Assembly: GCF_013085545.1 (NCBI RefSeq)
Contig: NZ_CP039543.1
Location: forward strand, 2,633,322 to 2,697,321
Direction of reading: 5' to 3'
DNA: 64,000 nt
From: Oceanidesulfovibrio marinus
GTDB taxonomy: Bacteria; Desulfobacterota; Desulfovibrionia; Desulfovibrionales; Desulfovibrionaceae
The notes beneath the pieces were generated by a model. It did no database searches and was not told the DNA's origin. It saw only the letters and a list, made by a program, of their open reading frames with translations. Shown one piece after another: positions 1 to 64,000 of the stretch. Positions within the stretch are counted from its first letter, which is position 1; every line of letters starts with the position of its first letter. The translations under genes and the position numbers were made by a program.

Positions 1-150
1 CAGGCGCGAGGCATGGCCCAGGGCCACGTCGGAAAAGCAGCCGAAATGGTTCTGCAGCAGATATATGATGTCGATGAGCTTCTCTTCGACATGCTCGGCC
101 TCCCGGACCATGGTTTGTATCTCTGTTTCCAGCTCTTCCGGCAGCAGCAT
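1..150 (-). CDS. NuoE-like (24 kDa/thioredoxin-like [2Fe-2S]) subunit, 5' part only (runs off window)
   Basis: Minus-strand ATG at 150 with GGGAGA SD 6 nt upstream, 10 nt after the nuoBCD stop. 50 codons translate to MLLPEELETEIQTMVREAEHVEEKLIDIIYLLQNHFGCFSDVALGHASRL, resembling the N-terminus of NuoE/HoxE-type subunits. Not in the ORF track because it has no stop in the window. Confidence 0.4.
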   Translation of the reverse strand, partial: MLLPEELETEIQTMVREAEHVEEKLIDIIYLLQNHFGCFSDVALGHASRL

Positions 151-160
151 GCTCGTCTCC

Positions 161-2608
161 CTAGCGATCCAGATCCGGTGCGATGTAATCCGTCGAACCG
201 ATGATGGCGATGAAGTCCGGCAAAAGATGGCCGATGGTCATGAGGGGCAGGGCCTGCACGGTGGGGTAGCCGGCGGAGCGCATGTGCAGCCGGTACGGCA
301 TGTTCCCGCCGTCGCTCACGATGTAGAACCCCTGCTCACCGCGGGGCGATTCGGTCACTGCATACGCCTCGCCGGCCGGCACCTTGGGCCCGCGCGTGGC
401 GTTGATGAAATGGTGTATCAGGCTCTCGATGTCTTCGAGCGTGTCCTTCTTGTCCGGTATGCAATAGCGGTAATCCTCGGAGATGTGCCGTCCCGATGGC
501 ATCCCCTCCAGGCACTGGGAGATGATCCGGTTGCTCTGCAGCATCTCCTCGAAACGCACTTCATAGCGCGCCAGGCAGTCGCCATCCTCCCGGGTCGGGA
601 TGTCGAAATCGTACTGCTCGTACCCGGAGTACGGCGTCACCTTGCGCAGGTCCCACTCCTTGCCGCAGGCGCGGAGGTTCGGCCCGGTCAAGCCATGGTC
701 GATGGCGTCCTCCAGGGTGATAGGGCCAATGCCCCGTATCCTGGCTCTGAGGATGGGGTTGCCGGAAATCAGGCGGTGGTAGCTGCGGACTCTTTTGGGG
801 AAACCGCTGACAAAGTCCCGCACCATCGTGTCCCAGCCTTCGGGCAGATCCATGGCCAGGCCGCCGATGCGCAGCCAGGCCGGATGCAGGCGGGCTCCGG
901 TGATGGTCTCGATGATGTCCAGAACCTGCTCGCGCTCCCGGAAGGTGTGGAACACGGGCGTCATCATGCCCAGGTCCTGCACCATGGTTCCCAGCCAGAG
1001 CAGATGGTTGGAGAGCCGGAAGAACTCGGAGAGCATGACCCGCACGCACTGCGCCCGCGCCGGCACGGTGATGTCGCACAGCTTCTCGATGGCCAGCAGA
1101 TAGGTGAGGTTGTTGGCAACGCCGCTCAGATAGTCGAGCCGGTCCGTGTAGGGAATGTACTGGTGCCAGGACTGGTGCTCGGCGATCTTCTCGGCCCCGC
1201 GGTGGTGGAAGCCGATGTCCGAAGCCATGTCCACAATCTCCTCGCCGTGCAGCTCCAGCACGAAACGCACCACGCCGTGGGTGCTGTAGTGGTGCGGACC
1301 GATGTTGAGCACGAACTCGCGTTTGGTGGGCGAGGTGGCGTGCAGGCGACGGAGCAGCTCGCCTGCGTCCTCGGGCTGCATGCGCAGAACGTCCTCCTCC
1401 AGATACGGCGCCATCTCCGTGGCCCTGTGGGGCTCGCTCTTGCGCAAGGGATGGCCCGGCCACGTCCGGGGCATGATCAGACGGCGCAGCTCCGGGTGGC
1501 CGACGAAGCGGATGCCGAACATGTCCCAGACCTCGCGCTCGTACCAGTTGGCGCAGGCCCAGACCGATGTGGCCGTAGGCGCTTCGGGCTCGGCCCCGGA
1601 TAGGGGCACGCGCAGGCGAAGGCGCTCCACCGCGCTCAGGGAGGTCAGGGTGTAGACCAGGGTGAAGTCGTGCTCCACCGGAACCTTTCTCGTGCTCTCG
1701 TCCACCGCGGTGAGGTCCTCGAAGCGCTCATACTTCACGGGCGACTCGTGCTTGAGCCACTTCAGCACGTCAACGACGTGGTCCGCCGACACGGTCACCG
1801 TGGGCATGTCCACCGGGTCCTCGCGCCACGTTGCCAGCTCACCGAAGCGTTCCTCGATGGCCTTGCGCAGCACCGTCTGCCGCGCCGAGAACTCCAGCAC
1901 GGGCGGCGGCGGTGTCCACATCTCCTCGGAGCGGCTGCCGGCGAAGCCCGGCGGGGTGACGGAGGTGCCGCGCACCGGAATGCCCTGCATGCCCGGCCCG
2001 CGCGTATCGCGATCCTTGCTGACGCCCACTTCCAGAATATCGTCGCGTCCGCCCAGCTGGCCGCCGGACAGGCCGAGCACCGGCTTGAGCGGCCGGTTCT
2101 TGCGCTTGATCATGTCCTGCAGGGTGATGAGACCGTACATCAGGGCTTCCGGCCGCGGCGGGCAGCCCGTGATGTACACGTCCACGGGAATAAGCTGGTC
2201 CACGCCCTGCACCACGCTGTAGACGTCGTACATGCCGCCGGTGTTGGCGCAGGAGCCCATGGAGATGACCCACTTGGGCCGGGACATCTGCTCGTAGATG
2301 CGCGTGACCATGGGCGCGACCTTTTTGAAGACCGTTCCGGACACCACCAGAAGATCGGCCTGGCGCGGCGAACCGCGCAGCACCTCGGCGCCGAAACGCG
2401 CGATGTCGTACACGCCGGTAAACACGGTGGCCTGCTCGATAAAGCAGCAGGACAGCCCGAAGAACAGGGGCCAGAGGCTGTTCATCTGGCACCAGTTCAC
2501 GAGGACGTCGCCCAGGCTGGCTCGCTCGGGCAGCATGCGCACGGCCTCCGCATCCCCAAGCACGGCGGCCTCGACAGCTTTGGTCAACGCTTCGGCGTCA
2601 TACCCCAT
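161..2608 (-). CDS. nuoBCD: NADH-quinone oxidoreductase fused subunits B/C/D
   Basis: One uninterrupted frame contains the NuoB core ([15 protein letters not shown]...GCPPRPEA), the NuoC 30-kDa domain and the NuoD 49-kDa domain ([11 protein letters not shown]...HMRSAGYP). Start re-assigned to ATG 2608 (MGYDAEAL...); the track ORF 161..3046 has an out-of-frame-looking 146-aa leader that overlaps nuoA. Confidence 0.85.
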
Positions 2609-3006
2609 TCGAGGCCTCCTTTTCGCCAGACCCAAAAAAGTCCGAGCAGCAGCACGCCGATGAAAAATGTTATCTGGGCCCAGCTTGCCCAGCTCAGCGA
2701 GGTGAAGGAAACGGCCCACGAAACCACGTACACCGCCTCCACGTCGAACAGCAGGAAAAAGACGGCCACCAGCCAGAACGGAGCCGGATAGCGCAGCCGG
2801 GCCGTGCCGGTGGGAATGATGCCGCACTCGTAGGGCAGCGCTTTCTGGCCTTCTGGCTTCCGCCTGGTGATAACGACGGTCAGCACCAGAATGGTCGCCA
2901 CAAGCCCTGCCGCCAGGAAAAAGAACACGCCGAGGGACAGCGCGCCGGGCTCCCAGGAGCTGAAACCAGTGATTGCCATTTCCGGAGTTGCCTGCATTGT
3001 ATGCAT
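2584..3006 (-). CDS. nuoA: NADH-quinone oxidoreductase subunit A
   Basis: 140 aa, 3 TM helices, conserved [11 protein letters not shown]...[21 protein letters not shown] NuoA/ND3 motifs. Overlaps the nuoBCD start by about 25 nt in another frame. Confidence 0.85.
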
Positions 3007-3046
3007 CCTTCTCTAGACCGGAGATTTCATTCGTAGCATATTCCAA

Positions 3047-3331
3047 CCAATTTGCTATACCAGACTTTTCGTCTATGTAAAAACCTTCGTACCCCCCTGC
3101 CCGTTGTGGTAGGGTACTCTCCGGTCAGAATGTCGCGCCAAAGGATGGCATGAACGAACTTGACATGATAGCCTTATTTTCAGCACATAATTAGGGTTGC
3201 TTCTGTAAATACAGCGTTGCCGAATTACTGAGCCACTCGGCGGCCGACTGCCAGGTGAACGGAACACGCAGCCTCGGAACAGCGAAGCCACCCGAAAAGA
3301 GTGCGCACAGCACCAAAACGGAAAACGACTC
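3047..3331. promoter_or_regulatory. Divergent promoter region between nuoA (minus) and cydA (plus)
   Basis: 285-bp non-coding, relatively AT-rich spacer between divergently oriented operons. The 86-aa ORF 3073..3333 inside it has an odd Cys/Arg-rich composition and is probably not a gene. Confidence 0.4.
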
Positions 3332-4717
3332 ATGGAACATCTGCTAACAGATCATATTCTCCTGTCGCGCATACAATTTGCGCTGACCACGATGTTCCAT
3401 ATCATATGGCCAGCATTAACCATAGGCCTGTCAATTTTCATTTTCGCGGCCGAGCTCGCCTGGGTCAAGACGGGCAATGTCGAATGGCGCCGCCAGGCCC
3501 GTTTCTGGACCAAGTTCTTCCTGCTGGCCTTTGCCATGGGCGTGATCAGCGGCGTGCCCCTGGAGTTCCAGTTCGGCACCAACTGGTCCCGTTTTTCCGT
3601 CGCAAGCGGCAACTTCCTCGGCCAGATTCTCTCCGTCGAGACCATGTCCGGCTTTATGCTGGAATCCATCTTCCTCTACTTCATGGTGGCCGGATGGAAG
3701 CGGCTCTCCCCTGGCATGCACCTGTTCTCCACGGGCATGGTGGCCCTTGGCGCGTCAATTTCCGCGTTCTGGATCATGGTGGCCAACTCCTGGATGCAGA
3801 CGCCCTCCGGAGGAGGGCGCATGGTGGACGGCGTGTACCAGGTGACGGACCGTTTGGCCGCCATCTTCAACCCCGACATCTTCGCTTCCTTCCCGCACAT
3901 GTGGCTGGCGTGCCTGACCAGCACGGCCTTTATCATCTGCGGCGTCAGCGCCTGGCACATCCTGCGCCACCGCCACTCCGAGTTCTATCTGCGCGCCTTC
4001 AAGGCCGGCGTGGCCGCGGCGTTGTTCTTCTCTTTGCTGCAGGCCTTCACTGGTGATCTTTCGGGGAGAACCGTTGCCCGATATCAGCCGGCCAAGCTGG
4101 CCGCCACCGAGGCGTTCTGGGAGACGAACAAGCCGGGCGAAGGCGCGGCCTGGTCCATCTTCGCCTGGCCGGACACGGAGGCCGAACGCAACTACGTGGA
4201 GCTGCGCATCCCCTTCGTGCTCAGCATACTGGCCACCCACGACCCCTTTGGCCGGGTCACCGGACTCAAGGACATCCCCGAGGACGAACGGCCGCCCATC
4301 ACGCTGATCTTCTACTCGTTCCGGATCATGGTCTTTACCGGCACGCTGATGATCATCGTGGCTCTGTGGGCCGTGTGGACCTGGTACAAGGGAAGGCTGA
4401 CGCCCATTCACGCCGCCAGGCAACGCAAGCTGATGAAGTTCTTCATCTGGCTGGCCCCCTTCTCCATCATCGCCATCTGGACGGGCTGGATCATGCGCGA
4501 GGTGGGACGACAGCCATGGATCATATACGGCCTGCTGCGCACCGACGATGCCTCGTCCCCGCTGACGGCCGGTGCCGTGAGCATTTCCCTGGGCTACTTC
4601 GCCCTGGCCGCCGTGTTCTTCATCACGCTGTTCTGCGTCTTCTCCGTGCGCATCCTGCGCAAGGGGCCGGAAACGGACCAGGCGCCAGACGAGCCTGAAT
4701 CCGGGAGGCCGACATGA
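3332..4717 (+). CDS. cydA: Cytochrome bd ubiquinol oxidase subunit I
   Basis: 461 aa with hallmark motifs RIQFALTTMFHII, EFQFGTNWSRFS and Q-loop region. Strong match to the CydA family. Confidence 0.9.
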   Translation: MEHLLTDHILLSRIQFALTTMFHIIWPALTIGLSIFIFAAELAWVKTGNVEWRRQARFWTKFFLLAFAMGVISGVPLEFQFGTNWSRFSVASGNFLGQILSVETMSGFMLESIFLYFMVAGWKRLSPGMHLFSTGMVALGASISAFWIMVANSWMQTPSGGGRMVDGVYQVTDRLAAIFNPDIFASFPHMWLACLTSTAFIICGVSAWHILRHRHSEFYLRAFKAGVAAALFFSLLQAFTGDLSGRTVARYQPAKLAATEAFWETNKPGEGAAWSIFAWPDTEAERNYVELRIPFVLSILATHDPFGRVTGLKDIPEDERPPITLIFYSFRIMVFTGTLMIIVALWAVWTWYKGRLTPIHAARQRKLMKFFIWLAPFSIIAIWTGWIMREVGRQPWIIYGLLRTDDASSPLTAGAVSISLGYFALAAVFFITLFCVFSVRILRKGPETDQAPDEPESGRPT

Positions 4718-5727
4718 GCCACGCGACTCTCATCGACCTCTGGTTCGTGCTGACCGCGGGGCTGCTTTTCCTGCACATCGGCCTCGGCAGCATCGATCTT
4801 GGCGTCTGCACGCTCTCGCTGATCACGCCGGACAAGGACTCCGAAACCCTGCTCGGCTCCATCGACACCATCTGGCACGCCAACCAGACCTGGCTGGTGG
4901 TGCTCGGCGGCACGCTCTTCGGCGCGTTCCCCGTTCTATACAGCGAGGTCCTTTCCCGGCTCTACGGGCTCGTCATCGTGCTGCTGGCCATGCTGGCCAT
5001 GCGCGGCATCGGCCTGGAGTACCGCCACCATGCGGCCAACCCCAGGCGCTCGCGCCTTTTTGCCGGATGCGGCGCATTGGCGGCCATCGTGGCCGAGGGA
5101 CTTATTCTGGGAACCCTCATCGTGGGCGCTCCGGCGCCGGGCTCCAGGCTGGCCGGCCTGTCCGCTTTCGTCCGGCCCGAGGTCCTGCCGACCGTGCTCT
5201 TCCTTATCTTCACCGCTCTGCTCACCGCCGGCGCCTGGCTGCTGAAGGAGCTGGACGACGAACACCCATTGCGCCCCATGGCCAGACGGTCGATGATGGC
5301 CGGCGCGGTCGGCGTTCTGGTCTTTGCCACGTACATCTGCCGGCAGATGCTGGCGGCGTGGCGAATCGACGCCGCGGAGCTGCACGGGTTATACATGTCC
5401 CTCGCCGCCGTAGCCTTTGCGGCCCTGGTGCTGATGACGGTCAGCATGCAGAAAAGCTGGCGGGGCTCCCAGGTTCCCTGGGCTCTCGTTGTTGTGGGCG
5501 TGGCCCTGGCCGCCTGCGCGGGCACGGCCCGCTTCGCCATGCAGACGCCCGGCGCTGCGGACTTCGCGGCATCCAGGGAGGCGCTGGTGTTTCTCACCTG
5601 GACCTCGGCCCTGTTGCTGCCGCCGCTGATCGCGTTCCAGATTTTTCAGTACCGCCTGCAACGGCGCGGCACGGATGTCTCCACGACAGAATCGGGCGGG
5701 CAGGAACCCTCGGCCGGTCCGGAGTAG
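4714..5727 (+). CDS. cydB: Cytochrome bd ubiquinol oxidase subunit II
   Basis: 337 aa polytopic membrane protein. Start overlaps cydA stop (ATGA). N-terminus (DLWFVLTAGLLFLHIGLGSIDLG...WHANQTWLVVLGG) matches CydB. Confidence 0.8.
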   Translation: MSHATLIDLWFVLTAGLLFLHIGLGSIDLGVCTLSLITPDKDSETLLGSIDTIWHANQTWLVVLGGTLFGAFPVLYSEVLSRLYGLVIVLLAMLAMRGIGLEYRHHAANPRRSRLFAGCGALAAIVAEGLILGTLIVGAPAPGSRLAGLSAFVRPEVLPTVLFLIFTALLTAGAWLLKELDDEHPLRPMARRSMMAGAVGVLVFATYICRQMLAAWRIDAAELHGLYMSLAAVAFAALVLMTVSMQKSWRGSQVPWALVVVGVALAACAGTARFAMQTPGAADFAASREALVFLTWTSALLLPPLIAFQIFQYRLQRRGTDVSTTESGGQEPSAGPE

Positions 5728-5748
5728 CCCGACCCGACAGATTGGAAA

Positions 5749-6321
5749 GTGATGATGAACACGAAGCTGAAACGTCTCACCGAGATGCTGAAAGACGCCG
5801 GGGAGGGCACGCGCGGGCTGATCTACGGATATGGCGAGACCCTGCGCGCCATGTTTACCCACCCCATCACGATTCAGTATCCGGAGGAGAGAAAGAAGCT
5901 GCCGCCACGGTCGCGGGCGCACATCATCCTCACCCGCACGCCCGACGGCGATGAGCGTTGCGTGGCCTGCTATCTGTGTTCCGCCGCCTGCCCGGTGAGC
6001 TGCATCTCCATGCAGGCGGGCACGCGCGAGGACGGACGGCGCTACGCCCCGTGGTTCCGGATCAACTTCGCCCGCTGCATCTACTGTGGGCTGTGCGAGG
6101 AGGCGTGCCCCACGCTGGCCATCCAGCTTACGCCCAACTACGAGTACTGCGCCGACTCCCCGCTCAAGCTTGTAGCCGAGAAGGAAGACCTGCTGGTGAA
6201 CCACGGCGGCAAGAACAACGAGTACGACTTCTACAAGCACGCCGGGGTCGAGGAGAAGTACCCCCGCGGCGAACATCCCGGTGAGAAATCGCCCGTGGAC
6301 TACAAGAGCAACCTGCCATGA
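5749..6321 (+). CDS. nuoI: NADH-quinone oxidoreductase subunit I (2x[4Fe-4S] ferredoxin)
   Basis: 190 aa with two CxxCxxCxxxCP motifs (CVACYLCSAACP, CIYCGLCEEACP) and a NuoI-type C-terminus (KEDLLV...KS). Starts 21 nt after cydB. Confidence 0.9.
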   Translation: MMMNTKLKRLTEMLKDAGEGTRGLIYGYGETLRAMFTHPITIQYPEERKKLPPRSRAHIILTRTPDGDERCVACYLCSAACPVSCISMQAGTREDGRRYAPWFRINFARCIYCGLCEEACPTLAIQLTPNYEYCADSPLKLVAEKEDLLVNHGGKNNEYDFYKHAGVEEKYPRGEHPGEKSPVDYKSNLP

Positions 6322-6938
6322 GCATTTACGCAATGCTGTTCTACGCCCTCGCAGCCATCACGCTCGGCTGCACGATCATGGCGGTCACGCGCCGTGTGCT
6401 CGTGCACGCCGTGGTCTGGATGGTGGGCGCGCTCATCGGCACGGCGCTCATCTTCCTGCTCCTAGGCGCGCCCCTCTTGGCCGGGTTCGAGGTCATCATC
6501 TACGCCGGGGCCATCATGGTGCTCTTCCTCTTCGCCATCATGCTCATGGCGCAGGACCCCAGCGAGTCCAAGCAGGTGGAGGCCATGGCCAAGTGGCGCA
6601 TCTTCCGCCGGCTGTTCTGGCCCGCGGTCTACGGCCTCGTAGGGCTTTTGGCCTGCATGGCCTTGATCAGCTTCGACCCTGCCAACACGCCCATGCTCAA
6701 GCTGGGCAGGGTCTCGCCCCATGCACTGGGCGCGTGGGTCTTCGGCAATGCCTGGCCCGCGGTGGAGGCCGTCTCCCTGCTCCTTTTCGTTGCCCTGGCC
6801 GGCGCGCGCTACCTGGGGCTGCCGCTCGTTCGGGCCGACCAGCCCAGACACTGGGGCGAGAGCCTGAAGGCTGAGGCTGCCGGCAATCCGGAACCCGAGC
6901 CGGTGAAGCCCCAGTCGGCAGAGGAGGACGGGCAATGA
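6318..6938 (+). CDS. nuoJ: NADH-quinone oxidoreductase subunit J
   Basis: 206 aa, 5 TM. Operon position between nuoI and nuoK; start overlaps nuoI stop. Confidence 0.85.
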   Translation: MSIYAMLFYALAAITLGCTIMAVTRRVLVHAVVWMVGALIGTALIFLLLGAPLLAGFEVIIYAGAIMVLFLFAIMLMAQDPSESKQVEAMAKWRIFRRLFWPAVYGLVGLLACMALISFDPANTPMLKLGRVSPHALGAWVFGNAWPAVEAVSLLLFVALAGARYLGLPLVRADQPRHWGESLKAEAAGNPEPEPVKPQSAEEDGQ

Positions 6939-7240
6939 TCGTTCCCATGGAGCATGTGCTGATCTTCGCGGCGGTGCTTTTCCTCATCGGGCTGGTCACC
7001 GTGGTGGCCCGGCGCAGCCTGATCATGATCCTGCTCGGCGTGGAGGTGATGCTCAACGCGGCCGGCGTGGCCTTTGTAGCCGGAGCGCTGCGCTGGTGGG
7101 ACATCACGGGCCAGGGCATGGTGCTGTTCATCATGGCCGCGGCCGCGGCCGAGATCGCCGTGGGCCTGACCCTGGTGTTCAACATCTGGTGGCGGACCAA
7201 GAACCTCAACCCCGACGCCCTGACCAGGCTCAAAGGATGA
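6935..7240 (+). CDS. nuoK: NADH-quinone oxidoreductase subunit K
   Basis: 101 aa, 3 TM, conserved LLGVEVMLNAAGVAFVA...AAAEIAVGL motif. ATGA overlap with nuoJ. Confidence 0.9.
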   Translation: MIVPMEHVLIFAAVLFLIGLVTVVARRSLIMILLGVEVMLNAAGVAFVAGALRWWDITGQGMVLFIMAAAAAEIAVGLTLVFNIWWRTKNLNPDALTRLKG

Positions 7241-7244
7241 ACGC

Positions 7245-9161
7245 ATGACCGTCTTCATATGCCTCATCCTCTTCACGCCGCTTCTGGGAGCCACGCTGCT
7301 GGCCCTGGCGGGCCGGGCCATATCGCGCCGCCTCTCCGGCGTGCTGGCCTGCCTCTGCGTGGCGGGGTCCCTGGCCGGAGCCATCGCCGGCTGGTCCGCG
7401 CTGGCGGAGTCCGGCTCCACAACCCAGACCATCCACCTGTTCACATGGTTCTCCGTGGCCGGTCTGAATGCCTCCTTCTCCGCGCTGTACAACCACCTGG
7501 CCGCCGTGATGGCGACCATGGTCGCCTTTGTCTCGCTGATCATCCATGTGCACTCGTACTTCTTCATGCGCGACGATGAGAGCTGGGTCCGCTATTTCTG
7601 CTACCTGAACCTGTTCGTCTTCTTCATGCAGGTCATTGTCCTGGCCGACAACCTGATCTTCCTCTTCATGGGTTGGGAGGGCGTGGGCTTCTGCTCCTTC
7701 GCGCTCATCGGCTTCTGGTACACCGATCCCTCGCGCGTCATGGCCGGCCGCAAGGCGTTTCTGGTGACGCGGGTGGGCGACGTGGCCTTCATCGCAGCGA
7801 TGGCTGTGCTCTTCTACGCCACGAACAGCCTGGGCATCGCCGATATCCTCGGCGCTACCGGAACCCTTGCCCCGGCCACCGTAACGCTGGTGGGTCTGCT
7901 CTTCCTCTGGGCAGCGGCAGGCAAGTCGGCGCAGCTTCCCCTGCTCGTCTGGCTGCCGGACGCCATGGCCGGCCCCTCACCGGTCTCGGCCCTGATCCAC
8001 GCCGCAACCATGGTCACGGCCGGCGTCTACCTGCTCATCCGCCTCTTCCCCATGCTTGTACTCTCCACGCTGACCATGGAGGTCATCGCCGCGCTCGGCG
8101 CGCTGACCGCTCTGTTCGCGGCCTGCGCCGCCCTGGCCCAGCACGACATCAAGCGCGTGCTGGCCTGGTCCACCATCAGCCAGGTGGGCTACATGGTTAT
8201 CGGCGTGGGCATCGGCGACCCCAACGGCAGCTTCTTCCACCTTCTGGTGCACGCCTTCTTCAAGTCCCTGCTGTTCATGGTCGCCGGCATCGTCATCCAG
8301 GCCCTGCACGAGGAGCACGACATCTTCAAGATGGGCGCGCGCGTGCGCAAGATCGCTCCCGGCACGGCCCTGGCCTTTTTCTGCGGCGCCGCCGCCCTGG
8401 CCGGGCTGCCGCCATTCGCCGGATTCTTCAGCAAGGGGACGATTCTGGAGCACGCGCTGACCTCAGCCGTGCACGGCCCCCCCATCTGGATGGCGGTCTG
8501 GGCCGCCGGCACGGTGACCGCGCTGCTCACGGCCCTCTACAGCTTCCGCGTCTTCTTTTTGGCCTTTACCGGCAAGCCGGCCCTGGAGCCGGATACCAAA
8601 ACGGAAAAAACGCCCCCGGCCATGCTCCATGTGCTGTGGCCGCTGGCCTTGCTCTCCGTGGTGGCCGGCGCGCTGAACATGCCGGAGCACGTCGCAATGC
8701 AGCTCGGCATCCCGCCCCACTGGCTCGACCACGTGCTGGGCAACCTGGCCGGCCCGGTGATGGAGCACCCGGATCAACATCTCGCTTCCATGGCCGAGCT
8801 CATCGACGGGTCCCTGGCCCTGGTCGGATTCGCCATCGCCCTCTTCATCTACGGTCCCTGGCGGATCAGGAAACCGGCTGCCGACAAGGGGCTCGCAGCG
8901 GCCATGCAGCGCGGCTTCGGGCTTGATTATCTGTACATGACATATGTCGCCCGGCCCTACCGCGCCGCGGCGGATCTTATCTGGAAAAATGTTGAGGACG
9001 GGGGTGTGGACAGCGCCGCCCTCGGCCTGGGCGGCATTGCCGTCCGCGCCGGAAACAGGGCCAGGCGCTGGGGCGAGGACAAGCTCACCTCCTATCTGTT
9101 GTGGCTGCTGCTGGGGCTCGTCATCATGCTGGTCATCGTGGCCGCCGTAGGCATACGTTAA
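7245..9161 (+). CDS. nuoL: NADH-quinone oxidoreductase subunit L (antiporter-like)
   Basis: 638 aa Mrp-antiporter-like protein with NuoL signatures (WLPDAMAGPSPVSALIHAATMVTAGVYLL) and the long C-terminal extension typical of NuoL. Confidence 0.9.
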   Translation: MTVFICLILFTPLLGATLLALAGRAISRRLSGVLACLCVAGSLAGAIAGWSALAESGSTTQTIHLFTWFSVAGLNASFSALYNHLAAVMATMVAFVSLIIHVHSYFFMRDDESWVRYFCYLNLFVFFMQVIVLADNLIFLFMGWEGVGFCSFALIGFWYTDPSRVMAGRKAFLVTRVGDVAFIAAMAVLFYATNSLGIADILGATGTLAPATVTLVGLLFLWAAAGKSAQLPLLVWLPDAMAGPSPVSALIHAATMVTAGVYLLIRLFPMLVLSTLTMEVIAALGALTALFAACAALAQHDIKRVLAWSTISQVGYMVIGVGIGDPNGSFFHLLVHAFFKSLLFMVAGIVIQALHEEHDIFKMGARVRKIAPGTALAFFCGAAALAGLPPFAGFFSKGTILEHALTSAVHGPPIWMAVWAAGTVTALLTALYSFRVFFLAFTGKPALEPDTKTEKTPPAMLHVLWPLALLSVVAGALNMPEHVAMQLGIPPHWLDHVLGNLAGPVMEHPDQHLASMAELIDGSLALVGFAIALFIYGPWRIRKPAADKGLAAAMQRGFGLDYLYMTYVARPYRAAADLIWKNVEDGGVDSAALGLGGIAVRAGNRARRWGEDKLTSYLLWLLLGLVIMLVIVAAVGIR

Positions 9162-9170
9162 GGAAAGACC

Positions 9171-10643
9171 GTGCACGTATTCCCGCTGCTCACCACCCTC
9201 ATCTTCCTGCCGCTTTTTGGCGGCATGGCCGGTCTGTTCTTCCGCCGGAACCCTGCGCAGGCCCGGTTCATCTGCCTGTTGACCGCGCTCATCGAGCTTG
9301 TGCTGGTCCTGGGCGTCATCCCGCTTTACGGCTGGTCCGGGCCCATGCAGCTTACCGAGCGATTCGCCTGGATACCCTCGCTCCACGTGCAGTACTCGCT
9401 GGGCATGGACGGCCTGAGCTACCTGCTCGTCCTGCTCACGGCCCTGCTCGTGGTGCTGGGCATGCTCACCTCATGGAAGGAGATCCAGGAGGACACGGCG
9501 GCGTTCTACACGCTGCTCCTGGCCTCCATGAGCACGGCCGTGGGCGTGTTCCTGGCGCGCGATCTGCTGCTCTTCTACTTTTTCTGGGAAGCGCAGCTCA
9601 TTCCCATGTTTTTCATCATCGGCCGCTACGGCCACGAGAAACGGCGCTACGCCGCGCTCAAGTTCTTTGTCTTCAGCATGGTGGGCGGCCTGCCCATGCT
9701 GCTGGCCGTTATCTGGCTGATGATCAACGGTCAGGACATCTCCCTGGCCGCCCTGAGCGCCGTGCCCGTGCAGGGTGCGTTGCAGGTTTACTGCGCCGTG
9801 GCCTTCATGCTGGCCTTTGCCGTGAAAACGCCGCTGTTGCCGGTACACACTTGGCTGCCGGACGCCCACACCCAGGCGCCCACCGCGGGCAGCCTGCTGC
9901 TGGCCGGCGTGCTGCTCAAGACCGGGGCCTACGCCATCCTGCGCTGGGCCCTCCCCCTGTTCCCGGACATACTCGCCGCGGCCGCGCCGTGGCTGGCCGG
10001 ACTGGGACTCGCCGGGCTCTTCTACGCATCGTGGACAGCCCTGGCCCAGCGCGACGCCAAGCGACTGGTGGCGTACTCCAGCGTGGCGCACATGGGGCTG
10101 ATCATCTTCGCCATGTTCGCCCACAACCGCTTGGGGCTTTCCGGCGCTGTGGTGCAGATGGTGAGCCACGCCCTGACCACCGGCGCGCTGTTCGTCATGG
10201 TGGGCATGCTGGCGGAGCGCTTCCACTCCCGCGAGCTGGCGGACTTCGGCGGGTTGTGGAGCACAATGCCCCTGTTCGGCGGATTTTTCATGTTCTTCGC
10301 CGTGGCCTCTGCCGGGCTGCCCGGACTGTCCAACTTCGTGGGCGAGCTGTTCATTATGATCGGCTCGTTCAAGGTCTATCCGGTGGGCGCATCCCTGGCC
10401 TTCTGCGGCATCGTCGTCGGCCTCGCCTACGTGTTGCGGCTGTTGCAGGGAACCGTGCTGGGCGCTCCCGGACGCCTGAGCGGGGGAGACGCCGCGGCCG
10501 CGGCCACCGATCTCGACGGTCGCGAAATACTGATTCTCTCGGTGTTGGCCCTGGCCGTCCTGCTGGTCGGCCTGCATCCGTCGCTGTTGCTCAAGCTCGT
10601 GCAGCAGCCATTGGACGCCCTGGCGGCGCATTGGCCCGGATAA
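9171..10643 (+). CDS. nuoM: NADH-quinone oxidoreductase subunit M
   Basis: 490 aa antiporter-like subunit (WLPDAHTQAPTAGSLLLAGVLLK). Confidence 0.9.
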   Translation: MHVFPLLTTLIFLPLFGGMAGLFFRRNPAQARFICLLTALIELVLVLGVIPLYGWSGPMQLTERFAWIPSLHVQYSLGMDGLSYLLVLLTALLVVLGMLTSWKEIQEDTAAFYTLLLASMSTAVGVFLARDLLLFYFFWEAQLIPMFFIIGRYGHEKRRYAALKFFVFSMVGGLPMLLAVIWLMINGQDISLAALSAVPVQGALQVYCAVAFMLAFAVKTPLLPVHTWLPDAHTQAPTAGSLLLAGVLLKTGAYAILRWALPLFPDILAAAAPWLAGLGLAGLFYASWTALAQRDAKRLVAYSSVAHMGLIIFAMFAHNRLGLSGAVVQMVSHALTTGALFVMVGMLAERFHSRELADFGGLWSTMPLFGGFFMFFAVASAGLPGLSNFVGELFIMIGSFKVYPVGASLAFCGIVVGLAYVLRLLQGTVLGAPGRLSGGDAAAAATDLDGREILILSVLALAVLLVGLHPSLLLKLVQQPLDALAAHWPG

Positions 10644-10653
10644 TGGATCGACC

Positions 10654-12096
10654 ATGAACGATATACTGATCTTTTCCCCGCACCTGGTGCTGACCCTGGG
10701 CATCCTGCTGTGCTTCGGGCTCGGCGTGGTCTTCAAATGGCCGCGGGGGCTCTACGCCATCACCCTGTGCGTGACGATCCTCGCCGGAACCATGGCCCTG
10801 CTCGCATACCCGGGTCCGCCGCCGGTCAACACGGGACTGCGCTCCATGCTGGCCACGGGACCCCTGTCGGCCTACTTCCTGCCGCTGCTGTGCGCCTTGA
10901 GCACGGTCATCCTCCTGCTGTTCGGCCCGTACCTCAAACGCGAAGGCCATGCGCACGAGGACGAGCTCTACGCCCTGTTCCTCTCAGCGCTGCTGGGCGG
11001 CCTGCTGCTCGCCGGCGGCCGGAGCTGGCTGGCATTCTTCCTGGGCCTGGAGCTCCTCTCCCTGCCGCTGTACGTGCTCATCGCGTTGCGCAAGACCGAC
11101 GCGGGCGGCAACGAAGCGTCCATGAAGTACTTCGCCATGGGCGCCACGGCCAGCGCCGTACTGCTCTTCGGCATCGCTCTGATCTATGCCGGCTCCGGCA
11201 CGTTGGACATCGCCGCGAGCCTGGGGCAACCGGAAGGCGCGGCCACTGTGCTGCTCGGCCTGGGCATGGTCATCGCCGGGCTGGCCTTCAAGCTTTCCAT
11301 CGCGCCGTTCCATCTCTGGGCGCCGGACGTGTACCGTGGCGCGCCCGCTCCGGTCGCCGCGCTGCTGACGTCGAGCGTCAAGGCCGCCGCCGCGGCCGGG
11401 CTGCTCCGTATCGCCCTGGCCATGAGCCCGCCTCTGGTCATGGACCCGCCGCTCTGGCCGGCCACCGTGCCCATGCTCTGGGCCCTGGCCGCCCTGACCA
11501 TGCTGGCTGCCAACCTGGCCGCCCTGGTCCAGACAAGCGTCAAGCGCATGCTCGGTTTCTCGTCGGCCGCGCACATGGGCTACATGCTCATGGGCATTCT
11601 CTGCGTACGCGAGGCCGGCCCGGGACCGGTGATGTACTACGCCGCGGCTCTGGCGGTGATGGATCTCGGGGCGTTCGGCGCGCTGACGCTGCTCGACTCG
11701 CAGAAGGACGTTGCTGTCGATTCTCTGGATTCTCTGCACGGCCTGGGCCGGGCGCGGCCATGGGCCGCCGCCTTGCTGGCCATCAGCCTGGCCGCACTTG
11801 CCGGCCTGCCGCCCACAGCCGGATTCACCGGCAAGCTGCTGCTCTTCCGCGCCACGCTCGTGGGGGGCTACGACTGGCTGGCCTTCATCGGCATCGCCGG
11901 CGCTGCCGTATCCGTGTTCTACTACCTCCGCGCCCTCGCCGCCCTGTACATCGAAGACACGCAAACGCGCTACAATGCCGAGCGGCTCATCGTCTCCAGC
12001 GGCGTCGCCGTCTTCCTGGTCATGGTCGCGTTGATTGGCCTCGGCCTGCTGCCCTCGCCTGTTCTGCACGCCGCCACACTGCTGCTGCATCCCTAG
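10654..12096 (+). CDS. nuoN: NADH-quinone oxidoreductase subunit N
   Basis: 480 aa antiporter-like subunit (FHLWAPDVYRGAPAPVAALL). Last gene of the plus-strand operon. Confidence 0.85.
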   Translation: MNDILIFSPHLVLTLGILLCFGLGVVFKWPRGLYAITLCVTILAGTMALLAYPGPPPVNTGLRSMLATGPLSAYFLPLLCALSTVILLLFGPYLKREGHAHEDELYALFLSALLGGLLLAGGRSWLAFFLGLELLSLPLYVLIALRKTDAGGNEASMKYFAMGATASAVLLFGIALIYAGSGTLDIAASLGQPEGAATVLLGLGMVIAGLAFKLSIAPFHLWAPDVYRGAPAPVAALLTSSVKAAAAAGLLRIALAMSPPLVMDPPLWPATVPMLWALAALTMLAANLAALVQTSVKRMLGFSSAAHMGYMLMGILCVREAGPGPVMYYAAALAVMDLGAFGALTLLDSQKDVAVDSLDSLHGLGRARPWAAALLAISLAALAGLPPTAGFTGKLLLFRATLVGGYDWLAFIGIAGAAVSVFYYLRALAALYIEDTQTRYNAERLIVSSGVAVFLVMVALIGLGLLPSPVLHAATLLLHP

Positions 12097-12168
12097 CTCT
12101 TCGGAGCTCTCCTTCCTGGCCTGCAACGGTTTTTCCTGCTCGTCCCGCTAGCATTGCATCGAAAAGGA

Positions 12169-12184
12169 GCGCGGATTTCCGCGC
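12169..12184 (+). terminator. Weak stem-loop (GCGCGG-ATTT-CCGCGC) downstream of nuoN
   Basis: 6-bp GC stem with 4-nt loop, about 70 nt after the nuoN stop, followed by a T-containing stretch. Modest terminator candidate. Confidence 0.3.
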
Positions 12185-12267
12185 CCTGCGTACCGCTCTG
12201 CTTTTGTTCTTCTGATTCGAGCTGTTGCCGTTTGTTTAGGTATTTTACGGGAAGGCGTGCATTTTTC

Positions 12268-12297
12268 TTGACTGGTTTCGAACAGATCGAGTAATAG
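12268..12297 (+). promoter_or_regulatory. Sigma70-like promoter candidate for the ROK regulator/polyol operon
   Basis: TTGACT, 18-nt spacer, TAATAG inside an unusually AT-rich 180-bp stretch (12230-12410) in an otherwise about 63% GC window. About 118 nt upstream of the ROK start. Confidence 0.35.
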
Positions 12298-12317
12298 TTA
12301 AACTAAACTTAGTTAAA
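12298..12317. promoter_or_regulatory. Imperfect AT-rich palindrome (TTAAACTAAA/CTTAGTTAAA), operator candidate
   Basis: 8/10 inverted-repeat match, immediately downstream of the putative -10. AT-rich palindromes are the usual ROK/NagC-type operator form. Confidence 0.3.
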
Positions 12318-12414
12318 TTAAATATCTTACTGAAATAGCGTTGATGTCGCTGTCTTGGGAATGACGTAATGGAACTAATTTTAGTAATTATGCTGTGGGT
12401 TTTCATGGGAGCGC

Positions 12415-13617
12415 ATGGTTCCGATGCCTAAAAAACCACCAGTCCCCGAGTTCCTGCCCCGCTACAACGAGCGGCGGGTGCTCCAGGTAGTCCGCCGTAT
12501 GGGCGAAGCCTCCAAGGCGGATCTTGCGAGGCAGACCAATCTGACCAACACGGCGGTCGGCTCCATAGTTTCCACCCTGCACAACAAAAACCTGCTCAAG
12601 ATCTCCGGCAAGCGGCACGACGGCCAGCGCGGCCAGCCCGCGACCCTCTACCAGCTCGAACCCGAAGGCGCCTTCAGCATCGGCGTCCGGGTCGACCGGA
12701 ACTTCATCCAGACCATCCTCATCGACTTCGAGGGCACGGTGCTTTCGCGCCTGTCACACGAGCTGATACTGCCAAAGCCGGAAACAGCTTTGCAAATCAT
12801 CCTCGACGATGTAAATTTGTTATTGGATAACCTTTCGCAAATTCAGCGCCGCCGCCTGTCAGGCATCGGCCTTGCGCAGCCGTACAACCTGGACAGCTGG
12901 CTGATTGAGCTCTCACTGCCGCACGAGGACTTCAGCCAATGGAGAACGTACAATCTTGCAGAGCAGATAGAGGATGCCACCTCGATTCCCGTGAGCTGCG
13001 AAAACGACGTCACGGCAGCCTCCATCGCGGAGCTCTTCTATGGCGTGGGCCGGGAGATCGACGACTATACCTATGTGTTCCTCGGTCCCGGCATAGGCGG
13101 AGCCATCGTTATCAATGGCGAATCAATACGCGGCTCCAACGGCAACGCCGGCGACATCGGCCTGATGCCCGTGCCGCCCGCGGGCCTTTCTTCCGCACCA
13201 AAGCCCAAGGGCGAGTGGGACATCCTGCTCAATCGGGCTTCGATCAATACGCTTATCCGCCACCTCCACGCCAGCGGCCACGAGGTACTTTCCTTCGACG
13301 ACGTCAACGTTCTGGTCAGCGGCCAGGACGCCGCCGTCAACGAGTGGATGGACGACTGCGTTACGGCGCTCGCACCTGTGATCTGGTCGTCCACGGCCCT
13401 GCTGGACAGCCCGGTGGTGGTGTTCGGCACGGACCTGAACAACGCATTCATCAGCCAGGTCATAGCAAAGCTGGAACGGGAGCTGGAATCTACAGCGCCG
13501 GAAGCGAGAACGCCTCCCACGTTGTTGCCCGGCTCATTCGGAAGCGATGCGGAAGCAATGGGCGCGGCCAACCTTCCGTTCTTCTACCACTTCTCCACAC
13601 AAAACCACGCCGTGTGA
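12415..13617 (+). CDS. ROK-family transcriptional regulator (NagC/Mlc/XylR-like)
   Basis: 400 aa. N-terminal winged-helix (RVLQVVRRMGEASKADLARQTNLTNTAVGSIVSTL) followed by a ROK sugar-kinase-like domain (Gly-rich ATPase-fold motifs). Confidence 0.8.
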   Translation: MVPMPKKPPVPEFLPRYNERRVLQVVRRMGEASKADLARQTNLTNTAVGSIVSTLHNKNLLKISGKRHDGQRGQPATLYQLEPEGAFSIGVRVDRNFIQTILIDFEGTVLSRLSHELILPKPETALQIILDDVNLLLDNLSQIQRRRLSGIGLAQPYNLDSWLIELSLPHEDFSQWRTYNLAEQIEDATSIPVSCENDVTAASIAELFYGVGREIDDYTYVFLGPGIGGAIVINGESIRGSNGNAGDIGLMPVPPAGLSSAPKPKGEWDILLNRASINTLIRHLHASGHEVLSFDDVNVLVSGQDAAVNEWMDDCVTALAPVIWSSTALLDSPVVVFGTDLNNAFISQVIAKLERELESTAPEARTPPTLLPGSFGSDAEAMGAANLPFFYHFSTQNHAV

Positions 13618-13790
13618 AGATATCATCTACAAGAGGAAGAGACACACAGAGATACAACAATCGTTGCACACATACCGTCGTGACGCGCAGTTTGGCTTGA
13701 ATAAACCGGAGTGCTTGCCGTGTAACAAAATACCAATCCAATGGTTTTTACACCACGGACCAAACTCACCCAAACTCAGGAGGAAGCATC

Positions 13791-15110
13791 ATGTATCGGA
13801 GGATTTTGTCTTTGTTCGCAATCGCGGGCATGCTCCTGGCAACGTGCAGTGTCCTTCATGCAGAGACCACGATCACGATCGCCACGGTCAACAACGGCGA
13901 CATGATCCGGATGCAAAAACTTGCAGATGATTTCACCTCCAAGAACCCGGACATCAAGCTGGACTGGGTCACGCTGGAAGAAAACGTTCTCCGCCAGCGC
14001 GTCACCACGGACATCGCCACCAAGGGCGGCCAGTACGATGTGATGACCATCGGCAACTACGAGGCTCCGATCTGGGCCGAGCGCGGCTGGCTGCTCCCCC
14101 TGAACGACCTGGGCGCCGACTACGACGTGGACGATCTGCTGCCCTCCATCCGCAGCGCCCTCACCTACGACGGCACCCTGTACGCTGCGCCTTTCTACGG
14201 CGAGAGCGCCATGGTGATGTACCGCACGGACCTGTTCAAGAAGGCCGGTCTGGAAATGCCCAAAGAGCCGACCTGGACCTTTATCGGCGACGCGGCGCGG
14301 AAGATCACGGACAAGGACAACGAAATCTACGGCATCTGCCTGCGCGGCAAGGCCGGCTGGGGCGAAAACATGGCGCTCCTTACAGCCATGGCCGACTCCT
14401 TCGGCGCCAAGTGGTTCGACATGAACTGGCAGCCGCAGCTGGACAGCCAGGCCTGGAAAGACACTCTGACCTTTTATGTGGACCTGATGAAGGACGCCGG
14501 CCCGGTGGGTGCGTCCTCCAACGGCTTCAACGAGAACCTGGCGCTCTTCCAGTCCGGCAAGTGCGGCATGTGGATCGACGCCACGGTGGCCGCTTCCTTT
14601 GTGACCAACCCCAAGGAGTCCCAGGTGGCGGACGAGGTCGGCTTCGCCCTCGCTCCGGACAACGGCCTGGGCAAGCGCACCAACTGGCTGTGGTCGTGGA
14701 ACCTGGCCATTCCGGCCGGCACCAAGAAGGAAGAGGCAGCCAAGAAGTTCATCGCCTGGGCTACCTCCAAGGACTATCTGAAGATGGTTGCCGAAAAGGA
14801 AGGCTGGGCCAACGTTCCGCCCGGAACCCGCACCTCGCTGTACGAGAACCCGAAGTACAAGGAGGCGGCTCCGTTCGCGCAGATGACCCTGGAAAGCATC
14901 AACTCCGCCGACCCCATGAACCCCACGGTGGACAAGGTGCCGTACGTTGGCGCGCAGTTTGTGGCCATTCCGGAGTTCCAGTCCATCGGCACGGCTGTGG
15001 GCCAGCAGTTCTCCGCTGCTCTCGCCGGCTCCATCTCCGTGGACCAGGCTCTGGAAAACTCCCAGCGTTTCGCCGAGCGCGAGATGAAGAAGGCAGGATA
15101 CATCAAGTAG
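13791..15110 (+). CDS. Polyol (sorbitol/mannitol-type) ABC transporter substrate-binding protein
   Basis: 439 aa with signal peptide (MYRRILSLFAIAGMLLATCSVLHA). Family-1 extracellular solute-binding protein with high similarity to SmoE/MtlE-type polyol binders. Confidence 0.85.
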   Translation: MYRRILSLFAIAGMLLATCSVLHAETTITIATVNNGDMIRMQKLADDFTSKNPDIKLDWVTLEENVLRQRVTTDIATKGGQYDVMTIGNYEAPIWAERGWLLPLNDLGADYDVDDLLPSIRSALTYDGTLYAAPFYGESAMVMYRTDLFKKAGLEMPKEPTWTFIGDAARKITDKDNEIYGICLRGKAGWGENMALLTAMADSFGAKWFDMNWQPQLDSQAWKDTLTFYVDLMKDAGPVGASSNGFNENLALFQSGKCGMWIDATVAASFVTNPKESQVADEVGFALAPDNGLGKRTNWLWSWNLAIPAGTKKEEAAKKFIAWATSKDYLKMVAEKEGWANVPPGTRTSLYENPKYKEAAPFAQMTLESINSADPMNPTVDKVPYVGAQFVAIPEFQSIGTAVGQQFSAALAGSISVDQALENSQRFAEREMKKAGYIK

Positions 15111-15184
15111 CGTGATCCGCACCCGGCGGGCCGGCCAGCCCGGCCCGCCGGCAGCTTTTCCACCAAGTACCGGAGACAAGCAAT

Positions 15185-16057
15185 ATGGCCACTGCGCATT
15201 CAAAACGTATTGCCCGGCTCATGATCTCCCCATCCGTGCTGTTGCTGTTCGCCTGGATGATCATCCCGCTTGCAATGACAGTCTACTTCTCATTCCTGCA
15301 CTACAACCTCTTGATGCCGGGAATGCACGAGTGGATCGGCTTCACCAACTACGAGTATTTCCTGACCGATCCGGCTTTCTTTGCAGCGATGAAGAACACC
15401 CTGCTGCTGGTCGGCGGGGTGCTGGTGATCACCACGGTGGGAGGAGTCGCACTGGCCACCCTTCTGAACATGCCGCTCTGGGGGCAGGGCATTCTGCGCA
15501 TCCTGTTCATCGCCCCTTTCTTCATCATGCCCACGGTCTCGGCCCTGGTGTGGAAGAACATGTTCATGAACCCCGTGAACGGCCTCTTCGCCCACATCGC
15601 AAAGTTTCTGGGCCTGGCGCCGTTCGATTTCCTGGCCCAGGCGCCGCTCCTCTCCATTATCATCATCGTTGCCTGGATGTGGCTGCCCTTTGCCACGCTC
15701 ATCCTGCTCACCGCGCTCCAGTCTTTGGACCAGGAGCAGCTGGAAGCGGCGGAGATGGACGGCGCCGGCGCCGTGAAGCGCTTTATCCACGTGGTCCTGC
15801 CCCACATCATGCGGGCGATCACCGTCGTGATCCTCATCCAGACGATCTTCCTGCTGTCGATCTTTGCGGAAATCCTGGTGACCACCAACGGCGGCCCCGG
15901 CTACGCGTCCACAAACCTCACCTACCTCGTCTACGTGCAGTCCCTGCTGCAGTTCGACGTGGGCGGCGGCTCGGCCGGCGGCATCATCGCGGTTATCCTG
16001 GCCAACATCGTGGCCATCTTCCTCATGCGAATGATCGGCAAGAACCTGGAGGCGTAA
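15185..16057 (+). CDS. Polyol ABC transporter permease (SmoF/MtlF-like)
   Basis: 290 aa, 6 TM, MalF/CUT1-type EAA loop region. Confidence 0.85.
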   Translation: MATAHSKRIARLMISPSVLLLFAWMIIPLAMTVYFSFLHYNLLMPGMHEWIGFTNYEYFLTDPAFFAAMKNTLLLVGGVLVITTVGGVALATLLNMPLWGQGILRILFIAPFFIMPTVSALVWKNMFMNPVNGLFAHIAKFLGLAPFDFLAQAPLLSIIIIVAWMWLPFATLILLTALQSLDQEQLEAAEMDGAGAVKRFIHVVLPHIMRAITVVILIQTIFLLSIFAEILVTTNGGPGYASTNLTYLVYVQSLLQFDVGGGSAGGIIAVILANIVAIFLMRMIGKNLEA

Positions 16058-16060
16058 CGC

Positions 16061-16891
16061 ATGGCACGCGATATTCCCATTTCCAGAAAGGCGCTGTTCT
16101 CGGCCCTGGCGTGGATCATCGGGATACTGATCTTCTTCCCCATCTTCTGGACCATACTCACCAGCTTCAAGACGGAGCTCGAAGCCATTGCCTCGCCCCC
16201 GGCGCTCTTCAACTTCCACTGGACGCTGGAGAACTACGTGGAAGTGCAGTCGCGCTCCAACTACTTCCTGCACTTCGCCAACTCGGTCATCATCTCGCTG
16301 GGGTCCACCATCCTGGGGCTGATCATCGCCATTCCCGGCGCGTGGGCCATGGCCTTCGTACCCGGCAAGCGCACCAACGGCACGCTGATGTGGATGCTCT
16401 CCACCAAGATGCTGCCGCCCGTGGGCGTGCTCATTCCCATCTACCTGATCTTCCGGGACACCGGCCTGCTGGATACGCGCACCGGCCTGGTCATCGTGCT
16501 CACGCTGATCAACCTGCCGATCATCATCTGGATGCTCTACACCTACTTCAAGGAGATTCCCGGCGAGATTCTGGAGGCCGCGCGCATGGACGGCGCCTCG
16601 CTCAAGGCGGAGATCATCCACGTGCTCACGCCCATGGCCGTGCCGGGCATCGCATCAACCCTGCTTCTCAACGTCATCCTCGCCTGGAACGAAGCCTTCT
16701 GGACCCTCAATCTGACGGCGGCCAAGGCTGCGCCGCTCACGGCGTTCATCGCCAGCTACTCCAGTCCGGAAGGCTTGTTCTACGCCAAGCTCAGTGCCGC
16801 CTCGACCATGGCCATCGCACCCATCCTGATTCTGGGCTGGTTCAGCCAGAAGCAGCTGGTACGCGGCTTAACCTTTGGTGCGGTGAAATAG
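16061..16891 (+). CDS. Polyol ABC transporter permease (SmoG/MtlG-like)
   Basis: 276 aa, 6 TM MalG-type permease directly after the first permease. Confidence 0.85.
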
Positions 16892-16901
16892 GAGAGACCC
16901 C

Positions 16902-17899
<998 letters not shown>

Positions 17900-17903
<4 letters not shown>

Positions 17904-18673
17904 AACGCCTTGAAGGAAAGACAGCCATCATAACCGGAGCGGCCCGCGGCATCGGCAAGGCGTTCGCCACAGCGTACGTCCGCGAGGGCGCAACCGTGGC
18001 CATTGCCGACATCAACATTGAGCGCGCACAAGAGACCGCGGCCGAGATCGGCCCCCAGGCCTATGCGGTCCAACTGGACGTGACCGACCAGGCATCCATC
18101 GACGCCGCGGTCAAGACCGTGGAGGAGCGCTCCGGCGGCATCGACATTCTCATCAACAACGCGGCCCTGTTCGATCTCGCGCCCATCGTCGAGATCACCC
18201 GCGCGAGCTATGACAAGCTCTTCGCCGTCAACGTCTCCGGCACCCTGTTCATGCTCCAGGCCGTGGCCAGATCCATGATCGCCCGCGGCAAGGGCGGCAA
18301 GATAATCAACATGGCCAGCCAGGCCGGCCGCCGCGGCGAGCCCCTGGTGGCCATCTACTGCGCCACCAAGGCAGCGGTCATCAGCATCACCCAGTCCGCC
18401 GGCCTGAACCTGATCCAGCACGGCATCAACGTGAACGCCATCGCGCCCGGCGTTGTGGACGGCGAGCACTGGGACGGTGTAGACGCCCTCTTCGCCAGGT
18501 ACGAGAACCGCCCCCTCGGCGAGAAGAAGAAGCTCGTCGGCAAGGAGGTGCCTTTCGGACGCATGGGCACGGCCGAGGACCTGACCGGCATGGCCGTGTT
18601 CCTGGCCAGCGCCGAGGCCGAGTACATCGTGGCCCAGACGTACAACGTTGACGGCGGAAACTGGATGAGCTGA
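17900..18673 (+). CDS. Short-chain dehydrogenase, sorbitol dehydrogenase-like (SmoS-type)
   Basis: 257 aa classical SDR: [10 protein letters not shown] cofactor motif, catalytic YxxxK (YCATK). Start overlaps the ATPase stop. Confidence 0.8.
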
Positions 18674-18695
18674 ACCTGAGAAGGAAAAAGATACC

Positions 18696-20174
18696 ATGAC
18701 TATCAAACTGAGCAACGCGACACTGGCGGACATCGGCGGCTCCGTGGCCACCCCCGGCTACGACCGGAGCAAACTGACGGCCGGCATCCTCCACTTCGGC
18801 GTGGGCAACTTCCATCGCGCCCACCAGGCCATTTACCTGGACGACCTCTTCAACCTCGGCAAGGACCTGGACTTCGCCATCATCGGCGCCGGCGTCATGG
18901 ACTTCGACCACGCCATGCGCGAAAAGCTCGCCGCGCAGGACTTCCTGACCACGGTGGTGGATCAGTCCGCGAGCCGATCCGAGGCCCGCGTCACCGGCTC
19001 CATGGTCGGATACCTGCCACCGCAGAACGTCGAAGCCATTGTCGAGAAGATGTGCGACCCGGCCATCCGCATCGTCTCCCTCACCGTCACCGAGGGCGGC
19101 TACTTCATCAACCCGGCCACAGGCGAGTTCGACCCCACTTACCCGGCCATCGCCCAGGACGGCGCCAATCCGGACGCCCCCAAGACTGTGTTCGGCCTGA
19201 TCATCGCCGGCCTCAAGGCGCGTCGCGACAAGGGCGTGCAGCCCTTCACCGTAATGTCCTGCGACAACCTGCCCCACAACGGCAAAGTCGCCCGCAGCGC
19301 CGTTGTCGGCTTGGCCCGGCTATCAGATTCCGCATTCGCCGACTGGATCGACGCCAACGTGGCCTTCCCTAACGCCATGGTGGACCGCATCACCCCGGCA
19401 ACCAGCGACCGCGAGCGCCGCATCGTGGCTGAGGAGTTCGACATCGAGGACGCCATGCCGGTCTTTTGCGAGGACTTCAAACAATGGGTGCTCGAAGACA
19501 ACTTCCCGGCCGGACGCCCGGCCCTGGAAGAGGTCGGCGTGCAGTTCGTGCCGGACGTCACGCCGTACGAGAACATGAAGATCCGCATCCTCAACGGCGG
19601 CCACGCCGTCATCGCCTACCCCGGCGGGCTCATGGACATCGAGTTCGCGCACGAGGCCATGGAAAACACGCTCATCCGCGCCTTCCTGGACAAGGTGGAG
19701 AACGAGGAGATCATCCCCATCGTGCCACCCGTGCCGGATACCGACCTCCAGGACTACTACGCGCTCATCGCCCGGCGCTTCGCCAACCCCAAGATCGGCG
19801 ACACCATCCGCCGGCTTTGCCTGGACGGCTCCAACCGCCAGCCCAAGTTCATCATCCCGTCCATCGCGGACAACCTGAAGCAGGGCCGCGACATCACCGG
19901 CCTGGCCCTGGAGTCCGCCCTGTGGTGCCGTTACTGCTACGGCGTCACGGACTCGGGCGCGACGATCGAGCCCAACGACCCGAGCTGGGACCGCTTGCAG
20001 CAGCAGGCCCAGAAGGCCAAGGACAACCCGGCGGCATGGCTGGAGATGCGGGATATCTACGGGACAACTGCGGACGCGCCCGCCTTTGTGGAGCAGTTCA
20101 CGGCCTGGCTGAACAGGCTCTGGGCCGACGGCGCGGAAAAGACCCTGCAGCACTATCTTGCAGGCGACAGGTAA
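18696..20174 (+). CDS. Long-chain mannitol 2-dehydrogenase family (mannitol/D-arabinitol dehydrogenase)
   Basis: 492 aa. N-terminal LHFGVGNFHRAHQAIY Rossmann motif typical of the MtlK/DalD/UxuB family. Confidence 0.85.
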   Translation: MTIKLSNATLADIGGSVATPGYDRSKLTAGILHFGVGNFHRAHQAIYLDDLFNLGKDLDFAIIGAGVMDFDHAMREKLAAQDFLTTVVDQSASRSEARVTGSMVGYLPPQNVEAIVEKMCDPAIRIVSLTVTEGGYFINPATGEFDPTYPAIAQDGANPDAPKTVFGLIIAGLKARRDKGVQPFTVMSCDNLPHNGKVARSAVVGLARLSDSAFADWIDANVAFPNAMVDRITPATSDRERRIVAEEFDIEDAMPVFCEDFKQWVLEDNFPAGRPALEEVGVQFVPDVTPYENMKIRILNGGHAVIAYPGGLMDIEFAHEAMENTLIRAFLDKVENEEIIPIVPPVPDTDLQDYYALIARRFANPKIGDTIRRLCLDGSNRQPKFIIPSIADNLKQGRDITGLALESALWCRYCYGVTDSGATIEPNDPSWDRLQQQAQKAKDNPAAWLEMRDIYGTTADAPAFVEQFTAWLNRLWADGAEKTLQHYLAGDR

Positions 20175-20180
20175 ATCGCC

Positions 20181-21674
20181 ATGTACATGGGCGTTGATTG
20201 CGGCACCCAGGGGACCAAGGTGGTCATCCTCGACCCGGAGCAGGGCACAATTCGCGGCGAGGGTTATGCCGCACACCAGATGATCAGCGGTCCGGGCGGC
20301 CGGCGGGAGCAGGAGCCGGAGTGGTGGGTCGACGGTCTGCGGGAAGCGTACCGCAAGGCCATCGATGCGGCCGGCGTGGACAGCCGGTCTATCCGCGCAA
20401 TAGGCGTCTCCGGCCAGCAGCACGGCTTGGTCGCGCTGAACAACAACGGCGAGGTCATCCGCCCGGCAAAGCTGTGGTGCGACACGGAAACCGCCCCCCA
20501 GAACGCGGACCTGCTGCGCCTGATGGGGGGCCACGCCGGCTCCATGGACACGCTCGGCCTGGTGGTCGCCACCGGCTACACCCTGTCCAAGCTGCTCTGG
20601 CTCAAACAGAACGAGCCGGACAGCTTCGCGGCCATCGCCCACATCCTGCTGCCCCACGACTACCTCAACTACTGGCTCACCGGAAACATCGTGGCCGAGT
20701 ATGGCGACAGCTCCGGCACCGGGTACTTCGATATCCGCGAGCGGCGCTGGGTTCCGGAGGTGCTGGCGCTGATCGACCCGGACGGCGGCCTGGAGCGCGC
20801 CCTGCCGCCCCTCATCGAGGCGCAGGAGCCAGCGGGCACGGTGCGCCAGGCGGTCGCTTCCGAGCTGGGCCTGTCCGGCGACGTCCTGGTATCCAGCGGC
20901 GGTGGCGACAACATGATGGGCGCCATCGGCACCGGCAACATCGATGACGGCGTCATCACCATGAGCCTGGGCACGTCCGGCGCGATCTATGGCTTTTCCG
21001 GCAGCGCGCCGCACCATCATGAAGCGCTGGTGGCTCCGTTCTGCTCGTCCAGCAACGGCTGGCTGCCGCTGATCTGCACCATGAATCTGACCGGGGTGGC
21101 CAACGCCGTGCGCGAATCGTTCGGTTTCGACATCGCTGCCTTCGAACAGCACGCGGCGCGAGCTCCCATCGGGGCGGAGGGCATCACCATGCTGCCGTTC
21201 TTCAACGGCGAGCGTGTGCCGGCTCTGCCGGACGCCAGCGGCACGCTGCTGGGCCTGACCGTGCAGAACTACACGCCGGCGAACCTCTGCCGCGCCGCTT
21301 ACGAAGGCCCCACCTTCGGCCTGCGCTACGGCCTGGACCTTTTGCGCGGCATCGGCATGAAGAGCCGCGACATCCGCCTCATCGGCGGTGGTGCAAAGAG
21401 TCTGTTCTGGCGGCAGCTCGTCTGCGACATCATGGACACACCGGTAGTCTGCCCGGAGGTGGTGGAGGCGGCCGCCCTGGGCGGCGCAATCCAGGCCGCC
21501 TGGTGCGACAGCCATGCGAGGGGAGACGGCGCGTCCCTGGCCGAGCTCTGCAAGCGATTCGTGGCCCTGGACGAGTCCAGCGCCGTCACGCCGGATGCGG
21601 AGTCCGTGGCCGCCTATCAGCATGCGTACTCCACCTACAGATCCCGGCTCTCGGCCCTGCATGACGTGGCGTGA
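20181..21674 (+). CDS. FGGY-family carbohydrate kinase, xylulokinase-like
   Basis: 497 aa. N-terminal MYMGVDCGTQGTKVVILD FGGY motif. Position in the polyol operon analogous to mtlY (xylulose kinase) of Pseudomonas mtl operons. Confidence 0.8.
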   Translation: MYMGVDCGTQGTKVVILDPEQGTIRGEGYAAHQMISGPGGRREQEPEWWVDGLREAYRKAIDAAGVDSRSIRAIGVSGQQHGLVALNNNGEVIRPAKLWCDTETAPQNADLLRLMGGHAGSMDTLGLVVATGYTLSKLLWLKQNEPDSFAAIAHILLPHDYLNYWLTGNIVAEYGDSSGTGYFDIRERRWVPEVLALIDPDGGLERALPPLIEAQEPAGTVRQAVASELGLSGDVLVSSGGGDNMMGAIGTGNIDDGVITMSLGTSGAIYGFSGSAPHHHEALVAPFCSSSNGWLPLICTMNLTGVANAVRESFGFDIAAFEQHAARAPIGAEGITMLPFFNGERVPALPDASGTLLGLTVQNYTPANLCRAAYEGPTFGLRYGLDLLRGIGMKSRDIRLIGGGAKSLFWRQLVCDIMDTPVVCPEVVEAAALGGAIQAAWCDSHARGDGASLAELCKRFVALDESSAVTPDAESVAAYQHAYSTYRSRLSALHDVA

Positions 21675-21748
21675 TCGCGGAAAAACTGAATAGGATGCGG
21701 CGGCACATCTGCTGACACAGACCTACACCTTGCAACATCAAGGGAACT

Positions 21749-22642
21749 ATGGAGCACACACCAGTTATTTCCTACGGCGAAATTGTCTGGGACCAGTTTC
21801 CGGACAAGAAGGTGCTTGGCGGCGCTCCGCTCAACGTCGCGTACCACCTTTATGCCCAGAAGTGGCCCGCGGGCATGATCAGCCGCATTGGCAACGATTC
21901 GTACGGCGCGGAAGCCCTTGAGCGCATTGAGCGCCTCGGCATCCCGCTCGACGGCATCCAAAAGGATGCGGAACTGTCCACCGGGCTGGTTCTGGTCTCC
22001 TTTGCCGCCAACAACGAGCCCAGCTACGAGATCGTCCAGCCCTCGGCCTGGGACAACATCCGCGAATCCGAGGTTCCCGAGACAATCACGCACGCGCCGT
22101 TCCACCTGGTGTTCGGCACCCTGGCGCAGCGCAACGGCGTGAGCCGCCGCACCCTGCAGCTCCTTCTGAGCAGGGCGCAGCAGAAGTTCTACGACGTCAA
22201 CCTGCGCCCGCCCTTCGATTTGCCGGAGCTTGTGGAAAGCTCCCTCCACGCCGCCGATGTGGTCAAAATGACGCGCGAGGAGCTGGGCCAGCTCAACGAC
22301 TGGTTCCTCCAGTCGCAGGAGACGGAAGACGCCGTGGCCCGCACCCTGATCAGAATGTTCGGCATCGCGGTAATTGCGGTGACCGACGGCGACAAGGGCG
22401 CATCCATATACGACAGCGAGCGCGCCTTCCATCACCCCGGGTTCCCGGTGGCCCAGGCCGACCCGGTGGGCAGCGGCGACGCCTTTTTCAGCGCGCTGAT
22501 CATCGGTTACCTCACAGGCGTGCCCCTGCAGGAGTGCCTCATCCGCGCGAACCGTCTCGGGGCCTTCGTGGCCTCGCAGTCCGGCGCCACCCCCGAGTAC
22601 CCCAAGGACCCGCGGCAGCTCGGGCTCATGGGCATCGATTAG
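21749..22642 (+). CDS. PfkB-family sugar kinase, fructokinase-like
   Basis: 297 aa ribokinase-fold. GG N-terminal motif and DPVGSGDAF anion-hole motif near the C-terminus. Confidence 0.8.
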   Translation: MEHTPVISYGEIVWDQFPDKKVLGGAPLNVAYHLYAQKWPAGMISRIGNDSYGAEALERIERLGIPLDGIQKDAELSTGLVLVSFAANNEPSYEIVQPSAWDNIRESEVPETITHAPFHLVFGTLAQRNGVSRRTLQLLLSRAQQKFYDVNLRPPFDLPELVESSLHAADVVKMTREELGQLNDWFLQSQETEDAVARTLIRMFGIAVIAVTDGDKGASIYDSERAFHHPGFPVAQADPVGSGDAFFSALIIGYLTGVPLQECLIRANRLGAFVASQSGATPEYPKDPRQLGLMGID

Positions 22643-22982
22643 CCGCGCCGTCCTGCCGCGGTATTGCCTTCCATATCGGAGTTATTGCCCGGCTCCGCCC
22701 TGCTCCCGTTGTCTTCATTGTTGAGCGTTGAATGCTGTTCGATTCGCTTCCTCAACAGATGAATCGTTGGTTCGTGCCATGCAGCGATCCAAGGCCGACT
22801 GCCTCCAGCCCGCTCTCCCTCTCAGCTGACGTACTACCCAGTTGCTTCTTCTCTTCAGGAACGGCCCGGCTCCAGCTGATCTGCCGCGCCCTTGACCCAC
22901 TGCATTGTTTTCTGTAGTTCGTAACAACAGATTTAATTACGTAACACTCTCCACGCAATTCTTGTCCAAAATGGAGAAGCGT

Positions 22983-24110
22983 ATGGCCTTGCCCCGCAAT
23001 TTCCGTCTACGCCTTGCCGCGGCGCTCTGCGCCGTGGGTGCGCTCCTGCTCCTCGCCGCCGTGCCCGCCCATGCGCGTACCATCACGGACGCCCTTGGCA
23101 GAACGGTCGACATCCCGGACGACGTGCAACATGTCATCTGCTCCGGCTCCGGCTGCCTCCGGCTGCTCACCTACCTGGGCGCGCAGGACATGATCGTGGC
23201 CGTGGACGACATCGAGGTCCGCCGCCGGCAGTTCGACGCCCGGCCATACGCCCTGGCCAACCCGCAGTTCAAGACCATGTCCATATTCGGAGAGTTCCGC
23301 GGCCACGACAACCCGGAGCTGATCCTCACGCTGGAGCCGCAGCCCCAGGTCATCCTCAAAACCTACACCACGAGCATGGGCTATGACCCGGACGAGCTCC
23401 AGGCCAAGACCGGCATCCCCGTGGTGGTGCTCAACTACGGCGACCTCGGCGTACAGCGGCCGCAGTTCTACGAAGCGCTGCGGATCATGGCCGGCGTCGT
23501 GGGCAGGCAGGACCGCGCCGAGGAGGTTATCGCGTACTTTGATTCGCACATCGCGGACCTGGAGCAGCGCACGGCCGACATTCCGGAGGACCAGCGGCCC
23601 TCGGTCTTCATCGGCGGCGTGGCCCACCGCGGGCCGCACGGCTACCAGTCCACAGAGCCCATCTACCCGCCCTTCCTGTTCGTGCACGCCCGGAACCTGG
23701 CCGGCGAAGGCGCCGGCAAGAAAATGCAGCACTCCGACGTAGCCAAGGAAAAAATCGTGGAGTGGAATCCGGACGTGCTCTTCCTGGATTTGGCCACGCT
23801 CCAGCTCGGCGACGAGGCCGGCGGCCTCTTCGAGCTGCGCACCGACCCGGCCTACCAGACCCTCACGGCCGTGCAGCAGGGCAAGGTCTACGGCCTGCTG
23901 CCGTACAACTGGTATTCGAAAAACTACGGCTCCATCCTGGCCAATGCCTACTTCATCGGCAAGGTGCTGTACCCCGAGAAGTTCAAGGATGTGGAGCCGG
24001 CCGCCCAGGCCGACGCCATCTACACCTTCCTGGTGGGCAAGCCCGTGTTCCCGGACATGAACGCCATGTTCGGCGGCCTGGCCTTCGAGCCCGTGCCCCT
24101 CACGCAATAG
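22983..24110 (+). CDS. Iron-chelate/cobalamin-type ABC transporter substrate-binding protein (FecB/BtuF/TroA class)
   Basis: Start moved to ATG 22983 (GGAGAAG SD 5 nt upstream; MALPRNFRLRLAAALCAVGALLLLAAVPAHA signal peptide). Class III PBP fold by similarity. Confidence 0.75.
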   Translation: MALPRNFRLRLAAALCAVGALLLLAAVPAHARTITDALGRTVDIPDDVQHVICSGSGCLRLLTYLGAQDMIVAVDDIEVRRRQFDARPYALANPQFKTMSIFGEFRGHDNPELILTLEPQPQVILKTYTTSMGYDPDELQAKTGIPVVVLNYGDLGVQRPQFYEALRIMAGVVGRQDRAEEVIAYFDSHIADLEQRTADIPEDQRPSVFIGGVAHRGPHGYQSTEPIYPPFLFVHARNLAGEGAGKKMQHSDVAKEKIVEWNPDVLFLDLATLQLGDEAGGLFELRTDPAYQTLTAVQQGKVYGLLPYNWYSKNYGSILANAYFIGKVLYPEKFKDVEPAAQADAIYTFLVGKPVFPDMNAMFGGLAFEPVPLTQ

Positions 24111-24118
24111 GACGCTCC

Positions 24119-25192
24119 ATGCACTTTGCCGATGGCGAGGTTCCTGCGGCGTACCGCCGCCACATCGGGCTCAAGGTCGTATTCATCGGCGGCTGCTGCA
24201 CCGCGCTGGCACTGGCATTGGTCACGGCCATCTCCCTGGGCGCGGCCCAGGTGCCCATGCTCGACGTGGCCAAAAGCCTGCTGGGCATGGCCACCACGGC
24301 GCGGTTCGACGCCATTGTCTGGAACATCCGCCTGCCACAGGCCCTGGCCAGCATCGTGGCCGGAGCCGGCCTGTCCGTGTCCGGCGCGGCCATGCAGTCC
24401 ATCCTGCGCAACCCGTTGGGCTCGCCGTTCACCCTGGGCATTTCCCACGCCGCGGCATTCGGCGCGGCCTTTTCCGTGATGATCCTGGGCGGCGGCATGA
24501 TGACCTCCTCCATGGTCAGCTCGATAACCATCACCAATCCCCTGGCCACCACCGCCGCGGCCTTCGCGTTCAGCCTGTCCGCAGCCGGTGTGATCATCGC
24601 GGTCTCCCGCCTGCGCGGGGCAACGCCGGAGGTCATGGTGCTCACGGGCGTGGCCCTGGGCGCGCTGTTCACAGCCGGCACCATGTTCCTGCAGTTCTTT
24701 GCGGACGACGTGCAGCTCGCGGCCATCGTGTTCTGGACCTTTGGAGACACGGCGCGGGCCTCCTGGCAGGAGCTCGGCATCATCACCGCTGCCACGGCCG
24801 CCGCCTCCATCTACTTTCTGGCCCACGGCTGGAGCTACAACGCCATCGACGCCGGCGACGAAACGGCCAAGGGCCTGGGGGTGCGCGTGGAGCGCGTCCG
24901 CATGGTCGGCATGCTCATCGCCTCGGCGCTCACGGCCGTGATTATCTCCTTTCTCGGCGTCATCGGCTTCGTGGGGCTGGTGGTGCCGCACATGGTCCGC
25001 CGCGTCATCGGCTCGGACCACCGCTTTCTGCTGCCGGCCTCCATTGTGGGCGGCGGGCTGCTCCTGCTCGTTTCGGACACGGCCGCGCGGCTTATCCTTG
25101 CGCCCCACGTGCTGCCCGTGTCCGTGCTCACGGCGTTCATGGGCGCGCCTGTCTTCATCTGGCTGATCATTCGAGGCCGCGGAGGACGATGA
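24119..25192 (+). CDS. FecCD/BtuC-family ABC transporter permease
   Basis: 357 aa, about 9-10 TM. Start re-assigned to ATG 24119; the track ORF starts at 23762 in-frame through the preceding gene. Confidence 0.85.
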   Translation: MHFADGEVPAAYRRHIGLKVVFIGGCCTALALALVTAISLGAAQVPMLDVAKSLLGMATTARFDAIVWNIRLPQALASIVAGAGLSVSGAAMQSILRNPLGSPFTLGISHAAAFGAAFSVMILGGGMMTSSMVSSITITNPLATTAAAFAFSLSAAGVIIAVSRLRGATPEVMVLTGVALGALFTAGTMFLQFFADDVQLAAIVFWTFGDTARASWQELGIITAATAAASIYFLAHGWSYNAIDAGDETAKGLGVRVERVRMVGMLIASALTAVIISFLGVIGFVGLVVPHMVRRVIGSDHRFLLPASIVGGGLLLLVSDTAARLILAPHVLPVSVLTAFMGAPVFIWLIIRGRGGR

Positions 25193-26004
25193 TGACCAAC
25201 AATCCGCACCACCGGCATATCCATCCGGACGCTATCGCCGGGACCATGCTCCTGGAGATCGACGGCCTGACCTTCACCTACAACAGCCACCCGGTGCTGG
25301 ACGGCGTCTCGTTCCAGGTGGCGGCCGGCGAGCTGCTCGCCATCCTCGGCCCCAACGGGGTGGGCAAGACCACGCTGCTCAAGTGCGTCAATTCCATCCA
25401 CAGGGCCAGCGGCGGCGCGATTCTCGTGGACGACCGCAACGTGCTGAAGATGTCCGCCGGCGAGATCGCCAAGGAGATCGGCTACGTGGCGCAACGGTCC
25501 GAGGCTGCGCGGCTCACCGTGTTCGACGCCGTGCTCATGGGCCGCAAGCCGCACATCCGTTGGCGCGTCTCGGACAACGACCTCAAGATCGTAGACGCGG
25601 CCCTGCGCCGGCTGCACATGGACCACCTCTGCCTGCGCTACATCGACGAGCTCAGCGGCGGCGAGCTGCAAAAGGTCTGCATCGCCCGCGCCCTGGTGCA
25701 GGAGCCGCGCCTGCTGCTCCTGGACGAGCCCACCAGCTCCCTGGACCTGCGCAACCAGATGGAGATCATGACCATGATCCGCCGCGTGGTGGACGAGCAC
25801 GGCGTGGCCGCGGTCATGACCATGCACGACCTGAACACGGCACTGCGCTTTGCGGACAAGGCCCTGTTCCTCAAGGATGGCGGCGTGCACGCGGCCGTCT
25901 GCCCGCGGGAGCTGACCCCGGAGATCGTGGAAACCGTGTACGGGCTGCCCGTGGCCGTCCACCACATGGACGGCGGCCCGGTCATCGTGCCGGCGGCGGC
26001 CTGA
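25189..26004 (+). CDS. Iron-chelate/B12-type ABC transporter ATP-binding protein
   Basis: 271 aa. Walker A GPNGVGKTT, signature LSGGELQKV, Walker B LLLLDEPTSSLD. Overlaps permease stop. Confidence 0.85.
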   Translation: MMTNNPHHRHIHPDAIAGTMLLEIDGLTFTYNSHPVLDGVSFQVAAGELLAILGPNGVGKTTLLKCVNSIHRASGGAILVDDRNVLKMSAGEIAKEIGYVAQRSEAARLTVFDAVLMGRKPHIRWRVSDNDLKIVDAALRRLHMDHLCLRYIDELSGGELQKVCIARALVQEPRLLLLDEPTSSLDLRNQMEIMTMIRRVVDEHGVAAVMTMHDLNTALRFADKALFLKDGGVHAAVCPRELTPEIVETVYGLPVAVHHMDGGPVIVPAAA

Positions 26005-26031
26005 ACCTCAACCATACGACAGGTGAATCGC

Positions 26032-26643
26032 ATGCCTTGCACCATCGACCAGCAGATCATCGACGAGATCATCTCCTTCCACGGCCACGACTGCCCGGGC
26101 CTGACCATCGGCATCCGCGCCGCCGAGCTGGCGCTGCTCAAGCTCGGCTCCCCGGACGAGACCGAGTTGGTCGCCGTGGTGGAAACCGACATGTGCGGCG
26201 TGGACGCCATCCAATTCCTCACCAGCTGCACCTACGGCAAGGGGAACTTGATCCACAAGGATTACGGCAAGATGGCCTTCAACTTCTACGACCGCAACAC
26301 GGGCGACGGGTTCCGCGCCCTGATGCGGCCGGACCTGCGTAACGACGTAGACGAGGAGCACACCGAGCTGGAGCGCAAACTCGCCGAGGGCACGGCCACC
26401 GAAGCGGACAAGGCGCGCAACGCCGAGCTCTACAAGCTGCTCCAGCAGCGCTTCCTCGATCTGCCCCTGGAGGAGATGTTCGAGGTCATGGAGCCAAAGG
26501 AGTCGGTCCCCTCGCCAGCGCAGGTCCTGGAGAGCCTGGTCTGCGAGTCCTGCGGCGAGAAGACCATGGAGTCCCGCACGCGGCGGTTCGGCGGCAAGAC
26601 CCTGTGCATCCCGTGCTTCAACGCCGTGGAGCAGAAGGTCTAG
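26032..26643 (+). CDS. FmdE/FwdE-family protein with C-terminal zinc ribbon
   Basis: About 203 aa. HGHDCPG motif and C-terminal CESCGEK...CIPCFN four-cysteine ribbon, characteristic of the FmdE family. Confidence 0.7.
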   Translation: MPCTIDQQIIDEIISFHGHDCPGLTIGIRAAELALLKLGSPDETELVAVVETDMCGVDAIQFLTSCTYGKGNLIHKDYGKMAFNFYDRNTGDGFRALMRPDLRNDVDEEHTELERKLAEGTATEADKARNAELYKLLQQRFLDLPLEEMFEVMEPKESVPSPAQVLESLVCESCGEKTMESRTRRFGGKTLCIPCFNAVEQKV

Positions 26644-26707
26644 CAACGGCGGTACTTTCCGAGGTCCGGCTCTCCCCCCGCCTGCCGGCAGTCATCGCAA
26701 AGCAAAA

Positions 26708-26733
26708 GGGCCGGGGATGTGCATCCTCGGCCC
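26708..26733. terminator. Bidirectional rho-independent terminator between convergent fmdE-like (plus) and ABC-ATPase (minus) genes
   Basis: GGGCCGGGGA-TGTGCA-TCCTCGGCCC stem-loop (one G-U wobble) followed by TTGTTTCT. Confidence 0.5.
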
Positions 26734-26783
26734 TTGTTTCTCTGTACTTGTTGCGGCTTGCGCCGGCACTCTTCGCGCGTGCC

Positions 26784-27554
26784 CTACTCCAGCGGCTCCC
26801 CTTTTCTGAGCCGTGAACGGATGCCCGCGTACTCCTCCTCCATCTGTTCCAGCCTGGCAAGAAGCTGCTCTTCCGCCTCGGAGCGCATCAGTACGTCGCG
26901 GACGGCGCCGTTCTCGAACACGAGGCGCCGGTTGGCGGACAGGGCCAGCACTGGGTCATGCGTGGCGATGACCACGATCTTGTCGCTCTTCACCAGAAGA
27001 TCCAGGGCGCGGCTCTTGTCCACGCCGGCGTTCTCGATCTCGTCGATGAGCAGGATGGGCGACCAGCTGAGCAATGCCGCGTCCGCAATCATCAGGGAGC
27101 GGGACTGCCCGCCCGAGAGCTGCGTGAGCTGCACGTCCGGGTGGAAGGGCTCGCCGGCCAGGTCGTTGGCCGCCTGGATCACCGTGTCGGCCGTAGCCTC
27201 GGGGTCGTCCGCCTCCCGGCTTTCGGCGTGGGTGCGGATGAAGTCGCGCACGCCCATGTCCAACACAAAGTTCATGTTCTGGCTGAGCTGGGCCACCAGC
27301 CGACCCTGGAGCTCGAAGCGGCGTTCCGGGTCGGGCTTGGCGTCGTCCAGCAGCACGCAGCGGTTGGACGGCGTGTCGCGGTCGGCCAGGGACTCGATGT
27401 CGTAGAGGAAGCGGCTCTTGCCCGATCCCGTGGGACCGAGCAGCGCCGTGATCTCACCCGGGGAGAAGACCACGTCCATGGTCTCCGCCCTGCCGGACTT
27501 GTCGTGCCCCGAAGTGACGGTCACGCTCTGCAGCGTCAGGATATCACTGCTCAT
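26784..27554 (-). CDS. Stand-alone ABC-type ATPase (no cognate permease in the operon)
   Basis: 256 aa. Walker A GPTGSGKS, signature LSGGQSRSL, Walker B ILLIDEIEN, H-loop ATHD. Acidic coiled-coil C-terminal tail. Start overlaps the upstream gene's stop by 11 nt. Confidence 0.75.
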   Translation of the reverse strand: MSSDILTLQSVTVTSGHDKSGRAETMDVVFSPGEITALLGPTGSGKSRFLYDIESLADRDTPSNRCVLLDDAKPDPERRFELQGRLVAQLSQNMNFVLDMGVRDFIRTHAESREADDPEATADTVIQAANDLAGEPFHPDVQLTQLSGGQSRSLMIADAALLSWSPILLIDEIENAGVDKSRALDLLVKSDKIVVIATHDPVLALSANRRLVFENGAVRDVLMRSEAEEQLLARLEQMEEEYAGIRSRLRKGEPLE

Positions 27555-28245
27555 GCGCGCCTCCGAAGGTCACCTTTTTCACGTTGCCCTTCTGGTAGCG
27601 GCTGCCAATGCGGGTTTCGCTGAGGCAGTAGGAGCAGACCGCCGCGGGCATGGGGAAGCGCAGGCGCATGTCCGTGACCTTCTCGATGGACGGCGCCATG
27701 GCCAGGATGGTAGCCAGGTCCCGGCAGCCCTGCCCGGTCAGGCCGTTGATGTGCCTGATTATGGCCTTGGAGTTCATCTGGCGGATGCGGTGGCGGTAGA
27801 CCTCGCGCTCGGCCTGGGAGACCAGGTCTCCTTTGGTCACCAGCACCAGGTCGGCCATGCGCAGCATGGGACCGATCTTCTTGGGCGCCTCGATGCCCAT
27901 GAGGTTGTCGATGACGCACAGACCCAGCACGCCGCGCAGATGCGGCGAACAGCGGTTGCACAGCCCGGCCGTCTCGATGACGCAGCACTCGGCCCCGGCG
28001 TCCTTGGCCCAGGCAAAGGCTTCCTCCAGGTTGGTGGCGAAGAAGTGGTCCGGGCACAAACCGCCGGAGAGCACGGCAGTGGCCGGAATGCCGGCGGCCG
28101 CGTAGATGTCCGAATCCCTGGTCTGCAGGCAGTCGAACTTGACCACGGCGCAGGAAACGCCCTGGCGCATCAGCTCGGCGCAGGCCTTGGTCAGAATCGA
28201 TGTCTTGCCGCACGAGGGCGGCCCGGCCACGGTCACGAGTCGCAC
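27544..28245 (-). CDS. G3E-family P-loop GTPase, HypB/UreG-like metallochaperone candidate
   Basis: Start assigned to GTG 28245 (AGGAGA SD 4 nt upstream; overlaps upstream stop by 13 nt). P-loop GPPSCGKTS at the very N-terminus, ETAGLCNRCSP (HypB ENVGNLVCP-like cysteine motif), and TKGD as an NKxD variant. Confidence 0.6.
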   Translation of the reverse strand: MRLVTVAGPPSCGKTSILTKACAELMRQGVSCAVVKFDCLQTRDSDIYAAAGIPATAVLSGGLCPDHFFATNLEEAFAWAKDAGAECCVIETAGLCNRCSPHLRGVLGLCVIDNLMGIEAPKKIGPMLRMADLVLVTKGDLVSQAEREVYRHRIRQMNSKAIIRHINGLTGQGCRDLATILAMAPSIEKVTDMRLRFPMPAAVCSYCLSETRIGSRYQKGNVKKVTFGGAHEQ

Positions 28246-29258
28246 GGCGTCTCCTGAACCAGGCGGCGGAAGGTGGCGTTCAGCTCGTCGCGCACCACCG
28301 TAATGTCGTTGCCGCGGATGAAGTCCCAGCCCACCCACTTGATGCGCGCATCCGGGGCGAGGTTGTCTGGTGCGGGGCCGCCCAGGGGCAGGAACCAGCG
28401 GGCGCTCGGAATTTCGCCGAAACCCTTGGTGAAGAACTCCAGCAGCTTGTCCAGCCTGGGCCGGGCCGAGCGTTTGGCCAGGAAATAGATGGGGCTGGCG
28501 GCCGTGCCGTCTTCCGGCCAGATCACCTTCATGTGCTCGGGCTGCAGGGATGTTTCCGCAAAGAAGTACGGCAGGATGTAGATGCCGCCGCCCAGCGCCG
28601 ATCCGCCGGACTTGCCCATGCGCGAGGAGTGCATGAGGCCGTGCGCGTTGGCGGCCAGCGCCTCGATGCCCTCCATGCCGAACTCCTTGTAGATGCTCAT
28701 CAGCGCGGCGTCGGCCATGTCGTCGCCGTCTCCGCACATGTTGATCTGCCCGCGGTAGCGCGGATCGAGCAGGTCCTCCCATGTTCGCGGCGGCGGGGTA
28801 TCGCCCAGGCGCTTCATGTCCGCCATGAAGATGTACGGTGTGAGCGCGTAGACCGTGTAACGGCCTTCCGGGTCCACAATGCCGGCCTGCTCGTGCAGGG
28901 GGTGCACCTTCTCGGGCAGCACGGCTTCGAACACGCCGGTGTTGACGAAGCGGTCGACAAAGCCTTTGCGGAAGAAATCACCGAAGCCGATGGAGGCGAT
29001 GATGTCCGGCAGCCTGTCCGGGTCGGTTTCCAGATGCAGGGGATCGTACGGGTCCACCGAGGTGCACCCCATGGGAATATGGATGCTAACGGGGTCGCCG
29101 GCGTCCTCATACGCCTGGAGCACGGCGTCCAGCCGCTCCTTGACCGCCAGCTTGACCGGACACGGGGAGTACAGGAGCAGATCGAGCTCGCCGGGGTCCG
29201 GGGTGTCCTGCTGGCCCGACTGGATGACCGAGGCCATGAGCTGGTCGAGTGTCTTCAT
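28233..29258 (-). CDS. Periplasmic-binding-protein-fold (type II SBP-like) protein without signal peptide
   Basis: Start re-assigned to ATG 29258 (AAGGAAAG SD). 341 aa with a soluble N-terminus (MKTLDQLMASVIQSGQQD). Overall resemblance to small solute/metal ABC substrate-binding proteins but apparently cytoplasmic. Function unknown. Confidence 0.5.
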   Translation of the reverse strand: MKTLDQLMASVIQSGQQDTPDPGELDLLLYSPCPVKLAVKERLDAVLQAYEDAGDPVSIHIPMGCTSVDPYDPLHLETDPDRLPDIIASIGFGDFFRKGFVDRFVNTGVFEAVLPEKVHPLHEQAGIVDPEGRYTVYALTPYIFMADMKRLGDTPPPRTWEDLLDPRYRGQINMCGDGDDMADAALMSIYKEFGMEGIEALAANAHGLMHSSRMGKSGGSALGGGIYILPYFFAETSLQPEHMKVIWPEDGTAASPIYFLAKRSARPRLDKLLEFFTKGFGEIPSARWFLPLGGPAPDNLAPDARIKWVGWDFIRGNDITVVRDELNATFRRLVQETPCDS

Positions 29259-29564
29259 TGCTTTCCTTTTTGTGACAGGGGCGTCTACAATTTTGAAACA
29301 GTTCAGCGCGGTGCGCCGGGATTTCCCGCTGCACCGGCGTACATCTTTCAGTTCGAGCAAGGCCCATGCCAGCACCGTTGCCCGATTCCAGACCGCTGGG
29401 GCATGTATCCGAAGCATTGCCCGCATTTTGTGTTGGGGAATACGTATGCCCCTCGTGACGCTTTTTCAAGGGAAAGCGACATACTCAACACGCACCGCCC
29501 AAAAACAAACGGCTGAAGAGCAGCGCTCCCCAGCCGTCCAGACCACAAAGCGGCGTGGTTGTGT

Positions 29565-30044
29565 TTACGAGTCCTTGCCGGGCGTCGGGTTGATCTTGCC
29601 GACCATCGACTCCACGGCGATGCGCACCACGGCCGTACGCCCCAGAACCTTCTCGTCGTACTCGCCGACGGGGCCGTCGTAGTGCGCCATGATGGCGTCC
29701 AGCCCCTTGGCCTTCTCCGCCGGATCGGTCAGCAACGCAGCTCTGCCGAAACCGCTCACGGACTTGAAATGTGTGGTAAAGCCGCAGGCCTTGTCCGCGC
29801 GGACGATCGCGTGTTCAGCAATGGCCACAAAGCTGACCATACCGTTCTTCTGCACGCACTCGACCTTGCGACCGTCCGGCGCGCTGTGGAAGTAGATGGC
29901 TCCATCCTTGTAACCGAAGTTCACCGCCACGACGTACGGCTGCTCGCCGTCCCAGAGCCCGAGCTGAATGACCTCGCACCGCAGCAGCAGCTCCTCCACC
30001 TGGGCCTTATCCTCGATTGCCCGCTCCTTCTTGCGCATGCTCAT
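29565..30044 (-). CDS. Pyridoxamine 5'-phosphate oxidase-like FMN-binding split-barrel protein
   Basis: 159 aa. PNPOx/NimA-like family by sequence pattern (..VVAVNFGYKDGAIYFHSA..). Confidence 0.7.
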   Translation of the reverse strand: MSMRKKERAIEDKAQVEELLLRCEVIQLGLWDGEQPYVVAVNFGYKDGAIYFHSAPDGRKVECVQKNGMVSFVAIAEHAIVRADKACGFTTHFKSVSGFGRAALLTDPAEKAKGLDAIMAHYDGPVGEYDEKVLGRTAVVRIAVESMVGKINPTPGKDS

Positions 30045-30385
30045 GTCTCCTCCATCATTCTGGTGAAAAAGTTCTGCTCATACAGGCTGTTCCAAACCGT
30101 AGCGAGACGGCCATTCACTGTTGTATGGACGGGCCCGGCGTCCGAAAGAAGCCGTGCCATCCTCAATACAACGAGTCTGGCTCTTTCGGCCCAGCGTGTC
30201 CACCATTATGGACATCGCGCCGGCCTGCGTGGCCGGGCGGCCCTGCGCGCATACGCCCCCTCGGACGTTACCAAAGACAACCAGATGCAACCATTCCGCA
30301 AAGACGAAGCGAATATCCGATTTTTCTTGACTCGATTTGACCCCTATGGGAACTTTAACGAAACATTCAACAAGGTTGTAGCGTC

Positions 30386-31033
30386 ATGCTGACAGGGTTC
30401 ATCCAAAGCCTCGGGGGCAGCTTGCCGTATCTCATCATCCTTGCTGTCAGTTTTCTCGTCTTTCTGACCATGACGTTTCTCTCCTTTGGCGGGGAGGACG
30501 CCGACGGCTCCCACCTGGACAGCGGCGCCGGCGGGGACACGGCCCATGGCGACGCGCCCGATGACATGGGTGACGTGGGCGACGACCTCAGCCACGGCGA
30601 CAGTCACGATGGCCATTTCCGCGGTCTGGTCCGCTACCTCTCCTTCCGCAACCTCATCAACTACCTCATGGGGTTCGGCGCTGCCGGCTTCCTGGCCATG
30701 CAGGCCGGACTGCACCCCTTCTGGGCCGCCAACTGCGCCGTGGCGGGCGGAGCCATCGCCGCCTTTGTCATGTACAAGCTCATGGCCGCGCTCTACTCGC
30801 TCTCCGAAGAGCAGGAGGACGACATGAGCGACGCCGCCGGCCAGATCGGCCGCGTCTACATCGAGATCGGCGCAAATCGCTCCCGCCGGGGCAAGGTGCT
30901 GGTGACCACCAAGAGCGCCCAGCGCGAGTTCGCGGCACTCACCGACAACCCGTCGCCCCTGCCGATCCACGCTTCCGTGCGGATCACAGCCTGCGAGGGG
31001 GACTGCCTGGTGGTGGAGCCGCTGGCCGAGTAG
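30386..31033 (+). CDS. NfeD-like membrane protein (flotillin partner, YuaF/YqiJ-type)
   Basis: 215 aa. N-terminal TM, acidic His/Asp-rich linker, further TMs and a C-terminal OB-fold-like beta region. Immediately upstream of a flotillin gene, the typical NfeD-flotillin operon. Confidence 0.6.
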   Translation: MLTGFIQSLGGSLPYLIILAVSFLVFLTMTFLSFGGEDADGSHLDSGAGGDTAHGDAPDDMGDVGDDLSHGDSHDGHFRGLVRYLSFRNLINYLMGFGAAGFLAMQAGLHPFWAANCAVAGGAIAAFVMYKLMAALYSLSEEQEDDMSDAAGQIGRVYIEIGANRSRRGKVLVTTKSAQREFAALTDNPSPLPIHASVRITACEGDCLVVEPLAE

Positions 31034-31201
31034 GCCGAGCCGATTTCGCAACATACATTGTGTAATATCTTTCGGCGGTGCGGACCACGCCCGCCTGCCG
31101 GACCATTGTCCAAGGAGCGCCGCACCTCGACCCTTTGAACGCCGCATCCCAATGAAAGTACATCCGCACCGACACTGCACCCCTTCTCCCAGGAGCTCTT
31201 C

Positions 31202-32800
31202 ATGGAATTCGGATCGGTATTCGTACAGCTCTCGCTCTTTGTCGCGCTGCTTGTGGTCATCGGATTTCTGTCCTTCATCACGCTCATCAAGTTCTACAAA
31301 CGCTGCCCGCCGGACAAGATCCTCGTGGTCTTCGGCCGGGTGGGCCGCATTGCCGGCGGCCAGGCACGCAGCGCCAAGTGCGTGCACGGCGGCGCCACCT
31401 TCGTCATTCCGGTGCTCCAGGACTACCAGTTCCTGGACCTGACGCCGCTGACCATAGACATCGATCTGAAGAGCGCGCTGTCCAAGGAGAACATCCGGGT
31501 CAACGCGCCGTCCACCTTCACCGTGGGCATATCCTCCTCCCCCGAGATCATGAACAACGCGGCCGAGCGCCTGCTGGGCCTGTCCATGGCCGAGGTGGAG
31601 CAGACCGCCTCGGACATCATCTTCGGCCAGTTCCGCGCCACCATCGCGACCATGAAGATCGAGGAGATCAACGCCGACCGCGAGAAGTTCCAGCAGACGG
31701 TGATGGACAACGTGGAGGACGAGCTGGGAAAGATCGGCCTGCGGCTGATCAACGTGAACATCAAGGACGTCACAGACGAGAGCAACTACCTGGCCGCACT
31801 GGGCAAACGCGCCGCGGCAGAGGCCACCAACAAGGCCAAGATCGAGGTGGCCGAGCAGGAGCGGAACGGCTCCGTGGGCGAGGCCAAGGCCGTGAAGGAG
31901 CGCGATATCCTGGTGGCGGAGGCGCATCGCGATACGAGGACAGCCACGGCCCAGGCAGAGGCAGAAGCCGTAAAGGGCGAGCGTGAGGCCAAAGCCATCG
32001 AGGCGGATGCCGAAAGCGCCCTGCGCGTGCGCCAGGCCTCGGCGGCGGCACTCGCCGTGAAGGGTGAGCGCGATGCGTTGCAGATCGAGGCTGCGGCGGA
32101 CAGCGACTTGCGCATCAAGAAGGCCGAGGTGGACGCCAATGCGGCCAAGGCCGAGCGCATCCGCATGGCCGAGGCTGCCAAGGAAGCCCTGGAGTCCGAG
32201 AAGCTCACGGAGCTGGCGCGCAAGGATCGCGAAATTGCGGCCAAGCTGGCCGACACCGTGCCGGACGCCGAGGCGGCCAAGCAGCAGCTCATCATCGAGG
32301 CCGAAGCGCAGAAGTCGCAGCGGGTCATTCAGGCCGAGGCGGAAAAGGAAGCAGCCCAACGCCGCGGCGAAGGTGAAGGCCTGGAGATGCGCGCACGCAT
32401 GGAGAACGAGGCCAAGGGCCTGGAAGCGCTGCTCGGCGCGCAGGCCGAGGGTCTGGGCAAGATCGTGGCCGCGGCCGGCGGCGACGCAGGCAAGGCCTTT
32501 ATGCTGATGATGGCGGACAAGATGCCGGAGCTCTTCAAAATGCAAACCGAGGCGCTGCAGAACCTACAGATCGACAAGGTCCTGGTCATGGACGGCGGCT
32601 CCGGCGATGGCGTCTCCAACTTTGTGCAGGGATTCGCCCAGGCCCTGCCCTTTGCCCACGAGATCGCCGAGCTCGGCGGCATCAAGCTGCCCGGGCTGTT
32701 CATGGGCGAGCAGAAGGCCGAACCGCCGCAGCAGCCGGCCGTTCCCGAAGTTGCTGAAGAGAACGACCCGGAGGACGCCGGGGACGAGAGCGAATCCTAG
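31202..32800 (+). CDS. Flotillin-like SPFH/Band-7 protein (FloT/YuaG/YqiK-type)
   Basis: 532 aa. N-terminal TM, SPFH domain, long Ala/Glu-rich coiled-coil (EA repeats), acidic C-terminus. Confidence 0.85.
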   Translation: MEFGSVFVQLSLFVALLVVIGFLSFITLIKFYKRCPPDKILVVFGRVGRIAGGQARSAKCVHGGATFVIPVLQDYQFLDLTPLTIDIDLKSALSKENIRVNAPSTFTVGISSSPEIMNNAAERLLGLSMAEVEQTASDIIFGQFRATIATMKIEEINADREKFQQTVMDNVEDELGKIGLRLINVNIKDVTDESNYLAALGKRAAAEATNKAKIEVAEQERNGSVGEAKAVKERDILVAEAHRDTRTATAQAEAEAVKGEREAKAIEADAESALRVRQASAAALAVKGERDALQIEAAADSDLRIKKAEVDANAAKAERIRMAEAAKEALESEKLTELARKDREIAAKLADTVPDAEAAKQQLIIEAEAQKSQRVIQAEAEKEAAQRRGEGEGLEMRARMENEAKGLEALLGAQAEGLGKIVAAAGGDAGKAFMLMMADKMPELFKMQTEALQNLQIDKVLVMDGGSGDGVSNFVQGFAQALPFAHEIAELGGIKLPGLFMGEQKAEPPQQPAVPEVAEENDPEDAGDESES

Positions 32801-32834
32801 CGACAGGCTTCGGCCGTATCCATACACGCAAAAA

Positions 32835-32857
32835 GGGCCGGGAGAATCTCCCGGCCC
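32835..32857. terminator. Bidirectional terminator between flotillin (plus) and gap (minus)
   Basis: GGGCCGGGAGA-ATC-TCCCGGCCC perfect 10-bp stem flanked by A-run upstream and TTTCTC downstream. Confidence 0.6.
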
Positions 32858-32907
32858 TTTCTCATTACCCTCAGGTCACGTTTGGGTCGGCAAAGCGGAA
32901 AGACGCA

Positions 32908-33924
32908 CTACACCCAACGATCCTTGATGAGCTTGGCCAGGTCGGCAACGCGGCACGAGTAGCCCCATTCGTTGTCGTACCAGGTGACGAGCTTGGCGAA
33001 GTTGCCGTCCTGCACTTTGCAATACTCGGCCTCCACAATCGACGAGCGCGGGTCGCCCTTGAAGTCCATGGAGACGAGCGGGCGTTCGGAGTAGCCCAGG
33101 ATGCCCTTGAGCGGACCTTCGGACGCCTGCTTGAGCGCATCCTTGAACCCTTCGGTGTCCGTGGCCTTTTCCAGCACGCAAGAGAAGTCCACGATGGAGA
33201 CGGTAGGCGTGGGCACGCGCAGGGCGTAGCCTTCCAACTTGCCTTTGAGCTCCGGCAGCACCAGAGCCACGGCCTTGGCCGCGCCCGTGGTGGTGGGGAT
33301 GATGTTCTGCCCGGCGGCGCGGGCCCGGCGCAGGTCCTTGTGCGGCAGGTCCAGGATGCGCTGGTCGTTGGTGTAGGAGTGCACGGTGCACATGGCGCCG
33401 CGCTCGATGCCGAAGCTCTCGTGGATCACCTTGGCCGCCGGGGCCAGGCAGTTGGTGGTGCACGAGGCGTTGGAAATGATCACGTGGTTCTTGGGGTCGT
33501 ACTGGTCCTCGTTGACGCCGAGCACCACGGTGACGTCCTCTTCCTTGGCCGGGGCCGAGATGATGACCTTCTTGGCGCCCGCCTTGACGTGGGCCATGGC
33601 CTTGGGGCCGGTGCGGAAGATGCCCGTGGACTCGATCACCACATCCACGCCGAGATCGTCCCAGGGAATCTCCCGGGGGTCGCGCAGGGCGAAGCAGCGA
33701 ATGTCCCAGCCGCCGAAGGAGATGGTATCCTCGGTGGCGCTCACCTCGAAAGGCGTATGTCCATAGTTGGTGTCGAACTCCAGCAGGTGGGCGTTGGTGG
33801 CGGTATCGTACAGATCGTTCACCGCAACCACCTGGAGATCATTCTCCCAATGTTCGCGCATGGCCTTGAGCACTTGGCGGCCGATACGGCCGAAGCCGTT
33901 GATGCCGACTCTGAGCGTATCCAT
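32908..33924 (-). CDS. gap: Glyceraldehyde-3-phosphate dehydrogenase (type I)
   Basis: 338 aa. [12 protein letters not shown] motif, catalytic [10 protein letters not shown], near-full-length identity pattern to bacterial GapA. Confidence 0.95.
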
Positions 33925-33951
33925 AGAAATCTCCTCGAAATCGTCGTGGGG

Positions 33952-34512
33952 TTAGTCTTCGAAGATGCGGTTTTCGAAAGCCGAAAGCATCTCGTAGTCG
34001 GTTTTCAGGGCCTGATGGAGACGCGCGTTCTCGATGGCCAGGGCGCTGATGTCCGAGATGGCGTTGAGAAACTCCTTCTCGGCCTCGTCAAATGTGTACT
34101 TTTCTCCGGTGTAGACGCGCATGATGCCTATCACGCGCTGGTCGGTGCTCAGGGGCGCCACCAGCATGGAGACTATGCCCTCGTCCTTGGCGGCCTCCGG
34201 GTACTGGAAGCGCGAATCGCAGCACACGTCCTCGATCTCGACCACCTCGCCCTGCAGGGCTAGACGGTCCACACCGCTCTTTTCCACCTCCACGGGTCCC
34301 TTGCGAAGATAGTCGCGGGAAAGACCATAGGAAGCAGAGGCCTTGAGGTACTTGCCGCTGCGGTCCAGCAGGCGCAGGGTGCTGCCCCGGACGCCCATGC
34401 ACTTCACGGTTTGCTCTACGATGGCGGCGATCACTTCCGTCGGCTCGAGGGTCGAGTTGATTGCCTTCACGGCGAGCACGACGGAACGGTAGTAGTTCTC
34501 ATAACGGTCCAT
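33952..34512 (-). CDS. Stand-alone GAF-domain protein
   Basis: Start assigned to ATG 34512 (AGGAGG SD 6 nt upstream). 186 aa single GAF domain. Ends 27 nt before gap, so probably co-transcribed. Confidence 0.7.
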   Translation of the reverse strand: MDRYENYYRSVVLAVKAINSTLEPTEVIAAIVEQTVKCMGVRGSTLRLLDRSGKYLKASASYGLSRDYLRKGPVEVEKSGVDRLALQGEVVEIEDVCCDSRFQYPEAAKDEGIVSMLVAPLSTDQRVIGIMRVYTGEKYTFDEAEKEFLNAISDISALAIENARLHQALKTDYEMLSAFENRIFED

Positions 34513-34845
34513 GGAATCCTCCTGGCGGATGGGAATACGGTATATAAGAGCTATCAATAATGAGACACACTAGCGCGTTGTCGGTGTCATATGCAAGGCG
34601 GCATCTGGAAAAGTACGCGTCTTGAAATCTCCGTGAGACTCTGGACAGGCGGGGCAAACAGCCCTCTTTATCACACGCCTGTGGATATTCGCTTCTGCGC
34701 CGCGCCGGCCTGCGCCCTCGGAACGATTGTCAGTCCCATTGTCTTAGGAATATTCCCGAAATCTGCCTGCGGCCATGATTTTCCCGGTGGCACACAAATG
34801 AAAGTTGACGGAAGTTCACAAGAGCGATAAGACCCCCCCATACAC

Positions 34846-34863
34846 TGACTGACTTGTCAGTCA
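34846..34863. promoter_or_regulatory. Perfect 8-2-8 inverted repeat TGACTGAC-tt-GTCAGTCA, TetR operator candidate
   Basis: Lies 19 nt upstream of the TetR start codon in the GAF/TetR divergent intergenic region. Classic TetR-family operator architecture. Confidence 0.5.
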
Positions 34864-34881
34864 ATTAATTGGAATAAATGT

Positions 34882-35547
34882 ATGAGCGATTGTCAGAAGA
34901 ACTGCGCGCGGCCCGGCCGCCCCTGCGATCCGACCCTGGAGCAGCGCCGGAAGAACGAGATCCTGCACCACGCCGTGCTGCTCTTTGCGCGCCACGGATA
35001 CTCCAGGACCGACGTGGGAGCCATTGCCGACGCCGCCGGCTGCGCCAAGGGCACGGTCTACAACTACTTCAACAGCAAGCTGACCCTGTTTCAGGAGACT
35101 GTGGACTACGTGATGATCGGACTGCTCGATGCGACCTCGTCTTCCCGCGCCGAGGACCCCCTCGATCGCATCAGCGACAGCGTCCGCTCTTTCCTTGGGT
35201 ACTTCGACGAACACCCGGAGTTTGTGGAAATCCTCGTCCAGGAACGCTCCGTGTTGAGGGATCGGCGCACCCCCGCCTACCGGAAGTACCGCTCGGCGCA
35301 TCGCGACCAGGCCAGGGCTCTGTTCCGGTCGCTCATCGAGGCAGGCGTGTTCCGCGAGATTCCAATAGACAACACCCTGGATATCATCGGCAACACTTTG
35401 TACGGCACCATCTTCACCAACTACTTCACCGGACGCGTTTCGAGCATGGAACAACAGGCCGCAGACATCAAAAATCTCATCATGCACGGCCTGCTTACGT
35501 CTTCCAGCAGTCCAAATGACGACGTGGCAGCAACGCTAGGCGATTAG
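34882..35547 (+). CDS. TetR/AcrR-family transcriptional regulator
   Basis: 221 aa. N-terminal HTH (HHAVLLFARHGYSRTDVGAIADAAGCAKGTVYNYF) and helical ligand-binding C-terminal domain. Directly upstream of the RND efflux genes. Confidence 0.85.
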   Translation: MSDCQKNCARPGRPCDPTLEQRRKNEILHHAVLLFARHGYSRTDVGAIADAAGCAKGTVYNYFNSKLTLFQETVDYVMIGLLDATSSSRAEDPLDRISDSVRSFLGYFDEHPEFVEILVQERSVLRDRRTPAYRKYRSAHRDQARALFRSLIEAGVFREIPIDNTLDIIGNTLYGTIFTNYFTGRVSSMEQQAADIKNLIMHGLLTSSSSPNDDVAATLGD

Positions 35548-35661
35548 CCTCCCTTCGCACATATTGATCGCCATGGAGGCATGGCGGACCTGTTCCCGGC
35601 TTGTTTGCCGGTGGAGACCCCGTCCGCATGCTTTTCGGGGGCGGAACGACAAGGAACGATC

Positions 35662-36900
35662 ATGGAAGAAACAACAGCACACAACCAGAAGCCCGGCATG
35701 ACGGCGCGTTTCATCTGGCGCGCCATCGTGCTCCTCATACTTGCGGCCACGGTGGTCGGCGGCATTCTGTACTGGAACAAAGCGGATCACGGTCCCCAGG
35801 CCGTGCAATCCAGCGCGCAGCAACAGGCCGTGCCCGTGCATATCCTGACCATGCAGCCCAAGACCGTGCCTCTGAAGCAGGTCTTTCTAGGACAGACCGA
35901 GTCGTCGCAGACCGTGGAGATCCGCGCGCGGGTCAACGGCTTCCTCGAAAGCAAACACTTCACCGAAGGCGGCCATGTCAAGGCGGGACAGCTTCTGTTC
36001 AGCATCGATCCCCGATCCTTCCAGGCCGCCCTGGACATGACCAAGGCGCAGCTTGCCAGCGCCCAGGCCCAGCTTGAACGCATCAATCAGCAGCTCAAGC
36101 GCTACACAGCGCTGCGGCAAAGCGGCTCCGCGACCGAGGACGAGCTGAACGAGCTGCAGACTGATCAGAGCGTGGCCCTGGCCAACATCGAGCTGGAAAA
36201 GGCCCGTATCGTGCAGACCGAGCTCGACCTGAGCTACACCAAGGTCGAATCCCCCATCGACGGTCTCATCGGCATGGCCCAGAAGGATGTGGGCAGCTAC
36301 GTGGACAACACGAGCGGCGGCCTGCTGGCCGTGGTGGAGAAGATCGATCCTATCTATGTGCGCTACACCGTGAGCGAGCAGGACATGCTGCAGGCCAAGC
36401 GCATGGCCCAGAGCGGCGAGACCAACCAGCCCGGCATCCAGGACATGCGCCTTGAGATCACCCTGGCCGACGGCACCAAGTACGCCCATACCGGCGCCAT
36501 CTCCTACACGGCGCCGCAGATCGATACGAACACCGGCTCCGCCGTGGTGCGCGGTACGTTTCCCAACCCCGACGGCGAGCTCATGCCCGGCCAGTTCGTG
36601 CATGTGAATGTGGAAGGCGTGGAGCGCCTGAATGCGCTCAAGGTTCCCAAGGGCGCCGTGATCCAGAATCCTACGGGAGCCATGGTCTACGTGGCCAACG
36701 ACTCCATGAAGGCCGAGATACGGCCGATTACTCTGGGCCCCTGGCAGGATGACATGTGGATTGTCGAGTCCGGGTTGCACCCCGGCGACAAGGTCATCGT
36801 CGACCAGATCATGCACCTCCGGCCCGGCATGACCGTGTCGCAAGCCCCGGACGAGCCGGCCGCCCAGGCCGACGGATCACAGCCGAAGAGCGAGCAGTAG
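35662..36900 (+). CDS. RND efflux periplasmic adaptor (membrane fusion protein, AcrA/MexA family)
   Basis: Start re-assigned to ATG 35662 (AAGGAA SD). TM/lipobox-type N-terminus, coiled-coil hairpin, lipoyl and beta-barrel domains. Confidence 0.85.
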   Translation: MEETTAHNQKPGMTARFIWRAIVLLILAATVVGGILYWNKADHGPQAVQSSAQQQAVPVHILTMQPKTVPLKQVFLGQTESSQTVEIRARVNGFLESKHFTEGGHVKAGQLLFSIDPRSFQAALDMTKAQLASAQAQLERINQQLKRYTALRQSGSATEDELNELQTDQSVALANIELEKARIVQTELDLSYTKVESPIDGLIGMAQKDVGSYVDNTSGGLLAVVEKIDPIYVRYTVSEQDMLQAKRMAQSGETNQPGIQDMRLEITLADGTKYAHTGAISYTAPQIDTNTGSAVVRGTFPNPDGELMPGQFVHVNVEGVERLNALKVPKGAVIQNPTGAMVYVANDSMKAEIRPITLGPWQDDMWIVESGLHPGDKVIVDQIMHLRPGMTVSQAPDEPAAQADGSQPKSEQ

Positions 36901-36902
36901 CC

Positions 36903-39900
36903 ATGTTTTCGCGCTTTTTCATCGACCGTCCGGTCTTCTCTTGCGTGCTGTCCATCCTCATCCTGCTCGCGGGCATCGTTTCCATTTTCGCGCTGCCCAT
37001 CGCCGAGTATCCCGAAATCACGCCGCCTACCGTCCAGATTGACGCAACCTACCCCGGCGCGGACGCCCAGACGGCAGCCGAGTCGGTAGCTTCGCCCATT
37101 GAGCAGCAGCTCAGCGGCGTCAAGAACCTGCTCTACTTCAGCGCGCTCTGCTCCAACAACGGCGCCGTGAACATCGTGGCCACCTTCGAGATCGGCACGG
37201 ACCAGGACATGGCGGCCGTGGAGGTGCAGAACCGGCTCTCCATCGCCGAACCGCAGTTGCCCGCCGAGGTCGTGCGCCAGGGCATCACCGTGACCAAGTC
37301 GTCCACGAGTATGCTCGGCGTGCTGGCCCTGGAGTCCGATGGCCGTTACGACGACATCTTCCTGAGCAACTACGCCACGATCAACCTTCTGGACATGATC
37401 AAACGCGTGCCCGGCGTGGGTGATGCGAGCGTGTTCGGTACCAAAGACTACTCCATGCGCATCTGGGTCGACCCGGACCAGTTGGCATCGAGGGGTCTGA
37501 CCGTATCCGAGGTGGCCGCCGCCATTCGTGAGCAGAACGCGGTGTTTCCGGCCGGTACCATCGGCCAGCGTCCTTCCGGCGACCGTCTCGAACTGACCGT
37601 GCCGGTGCTCACACAGGGCCGGCTCCAGGAGGCGTCCCAATATGAGAACATCATCCTGCGCGCCAACCCGGACGGCTCCAGGCTGCTGCTCAAGGACGTG
37701 GCCACTGTCGAGATGGGCGCGAAAAGCTACGACTTCTTCGGTCGTGTGAACGGCAAGCCCACCACGCTCATCCCCGTGTACCTCCAGGTGGGCGCCAACG
37801 CCCTGGACACCATGAACGGCGTGCGCGAGGCCATGGACCACGCGGCCAAGAGCTTCCCGCCCGGCGTGTCCTACAGCGTGCCCCACGACACCACCGACTT
37901 CATCCAGGCCTCCATGGAGGAGGTCGTACACACACTGATCGAGGCCGTTATCCTGGTTCTCGTGGTGGTCTTCCTCTTCCTGCAATCCTGGCGAGCCACG
38001 CTCATTCCGCTCCTGGCCGTACCCGTGGCCATCGTGGGAACCTTCGGCGGCATGCTCGCCCTGGGCTTCACCATCAACACCCTGACCATGTTCGGTCTGG
38101 TGCTGGCTATCGGCATCGTGGTGGATGACGCCATCGTGGTGGTGGAGAACGTGGAACGCATCATGGAGCAGGAAGGGCTCGGCCCGCGGGACGCCACGAT
38201 CAAAGCCATGGAGCAGGTGACCGGCGCACTCGTGGCCATCGTGCTCGTGCTCTCTGCGGTCTTCGTTCCCGTGGCCTTCCTGGGCGGTCTCACCGGACAG
38301 CTCTACAAGCAGTTCGCCGTGACCATCGCCGTGTCCGTGGCCATCTCCGGCCTGGTGGCGCTCACCCTGAGCCCGGCCCTGTGCCGGCTGATTCTGCGCC
38401 CTTCCCACGGCAGGCCGTTCATCCTGTTCCGCTGGTTCAACTCGCTGGTCGAGAACATGACCTCGGGCTACACCGGAGGCGTCCGCCGGGCCATACGCTG
38501 GGCTCCGGTCACAATGGCCATATTCGGCGTGCTCTGCTGGGGCGCGTACACCCTCCAGAAGACCGTGCCCACGGGCTTTCTGCCTTCGGAAGACCAGGGC
38601 TTCGTGCTCAACTTCGTCATGCTCCCGGACGGCGCTTCACTGGACCGCACGGACGAGCTGACGCGTGAGGCCGAGGAGTTCTTCCTGAGCAACCCGGCCG
38701 TGGAGCAGACCATCCTGCTCGGCGGCCTGGACTTCCTGAGCGGTGGCATCACCAGCACCAGCGCTGCAACCATGTTCATCAGCCTCAAGCCCTTTGACGA
38801 GCGGCTCGATCCGAACCTCTCCGCAGCGTCCGTGGCCAGACAGGCCATCATGCACTTCATGGGCAATGGCAAAGGCCGGGTTCTGGCGGTTACGCCGCCC
38901 GCGATTCACGGCCTGGGCACCCGCGCCGGATTCCAGCTCGAACTGCAGGCCCGCGGTGGGGGAACCACCGAGGAGCTGGCCGACGTGGCCAGCAAGTTCG
39001 TTGCAGCAACCAACCAGGACCAGATGCTGAGCGAGGTGCGCGGCACCCTGCGAGTCACCCAGCCGCAGCTCTACGTGGACCTGAACCGCGAGAAAACCAA
39101 GATGATGGGCGTGCAGGTGGCCGACGTGTTCGAAGCCATGCAGGCCTACCTGAGCTCACTTTACGTCAACGACTTCAACAAGTTCGGCCGCATCTGGCGC
39201 GTGCAGCTCCAGGCCGAGTCCGAGTTCCGCGACAGCCCCTCGGACATCGGCCGGATATTCGTGCGCAACGACAAGGGCGACATGGTGCCGCTGTCCGGCG
39301 TGACCGACCTCAGCTACCGCGCCGGAGCGAACGCGGTCTCGCACTTCAACGGCTTCCCCTCTGTCCAGATCACCGGCGCTCCTGCGCCGGGCATCAGCAG
39401 TGGCGCAGCCATGGATGAGGTCACCAAGATCGCGTCCGAGGTCCTGCCGCAAGGCTATGGCTTCGAGTGGAGCGGCGCATCCTACCAGGAGATCAAGGCC
39501 GGCAACCAGGCGCCCATGGTCCTGGCGTTCGGCATCGTGGTCGTGTTCCTGGTGCTGGCCGCCCAGTACGAGAAGTGGAGCCTGCCCGTCGCAGTGCTCG
39601 GCGTCCTGCCCATCGCCATTCTCGGCGCACTGGTGGCCGTGTTCATGCGCGATCTGGCGCAGGACATCTACTTCCAGATCGGCTTGTTGACCCTTGTGGG
39701 TCTGTCGGCCAAGAACGCCATCCTCATCGTGGAGTTCTGCGTGGCCGCGCACCGAGACGGCATGTCCATCGTGGACTCGGCCCTGTATGCAGCGCGCATG
39801 CGCTTCCGGCCCATCATCATGACGTCGCTGGCCTTCATCCTGGGCGTTGTGCCTCTGGCCATCTCCACCGGCGCCGGTGCTGCGGCCCGCCACTCCATCG

Positions 39901-40070
39901 GCACGGGCGTCATCGGCGGCATGCTCGCCGCCACATTCCTGGCCATCTTCTTCGTCCCGGTCTTCTTCGTGATCATCCAGAAGGCGAGCTCGTTCCTCGA
40001 CCGGAGCGAGGACACCTACCTGGAGAAGCTGGACGGCCATTCGGATAAGAAAGAAGAGAAGAAGCCGTAA
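36903..40070 (+). CDS. RND multidrug efflux transporter (AcrB/MexB family, HAE1)
   Basis: Start re-assigned to ATG 36903 (MFSRFFIDRPVFS...). 1055 aa, 12 TM with two large periplasmic loops. No outer-membrane factor gene follows. Confidence 0.95.
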   Translation: MFSRFFIDRPVFSCVLSILILLAGIVSIFALPIAEYPEITPPTVQIDATYPGADAQTAAESVASPIEQQLSGVKNLLYFSALCSNNGAVNIVATFEIGTDQDMAAVEVQNRLSIAEPQLPAEVVRQGITVTKSSTSMLGVLALESDGRYDDIFLSNYATINLLDMIKRVPGVGDASVFGTKDYSMRIWVDPDQLASRGLTVSEVAAAIREQNAVFPAGTIGQRPSGDRLELTVPVLTQGRLQEASQYENIILRANPDGSRLLLKDVATVEMGAKSYDFFGRVNGKPTTLIPVYLQVGANALDTMNGVREAMDHAAKSFPPGVSYSVPHDTTDFIQASMEEVVHTLIEAVILVLVVVFLFLQSWRATLIPLLAVPVAIVGTFGGMLALGFTINTLTMFGLVLAIGIVVDDAIVVVENVERIMEQEGLGPRDATIKAMEQVTGALVAIVLVLSAVFVPVAFLGGLTGQLYKQFAVTIAVSVAISGLVALTLSPALCRLILRPSHGRPFILFRWFNSLVENMTSGYTGGVRRAIRWAPVTMAIFGVLCWGAYTLQKTVPTGFLPSEDQGFVLNFVMLPDGASLDRTDELTREAEEFFLSNPAVEQTILLGGLDFLSGGITSTSAATMFISLKPFDERLDPNLSAASVARQAIMHFMGNGKGRVLAVTPPAIHGLGTRAGFQLELQARGGGTTEELADVASKFVAATNQDQMLSEVRGTLRVTQPQLYVDLNREKTKMMGVQVADVFEAMQAYLSSLYVNDFNKFGRIWRVQLQAESEFRDSPSDIGRIFVRNDKGDMVPLSGVTDLSYRAGANAVSHFNGFPSVQITGAPAPGISSGAAMDEVTKIASEVLPQGYGFEWSGASYQEIKAGNQAPMVLAFGIVVVFLVLAAQYEKWSLPVAVLGVLPIAILGALVAVFMRDLAQDIYFQIGLLTLVGLSAKNAILIVEFCVAAHRDGMSIVDSALYAARMRFRPIIMTSLAFILGVVPLAISTGAGAAARHSIGTGVIGGMLAATFLAIFFVPVFFVIIQKASSFLDRSEDTYLEKLDGHSDKKEEKKP

Positions 40071-40087
40071 TCCTGCCAACGCAAAAA

Positions 40088-40117
40088 GGGCGCCGAATCG
40101 ATCGGCGCCCTTTTTTT
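40088..40117. terminator. Strong bidirectional rho-independent terminator
   Basis: GGGCGCCGA-TCGAT-CGGCGCCC 9-bp GC stem followed by TTTTTTT. Sits between convergent RND pump and methyltransferase genes. Confidence 0.7.
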
Positions 40118-40129
40118 GTCTGCGCGGCC

Positions 40130-40798
40130 TCAATGGCACAAAGCGTTGTCGCGCGGTGTGTATATCCAGTACTCCAGAATGAAGCCGAACAACCGGTTGG
40201 GCCGAATGACGCAATTGGTCACGCCCGCGTCGATGCAGAGCCGCGCGATCTGTTTTCGGCTCAACAGGTGCATGTAATTGTCTGTCGCCCAGCCCTGTCC
40301 CCGCCGCCGCAGATACCAGTCGAAGCGCTCCTTGCCCAGATAGTGCAGGAATGGCGTGCGCGTGTGCACCTCCACAGGAAAGTAGAGGTTCGGCGTGGTA
40401 ATGAAAAAACGTTTGGCGACGCGCCGTATTTCCTTGAGAAAGGCGACTTGGCGAGAGTAATCGCCAACATGCTCGATGACGGCGTTGGACCACAGGAGGT
40501 CGAATGTCTGATCTGCGAAGGGAAAAATCGCTCCGTCATAGCGGCTGAAGGACACATCCGGATACCGCTCGATGATGGCTTTCGGCTCTTCGACGCCCAA
40601 AGCGCTGAGCCGGTTCGGAAAAGGGTAGTGCTTCTCGATGTAGTTCGTGGTGGAAGAGAACTCGCGCTCGGAAAAGCCCACGTCCAGAGCCAGATCCTCA
40701 GGCCCAGGGACAAATTCACCGATAAAGAAGCGCCATTTCTTGTGCCTGTTGTTATTCGAGAAGTGATACGCGAGGCTGTTCAACGTTACCATGCCCAC
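40130..40798 (-). CDS. Class I SAM-dependent methyltransferase
   Basis: 222 aa. Methyltransf_11/23-like pattern (LDVGFSE...LLWSNAVIEHV). Confidence 0.6.
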   Translation of the reverse strand: MGMVTLNSLAYHFSNNNRHKKWRFFIGEFVPGPEDLALDVGFSEREFSSTTNYIEKHYPFPNRLSALGVEEPKAIIERYPDVSFSRYDGAIFPFADQTFDLLWSNAVIEHVGDYSRQVAFLKEIRRVAKRFFITTPNLYFPVEVHTRTPFLHYLGKERFDWYLRRRGQGWATDNYMHLLSRKQIARLCIDAGVTNCVIRPNRLFGFILEYWIYTPRDNALCH

Positions 40799-41148
40799 CC
40801 CTCCAGCGTAGGAAGGCCACTTCCTGTACCAATGTGATAAGACACCGGGATAATGCTAAGAATGGTTGACGCATTCTATACAGCGACGGTTATCTATTGT
40901 CTAGATAGTCAACGCAAAAGCGTTCCTCTTTCACAAAAGTTTTTCCTGGCCGACGCCGGTCCGGCAGCGGCTACCAGGATGCTGATTCCTTTCCCGAATC
41001 GCTCTGTATGTGTGTATTGCAAGGCCGTTTGGAACATCGTATTATAATTAAGGAACGCGCAGCGCGGACCACGGCCGGGTTTGCGGCGTCTTCCGGCCAG
41101 GCCAGGACGCGGGAACCGACCATCCACAACACAAGAGCGGAGACGCCC

Positions 41149-42225
41149 ATGCAACAATCCCAACGCACCAGCACTCATGGCGTCGTCATCTTTGCCTGCG
41201 CGCTTTTCATCCCCATCGCCTGCGTCTTCATCCTCACCTACTGGCGCGCCATCTTCATGCCCATCGTGCTGGCCGTGATGGTCTGGTACCTGATCAACGC
41301 CATGGCCCACGCCTACACCCGGGTCCCCTTTCCCATCTTCCGCCACAGCAAGAAGCTGGGTCTGCTGCTCTCCATCTGCACCGTCTTCCTGGTGGGGCTG
41401 GGCCTGTTCCAGCTCACCATGCAGAGCATCGGCGCGGCCGAGGCGCTCTACCCGACCTATGAGCAAAAGCTGGACGCCCTGCTGGTGGGTATTTCCACAC
41501 AGCTCCACCTGGAAAAGACCCTGAACATCTCCCAGCTCCTCGACCGCCTGGACCTCAGCTCCGTCGCCTCGTTCATAGCCTCCAGAACGGCGGGCATCGT
41601 CTTCACCCTGCTCATGGTCTTCTTCTACGTCATCTTCCTGCTCATGCAGCAGCGCTACTTCCACGACAAGGTCGCGCTGATCGTGGGCTCTGAGGAGCGG
41701 GCAGCCTCGGTGGACATCGTCTTCCGCAAGATCAACAAGGAGATACGGACCTACATCGGCGTGATGGCCTTTCTGGCCGTGATCACCGGCCTGTTCACCT
41801 TTGTCGTGCTCTGGTGGCTGGGCATGGACTTCGCCGTGCTGCTCTCGGTGGTTGTGGCGCTGTTCAGCTTCATCCCAACCCTGGGCACGGCCTTCGGCAT
41901 TGTGGTGCCGTCGCTCATGGCGCTTTTGCAGTTCGATTCCTACTCTCCGTTCTTCGTGGTGGTCATCTCCCTGGGAACCATGCAGATCGTGTTCAACAAC
42001 TACCTGCAACCCAAGCTCATGGGCCGCTCCATGAACCTCAGCCCGTTCCTCATTCTCGTCTCCCTGGCCGTGTGGGGCTGGATCTGGGGGATCACGGGCG
42101 CAGTGCTCTGCATCCCCATAACCGTGTCGCTGATGATCGTGTTCGCGCAGTTTGAGACCACCAGGCCCATCGCCGTGCTGCTTTCCATGGACGGCAAGCT
42201 GGACGCGGGCCAGTCCGAGCCCTGA
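41149..42225 (+). CDS. AI-2E family transporter (PerM/YhhT-like)
   Basis: Start re-assigned to ATG 41149. 358 aa, about 8 TM, conserved GLF..IP.LG and C-terminal motifs of the AI-2E family. Confidence 0.8.
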   Translation: MQQSQRTSTHGVVIFACALFIPIACVFILTYWRAIFMPIVLAVMVWYLINAMAHAYTRVPFPIFRHSKKLGLLLSICTVFLVGLGLFQLTMQSIGAAEALYPTYEQKLDALLVGISTQLHLEKTLNISQLLDRLDLSSVASFIASRTAGIVFTLLMVFFYVIFLLMQQRYFHDKVALIVGSEERAASVDIVFRKINKEIRTYIGVMAFLAVITGLFTFVVLWWLGMDFAVLLSVVVALFSFIPTLGTAFGIVVPSLMALLQFDSYSPFFVVVISLGTMQIVFNNYLQPKLMGRSMNLSPFLILVSLAVWGWIWGITGAVLCIPITVSLMIVFAQFETTRPIAVLLSMDGKLDAGQSEP

Positions 42226-42381
42226 TACTCGTCGCGGCCGTTCTCCGGCCGCCTTCCTCCCCTTCCCCAGGTCTGAGCCTATCTTTGCATCCGGGCCGCG
42301 CTCCCTTGCCGTGGCCCGGCGCAACGTTTACCGTGCCGCCGTAGCCGCCCTTGCGCAGGGCGCCAACGCTTAACGGACCGT

Positions 42382-44160
42382 ATGGACCGGCGCATCGATC
42401 CTCCTTTCTGGAGTCAACCCCCAACCAGAAGGACTCCCGTGAAACACCTTGTCTCTTTTCTTCTCGTTTTCCTGCTCGCAGCGCCTTCGGCCCTGGCCTG
42501 CACCACCACCATCACCGGCAAGGACGCCTCTGCCGACGGCTCGGTGCTGGTCTCCCACTCGGACGACGGGCTCTCCGACGCGCGCATGGTCTATGTGCCG
42601 CCCATGGATCACAAACCCGGCTCCAAGCGGGCGGTCTTCTACTCCCACGACGCCCTGGGCTTCAAGCCGGAGTGGGGCGGCACCGAGACCCAGCGGCTGG
42701 TCACGGACACCCGCGGCCCCGGCTACACCAATCCGAAGCTCGCACAGAGCGTTCCCCTGGGCTACATCCCCCAGGTGGCTCACACCTACGGCTACTTCGA
42801 CGCCAACTACGGCCTGGTCAACGAGCACGGCCTGGCCATAGGCGAGTGCACGGACAAGGCCAAGGTCCATCCCCAGCCTGATCCGGACAAACGCATCTTC
42901 TACTCGGCCGAGCTCTCCCGCGTGGCCCTGGAGCGCTGCACCACGGCGCGCGAGGCCGTGGAGCTCATGGGCCAGCTCATCGAGCAGTACGGCTACTACG
43001 GCACGGGCGAGACCCTGCTGGTGGCGGACAAAGACGAGGGCTGGGTCTTCGAGATGTGTGGCTACGACATGGAGGGCGCCGGCGGCGTCTGGGTTGCCCA
43101 GCGTGTGCCGGATGACGGCTTTTTCGTGGCGGCCAACGAGTTCCGCATCCGCAAGATTCGCAAGGACGCGCCGGACATGCTCTACTCCAAGAACGTCTTC
43201 GACATCGCCCGGAAGAAAGGCTGGTGGAAGCCGGCGGACGGCGCCCTGGACTGGGCAAAGACATACAGCGGCGGCGAGTTCCACCACCCCTACTACTCCC
43301 TGCGCCGGGTCTGGCGGGCGCAGTCTCTGGTTGCCCCTTCGCTGAAGCTGCCCGCCTGGGTGGACGGCCCATTCACCACCGCCTACCCCTTTGCCATCAC
43401 ACCCGACCAGAAGCTGGACGTGGAGGACATCGCGGCCATCCACCGCGACAACTACGAGGGCACGGAGTTCGACCTGACCAAGGGTCTGGCCGCCGGCCCC
43501 TTCGGCAATCCCAACCGCTTCGAGGGCCATGGCGAGGCCGTGTCCGACGGCAGCCTCTCTTCGGTCAAGGGCGCCTTTGAGCGGCCGCTGAACATTTACC
43601 GCTGTGTGTACTCCTACGTGACCCAGTGCCGCGGCACCATGCCGGCCGGCATCGGCACGGTAATCTGGTTTGCGCCGGACCGCCCGGCCACGGCCGTGCT
43701 CATGCCCTTCTACGCCGGCGCGCTGAACCTGCCGGAAAGCGTGCAGACGGCCGACGCCCTGGTCTACAACGAGAAGAGCATGTGGACCGCGTTCAACTAC
43801 GTGGCCAACTACGCCATGCTCAAGTACTCCTACATGATCAAGGATATCCACGCCCTGCGCGATACGTTCGAGGCCGCCGCCCTGGGAGGGCAGAAGGAGC
43901 TGGAGGCAAAAGCCGCGGCGCTGTGGAACGACGGCAAGGAGCACGAGGCCCAAGCGCTGCTCACCGAGTACTCGGACAAGAACGCCGCCAAGGTGCTCGC
44001 CGCGTGGTGGGAGCTCTCCCACGACCTCTACATCAAGTACAACGACGGCTACGTAAACACCAAGGGCGACCTGGGCGAGCCGGTGTTCTACCCGGCGTGG
44101 TGGCTCAAGAAGGTGGACTACCCGGACGGCCCCCTGCACTACGAAAAATCGGCGAACTAG
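42382..44160 (+). CDS. Secreted C69-family dipeptidase
   Basis: Signal peptide then N-terminal nucleophile Cys (LAAPSALA|CTTTI). Peptidase_C69 pattern throughout. Likely true start is GTG 42439 (AGAAGGA SD), giving VKHLVSFLLVFLL. Confidence 0.75.
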   Translation: MDRRIDPPFWSQPPTRRTPVKHLVSFLLVFLLAAPSALACTTTITGKDASADGSVLVSHSDDGLSDARMVYVPPMDHKPGSKRAVFYSHDALGFKPEWGGTETQRLVTDTRGPGYTNPKLAQSVPLGYIPQVAHTYGYFDANYGLVNEHGLAIGECTDKAKVHPQPDPDKRIFYSAELSRVALERCTTAREAVELMGQLIEQYGYYGTGETLLVADKDEGWVFEMCGYDMEGAGGVWVAQRVPDDGFFVAANEFRIRKIRKDAPDMLYSKNVFDIARKKGWWKPADGALDWAKTYSGGEFHHPYYSLRRVWRAQSLVAPSLKLPAWVDGPFTTAYPFAITPDQKLDVEDIAAIHRDNYEGTEFDLTKGLAAGPFGNPNRFEGHGEAVSDGSLSSVKGAFERPLNIYRCVYSYVTQCRGTMPAGIGTVIWFAPDRPATAVLMPFYAGALNLPESVQTADALVYNEKSMWTAFNYVANYAMLKYSYMIKDIHALRDTFEAAALGGQKELEAKAAALWNDGKEHEAQALLTEYSDKNAAKVLAAWWELSHDLYIKYNDGYVNTKGDLGEPVFYPAWWLKKVDYPDGPLHYEKSAN

Positions 44161-44168
44161 GAAGTACA

Positions 44169-44200
44169 GCGGCAGGCTCCGACCCTCCGGAGCCTGCCGC
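44169..44200. terminator. Bidirectional terminator between dipeptidase (plus) and phnW (minus)
   Basis: GCGGCAGGCTCCG-ACCCT-CGGAGCCTGCCGC 13-bp stem followed by TTTCTTTC. Confidence 0.65.
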
Positions 44201-44222
44201 TTTCTTTCAAATCCTGTGGCGA

Positions 44223-45359
44223 TCAGCTTCCGACTGTCTGCTCGCCCTGCATCTCGTCCAGAGCCTGCGCTACGGCCTTCAGCAGACCCGGCACATCCTG
44301 CGGCCCGAATTCGCCGATGGTGCCGATGCGGAATGTGGCCGCGCCAGTGACCTTGCCGGGGTAGATGACGTAGCCCATCGCCTTGAGGCGGCTGTAGAAC
44401 TCGCCGAACTCGAAAGCGCCTGTCTCCGGATAGAGAAATGACGTGATGATGGGCGATTGCAGAACGTCCGGCAGCAGCGTGCGGAAGCCCAGCTCGCGCA
44501 AGCCCTGCACCAGCAGGCGCTGGTTCTCGCTGTACCGGGCGTGCCGCGCGGCCACGCCTCCCTCGGCCTGAAGCTCGTCCAGGGCCTGGGCAAAGGCGCG
44601 CACCACGTGCGTAGGCGAGGTGAACCGCCACTTGCCGCCCTTGTCCTCCATCACCTTCCACTGCTCATAGGCGTCCAGGGAGAGCGACCGCGCCCTGCCC
44701 TCCAGCGTTTCCATCTCCGAACGCCTGGCCAGGATGAAGCCGAAGCCAGGCACGCCCTGAATGCACTTGTTCGCGCTGGATACCAGGAAGTCCGCGCCGA
44801 TGCCGGCCATATCCATGGGGATGCCGCCAAAGCTCGACATGGCGTCCACGATGTAGATGCGGCCAGCCTCCTTGACCACGCTGCCGATGGCCTCCACCGG
44901 GTTGAGCATACCGGTGGTGGTCTCGCAGTGGACCACGGCCACGTGGCTGATGGTGGGATCGTTTGCCAGCTCCTCCCGCACCACGCCCGGCTCCACGGCG
45001 TCTGTCTCGCCGAAGTCCAGCATGGTGGCCTGAATGCCGGCGCGCTCGGCGATCCGGGCCATGCGCTCACCGTAGTGGCCGTTGGCCAGCACCAGCAAAT
45101 GGCCGTCATCCGGCACGGCAGTGGTGATGCACGACTCCACGGAAAAGGTGCCGCTGCCCTGCATGAGCACGCTGGTGTAGCCGGGCGTATCCGTGGCCAG
45201 GGCCACCAGCCGGCTGCGCACTGCCTGGACGATGTCGTTGTACTCCGCGTCCCAGGTGCACCAGTCGCGGAACATGGCCGCACGCACGGACTTGCTTGTG
45301 GAGAGCGGGCCGGGCGTCAGCAACACGTAGGGGTTGTCGGGCATCAGGTTCAGGTCCAT
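44223..45359 (-). CDS. phnW: 2-aminoethylphosphonate--pyruvate transaminase
   Basis: 378 aa class-V aminotransferase. Strong collinear similarity to PhnW (LLTPGPL, DAMSSFGGIPMD, SANKCIQGVPGFGF, GKWRFTSPTH, GGVAARH). Confidence 0.9.
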   Translation of the reverse strand: MDLNLMPDNPYVLLTPGPLSTSKSVRAAMFRDWCTWDAEYNDIVQAVRSRLVALATDTPGYTSVLMQGSGTFSVESCITTAVPDDGHLLVLANGHYGERMARIAERAGIQATMLDFGETDAVEPGVVREELANDPTISHVAVVHCETTTGMLNPVEAIGSVVKEAGRIYIVDAMSSFGGIPMDMAGIGADFLVSSANKCIQGVPGFGFILARRSEMETLEGRARSLSLDAYEQWKVMEDKGGKWRFTSPTHVVRAFAQALDELQAEGGVAARHARYSENQRLLVQGLRELGFRTLLPDVLQSPIITSFLYPETGAFEFGEFYSRLKAMGYVIYPGKVTGAATFRIGTIGEFGPQDVPGLLKAVAQALDEMQGEQTVGS

Positions 45360-45376
45360 TCGGTTCGTTTCCTTTG

Positions 45377-46774
<1,398 letters not shown>

Positions 46775-46780
46775 GGCCTG

Positions 46781-47668
46781 CTACCGCACTCCGGCCAGGA
46801 TCTTGTGCGAGATGGGGCCGGCAAAGAGTGGCGTGACGCCCTTCTGCATCCTGCCCTCGATGTCGTCGATGACGATCTCCAGGTCCGCGGCCGACTCGAC
46901 CACGAAGTGCGCCCCGGCAGCAAAGAAGCGGTCCGCCACCTCGCGCATCCGCCGCCGCAGCTCAACCGGGTCCAGGGATGCAACCTCGGCCTCGCTCAGG
47001 CCCAGCTCGTTGCCCGTGCGGCACACGCCCACGGCCCACATGCCGGCGTTGCGGCCCTCCTGGATGTCGCTCACCGTGTCGCCCACCTTGACCATGGCTT
47101 CCATGGGGTAGACGTCCAGGGCCATGGCGTTCTGGTAGCACATCCACGGCCAGGGACGACCAGCCGGCGCCTCCGAAGCGCAGGTCCAGTAATCCGGCGC
47201 ATAGCCATGGGCCGCGGCCACCGGAACAAGCGCCTCCATCATGGGCAGTGTGTAGCCAGTGCAGGAGCCGATGGCCACGCCGCGGCGGCGCAGCGCATCC
47301 ATGGCCTCCACCACACCGGTGATGGGCTCGGCGTGGGAGGTGACCGCCTCGACCATCATGGGTTCGAGCAGCGCGTACACGGCATTGACGGCTTTTTCGT
47401 CCGGTTCGGTCTTGGCGGCTTCGCGCCATTTGGCGGCCACGCTGTCCAGCTTCAGCATGGCGCGCACGTGGTCGATTTTTTCCAGCCCCATGAACGGGCG
47501 GATCTCGTCGAGGGTAACGTCCACGCCGTGCTCGGCAAAGGAGCGGGCAAAGACGGCGGTGGGGCCCAGACTGCCGTGGTCAACGGCGGTGCCGGCCCAG
47601 TCCAGCACCACGGCCAGGATGGGGCCGGGGTACGGTGCGGTGTGGATGTACGGAGTGTTTTTGGTCAT
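46781..47668 (-). CDS. phnX: Phosphonoacetaldehyde hydrolase (phosphonatase)
   Basis: Start re-assigned to ATG 47668. HAD-family with the PhnX-specific AVVLDWAGT nucleophile motif and collinear similarity (..SCTGYT..GRPWPWM..). Confidence 0.9.
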   Translation of the reverse strand: MTKNTPYIHTAPYPGPILAVVLDWAGTAVDHGSLGPTAVFARSFAEHGVDVTLDEIRPFMGLEKIDHVRAMLKLDSVAAKWREAAKTEPDEKAVNAVYALLEPMMVEAVTSHAEPITGVVEAMDALRRRGVAIGSCTGYTLPMMEALVPVAAAHGYAPDYWTCASEAPAGRPWPWMCYQNAMALDVYPMEAMVKVGDTVSDIQEGRNAGMWAVGVCRTGNELGLSEAEVASLDPVELRRRMREVADRFFAAGAHFVVESAADLEIVIDDIEGRMQKGVTPLFAGPISHKILAGVR

Positions 47669-47756
47669 GGTCTTCTTTTTTGGTAAAGGATTGCTTGATA
47701 GTAAAAACGCGATATGCGCCCGCCGCGATGCGACACCGGTGCAGTCTGACCCCGCC

Positions 47757-48866
47757 CTACCCCTTGCCGCGCAGGTCCAGCTCCCCGGCAAAGTGGCAGG
47801 CCACGAAGTGCTCGGGCCGGACCTCCCGCCACTGGGGAGTCTCCTGGGCGCAGCGCTCTACGGCGTAGGGGCAGCGGGTGTGGAACCGGCATCCGGGCGG
47901 TGGATCGCTCGGGTCCGGTACTTCGCCTTCCAGGGCGATTGGTTCGAAGGGTACGTCCTCATCCACCGTGGGCACGGCGGAGAGCAAGGCATGGGTGTAT
48001 GGGTGTAGCGGTTCGAAGAAGATGGCCTCCGTGGGGGCCAGCTCCACAAGCCTGCCCACGTAGAGCACGGCCACGCGGTCCGATATCTGGGCCACCACGG
48101 AGAGGTCGTGCGCGATGAAGAGGTAGGAGACGCGCATCTCCCGCTGGAGATCGGCCAAGAGGTTGATGATCTCGGCCTGGATGGAGACGTCCAGGGCAGC
48201 CACGGACTCGTCGCAGACCACGAAGCTGGGGTTGGCCACCAGGGCGCGGGCAATGCACACGCGCTGGCGCTGCCCGCCGCTGAAGGCGTGGGGAAAACGG
48301 CGCAGGTGCTCCAGGTTGAGCTTGCACTTGGCCGCGATGCGCCGCACCCTGTCGTTGATCTCCTTGTTGGAAAGATTGCCGTTGGCCGCCTCCAGAGGCT
48401 CGGCGATGATCTCGCCGGCGGTCATGCGCGGGTTCAACGAGCCGGTGGAGCCGCCGGGATGACAGATGAGCGGCTCGGCAATGATGTCGCGCACGGTCAT
48501 CCGCGGGTTCAGGGAGCCGTACGGGTCCTGGAAGATGAGCTGCATGTGGTTGCGGAAGCGGCGCAGCTCTCTGCCCTCCAGCTTGTCCACGCGCACGGGG
48601 GAGCCGTTGGCGTGGAAGATCACCTCCCCGGCCGAGGGGTTGATGGCGCGCAGAATGGCCCGGCCGATGGTGGTCTTGCCGGAGCCGGACTCGCCCACGA
48701 GGCCGAGCGTTTCGTTGCGGCGTATAGAGAAGCTGACGCCGTCCACGGCGCGCACCGTTTTGGTGGAGCGCTTGAGGAGACCGCCGCCCTTGACCGTAAA
48801 GTGGACCTCGAGATCCTTGACCTCAATGAGTGGTTCGCGTTCAGCAGCCATGGGTGCTCTCCCCAT
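47757..48866 (-). CDS. Oligopeptide/dipeptide-type ABC transporter ATP-binding protein (OppF/DppF-like)
   Basis: 369 aa. Walker A GESGSGKTT, signature FSGGQRQRV, Walker B VVCDESVAALD, C-terminal oligo_HPY domain. Contains an in-frame 23-codon internal duplication. Confidence 0.85.
   Translation of the reverse strand: MGRAPMAAEREPLIEVKDLEVHFTVKGGGLLKRSTKTVRAVDGVSFSIRRNETLGLVGESGSGKTTIGRAILRAINPSAGEVIFHANGSPVRVDKLEGRELRRFRNHMQLIFQDPYGSLNPRMTVRDIIAEPLICHPGGSTGSLNPRMTAGEIIAEPLEAANGNLSNKEINDRVRRIAAKCKLNLEHLRRFPHAFSGGQRQRVCIARALVANPSFVVCDESVAALDVSIQAEIINLLADLQREMRVSYLFIAHDLSVVAQISDRVAVLYVGRLVELAPTEAIFFEPLHPYTHALLSAVPTVDEDVPFEPIALEGEVPDPSDPPPGCRFHTRCPYAVERCAQETPQWREVRPEHFVACHFAGELDLRGKG
48398..48540. 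repeat. Imperfect in-frame tandem duplication (about 69-75 bp x2) inside the OppF-like gene
   Basis: Unit ggctcggcgatgatctcgccggcggtcatgcgcgggttcaacgagccgg... recurs as ggctcggcaatgatgtcgcgcacggtcatccgcgggttcagggagccg... Protein shows DPYGSLNPRMTVRDIIAEPL followed by ICHPGGSTGSLNPRMTAGEIIAEPLE. Confidence 0.5.
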
Positions 48867-49875
48867 ACAGATGGCAGCGCACGCTGCTCAGCGGCGTGGC
48901 GTGGGTCTCCGCCGGCATGACCTGGTCGCAGCGGTCCTCGATGCGGTGGATGCAGCGGGTGTGGAAGGGACAGCCCTGCGGCCGCTCCAGCGGGCTGGGG
49001 ATGTCGCCGGCAATGGGCGTGAGCCTGCGCTTGAGGCTCTTCAGCGACGGAATGGCCTGAAGCAGCCCCTGGGTGTAGGGATGCTGCGGGTTCCTGATGA
49101 CCTCGCGGGCGGGCCCGCGCTCCAGGATGCGGCCCAGGTACATCACCGCGATCTCGTCGGCCACCTGGGCGATGATGGCCATGTCGTGGGTGATGAAGAT
49201 CATGGACATGTCGAACTCGTCCTGCAGCTCGCGCATGAGGTCCAGAATCTGCGCCTGGATGGTCACGTCCAGGGCCGTGGTGGGCTCGTCCGCCACCAGG
49301 ATGGATGGGTTCATGGCCAGGGTCATGGCGATCATGGCGCGCTGGCGCATGCCGCCGGAGAGCTCGTGCACGTACTGGTCGAAGCACATGGACGGGTTGA
49401 AGATGCCCACCCGCGCCAGCATGCCCTCGGCGAACTCCCGCGCCTCGGCCCGGTTCATGGAGCGGTGCAGGCGGATGGCCTCGCTCATCTGGTTGCCTAT
49501 GGTGTAGACCGGCGAGAAGGAGGCCATGGGCTCCTGGAAGATCATGCCGATCTCGCCGCCGCGGATGCGGCGCAGCGTCCTGGACCCCGGCGACAGAGAC
49601 GTGACGTCAATGGTCTTGCCGTCCTTGCGCTTCAGGGTGATGCGCGAGTCTGGCGGAATCACCGCGTTCCTGGGCAGCAGACGGATGCACGCCTTGGTGC
49701 TCACGCTCTTGCCGGAGCCGGACTCGCCTACGATGCCCAGGGTCCTGCCCTTGTACGCGGCGAAGTCGAGGTTCTCCACGGCCTGCACAACGCCCTCGTC
49801 CGTGCGGAAGGAGACGCTGAGGTTCCTGACGTCCAGAACGGGCTCGGCGGCCTGCTCGGTGGCTGTGTTCATCAT
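48841..49875 (-). CDS. Oligopeptide/dipeptide-type ABC transporter ATP-binding protein (OppD/DppD-like)
   Basis: Start ATG 49875 (MMNTATEQ). Walker A GESGSGKSV, signature LSGGMRQRA, Walker B LVADEPTTALD. Confidence 0.85.
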   Translation of the reverse strand: MMNTATEQAAEPVLDVRNLSVSFRTDEGVVQAVENLDFAAYKGRTLGIVGESGSGKSVSTKACIRLLPRNAVIPPDSRITLKRKDGKTIDVTSLSPGSRTLRRIRGGEIGMIFQEPMASFSPVYTIGNQMSEAIRLHRSMNRAEAREFAEGMLARVGIFNPSMCFDQYVHELSGGMRQRAMIAMTLAMNPSILVADEPTTALDVTIQAQILDLMRELQDEFDMSMIFITHDMAIIAQVADEIAVMYLGRILERGPAREVIRNPQHPYTQGLLQAIPSLKSLKRRLTPIAGDIPSPLERPQGCPFHTRCIHRIEDRCDQVMPAETHATPLSSVRCHLYGESTHGC

Positions 49876-49885
49876 GAAATACGCC

Positions 49886-51031
49886 TCAATCGGAAACGGT
49901 GTAGGGGTCGGCCGCATCGCGCAGGCCGTCGCCCAGAACAGTGAATGAAAGCACGGCCACGACCACGAACAGCGCCGGAATGAAGAGCCACGGCGCCTGC
50001 TCGATGGCGCGCACGTTCTGCGCGTCCTGCAGCAGGATGCCCCAGGAAACGCTGGGCGGCCGCAGGCCCAGGCCGATGAAGGAAAGCGCTGTCTCGCTGA
50101 GGATCATGTAGGGAAAGCTGATGACGAGATCGACGATGATGTAGCTGGTGAAGCTGGGCAGGAGGTGCTTGGTGATGATCCGGAACGGCGTTGCCCCGGC
50201 CAGCCTGGCCGCCAGCACGTAGTCCTCGGTGCGCTGGGAAAGCAGGTGCGAGCGGATGCGGCGGGAAAGCGTGGGCCAGCCCACCAGGCCGAACACGAGC
50301 ATCATGGCGAAGTAGACTTCCGTGTTGGACCACTCCCGCGGGAAGGCCGCGGCCAGCCCCATGTACAGAGGAATGATGGGCACCACGCGGATGACCTCGG
50401 TAATGCGCTGGATCACGTAGTCGATCCAGCCGCCGAAGTACCCGGCAATGCCGCCGATGATCAGCGCCAGCACAAAGGCCACGAGCACGCCGAGAATGCC
50501 GATGGAGAGCGATGTGGCCGAGGCGTACAGCGTGCGGGAAAAGACGTCGCGGCCGAACTCGTCCGTGCCGAAAAGGTGGACCATGCCGCCGTCCACGCCG
50601 AAGAGGTGCACGTCCCAGCCCACCAGGCCCAGAATCTCGTACGGCTCGCCCTTCACGAAAAAGCCGACATACTTGCGCGTGTCCGGGTCCACGGTGGCGA
50701 TCTTGCGTAGGGTCACGGGGTCGCGCTTGGTGGTCAGGCCGTGGATAAAGGGCTGCAGGGAGACGCCGTGGGAGTCCCAGAACGTGGGCATTTGCGGCGG
50801 GCCATATACGTAGTCGCTGTCGCGCTGGGTCACGGTGTACGGGGCGAAGAAGCCGGCGAATATTCCGGAGACCAGCATGGCGGCCAGTACCAGGGCACCG
50901 GCCATGGCCACCTTGTGCCGGCGGAAGCGCCAGAGCACGAGCTCCCACTGGGACGCCGTGTAATACTTGAGCTTCTTTTCATCCTCCCGACCTTCAATCA
51001 GGCCGGAGTCCAGAGCTATTTCGGTCGTCAT
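49886..51031 (-). CDS. Opp/Dpp-type ABC transporter permease (OppC/DppC-like)
   Basis: 381 aa, BPD_transp_1 with N-terminal extension. About 6 TM. Confidence 0.85.
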   Translation of the reverse strand: MTTEIALDSGLIEGREDEKKLKYYTASQWELVLWRFRRHKVAMAGALVLAAMLVSGIFAGFFAPYTVTQRDSDYVYGPPQMPTFWDSHGVSLQPFIHGLTTKRDPVTLRKIATVDPDTRKYVGFFVKGEPYEILGLVGWDVHLFGVDGGMVHLFGTDEFGRDVFSRTLYASATSLSIGILGVLVAFVLALIIGGIAGYFGGWIDYVIQRITEVIRVVPIIPLYMGLAAAFPREWSNTEVYFAMMLVFGLVGWPTLSRRIRSHLLSQRTEDYVLAARLAGATPFRIITKHLLPSFTSYIIVDLVISFPYMILSETALSFIGLGLRPPSVSWGILLQDAQNVRAIEQAPWLFIPALFVVVAVLSFTVLGDGLRDAADPYTVSD

Positions 51032-51035
51032 AAGC

Positions 51036-52031
51036 TTACCCTTCCTGAAGCCTGATACGCGGGTCGATGACGGCCAGCATCACATCGGAGACAAAATTCA
51101 TGACCACGATGAAGAAGGCCAGCATCAGCAGGATGGCGCCGGCCACGTACATGTCGAGATCGAGGAACGACTGGATGAGCAGCTCGCCAAGCTCTGGCAG
51201 GCCCAGCACCAGGGCCACGATAGGCAGCTCGGAGAAGATGCGGTTCACGTCGAAGCCGATGGTGCTGACCACCGGGTTGATGGCCAGCCGCGCCGGGTAC
51301 TTGACCAGAAGCCTGCGCTCCGGCAGCCCCCGCGCCCGGGCCGCGGTGACGGACAGCTTGTTCAGCTCGTCCAGCATGGTGGCGCGCACGGTCTGCAGCT
51401 GCAGGGCCGTGGCCGACCAGGCGAGCACGATGGCCGGAATAAGCAGGTGATGGAAGAGGTCCAGCGCCTTGGCCATGCTCCACGGCGCATCCTCCATGCC
51501 GTGGGAAAAGAGCCCGCCCACCGAGGTGTTGAACACCGTGACGCTGACGTAGAGCAGCGTGAGCGCGAGAAGGAAGTTGGGCAGCGCAAGGCCCAGGTAG
51601 CTAACCACAGTGAGCGAGTAGTCCGCGATGGAATGCCGTCGCACCGCGGCGTAGATGCCTATGGGGATGGAGATGACGTAGGTGAGGATGAGCGTGGTGT
51701 AGAGGATGCACAGGGTGAGCCAGAGGCGCTCGCCCACCACCTTGTTCACCGACGTCTCAAAGGCAAAGGCCTGGCCGAAGTCGCCCTTCACGACGATGTC
51801 GCCCATCCAGTGGAGGTAACGCTGCCAGGCGGGCTTATCCAGGCCGAACTGGCTGCGGATGGTCTGGATGTCCGACTCCGTGACCTTGACCCCGGTGCCC
51901 GAGTACTTGCGGAAGGCGTAGCGGTCCGCGTAGTCGCCGGGCGGCAGCTCCATGAGGAAAAAGACCATGATGGAGACGAGGAACAGGGTGATGACCATTC
52001 CCAGGATACGATTTGCCATGAACCAGAGCAC
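51036..52031 (-). CDS. Opp/Dpp-type ABC transporter permease (OppB/DppB-like)
   Basis: 331 aa, 6 TM, C-terminal permease signature. Confidence 0.85.
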   Translation of the reverse strand: MLWFMANRILGMVITLFLVSIMVFFLMELPPGDYADRYAFRKYSGTGVKVTESDIQTIRSQFGLDKPAWQRYLHWMGDIVVKGDFGQAFAFETSVNKVVGERLWLTLCILYTTLILTYVISIPIGIYAAVRRHSIADYSLTVVSYLGLALPNFLLALTLLYVSVTVFNTSVGGLFSHGMEDAPWSMAKALDLFHHLLIPAIVLAWSATALQLQTVRATMLDELNKLSVTAARARGLPERRLLVKYPARLAINPVVSTIGFDVNRIFSELPIVALVLGLPELGELLIQSFLDLDMYVAGAILLMLAFFIVVMNFVSDVMLAVIDPRIRLQEG

Positions 52032-52115
52032 GTTGCGCCTCGCTTGTACGGCTTTATCATGAGGGGGAGAGGGCCGGGGACTCGCCCTGCCCTCTCCCGT
52101 GTTTCCAACGTCCCG

Positions 52116-54203
52116 TTACTTTTTGATGAACCACTGGAACCCGCGGTAGGGGTAGGTCCAGTAGTAGTCGTAGCTCTTGGCTTTGAACGGGTGGAAGTTG
52201 CCCAGCGAGTTGCTGTGCATGACCGGACCCTTGGTGTTGCCCACCGTGCCGATCTTCCAGAGGTTCTTGACGTGGATGTCCACGATCTCCTTGCCGATGG
52301 CGTCGGACCCGGGCGTGCCGATGGGCTGCTGCAGGAACTTGTCGGTCAGTTCGTAGAGCTCCATCACGTCGGCCGGGGGCTCGATGCCGTCCTTGCCGTC
52401 GGAGGTCTTCCAGGCGGCCCAGCCAAAGCCGGTGCCGGGGTTGAAGTAGTCGCCGAAGGGCGGGATCATGGCGGTGACGTCCTGGGAGATGGCCGGCGCG
52501 GCCGAGCCGTCGTTCTTCCAGGTGGTCAGATCGAGGTCATTGTTGTTGGCCGCGGCGCGATACTCGTCGGAGGTGACCTCCTTGAGATCGATGCGCACGC
52601 CCACCTTGCCCCAGTAGTCGCGCACCAGCTCGTGGATCTTCACCGGGGCGCCCTGGTTGGAGTAGATCAGGCGGACGACCAGGGGCTTGCCGTCAAAGCG
52701 CTCCAGAATGCCGTCGCCGTCGGAGTCCTTGAGGCCCATGCCTGCCAGCAGCTCCTTGGCGGCGGCCGGGTCGTACTCGATGAAGGCGTTCTTGTTCTCG
52801 TCAGAGACGAAGTTCACGGTCTCGGGCTCCGCCGGGGTGGCCTGCATGGGCACGCCCTGGCCGAAGAAGACCAACTCGTTGATCTCGTCGCGGTTGATGG
52901 CCACGGACATGGCTTGGCGGAAACGGAGGTCGTTGAATATCTTGCGCAGCTCCTCGTCCTTGTCCGTGGTGTTGAAGGCATAGAAGATGTTCTCGCCCAG
53001 GGTGGGGGCCAGATCGATGGCGTAGTCGCCCTTGGACTCGTTGTCCTTGAGCAGCGGGTAATCCTCGATGAAGATGGCCTGCTCCTTGAAAGTCACCTCG
53101 CCGTTGGTGATCTTCAGGTTCTGGACCTCCTTGTCCTTCACGTACTGCTCGTCGATGACGTTGATGTAGGGAAGCTGGTTGCCGGCCGTATCCACCATGT
53201 GGAAGTACGGGTTGGCCACGCAGCGGCGGCCGGTGGCGGTGTCCGCAACCACGATGAAGGCCTCCAGGGTGGGCACCACCTGGGTGTCGAAGCCGGAGAG
53301 CAGCGGGGTGGGCACGTCCTTCCAGTCGGAGCCGGAGTAGTACTTGGAGAGCAGTTCGGCCGCGTCCTTCAGGCCCTTCTCCTTGGCCAGCGTGTCCGCG
53401 TCCGGATTGTACTTGGGCATGAACTGCTTAAGGAAATGCTTGGGCTGGAAGGGCTGGCCGAAGTCCACGGCGAAGCGGTTGAGAATGCCGGGGCTGGGAA
53501 CCGGGAAGCTCATCACCACGGTGGTCTCGTCCGTGGCCTCCACCTTCATGGGCTTGCCGTCAAAGAGCCAGCGGTCCGGAGTCTTCTCATAGACGTCGGG
53601 GTTAAGGATCAAATCGTTGTACCAGAAGGCCACGTCCTCGGCCGTGAAGGGCTCGCCGTCAGACCACTTGTGGCCCTTGCGTAGCGTGAAGGTGAGCACG
53701 GTGTAGTCGTCGTTCCAGCTCCACGACTTGGCCACGTTGGGCACCACGGTCTTCAGGTCGTCGGCGTAGCGCACCAGGTTGACATGGCGGATGGACAGAA
53801 GGTCCGAGGTGCCGGACTCCGTGCCCTTGGACAGGCCGTGCAGCACGCCGCCGTAAGTGCCGATGGCCTCGTACGGGGCGATGACCAGGGGCTCCTGGGG
53901 CAGGCGCTCGGCCACGGGGGGAAGATCGGGGTTGCCGATGATCTCGGCATTCAACTTGGCGATTTCCGGGTTTTCGGCATAGGCCATCTCGCAGCCGCCC
54001 TGCGTGAACTCGGAGAGCTCATACTGCTCCGGGAACTCGCCGGTGATGCCCATGTCGTCGGCCACGGTTGCAGCCGGGCAGGTCTTTGCCGCATGGGCGG
54101 TGGACACATTCGCCCCGAACATCAGGACGGACGCGAACGCCGCGCAGATCGCGACGGCCGAAAGCGCACGACGGCGCACGGTTCCAGAAAGATTCAACAT
54201 CAT
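52116..54203 (-). CDS. Family-5 (Opp/Dpp/Nik-type) ABC substrate-binding protein, unusually large
   Basis: Start ATG about 54203 (MMLNLSGTVRRRALSAVAICAAFASVLMFGANVSTAHA signal peptide). About 695 aa with an SBP_bac_5 architecture, longer than typical family-5 binders. Confidence 0.8.
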   Translation of the reverse strand: MMLNLSGTVRRRALSAVAICAAFASVLMFGANVSTAHAAKTCPAATVADDMGITGEFPEQYELSEFTQGGCEMAYAENPEIAKLNAEIIGNPDLPPVAERLPQEPLVIAPYEAIGTYGGVLHGLSKGTESGTSDLLSIRHVNLVRYADDLKTVVPNVAKSWSWNDDYTVLTFTLRKGHKWSDGEPFTAEDVAFWYNDLILNPDVYEKTPDRWLFDGKPMKVEATDETTVVMSFPVPSPGILNRFAVDFGQPFQPKHFLKQFMPKYNPDADTLAKEKGLKDAAELLSKYYSGSDWKDVPTPLLSGFDTQVVPTLEAFIVVADTATGRRCVANPYFHMVDTAGNQLPYINVIDEQYVKDKEVQNLKITNGEVTFKEQAIFIEDYPLLKDNESKGDYAIDLAPTLGENIFYAFNTTDKDEELRKIFNDLRFRQAMSVAINRDEINELVFFGQGVPMQATPAEPETVNFVSDENKNAFIEYDPAAAKELLAGMGLKDSDGDGILERFDGKPLVVRLIYSNQGAPVKIHELVRDYWGKVGVRIDLKEVTSDEYRAAANNNDLDLTTWKNDGSAAPAISQDVTAMIPPFGDYFNPGTGFGWAAWKTSDGKDGIEPPADVMELYELTDKFLQQPIGTPGSDAIGKEIVDIHVKNLWKIGTVGNTKGPVMHSNSLGNFHPFKAKSYDYYWTYPYRGFQWFIKK

Positions 54204-54416
54204 CCACTCCTTGCGATTGAGTTCTCCACCATGGAACGGCGCCGGCTGCCAGACGCGCCGGGCAGATACCAAAGCCTGCCGGCGCCGGAGACACCGCGGC
54301 GCAAATCCCGATTCGATCGCCTATGGTGCTAGCTCAAGGAGTGTGTCGCTTTCTTGTCCCGAACATGACGTTTTCAAAGGTCCGCTTGACGAAAGTTGCG
54401 CCAACCAAATCTCGGA

Positions 54417-55310
54417 TTATGATTCGTCGCTTTTGTCTTCATCCGCAGAGCTGGAGAACGCCAGATCCAGAAAGGCGCGTACGGTGCGCGCGTCCTTCAT
54501 ATCCTCGTGTACGATCATGTACTGCGTGGCCTGCATGGGCGCGCCGCTGAGTCGCACCGCGGCCACGCTGCCCTCGTCGCGCACCTCGTCCCGCAGAGAA
54601 ATACCCAGTCCGATGCCCGAGACCACGGCGGCCATGTACGACTCCCAGGTGTCCAGCTCCAGCGTGTTCACGGGCGCGATCTTCCGGGCGGCCAGCTCGC
54701 GCTGGAAGATGGTCCGGGTGTAGCTGCTCTCGCGGAAGACCATGCGCTGGCCATGGAGCTCGGAGACGTCCACGCTTTCCCGCTTGGCCCAGGGGTGCCA
54801 CGGCGCCACGCAGAGCACGATGTCCTGCACGCCGTAGCGGTAGTTCACATAGTCGGGATGGGGCGCGTCCAGAGTCACGGTGACGAGGTCGAACAGCCCC
54901 TCGCTCATGCCTTCCAGCAGGGTGTAGGTGTCCTGCATTTTGGCCACGACCTTGACGTACGGGTAGGTCAGCATGAAGCGGGAGAGCAGGTCCGTAACGA
55001 GGTTGTGGCAGGAGAGGCCCACCCGGAAGTGGCCGCCCATGAGCCCGCCGGCAGAGGTGAGGGAGAGGTCTATGTCGTTGAGCAGGGCCAGCGCTCGCCG
55101 CGCCTTCTCCACCACGGCCTCGCCCAGTGGCGTGAGCCGGACCCGCTTGCCGATGCGCCGGACAAGCTTGACGTCGAACTCCTGCTCCAGGCGCTTGATC
55201 TGCGCCGAGACGGCGGGTTGGCTGACGCCCAGGGCCTTGGCGGCCGCGGCGTAGCTTTCTTGCTGGGAAATGGCGTTGAGCGTGGCGAGCTGGGAGATGG
55301 AGACGCGCAT
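54417..55310 (-). CDS. LysR-family transcriptional regulator
   Basis: 297 aa. N-terminal HTH (ISQLATLNAISQQESYAAAAKALGVSQPAVSAQIKRLE) plus LysR substrate-binding domain. Upstream of and co-directional with the Opp-phn genes; divergent from the AP-superfamily gene. Confidence 0.85.
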   Translation of the reverse strand: MRVSISQLATLNAISQQESYAAAAKALGVSQPAVSAQIKRLEQEFDVKLVRRIGKRVRLTPLGEAVVEKARRALALLNDIDLSLTSAGGLMGGHFRVGLSCHNLVTDLLSRFMLTYPYVKVVAKMQDTYTLLEGMSEGLFDLVTVTLDAPHPDYVNYRYGVQDIVLCVAPWHPWAKRESVDVSELHGQRMVFRESSYTRTIFQRELAARKIAPVNTLELDTWESYMAAVVSGIGLGISLRDEVRDEGSVAAVRLSGAPMQATQYMIVHEDMKDARTVRAFLDLAFSSSADEDKSDES

Positions 55311-55438
55311 CTACCCAGCATAGCCGCACATTTGTGACGATTCCGTGAAGCCCGAAACGCCGACGCGTCATCGCATCGTAACCGTCGCGCCCTACGGTGC
55401 GTGCTCATACGCGAACGCTGGCACACGGGAGAGCATGC

Positions 55439-56248
55439 ATGGCGGACACACTCATTCTGGTACTCATCGACGGCCTGGGCCTGCAAAGCGCCTGCGAGGC
55501 CATGGGCTACATGAACGCCCTATGCGAGGCGCGGCTCGCCAGGCTACACCCTGTGCGCAGCGAGCTGCCGTCCCTGTCCCGGCCGCTGTACGAGTGCATC
55601 CTCACAGGCGTGCAGCCCGTGCACAGCGGTATTGTGGACAACGCTGTGGTCCGGCTCTCTACGCAGCAGAGCGTGTTCCACCTTGCCGCGAACGCCGGCC
55701 TGCGCACGGCCGCGGCGGCCTACTACTTCATCAGCGAGCTGTACAACGAAAGCCCGTACAACGCCGTGCGCCACCGCTTCCAGGACGATGCGGGCAAGCC
55801 CATCCAGCACAGCTGCTTCTATGACAACGACAGCTACCCCGACGACCACCTGCTGCTGGACGCCGAGTACCTCCGCCGCCGGCACGATCCGCACTTCCTG
55901 CTGATTCATCCCATGAACGTGGACGACGCCGGCCACCGCGAGGGCGGGCACTCCCCCCACTACCGCAACACGGTGCGGCGGCTGGACTCCCTGCTCTCGC
56001 TCTATATGCCGGCGTGGCTGGAACAGGGATATCAGGTGATGGTGACGAGCGACCACGGCGTGAACGGCGACTGCACCCACGGTGGGACCCTGCCACAGGA
56101 GCGCGACGTTCCGCTGTTCGTGGCCGGGGACAGGTTCAACCTCGACTGCATGGAATCGCCGGACCAGACCATGCTCTGCGGTCTTGCCTGCGACATCCTG
56201 GGCATCGAAGGCCACGGCAAGCCCACCCTGCCCGGCTTCTTGCGCTGA
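55439..56248 (+). CDS. Alkaline-phosphatase-superfamily metalloenzyme (type I phosphodiesterase/nucleotide pyrophosphatase-like)
   Basis: Start re-assigned to ATG 55439 (MADTLILVLIDGLG, the metal-ligand Asp motif of AP/NPP enzymes). Also DDAGH and SDHG motifs. 269 aa, compact for the family. Confidence 0.6.
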   Translation: MADTLILVLIDGLGLQSACEAMGYMNALCEARLARLHPVRSELPSLSRPLYECILTGVQPVHSGIVDNAVVRLSTQQSVFHLAANAGLRTAAAAYYFISELYNESPYNAVRHRFQDDAGKPIQHSCFYDNDSYPDDHLLLDAEYLRRRHDPHFLLIHPMNVDDAGHREGGHSPHYRNTVRRLDSLLSLYMPAWLEQGYQVMVTSDHGVNGDCTHGGTLPQERDVPLFVAGDRFNLDCMESPDQTMLCGLACDILGIEGHGKPTLPGFLR

Positions 56249-56404
56249 TTGTCGCGCCAGCCTCTGGGCGGTTGCCTGCCCGCTTCCCGGCGGATAGCCC
56301 CCGGCCTCTTTTATGTAGATTGCGCGGACTCCGCGCCGATTCCTGCGAAGATTGCCTGCGCGGACACCGGCGGCCATGACGCCGCCGGCATCCGCCGCAA
56401 GCAT

Positions 56405-57154
56405 TTACTGCGTCTGATAGGCCAGGGCCACTTCCTCGCGGATGGTCTCGCCCAGGCTCCTGCCGGACTGCGCCACAGCCTCGGCCGAGTGGATGCCCAC
56501 CACGTTGCCGTCGCGATAGACCACCACGGCCTCGGCGAATGATTCGACCTCGTCCGAGTCGTGGGTGACCATGATCATGGGGATGTCGAAGTTCTCCAGA
56601 ATTTTGGCCAGCTCCGTGCGCATGCGCAGGCGCAATGGCTGGTCCAAGGCGCTGAATGGCTCGTCCAGCAGCAGGATGCGCGGCTTGGTGGCCAAAGTGC
56701 GCGCCAGGGCCGTGCGTTGCTGCTGCCCGCCCGAGATGAAGCCCGGCTTGAGATGCGCCACCCGGCTCAGCCCGAAGAGCTCGATCAGCTCATCCACGCT
56801 GCGGGCCTCCTCGCGGTTCACCTTGCCGAAAAAGGGCTTCAGCCCGAAGGCCACGTTCTCCCGCACCGTGTGATGCGGGAAAAGGGCGTAATCCTGAAAC
56901 ACATACCCCACCCGGCGCCGGCGCGTGGGCGTGTTCACCCCTGCCGAGGAGTCGTAGAGGACATCCCCGTTGACTCGGATATAGCCCTCGTCCGGCGTGA
57001 GCAGACCGGCCACGGCCTTCAGCGTCAGCGTCTTGCCGGAGCCGGACGGCCCGAACAGCACCAGGGCGCGGTCCGTGGTGGTAAAATGCGAGCGGAGGAC
57101 GAACTCGTCGCCTCCGCTCCGCATATGCTTGGTGATATCAAGCTCGAATTGCAT
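56405..57154 (-). CDS. modC: Molybdate/tungstate-type ABC transporter ATP-binding protein
   Basis: 249 aa. Walker A GPSGSGKT, signature ISGGQQQRT, Walker B LLLDEPFSALD. No C-terminal TOBE domain. Confidence 0.8.
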   Translation of the reverse strand: MQFELDITKHMRSGGDEFVLRSHFTTTDRALVLFGPSGSGKTLTLKAVAGLLTPDEGYIRVNGDVLYDSSAGVNTPTRRRRVGYVFQDYALFPHHTVRENVAFGLKPFFGKVNREEARSVDELIELFGLSRVAHLKPGFISGGQQQRTALARTLATKPRILLLDEPFSALDQPLRLRMRTELAKILENFDIPMIMVTHDSDEVESFAEAVVVYRDGNVVGIHSAEAVAQSGRSLGETIREEVALAYQTQ

Positions 57155-57175
57155 GATTACGGCTCGCCGTATTCC

Positions 57176-57940
57176 TTACGGCCGCTTGAAGCCCCGGGCT
57201 TCCAGCAGGGTCATGCCCTCTTCGCTCTGCACGTAGTCCACAAAGGCCTGGGCCATCTTGGAGTTGGTGCTGTTCTTGAGCACGGCGATGGGGTAGGAGA
57301 CGGGCTTTTCCAGCGGAATCTCAGCCACGATGGCCACGGCGTCGCCGGCCTTCACGGCGTCGGTCTTGTACACGAAACCGCAGTCCACCTCGCCGCGGGA
57401 GAGGTAGTCCAGCACCTGGCGCACGGACTCGCCGAAGATCATCTTGGGCTCCAGGGTGGTGTACAGCTTCTGCGCGGTAAGGGCGCTCTTGGCGTACTGG
57501 CCGGCGGGAACGGTCTCAGGCGTGCCGATGCCTATGCTCTTCACGGCGTCGCCCTTCAGGTCGTCCAGGGATTTCACACCAGCCGGGTTGTCGGCCGGCA
57601 CGGCAAGCACCAGGGCGTTCTGGGCAAAGGTCACCACGTTGGCCTTGTCCACAAAGCCATTGTCCACTGCCTTCTGCATCCACTTCGGGTTGGCCGAGGC
57701 AAAGACGTCGGCCGGGGCGCCCTGCTCGATCTGGCGGTACAGCGCGCCGGAAGCAGCGAAGTTCATGACCACGTCCACACCGGGGTTGGCCTTCTCGAAT
57801 CCCGGCTCGATGTCGGTGAAGGCGTCGGTCAGGCTGGCCGCGGCCGAGACGATGAGCTCTTCGGCGTGGGCGGAAAGAGGCGCGAGGACGAGCACCATAC
57901 AAGCGCACGACAGGATCAGGGAATTGAGTACACGTTTCAT
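57176..57940 (-). CDS. modA: Molybdate ABC transporter substrate-binding protein
   Basis: Start re-assigned to ATG 57940 (MKRVLNSLILSCACMVLVLAPLSAHA signal peptide). Collinear similarity with ModA (LIVSAAASLTDAF...PADVFASA...VPAGQYAK). Confidence 0.8.
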   Translation of the reverse strand: MKRVLNSLILSCACMVLVLAPLSAHAEELIVSAAASLTDAFTDIEPGFEKANPGVDVVMNFAASGALYRQIEQGAPADVFASANPKWMQKAVDNGFVDKANVVTFAQNALVLAVPADNPAGVKSLDDLKGDAVKSIGIGTPETVPAGQYAKSALTAQKLYTTLEPKMIFGESVRQVLDYLSRGEVDCGFVYKTDAVKAGDAVAIVAEIPLEKPVSYPIAVLKNSTNSKMAQAFVDYVQSEEGMTLLEARGFKRP

Positions 57941-57957
57941 GACGGCTCCTTTCGGGT

Positions 57958-58644
57958 CTAGAATTTCGGTTGCAGCAGACGGCTTGTTGTCACGAGAATG
58001 AACACGCAGACACAGCTGATGATGAGCACCAGCGAGTTGGCCAGGGCGTCGTCCCCGGCCTGCACGGCGGAGTACACGGCAAGGGACAGGGTCTGGGTCC
58101 GGCCGGGCAGGTTGCCCGCCACCATGAGGGTGGCGCCGAACTCGCCCAGAGCCCTGGCAAAAGCGAGCATGGTGCCGGCTACAACGCCGCGGAAGGCCAA
58201 CGGCAGCGACACCCGCAAAAACACGGCGGCTTCGCCCAGGCCCAGGGTCCGGGCCGCGTCCTCGTACTGCTTGCCCACGCCCTCCAGAGCGGCGCGCGCA
58301 GACTTGAACACCAGCGGGAAGGCCACCACCGTGGCGGCGATCACCGCTCCCTGCCAGGTGAACATGAGGGTGATGCCGAAGACCTCCTGGAGCCATTTGC
58401 CCAGAAAGCCCCGCCGGCCGATGATCACCAGAAGGTAGTAGCCGAGCACCGTGGGCGGCATGACCAGCGGCAACGTGCACACGGCGTCCACGAAGTCGCG
58501 CAGGGCAAATCGCCAGCGAGTGAGCACGTAGGCCATGGCCACGCCGATCACCGTGGCCGCGGCTGTGGCCAGGCCGGCCACCTTGAGCGTGAGCAGCAGT
58601 GGCTGGAGGAACTCCGGTCCGACTTTAAACCATGAGAAATCCAT
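57958..58644 (-). CDS. modB: Molybdate ABC transporter permease
   Basis: Start ATG 58644 (AGGGGG SD; MDFSWFK). 5-6 TM, CysT/ModB-type EAA loop (EDAARTLG). Confidence 0.8.
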   Translation of the reverse strand: MDFSWFKVGPEFLQPLLLTLKVAGLATAAATVIGVAMAYVLTRWRFALRDFVDAVCTLPLVMPPTVLGYYLLVIIGRRGFLGKWLQEVFGITLMFTWQGAVIAATVVAFPLVFKSARAALEGVGKQYEDAARTLGLGEAAVFLRVSLPLAFRGVVAGTMLAFARALGEFGATLMVAGNLPGRTQTLSLAVYSAVQAGDDALANSLVLIISCVCVFILVTTSRLLQPKF

Positions 58645-58711
58645 TACCGGCCCCCTGTCACGCACAGCTCAAATCGCATGCCAACCCCCTGTACGACCTT
58701 GAAAGACATAA

Positions 58712-59875
58712 TCAGCTCACGATGACGGACATGGCCTTGAACATGAAAACGAACTTGTCGCCCTGACCAATGCCCAGCTTGTCGAAGCTGCCTGCGGTGA
58801 CAAGGGCGCAGACCGGCGTGCCGTCATCCAGCGTGCCGGTCACCTCGGCCACCACGTCGTCGCTCTTCACGCCCGTGATGGTGCCGGGGAAGGCATTGCG
58901 GGCGCTGGTGGGCGAGGGGGCCTCGCTCTTCTCCAGAATCACCCAGCTGGCCTTGACCAGCGCGGTGGCGCGGGAGCCTTCCACCAGGCCGAGCTTCTCC
59001 CGGCTCGGGTTGGTGATGATGGCGACCACCTCGTAGCCCGAGTCGGTCTTCAGCGTGACCTCGCACATGACCTCGTTGGCGGCGACCTTGATCACGTCGC
59101 CGTGGAATGTATTTCTGGCGCTCGTCCCCATGCCGAACTCCTTGATGCAGTGGTGATGGATGATGTTCCGCAGGTCGTCGTCGGCCAGCTTCACGTAGGA
59201 GGCGGTGATGTCGGCCTTGCCATGGCCCAGCAGCGCCTGGACGGCGCGCATGGGCATGCCGCCCTGCAGCAGCTCGATGGCGCGGGAGTTGCGCAGCACG
59301 CGGGGGCTCAAAAGCTCCTTGGGCAGACCGCTCCGCTTTTCCTGATCGTGGAACTTGCGCCGCAGAAAGCCCTGGTCGAGCTCGAAAAGCTTCTCTCCCG
59401 ATGTGTGCTCATGCTCGCCGGACAGGCCGTACTTGGCGCAGTACTCCCGGATGCGGCCAATGACCTCCACGGGCAGCGGCACCTCACGCGTCTTGCCGTC
59501 TTCGGCTATGGTGACGGTGTTGTGCAGAAAATCGAAGTGCTCGCGCTCGTCCAGGGCCAGGATCTCGCCCGGCTTGGCCCCTGTGTAGCGCAGCAGCAGG
59601 TAGACGATGAAGACGCGTTCGCGGGAGCGCCGCGCACGGGAGTCCCGCGACGCCTCCACCCAGGCCTCGAAGGCCTGCGTCAGCTTCTCCATCTGGTGCC
59701 GGTCCAGCCACGGCACGCCCTCAGCCACGGTAAAGAGTCGGCAAGCCTGCCGCTCCAGGGGCGGATCTCGCTGAATGGAGTCGCCGTATTCCGAAAGCGC
59801 GTTGTTGATCCGGTTCCGTAGCTCTATGAGTTCAGTGTGAGAAAGAGTATCCAGGGTTTGCATTTGGGCTTGCAT
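58712..59875 (-). CDS. TunR-like regulator: tyrosine-recombinase-fold DNA-binding domain fused to two TOBE (Mop) molybdate/tungstate-binding domains
   Basis: Start re-assigned to ATG 59875 (AAGGA SD; MQAQMQTL). N-terminal phage-integrase-like domain; C-terminal tandem TOBE repeats (..NTFHGDVIKV.. and ..NAFPGTITGV..). Placed directly upstream of modBAC. Confidence 0.7.
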   Translation of the reverse strand: MQAQMQTLDTLSHTELIELRNRINNALSEYGDSIQRDPPLERQACRLFTVAEGVPWLDRHQMEKLTQAFEAWVEASRDSRARRSRERVFIVYLLLRYTGAKPGEILALDEREHFDFLHNTVTIAEDGKTREVPLPVEVIGRIREYCAKYGLSGEHEHTSGEKLFELDQGFLRRKFHDQEKRSGLPKELLSPRVLRNSRAIELLQGGMPMRAVQALLGHGKADITASYVKLADDDLRNIIHHHCIKEFGMGTSARNTFHGDVIKVAANEVMCEVTLKTDSGYEVVAIITNPSREKLGLVEGSRATALVKASWVILEKSEAPSPTSARNAFPGTITGVKSDDVVAEVTGTLDDGTPVCALVTAGSFDKLGIGQGDKFVFMFKAMSVIVS

Positions 59876-60264
59876 TGTTATCCGATCCTTTTGGGAAACT
59901 GCCTGGGTTATGGTCCAAGAAGGCCCGCCACGCAAAGAAATTTCGGCAAAGTCACTCTTTGACGAAAAAACGTGACATTCCCCTCAGAAAATGTAGACCT
60001 TTTCGGGCATGAATATTCTTTTCCGTAACATTTCCATGGCGTCAACCACGGCTCACACGATCCCGACTGACAGAGCGACACCACCCTGACTCGTTGTACA
60101 TACGCCTCCATAATTGTACACAGGGCTCGCAAAACTGAAGGCCCATCCACATCGCACTTTTTCCTGTTTTTAGCATAACGCACCGATATACCTACGCCTT
60201 CCAGAATCGGCAGGATTTATGAATTAGAGCCTCCATATCTGGATTGCAACAAGGAGTCCGAACC

Positions 60265-60771
60265 ATGACCATCTCGTACCGCCCCATCGGCTACTTCAGG
60301 ACGCCGCACACGGACATCGCCGGCATGCCCATCCAGCCCACCGGCGCCTCCGGCGTCCACGGCTGCGTCGAAGTACTGCCCGAGTTCCGCGGCGGCCTGC
60401 TGGATCTCGAAGGGTTCTCCCACGTCATCATGCTCTACCACTTGCATGAAATCCGCGGGCACGACCTCGTGGTCACTCCCTTCCTGGATACCGACTCCCA
60501 CGGCATCTTCGCCACGCGTTCGCCCAAGCGGCCCAACCCCATCGGCTTCTCCGTGATGCGCCTCAACGGCGTGCACGGCGGCACCGTGCTGCTGGAGAAC
60601 GTGGACGTGCTCGACGGAACGCCCGTCATCGATATCAAGCCGTACGTCCCGCACTTCGACATCTGGCAGGCAGACCGCATCGGCTGGTTCGAAGGCAAGT
60701 CGAACAACGCCACGCACCACCGCAGCGACGCTCGCTTCGCCGCCGATGCGGAAGCCACTGTGGAAGACTGA
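60265..60771 (+). CDS. trmO: tRNA (t6A37-N6)-methyltransferase TrmO/TsaA family
   Basis: Start ATG 60265 (AAGGAG SD). YaeB/TsaA-like fold motifs (IGYFRTP, PNPIGFSVMRL, GTPVIDIKPY). Confidence 0.8.
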   Translation: MTISYRPIGYFRTPHTDIAGMPIQPTGASGVHGCVEVLPEFRGGLLDLEGFSHVIMLYHLHEIRGHDLVVTPFLDTDSHGIFATRSPKRPNPIGFSVMRLNGVHGGTVLLENVDVLDGTPVIDIKPYVPHFDIWQADRIGWFEGKSNNATHHRSDARFAADAEATVED

Positions 60772-60773
60772 TT

Positions 60774-61502
60774 ATGGCTGACTTCCTCCTCATACACGGC
60801 GCCTTCCAGGGCGGCTGGGTCTGGTCGGAGACGGCCGCGGCCCTGCGCGAGCTCGGCCATGGCGTGCACAGCCCCACTCTCTCCGGCTGCGGCCATCTGC
60901 ACCACAGCATGCGGCGCGGCCTGGATCTGAACACCTACATCCAGGACATGGCCAACTACATCCTGTTCGAGGGGCTCTCGCAAGTGACCATCGTGGCCAG
61001 CAGCTTTGCCGGCATGATCTGCGGCGCGCTGGCCATGCGGACCCCGCACCTGGTGCGCCGGGCCGTGTATCTCGATGCGCTCATCCCGGAGTCCAACCGC
61101 TCCTTTGTGGAGACCGCCGGCGAGAGCTTCCACCACATGTTGGAGGCGCACCGGCTCAAGGGCGGCCGCATCCAGCCGTGGCCTCTGCAGGTGTTCGGGG
61201 TGGACGCGGACAAGGCCGACTGGTTCCGGCCCCGGCTGTGCGATTTTCCCGAGGCCGCCTTCCGCACGCCGTTCCCCGGCGAGTTCGACCCCTTGTCTGT
61301 GGATTCGGTGTACATCGCCTGCCAGCGCACACCCAGCCCGTTCATCCGGGCCATGGCAAGCAAAGCGGAGCGCTACGGCTGGCCCGTGCTGCCCCTGGAC
61401 TCCGGCCATTGCCCCATGGCTTCGTGCCCGCGCAGGCTGGCCTCGCTGCTGGGTGCAACCGCACGCATGGAGTCGCCAGAACCGGCTGGCCTGGCAGCAT
61501 AA
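60774..61502 (+). CDS. Alpha/beta-hydrolase (methylesterase/SABP2-like) paralog 1
   Basis: 242 aa. N-terminal FLLIHGAFQGGWVW, nucleophile elbow variant VASSFAGM. Confidence 0.7.
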   Translation: MADFLLIHGAFQGGWVWSETAAALRELGHGVHSPTLSGCGHLHHSMRRGLDLNTYIQDMANYILFEGLSQVTIVASSFAGMICGALAMRTPHLVRRAVYLDALIPESNRSFVETAGESFHHMLEAHRLKGGRIQPWPLQVFGVDADKADWFRPRLCDFPEAAFRTPFPGEFDPLSVDSVYIACQRTPSPFIRAMASKAERYGWPVLPLDSGHCPMASCPRRLASLLGATARMESPEPAGLAA

Positions 61503-61569
61503 CCGCCGTGCCGGGCGCAGCGCTCCTCACGAGCCCTTTGTCCGACAAACCAAACGGAGCTGTACCGAC

Positions 61570-62394
61570 ATGAACACCTTCATCCTGCTGCACGACGCCT
61601 TCCAGGGCGGATGGGCTTGGCAGAGCATTGCACGCTCTCTGCGCAGCCTGGGCTGTCTGGTCTACACCCCCACGTTCTCCGGCTGCGGCGAGCGCAGCCA
61701 CATCCCCGTTACGGACAGCCCCATCCACACCTACCTGGCGGACATCGAGAACCTGGTCAGCTACGAGGCCGTGACCGATGCCGTGCTGGTGTGCAGCGGC
61801 TTTGCCGGCATGCTCGGTCCGGTGCTGGCCACGCGGCTGCAGCCGGCCGTCCGCCGCCTCGTATTTCTGGACGCCGCCGTACCGCAGCCGGGCAAGAGCT
61901 ATCTGGACATTGCGCCGGAACCGATCGCCAGCCTGCTGCGGAGCAACTCCCGCGACGGTGTGGCCGCGCCCTTCATGGCGGGCCTGCCCAGAACGCTGGA
62001 GCAGGAGCACGGCTCCCGGCGCAAGCTCTGCGACTTTCCGCTGCAGGCGTTTACGGAATCGTACACTGGCCCGGAGCCGGACGCCTGGCCCGAGAGCGTC
62101 TTCCTCCACTGCGGCGGGGACTGGGATCCCTTTGCCAGGACCATGCTCGGCAGGGCGGAACGCCTGGGCCTGGATGTGGTGGAAATCGACATGCGCGGCG
62201 TGCCGGTGATGGCGCGCTCCCAGGACATCGCCCGAGAGCTCAAGGCCCTTGCCCCAAAAATACCCGACCGCCAGCGCGGCGCCTGCGGCAACGTGCCCAT
62301 GCCCGAGGAGATGCGCCTGCTCTACTGCCCGCGCCACCGCAAACGCGCGGCCATGAACACAGCGGCGCAGGGCCTCGGCGGCGCGCACTGCTGA
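61570..62394 (+). CDS. Alpha/beta-hydrolase (methylesterase/SABP2-like) paralog 2
   Basis: Start re-assigned to ATG 61570 (MNTFILLHDAFQGGWAWQ). Nucleophile elbow CSGFAGM. Tandem paralog of the preceding gene with a C-terminal extension. Confidence 0.7.
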   Translation: MNTFILLHDAFQGGWAWQSIARSLRSLGCLVYTPTFSGCGERSHIPVTDSPIHTYLADIENLVSYEAVTDAVLVCSGFAGMLGPVLATRLQPAVRRLVFLDAAVPQPGKSYLDIAPEPIASLLRSNSRDGVAAPFMAGLPRTLEQEHGSRRKLCDFPLQAFTESYTGPEPDAWPESVFLHCGGDWDPFARTMLGRAERLGLDVVEIDMRGVPVMARSQDIARELKALAPKIPDRQRGACGNVPMPEEMRLLYCPRHRKRAAMNTAAQGLGGAHC

Positions 62395-62539
62395 CCCCGT
62401 TCCTTTCGTATTGAAGGCGATCCACGTTGCGACCGCGGGACATCGACGTGTATGAGAAGTGATCCGCCGGGATGACGGCGGGATTGCGAAGGGGCACGGG
62501 CGAGTGGGCCGGGCAGGAATCGGGCCCGCGGCTGTTCGG

Positions 62540-62836
62540 CTAGGTGTCGTCCGCAGAGTCGAGGCAGAGCCCGGCCGTATGGCCCAGCACCCGGTAGCGG
62601 AGCAGGCAGTCGACCTCGCCGGTATCGTGCGCCGGAAGCTGGAGGGCCAGCGGCTGCTTTGGAAATTCCGGCGTCCGGGCCACGGCGGCGGCGATGCGCT
62701 CGTGGAGCTCGTCCAGCGCCCTTTCGTCAGGATCGCCCGAGACGCCCCACAGCCTTTGCGCCAGAGCCTCATTCACCAGAAGCGGATGCGCCGGGCTTGC
62801 CGGCAGGCCACCCGCGCCTGCATCGAAGTATCCCAC
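62540..62836 (-). CDS. Hypothetical small protein (possible IS passenger/remnant)
   Basis: 98-aa ORF directly downstream of the IS1595-like transposase on the same strand. No recognisable domain; could be non-coding. Confidence 0.2.
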   Translation of the reverse strand: MGYFDAGAGGLPASPAHPLLVNEALAQRLWGVSGDPDERALDELHERIAAAVARTPEFPKQPLALQLPAHDTGEVDCLLRYRVLGHTAGLCLDSADDT

Positions 62837-62887
62837 ATCAAATCTCCTGTCCGGTATCCCGCGAACCTGCCGTGAACAAGGCCCGCA

Positions 62888-63604
62888 CTACAGCGGCCGC
62901 GCGCTGAGCATCTCCAGGAGTGCAGCTTCCACGTCATCCACGTGGTTGAAGCGGAACTCGCACTCCTTGATGTGCAGCCGGACATGGCCATGCTTGATGC
63001 CGCGGAACTTTTCGAGCCGCAGCCGCGTCGTTTCCAGAAACTCGGCCACCAGAGCGGCAGCCGCCTTGCCGGTTGGCAGTCCGGTGTCCACGGTATGGAG
63101 CGCCAGCTCCCCGCCCCGGACTTCCGAAAAACACTGCCAGCACTTTTCCAGCACCTGCCCCTCGATTCTGAGCTCGCCCGTGAGCAGCGTGGGCAGCACC
63201 TCGGCCTCACGGCCCTTGAATATGTCGACGCAGACACGTCGCTCCCCACGCACCCGGCCGAAAATGAAGGCGCGTCGGGCCTTGCGGGAGCGGGCGCTGT
63301 TGCCCCTGGCGCGGACCATGAAGAAGACGCCTGGAGCCTCGCCATCTGGGGAGATCGCCGGATTGATGGACTCTTCGAGGATACGCTCCCGTAGCCTGCG
63401 CAGATAGGTGTTGACGGTATTACGCGAATAGCCCAGCTCTCCCGCGATACGCGACGCTTCCATGTCCATGGCGTAGAGCCGCAGCAGTTTGGTGAAGGAA
63501 CCCTGAGGCAATTTCGCGTTGCCGACATATTTATTTTTTGGCGCCACGCTATTTTCCTCTCGACCAAAATCCTTGTGAAATTTCTCACGTTGCCCGAGAT
63601 TCAC
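62888..63604 (-). mobile_element. IS1595-family (ISXO2-like) transposase gene, short N-terminus
   Basis: 238 aa. InsB-like HTH (SFTKLLRLYAMDMEASRIAGELGYSRNTVNTYLRRL) and ISXO2-type DDE-domain tail including the family-typical LHIKECEFRFNH motif. Lacks the N-terminal zinc-ribbon of full-length members. Terminal inverted repeats not identified. Confidence 0.55.
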
Positions 63605-63811
63605 CCTCTCTTCTTGTCTTGAGGGGATAGCGTGTCACGTTTTAATGTGTCAACCAGGACATAATGTACATGTATTTTGGTTCGGAGGGGTCCGACCCAT
63701 TGCACATGCGTGTTGCGGGGAGCAGCGTCATGTGGCCGCAACTGTGATGTATAACATATTGATTATACACATGAACCCTGAAATGGAAACATTTTATCAG
63801 GAAGCAGCCTC

Positions 63812-64000
63812 ATGAAATCCATTCCCGTAGAGGAGGCCGTCGGTTCCGTACTCTGCCATGATATCACACAGATCATCCCTGGCGAGTTCAAGGGCCGCGC
63901 CTTCAAGCGAGGACACATTATCCAGGCCGAGGATGTGTCCGCACTGTTGAAGCTCGGCAAAGAGCACATCTACGTGCTCGATCTGGCGGACGGTTACGTC
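63812..64000 (+). CDS. Molybdopterin-binding (MoeA-N-terminal-like) protein, 5' part only
   Basis: ATG 63812 with AGGAAG SD 8 nt upstream. 63 codons to window edge: MKSIPVEEAVGSVLCHDITQIIPGEFKGRAFKRGHIIQAEDVSALLKLGKEHIYVLDLADGYV. Resembles N-termini of MoeA-like/molybdopterin-binding proteins. Confidence 0.4.
   Translation, partial: MKSIPVEEAVGSVLCHDITQIIPGEFKGRAFKRGHIIQAEDVSALLKLGKEHIYVLDLADGYV

Follow-up and report, generated by a model that had tools for sequence, protein, structure and literature searches.

An operon of three overlapping genes in the 64,000-nucleotide stretch of DNA analyzed here (the window) encodes a binding protein without a signal peptide, a G3E GTPase, and an ABC ATPase without a membrane partner, and the same unit recurs in several phyla. 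On balance, we favor the reading that this trio is a cytoplasmic, nucleotide-driven module that hands over a thiophilic metal, or a metal-containing cofactor, after its import as a "chelate" by systems of the TonB/FecBCD type, with molybdenum or tungsten (Mo/W) as the most interesting candidate metal. The intracellular allocation of scarce, sulfide-reactive metals in anaerobes is poorly understood, and only a handful of GTPase metallochaperone systems have been characterized. The trio combines three protein classes not known to cooperate, and its sequence is very strongly conserved, yet we found no name, structure, or literature for it.

Organization and distribution of the trio

The features of the locus are as follows.

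29258-26784, minus strand: trio operon, three genes
28233-29258, minus strand: cytoplasmic SBP_bac_6-fold binding protein, 341 amino acids (PF13343 SBP_bac_6, E = 3.9e-61)
27544-28245, minus strand: G3E GTPase, 233 amino acids, GTG start (PF02492, E = 7.5e-13)
26784-27554, minus strand: soluble ABC ATPase, 256 amino acids (PF00005, E = 4.7e-13)
29356-29371, minus strand: sigma-54-type promoter, TGGCATGGGCCTTGCT, 113 nt 5' of the first trio gene
26706-26735, strand not assigned: GC-rich hairpin, terminator-like site of 13 pairs, between the convergent ATPase and FmdE genes
22983-26004, plus strand: type II ABC importer, consisting of a Peripla_BP_2 protein with a signal peptide, a FecCD permease, and their own ATPase (gene calls and Pfam)
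26023-26643, plus strand: FmdE-family protein with a C-terminal zinc ribbon (PF02663), last gene of the importer operon

The reading frames overlap by 13 nt between the binding protein and the GTPase (28245-28233) and by 11 nt between the GTPase and the ATPase (27554-27544), as the original prediction had described, and the overlapping stop and start codons are retained in other genomes; the translational coupling proposed there is supported. The ATG of the binding protein is preceded by AAAGGAAAG. The motif TGGCAYN5TTGCW, expected 0.16 times in the 64-kb window, has its sole match there in the trio promoter, the GG-N10-GC core of which is retained in the aligned upstream regions of five related loci. 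The same motif lies 110 to 221 nt upstream of the first trio gene in 14 other loci of the close (Desulfovibrio-type) branch of the family. A palindrome, ACAATTTTG-N9/10-CAAAATTGT, was noted as a putative factor-binding element. Judging from its sequence, the hairpin at 26706-26735 is likely a two-way terminator.

Genome searches, for which the GTPase served as the query (the broad binding-protein alignment being too diverse), gave more than 500 matches in each of two collections. The association of the three genes is far beyond chance, because the same genes stand in the same order in 86 of the 88 loci fetched; of the two exceptions, one is a contig whose first base falls within the GTPase gene and the other (L077) has the GTPase only. 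When the loci were collapsed into groups at 90% GTPase identity, the trio was present in all 21 groups of the close branch and in 27 to 28 of the 29 groups of the distant branch. The lineages include Desulfovibrionales, Desulfobacterales, Geobacter, Desulfuromonadales, Deferribacter, Acetobacterium, Eubacterium yurii, Fibrobacteraceae, and others; most of the fetched Desulfovibrionaceae genomes carry the trio, that of Desulfovibrio desulfuricans among them, as do acetogens, metal reducers, and syntrophs. The label "orphan," given to the operon originally, therefore had to be dropped: gene order is kept within the Desulfovibrionales and well outside them. The window's GTPase matches an equally long Oceanidesulfovibrio marinus protein at every residue (100% identity); identity is 73 to 90% across the Desulfovibrionales and Desulfobacterales and 55 to 59% to the copies of Firmicutes and Geobacter.

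Profile searches placed the three proteins in Pfam superfamilies, but none had a family-level match in NCBIfam or, by sequence, among solved structures. No known maturation set matches the trio, in agreement with the original prediction, and no paper describing it was found; the transposon paper on D. vulgaris Hildenborough with its supplements and the sigma-54 regulome paper make no mention of trio-type genes.

Properties of the three proteins

All three proteins lack transmembrane-grade segments. The binding protein has no hydrophobic segment at its N terminus, nor do 17 homologues, which bears out the predicted lack of a signal peptide; a clear one is present in the neighboring FecB-like protein. 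Among 77 long representative binding-protein sequences scanned for domains, 65 carry an N-terminal DUF1858 domain and 2 a methyltransferase. Because the binding protein lacks a signal peptide and its relatives are fused to cytoplasmic DUF1858 or S-adenosylmethionine (SAM)-methyltransferase domains, its sequence supports a cytoplasmic location.

The AlphaFold model of the binding protein (pLDDT, 91.7) is nearest to the FutA/FbpA/AfuA class of folds, with a TM score of about 0.6. Its top 50 structural matches are of the FbpA, FutA, AfuA, and PotD types and contain no ModA-type entry. In Pfam, the protein matches SBP_bac_6 only, SBP_bac_11 being touched weakly by a few distant relatives; it thus shows neither of the marks of the ModA/TupA/WtpA group that we looked for, SBP_bac_11 or a ModA-like best structural match. 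Cys33, Cys65, Cys175, and His210 are invariant in 18 close-branch homologues. In the distant-branch proteins, the positions equivalent to Cys33 and His210 show conservation of at least 90%, as does Cys33 when both branches are aligned together; the third Cys is not conserved outside the close branch. In an alignment to YfuA, the C175-GDGDD loop falls on the anion-binding loop. From this alignment and the order of secondary-structure elements, we infer that Cys33, Cys65, the Cys175-GDGDD loop, and His210 would occupy the cleft positions that bind iron or the anion in ferric-binding proteins. The Cys-His pair could instead be catalytic.

The GTPase has its P-loop at residue 8 (G8PPSCGKT15), followed by C64-P-D-H67, the ETAGLCNRCSP motif at 91 to 101 (C96 and C99), T137KGD140, and a C-terminal C204SYC207; the P-loop position and the ETAGLCNRCSP motif are as first described. 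G8PPSCGKT15, E91TAG94, and T137KGD140, the motifs of the G3E superfamily, are invariant in both branches. In a profile alignment, C64-P65 aligns to the nickel-binding CPH motif of UreG. Foldseek placed the model nearest to HypB (4lps, 2wsm, and 2hf8) and UreG (4hi0 and 5xkt), with TM scores of 0.69 to 0.74, and the protein has, like these, a Cys/His site between Walker A and Walker B. For the monomer, disorder is predicted in the CPDH loop and in the invariant C-terminal tail, as would be expected for segments that become ordered upon metal or partner binding. The GTPase is thus of the HypB/UreG type, as predicted, yet it scores far under both family cutoffs: 40.6 bits against 121.2 for HypB (TIGR00073) and 28.6 against 204.2 for UreG (TIGR00101). 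Neither a CobW_C domain nor the CxCC motif of COG0523/CobW was found in it; it has CPDH and CNRC instead. Links to a "CobW-related selenoprotein" and to the Sao selenoprotein ABC system were considered and rejected, there being no family match or a P-loop match of only 38 residues.

The ATPase has Walker A (GPTGSGKS), AQLSQ, the signature LSGGQ, Walker B (ILLIDE), and the H-loop (ATHD), all kept in six orthologues. The hallmarks of the ABC superfamily, including the Q-loop and the catalytic Glu of Walker B, are therefore complete, and no permease is found among the operon genes; both points agree with what had been claimed. Its best solved relative is EcfA1, at an E value of only 4e-10. A natural GTPase-ATPase fusion occurs once (P0400; n = 1); apparent fusions in L071 and L078 were rejected, the genes being in different frames, so that P0400 is the only true one.

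Genomic neighbors

The operon converges, as originally noted, on genes for a FecB/BtuF-type importer (Peripla_BP_2, FecCD, and ABC_tran) and FmdE. An importer of the FecB/FecCD type also adjoins the trio in L014, L007, L070/81/82, L074/87, and 16 metagenome loci, and one with its own canonical ATPase stands beside the trio in about 30% of the distant-branch groups (near-identical loci collapsed). In L042, L058, and L063, the gene immediately upstream of the trio encodes FmdE. Since the same neighbors recur beside the trio elsewhere, the window's convergent importer and FmdE are probably its functional partners rather than bystanders. The link between the trio and import is strongest in the distant branch, because FecBCD or FmdE is found in only 2 to 3 of the 21 close-branch groups; most close-branch loci lack nearby transport or metal genes, and in 19 of the 21 groups, no FecCD permease lies within 7 kb of the trio.

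Other neighbors are a TonB-dependent receptor, TonB, an ArsR-type regulator, a SlyD-like FKBP, and a small HypA-like zinc ribbon protein; SAM methyltransferases are recurrent and are twice fused to the binding protein. The importers beside the trio have their best, but weak, family matches to IsdE, BtuF, and TonB-hemin. Since the neighbor themes are mixed (Mo/W, chelate import, tetrapyrrole methylase, and hydrogenase maturation genes), no single client emerges from them. The PDB relatives of the window's FecB-like protein led only to a siderophore binder and methods papers. A candidate NikR box upstream of the importer operon was rejected because its repeat is direct, not inverted.

A model for the trio

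In the hand-over model that we favor, the importer, with its own ATPase, would carry the metal species into the cytoplasm, where the signal-peptide-less binding protein would trap it between its two lobes. The GTPase would then dimerize around the metal through its UreG-like C-P-x-H site, helped by the CxxC in switch II and by the conserved CSYC tail, and GTP hydrolysis would free the metal for transfer to a client or the next carrier. Soluble ABC modules are presumed to act as ATP-driven clamps in SufBC2D and C-P lyase. The membrane-less ATPase dimer of the trio might, by ATP-driven closure, likewise clamp the binding protein or the GTPase and so strip or load the ligand. Many relatives have a SAM methyltransferase, in some cases as a fusion with the binding protein, and this enzyme would modify the carrier or the ligand. 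Gene anatomy, conservation, cytoplasmic location, folds, motifs, and recurrent neighbors are the observations from which we infer complex formation, the direction of transfer, and the role of the ATPase, as well as the kind of metal and client. The metal or cofactor delivery machine suggested by the original prediction thus remains the favored hypothesis. The accompanying claim that the trio is not a recognizable transporter is right in that it has no permease of its own, but the trio is not independent of transport, since importers adjoin it.

A special case of the hand-over model, possible but held only tentatively, is that the trio is specific for Mo/W and passes imported molybdate, tungstate, or their thio-forms to the assembly of molybdopterin or nitrogenase-type cofactors. 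In Geobacter and the Desulfuromonadales, the trio lies between ModE-ModABC(D) and an aldehyde:ferredoxin oxidoreductase operon that is controlled by a Moco riboswitch; a MoaD/ThiS-like protein and a "nitrogenase-associated" protein (TIGR01616) are further products of that operon. In the metagenome lineages L099, L100, and L153, the trio is flanked by TOBE/Mop proteins, ModBC, or parts of a split ModE, and in L084 it is preceded by a NifX-DUF1858 protein. Mod-type genes occur near 4 to 6 of the 29 distant-branch groups, although most of the Mod-linked loci come from one order. The recurrence of FmdE points the same way, the founding members of that family being encoded in operons for Mo/W formylmethanofuran dehydrogenase and most members adjoining metal transporter genes (PMC2954224). 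The window's FecB-like protein is weakly similar to MolA (HI_1472; E = 2e-8), which binds molybdate, but the model of the trio's binding protein resembles ferric-binding proteins, and the Cys/His sites suit cations better than oxyanions. Moreover, we know of no G3E GTPase that handles either metal. Chlorate sensitivity through the tungsten enzyme Aor is conferred in D. vulgaris Hildenborough by 15 genes, with no trio genes among them, in a strain that may or may not carry the trio. If the Mo/W reading is correct, to which we give a modest chance, the trio might be the first dedicated cytoplasmic Mo/W metallochaperone system and its GTPase the first of the G3E class for a group 6 metal. Its place in sulfide-rich anaerobes might then be after a chelate importer of the MolABC-like or TonB-dependent kind, with Mo/W held, possibly as thio-species, in the Cys-lined cleft and with FmdE and the SAM methyltransferase as accessory factors.

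We consider it rather doubtful that the trio processes tetrapyrroles or corrinoids, inserting metal into an imported tetrapyrrole or removing it, with the GTPase acting as CobW does for the CobNST chelatase. Neighboring importers belong to the BtuFCD/heme type, Cys and His commonly serve as axial ligands, and a cobalamin riboswitch and a second importer adjoin the trio in L074; however, Rfam revealed no riboswitch in the window, and none was found directly upstream of the trio in the loci examined. A uroporphyrinogen-III methyltransferase-like gene is present in L096 (178 bits versus a cutoff of 198), but a tetrapyrrole methylase is seen in this one group only. In E. yurii, the trio is preceded by genes for an AAA_5 ATPase and a 572-amino-acid protein, which we take to be CobS/CobT-like, although the latter has no family match. 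The trio itself contains no chelatase-family domain.

It is improbable that the GTPase is a paralogue of HypB or UreG that, aided by two additional helpers, supplies hydrogenase or CO dehydrogenase with nickel (or iron). HypB and UreG are its closest folds and families, and the SlyD-like and HypA-like neighbors would fit, but the scores far under both cutoffs argue against membership, and no locus examined has structural genes for hydrogenase, urease, or CO dehydrogenase next to the trio. In a D. desulfuricans-like group, hypD and hypE converge on the trio and an Nramp gene lies upstream; this adjacency was rejected as a functional clue, the loci collapsing to one lineage at 90% GTPase identity.

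Least probable is an ordinary split ABC importer, with the binding protein exported by a cryptic signal and the ATPase powering a permease encoded elsewhere: the Pfam names fit (SBP_bac_6 and ABC_tran) and a permease operon is often near, but no homologue scanned has a signal peptide, relatives of the binding protein are fused to cytoplasmic domains, the FecCD permease nearby has a canonical ATPase of its own encoded after it, both in the window and at the loci checked (in L095, this ATPase scores 113.9 bits, against 50.4 for the window's trio ATPase), and is missing around most close-branch trios, and the GTPase forms an inseparable unit with its two partners and occurs in one case as a fusion with the ATPase.

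Chelate-type importers, the enigmatic FmdE family, and genes of Mo/W homeostasis are recurrent associates of the trio. Solving its function could explain the role of FmdE proteins, reveal a step that follows the import of metal chelates, and possibly identify a missing route of Mo/W delivery in sulfidic habitats. The close-branch loci offer a small, clean, and genetically tractable target in model Desulfovibrio strains.

Comparison with known systems

The GTPase of the trio has the G3E fold, Walker A, ExxG, and [NT]KxD in common with HypB (the partner of HypA and SlyD) and UreG (the partner of UreDEF); its Cys-Pro-(x)-His motif aligns to the nickel site of UreG, and the SlyD-like and HypA-like neighbors recall, occasionally, the HypB system. 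It differs in its extra invariant CxxC and CSYC motifs, in lacking an N-terminal metal-binding extension, and in its obligate partners, which are a binding-protein fold and an ABC ATPase and not HypA or UreDEF. CobW/CobNST is a functional analogue of the trio, in that a GTPase metallochaperone cooperates there with two further parts, one driven by ATP and the other a large partner that binds the substrate. The trio GTPase has neither CobW_C nor CxCC, however, its ATPase is of the ABC and not the AAA+ class, and its substrate holder has a periplasmic-binding-protein fold rather than that of CobN.

Like SufC (of SufBC2D) and PhnK/PhnL (of C-P lyase), the trio ATPase has intact ABC motifs and no membrane partner in its operon. 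It is not a sequence member of either group, its partner proteins are unrelated to theirs, and its best curated and solved relatives are, with weak scores, ordinary transporter ATPases. The binding protein has its best structural matches in, and shares the Pfam family of, FbpA/FutA/AfuA (cluster D); sequence similarity to them is marginal (E = 0.08 to 0.9 with a single sequence), and it differs in being cytoplasmic and in its conserved Cys/His residues, placed at the cleft by the YfuA alignment and secondary-structure order. FbpA proteins are periplasmic and have His/Glu/Tyr/Tyr ligands; the location is not shared, and the ligands were compared through a partial YfuA alignment. Finally, the trio is not part of a transporter such as BtuCDF, FecBCDE, or MolABC; these systems, each with its own ATPase, permease, and binding protein with a signal peptide, are instead its recurrent genomic partners, the convergent operon of the window included.

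Organization of the operon and its flanking signals

The three-gene overlapping operon originally predicted on the minus strand was confirmed at 29258-26784, with stop codons lying over start codons in overlaps of 13 nt (genes 1 and 2) and 11 nt (genes 2 and 3).

29258-28233, minus strand: binding protein (gene 1), 341 aa; SBP_bac_6, E = 3.9e-61
28245-27544, minus strand: GTPase (gene 2), 233 aa, GTG start; CobW/HypB/UreG nucleotide-binding domain, E = 7.5e-13
27554-26784, minus strand: ABC ATPase (gene 3), 256 aa; ABC ATPase match, E = 4.7e-13
29371-29356, minus strand: sigma-54-type promoter TGGCATGGGCCTTGCT, 5' of the trio; sole match in the window
26706-26735: hairpin of 13 pairs, downstream of the trio, between it and the convergent FmdE gene
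29565-30044, minus strand: Nim/PNPOx-like flavin protein gene; weak NimABCDEF match, 83 bits versus a cutoff of 260

Since an O. marinus protein 100% identical to the GTPase has the same length, the GTG start is fixed. The sigma-54-type promoter (one match in the whole window versus 0.16 expected by chance) lies just downstream of the Nim/PNPOx-like gene, after that gene's own terminator-like hairpin (29540-29506). With its own promoter upstream and hairpins on both sides, the trio is, by its sequence signals, a self-contained transcription unit.

In related trio loci (L013 and L015, ~6930-6965), the stretch from the sigma-54 promoter to the start codon contains the palindrome ACAATTTTG-N9/10-CAAAATTGT, of which only the right half, CAAAATTGTAG, remains in the window (29285-29295, minus strand); it could be an operator for some regulator or a hairpin of the 5' untranslated region. 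The window also encodes, at 30386-32800 on the plus strand, a 215-aa protein without a Pfam match and a 532-aa Band_7 protein whose coiled region is long and rich in Ala/Glu, beyond which lie GAPDH and a GAF-domain gene on the minus strand.

Distribution and cohesion of the trio

Close homologues of the binding protein (54 to 99% identity) occurred across Desulfovibrionaceae and other Thermodesulfobacteriota, and the conservation of the GTPase was higher still (73 to 90%). Two GTPase peptide patterns, run against one genome per species, gave at least 537 confirmed relatives, and a metagenome scan gave 571. By tblastn, all three genes were colinear, in the same order, in 86 of the 88 loci fetched up to that stage, the exceptions being a contig that begins within the GTPase gene and a locus (L077) with the GTPase alone. 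The original label "orphan" is thus wrong: the module recurs in several lineages.

The relatives split into two branches. The close one, with the architecture of the window, comprises Desulfovibrionales, Desulfobacterales, Syntrophobacteraceae, and Desulfocapsaceae. The distant one (identity of 55 to 59% for the GTPase, ~50% for the ATPase, and 26 to 40% for the binding protein) was found in Geobacter, Desulfuromonadales, Pelobacter, Deferribacter, Acetobacterium, Eubacterium yurii, Anoxynatronum, Bengtsoniella, and Fibrobacteraceae, and also in Myxococcota and Bacteroidota bins.

In a 542-aa protein of Nitratidesulfovibrio liaohensis (P0400), a low-complexity linker connects the GTPase to the ABC ATPase; this could be a natural fusion or a sequencing frameshift. 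Two loci vary in gene order: at L160 (5508-7991) the binding-protein gene is out of its usual place and the gene directly 5' of the GTPase encodes a Peripla_BP_2 protein, and at L090 (2499-4763) two binding-protein paralogues stand in tandem, with FecCD and an ATPase after them.

Properties of the three proteins

The binding protein is cytoplasmic: as originally noted for its lack of a signal peptide, it and 17 homologues have no N-terminal hydrophobic segment, which the adjoining FecB-like proteins do have. Its AlphaFold model, of high confidence (pLDDT 91.7), has the two lobes of a periplasmic-binding-protein fold and comes nearest to FutA1, FbpA, and AfuA (TM ~0.6). In the close branch, Cys33, Cys65, Cys175, and His210 do not vary; among distant-branch sequences, the positions equivalent to Cys33 and His210 show at least 90% conservation, as Cys33 does in a mixed two-branch alignment. 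In a profile alignment the Cys175-GDGDD loop matched the anion-binding loop of YfuA, and His210-Ser-Ser matched the next binding-site strand-helix junction, which would place these Cys/His residues in the cleft. Among 77 long representative distant-branch binding proteins scanned, 65 had an N-terminal DUF1858 and 2 a SAM methyltransferase domain.

A genuine G3E protein of HypB/UreG type, the GTPase carries Walker A (residue 8), E91TAG, and T137KGD. Its G-domain model gave TM values of 0.69 to 0.74 against HypB and UreG structures, upholding the HypB likeness originally seen, yet it scored below the NCBIfam cutoffs for HypB (40.6 versus 121.2 bits) and UreG (28.6 versus 204.2 bits). C64-P65-D66-H67 aligned with the nickel-binding C-P-H motif of Klebsiella UreG, and neither branch shows any change at C96-x-x-C99 (just past Walker B), C110, or C204-S-Y-C207. 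In the monomer, predicted disorder covers the CPDH loop and the C-terminal 34 residues despite an almost invariant sequence, as would suit segments that become ordered upon binding a metal or a partner.

The ATPase has a complete set of catalytic motifs and is therefore, judged by these, catalytically complete. It has no transmembrane-grade segment and the operon no permease, in agreement with the original description. Distant-branch ATPases carry an N-terminal extension of ~75 residues.

Genomic neighbors

For the census, loci were collapsed at 90% GTPase identity and required to have at least 4 kb on each side (21 close-branch and 29 distant-branch groups). Distant-branch neighbors were FecB-like binding proteins (9/29), FecCD permeases (8/29), SAM methyltransferases (6/29), ModB (6/29), ModE/Mop (5/29), ModA (4/29), a small HypA-like zinc-ribbon protein (5/29), SlyD-like FKBP (3/29), and a TsaA/TrmO_N-like protein (3/29); those of the close branch were FmdE (3/21), sigma-54 activators (3/21), and FecB and FecCD (2/21). 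Neighboring hypD/hypE/Nramp genes in D. desulfuricans-like genomes were reduced to one group by collapsing.

Long clusters typically have the order FecCD, ATPase, TonB-dependent receptor, methyltransferase, FecB, binding protein, GTPase, ATPase, TonB (as in L095 and L108). Immediately 5' of the trio, L058 and L063 carry a divergently oriented FmdE-methyltransferase pair. The FecB-FecCD-ATPase-FmdE operon convergent on the trio in the window matches this pattern, and its products are probably partners rather than bystanders.

Just 5' of the window's FecB-like gene (~22921-22950, plus strand) is a repeat, CGTAACA(A/C), with 21-bp spacing, resembling half a NikR-type box, but direct, not inverted. 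A 161- to 175-aa TsaA/TrmO_N-like SAM-binding protein stands beside the trio and FecCD in six loci (L093, L096 [4686-5171], L097, L100, L113, and L150); both copies scanned against NCBIfam exceeded the TrmO cutoff. A uroporphyrinogen-III methyltransferase-like gene lies in L096 as well (5255-6049). Immediately 3' of the trio in L074, a cobalamin riboswitch (9898-10088, plus strand) heads a second FecB/FecCD/ATPase operon ending in a CpaM-like methyltransferase gene. In E. yurii (L076, 3765-6387), a DUF512 radical-SAM gene is followed, 5' of the trio, by genes for an AAA_5 ATPase and for a 572-aa protein that matched no family; these two proteins are reminiscent of a metal-insertion motor of the CobS/CobT or NorQ/NorD type.

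Proposed function

We slightly favor a reading in which the trio would act in the cytoplasm, downstream of chelate-type import, in the nucleotide-driven hand-over of a thiophilic metal or metal cofactor, because the three genes are inseparable, the GTPase has a UreG-like metal site by alignment, the intracellular binding-protein fold has Cys/His at putative cleft positions, the ABC motor is soluble, and import, metallochaperone-helper, and metal-regulator neighbors recur.

Molybdenum or tungsten as the metal, a special case of this reading, is less likely than not but has the most independent context support among the candidates. Geobacter-type trios are flanked upstream by an aldehyde:ferredoxin oxidoreductase operon under Moco-riboswitch control, whose further products include a MoaD/ThiS-like protein and a "nitrogenase-associated" protein (TIGR01616), and downstream by ModE-ModABC(D); TOBE/Mop proteins or ModBC lie near the trio in three loci (L099, L100, and L153), and a NifX-DUF1858 protein lies upstream in L084. 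Against it, we know of no chemical precedent for these metals in this GTPase class. A chlorate screen in D. vulgaris Hildenborough, which recovers tungsten-cofactor genes, listed no trio-type genes, but this strain may or may not carry the trio; a cluster look-up gave only other members of Nitratidesulfovibrio. Weaker than molybdenum/tungsten are tetrapyrrole or corrinoid processing, which is improbable, and a nickel or iron hydrogenase-type role, a shade more so. A split importer is very unlikely; FecCD was trailed by its own ATPase in both cases checked (window and L095), and the L095 importer ATPase scored 113.9 bits against PF00005 versus 50.4 for the window's trio ATPase.

Relationship to known systems

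None of the three proteins reached the cutoff of any NCBIfam model, the best matches of the ATPase being ordinary transporter ATPases (~40 bits). PDB sequence searches gave marginal matches for the binding protein (E >= 0.08), UreG and HypB for the GTPase (1e-5 to 1e-6), and EcfA1 for the ATPase (4e-10), and the trio was described nowhere in the literature that we searched, full-text checks included. By sequence, the proteins fall outside any described family, and the undescribed metal or cofactor machine originally proposed is a reasonable reading. Since the components come from known superfamilies whereas their combination is undescribed, we place the trio among nucleotide-dependent metallochaperone systems, and it may well prove to be something more distinct.
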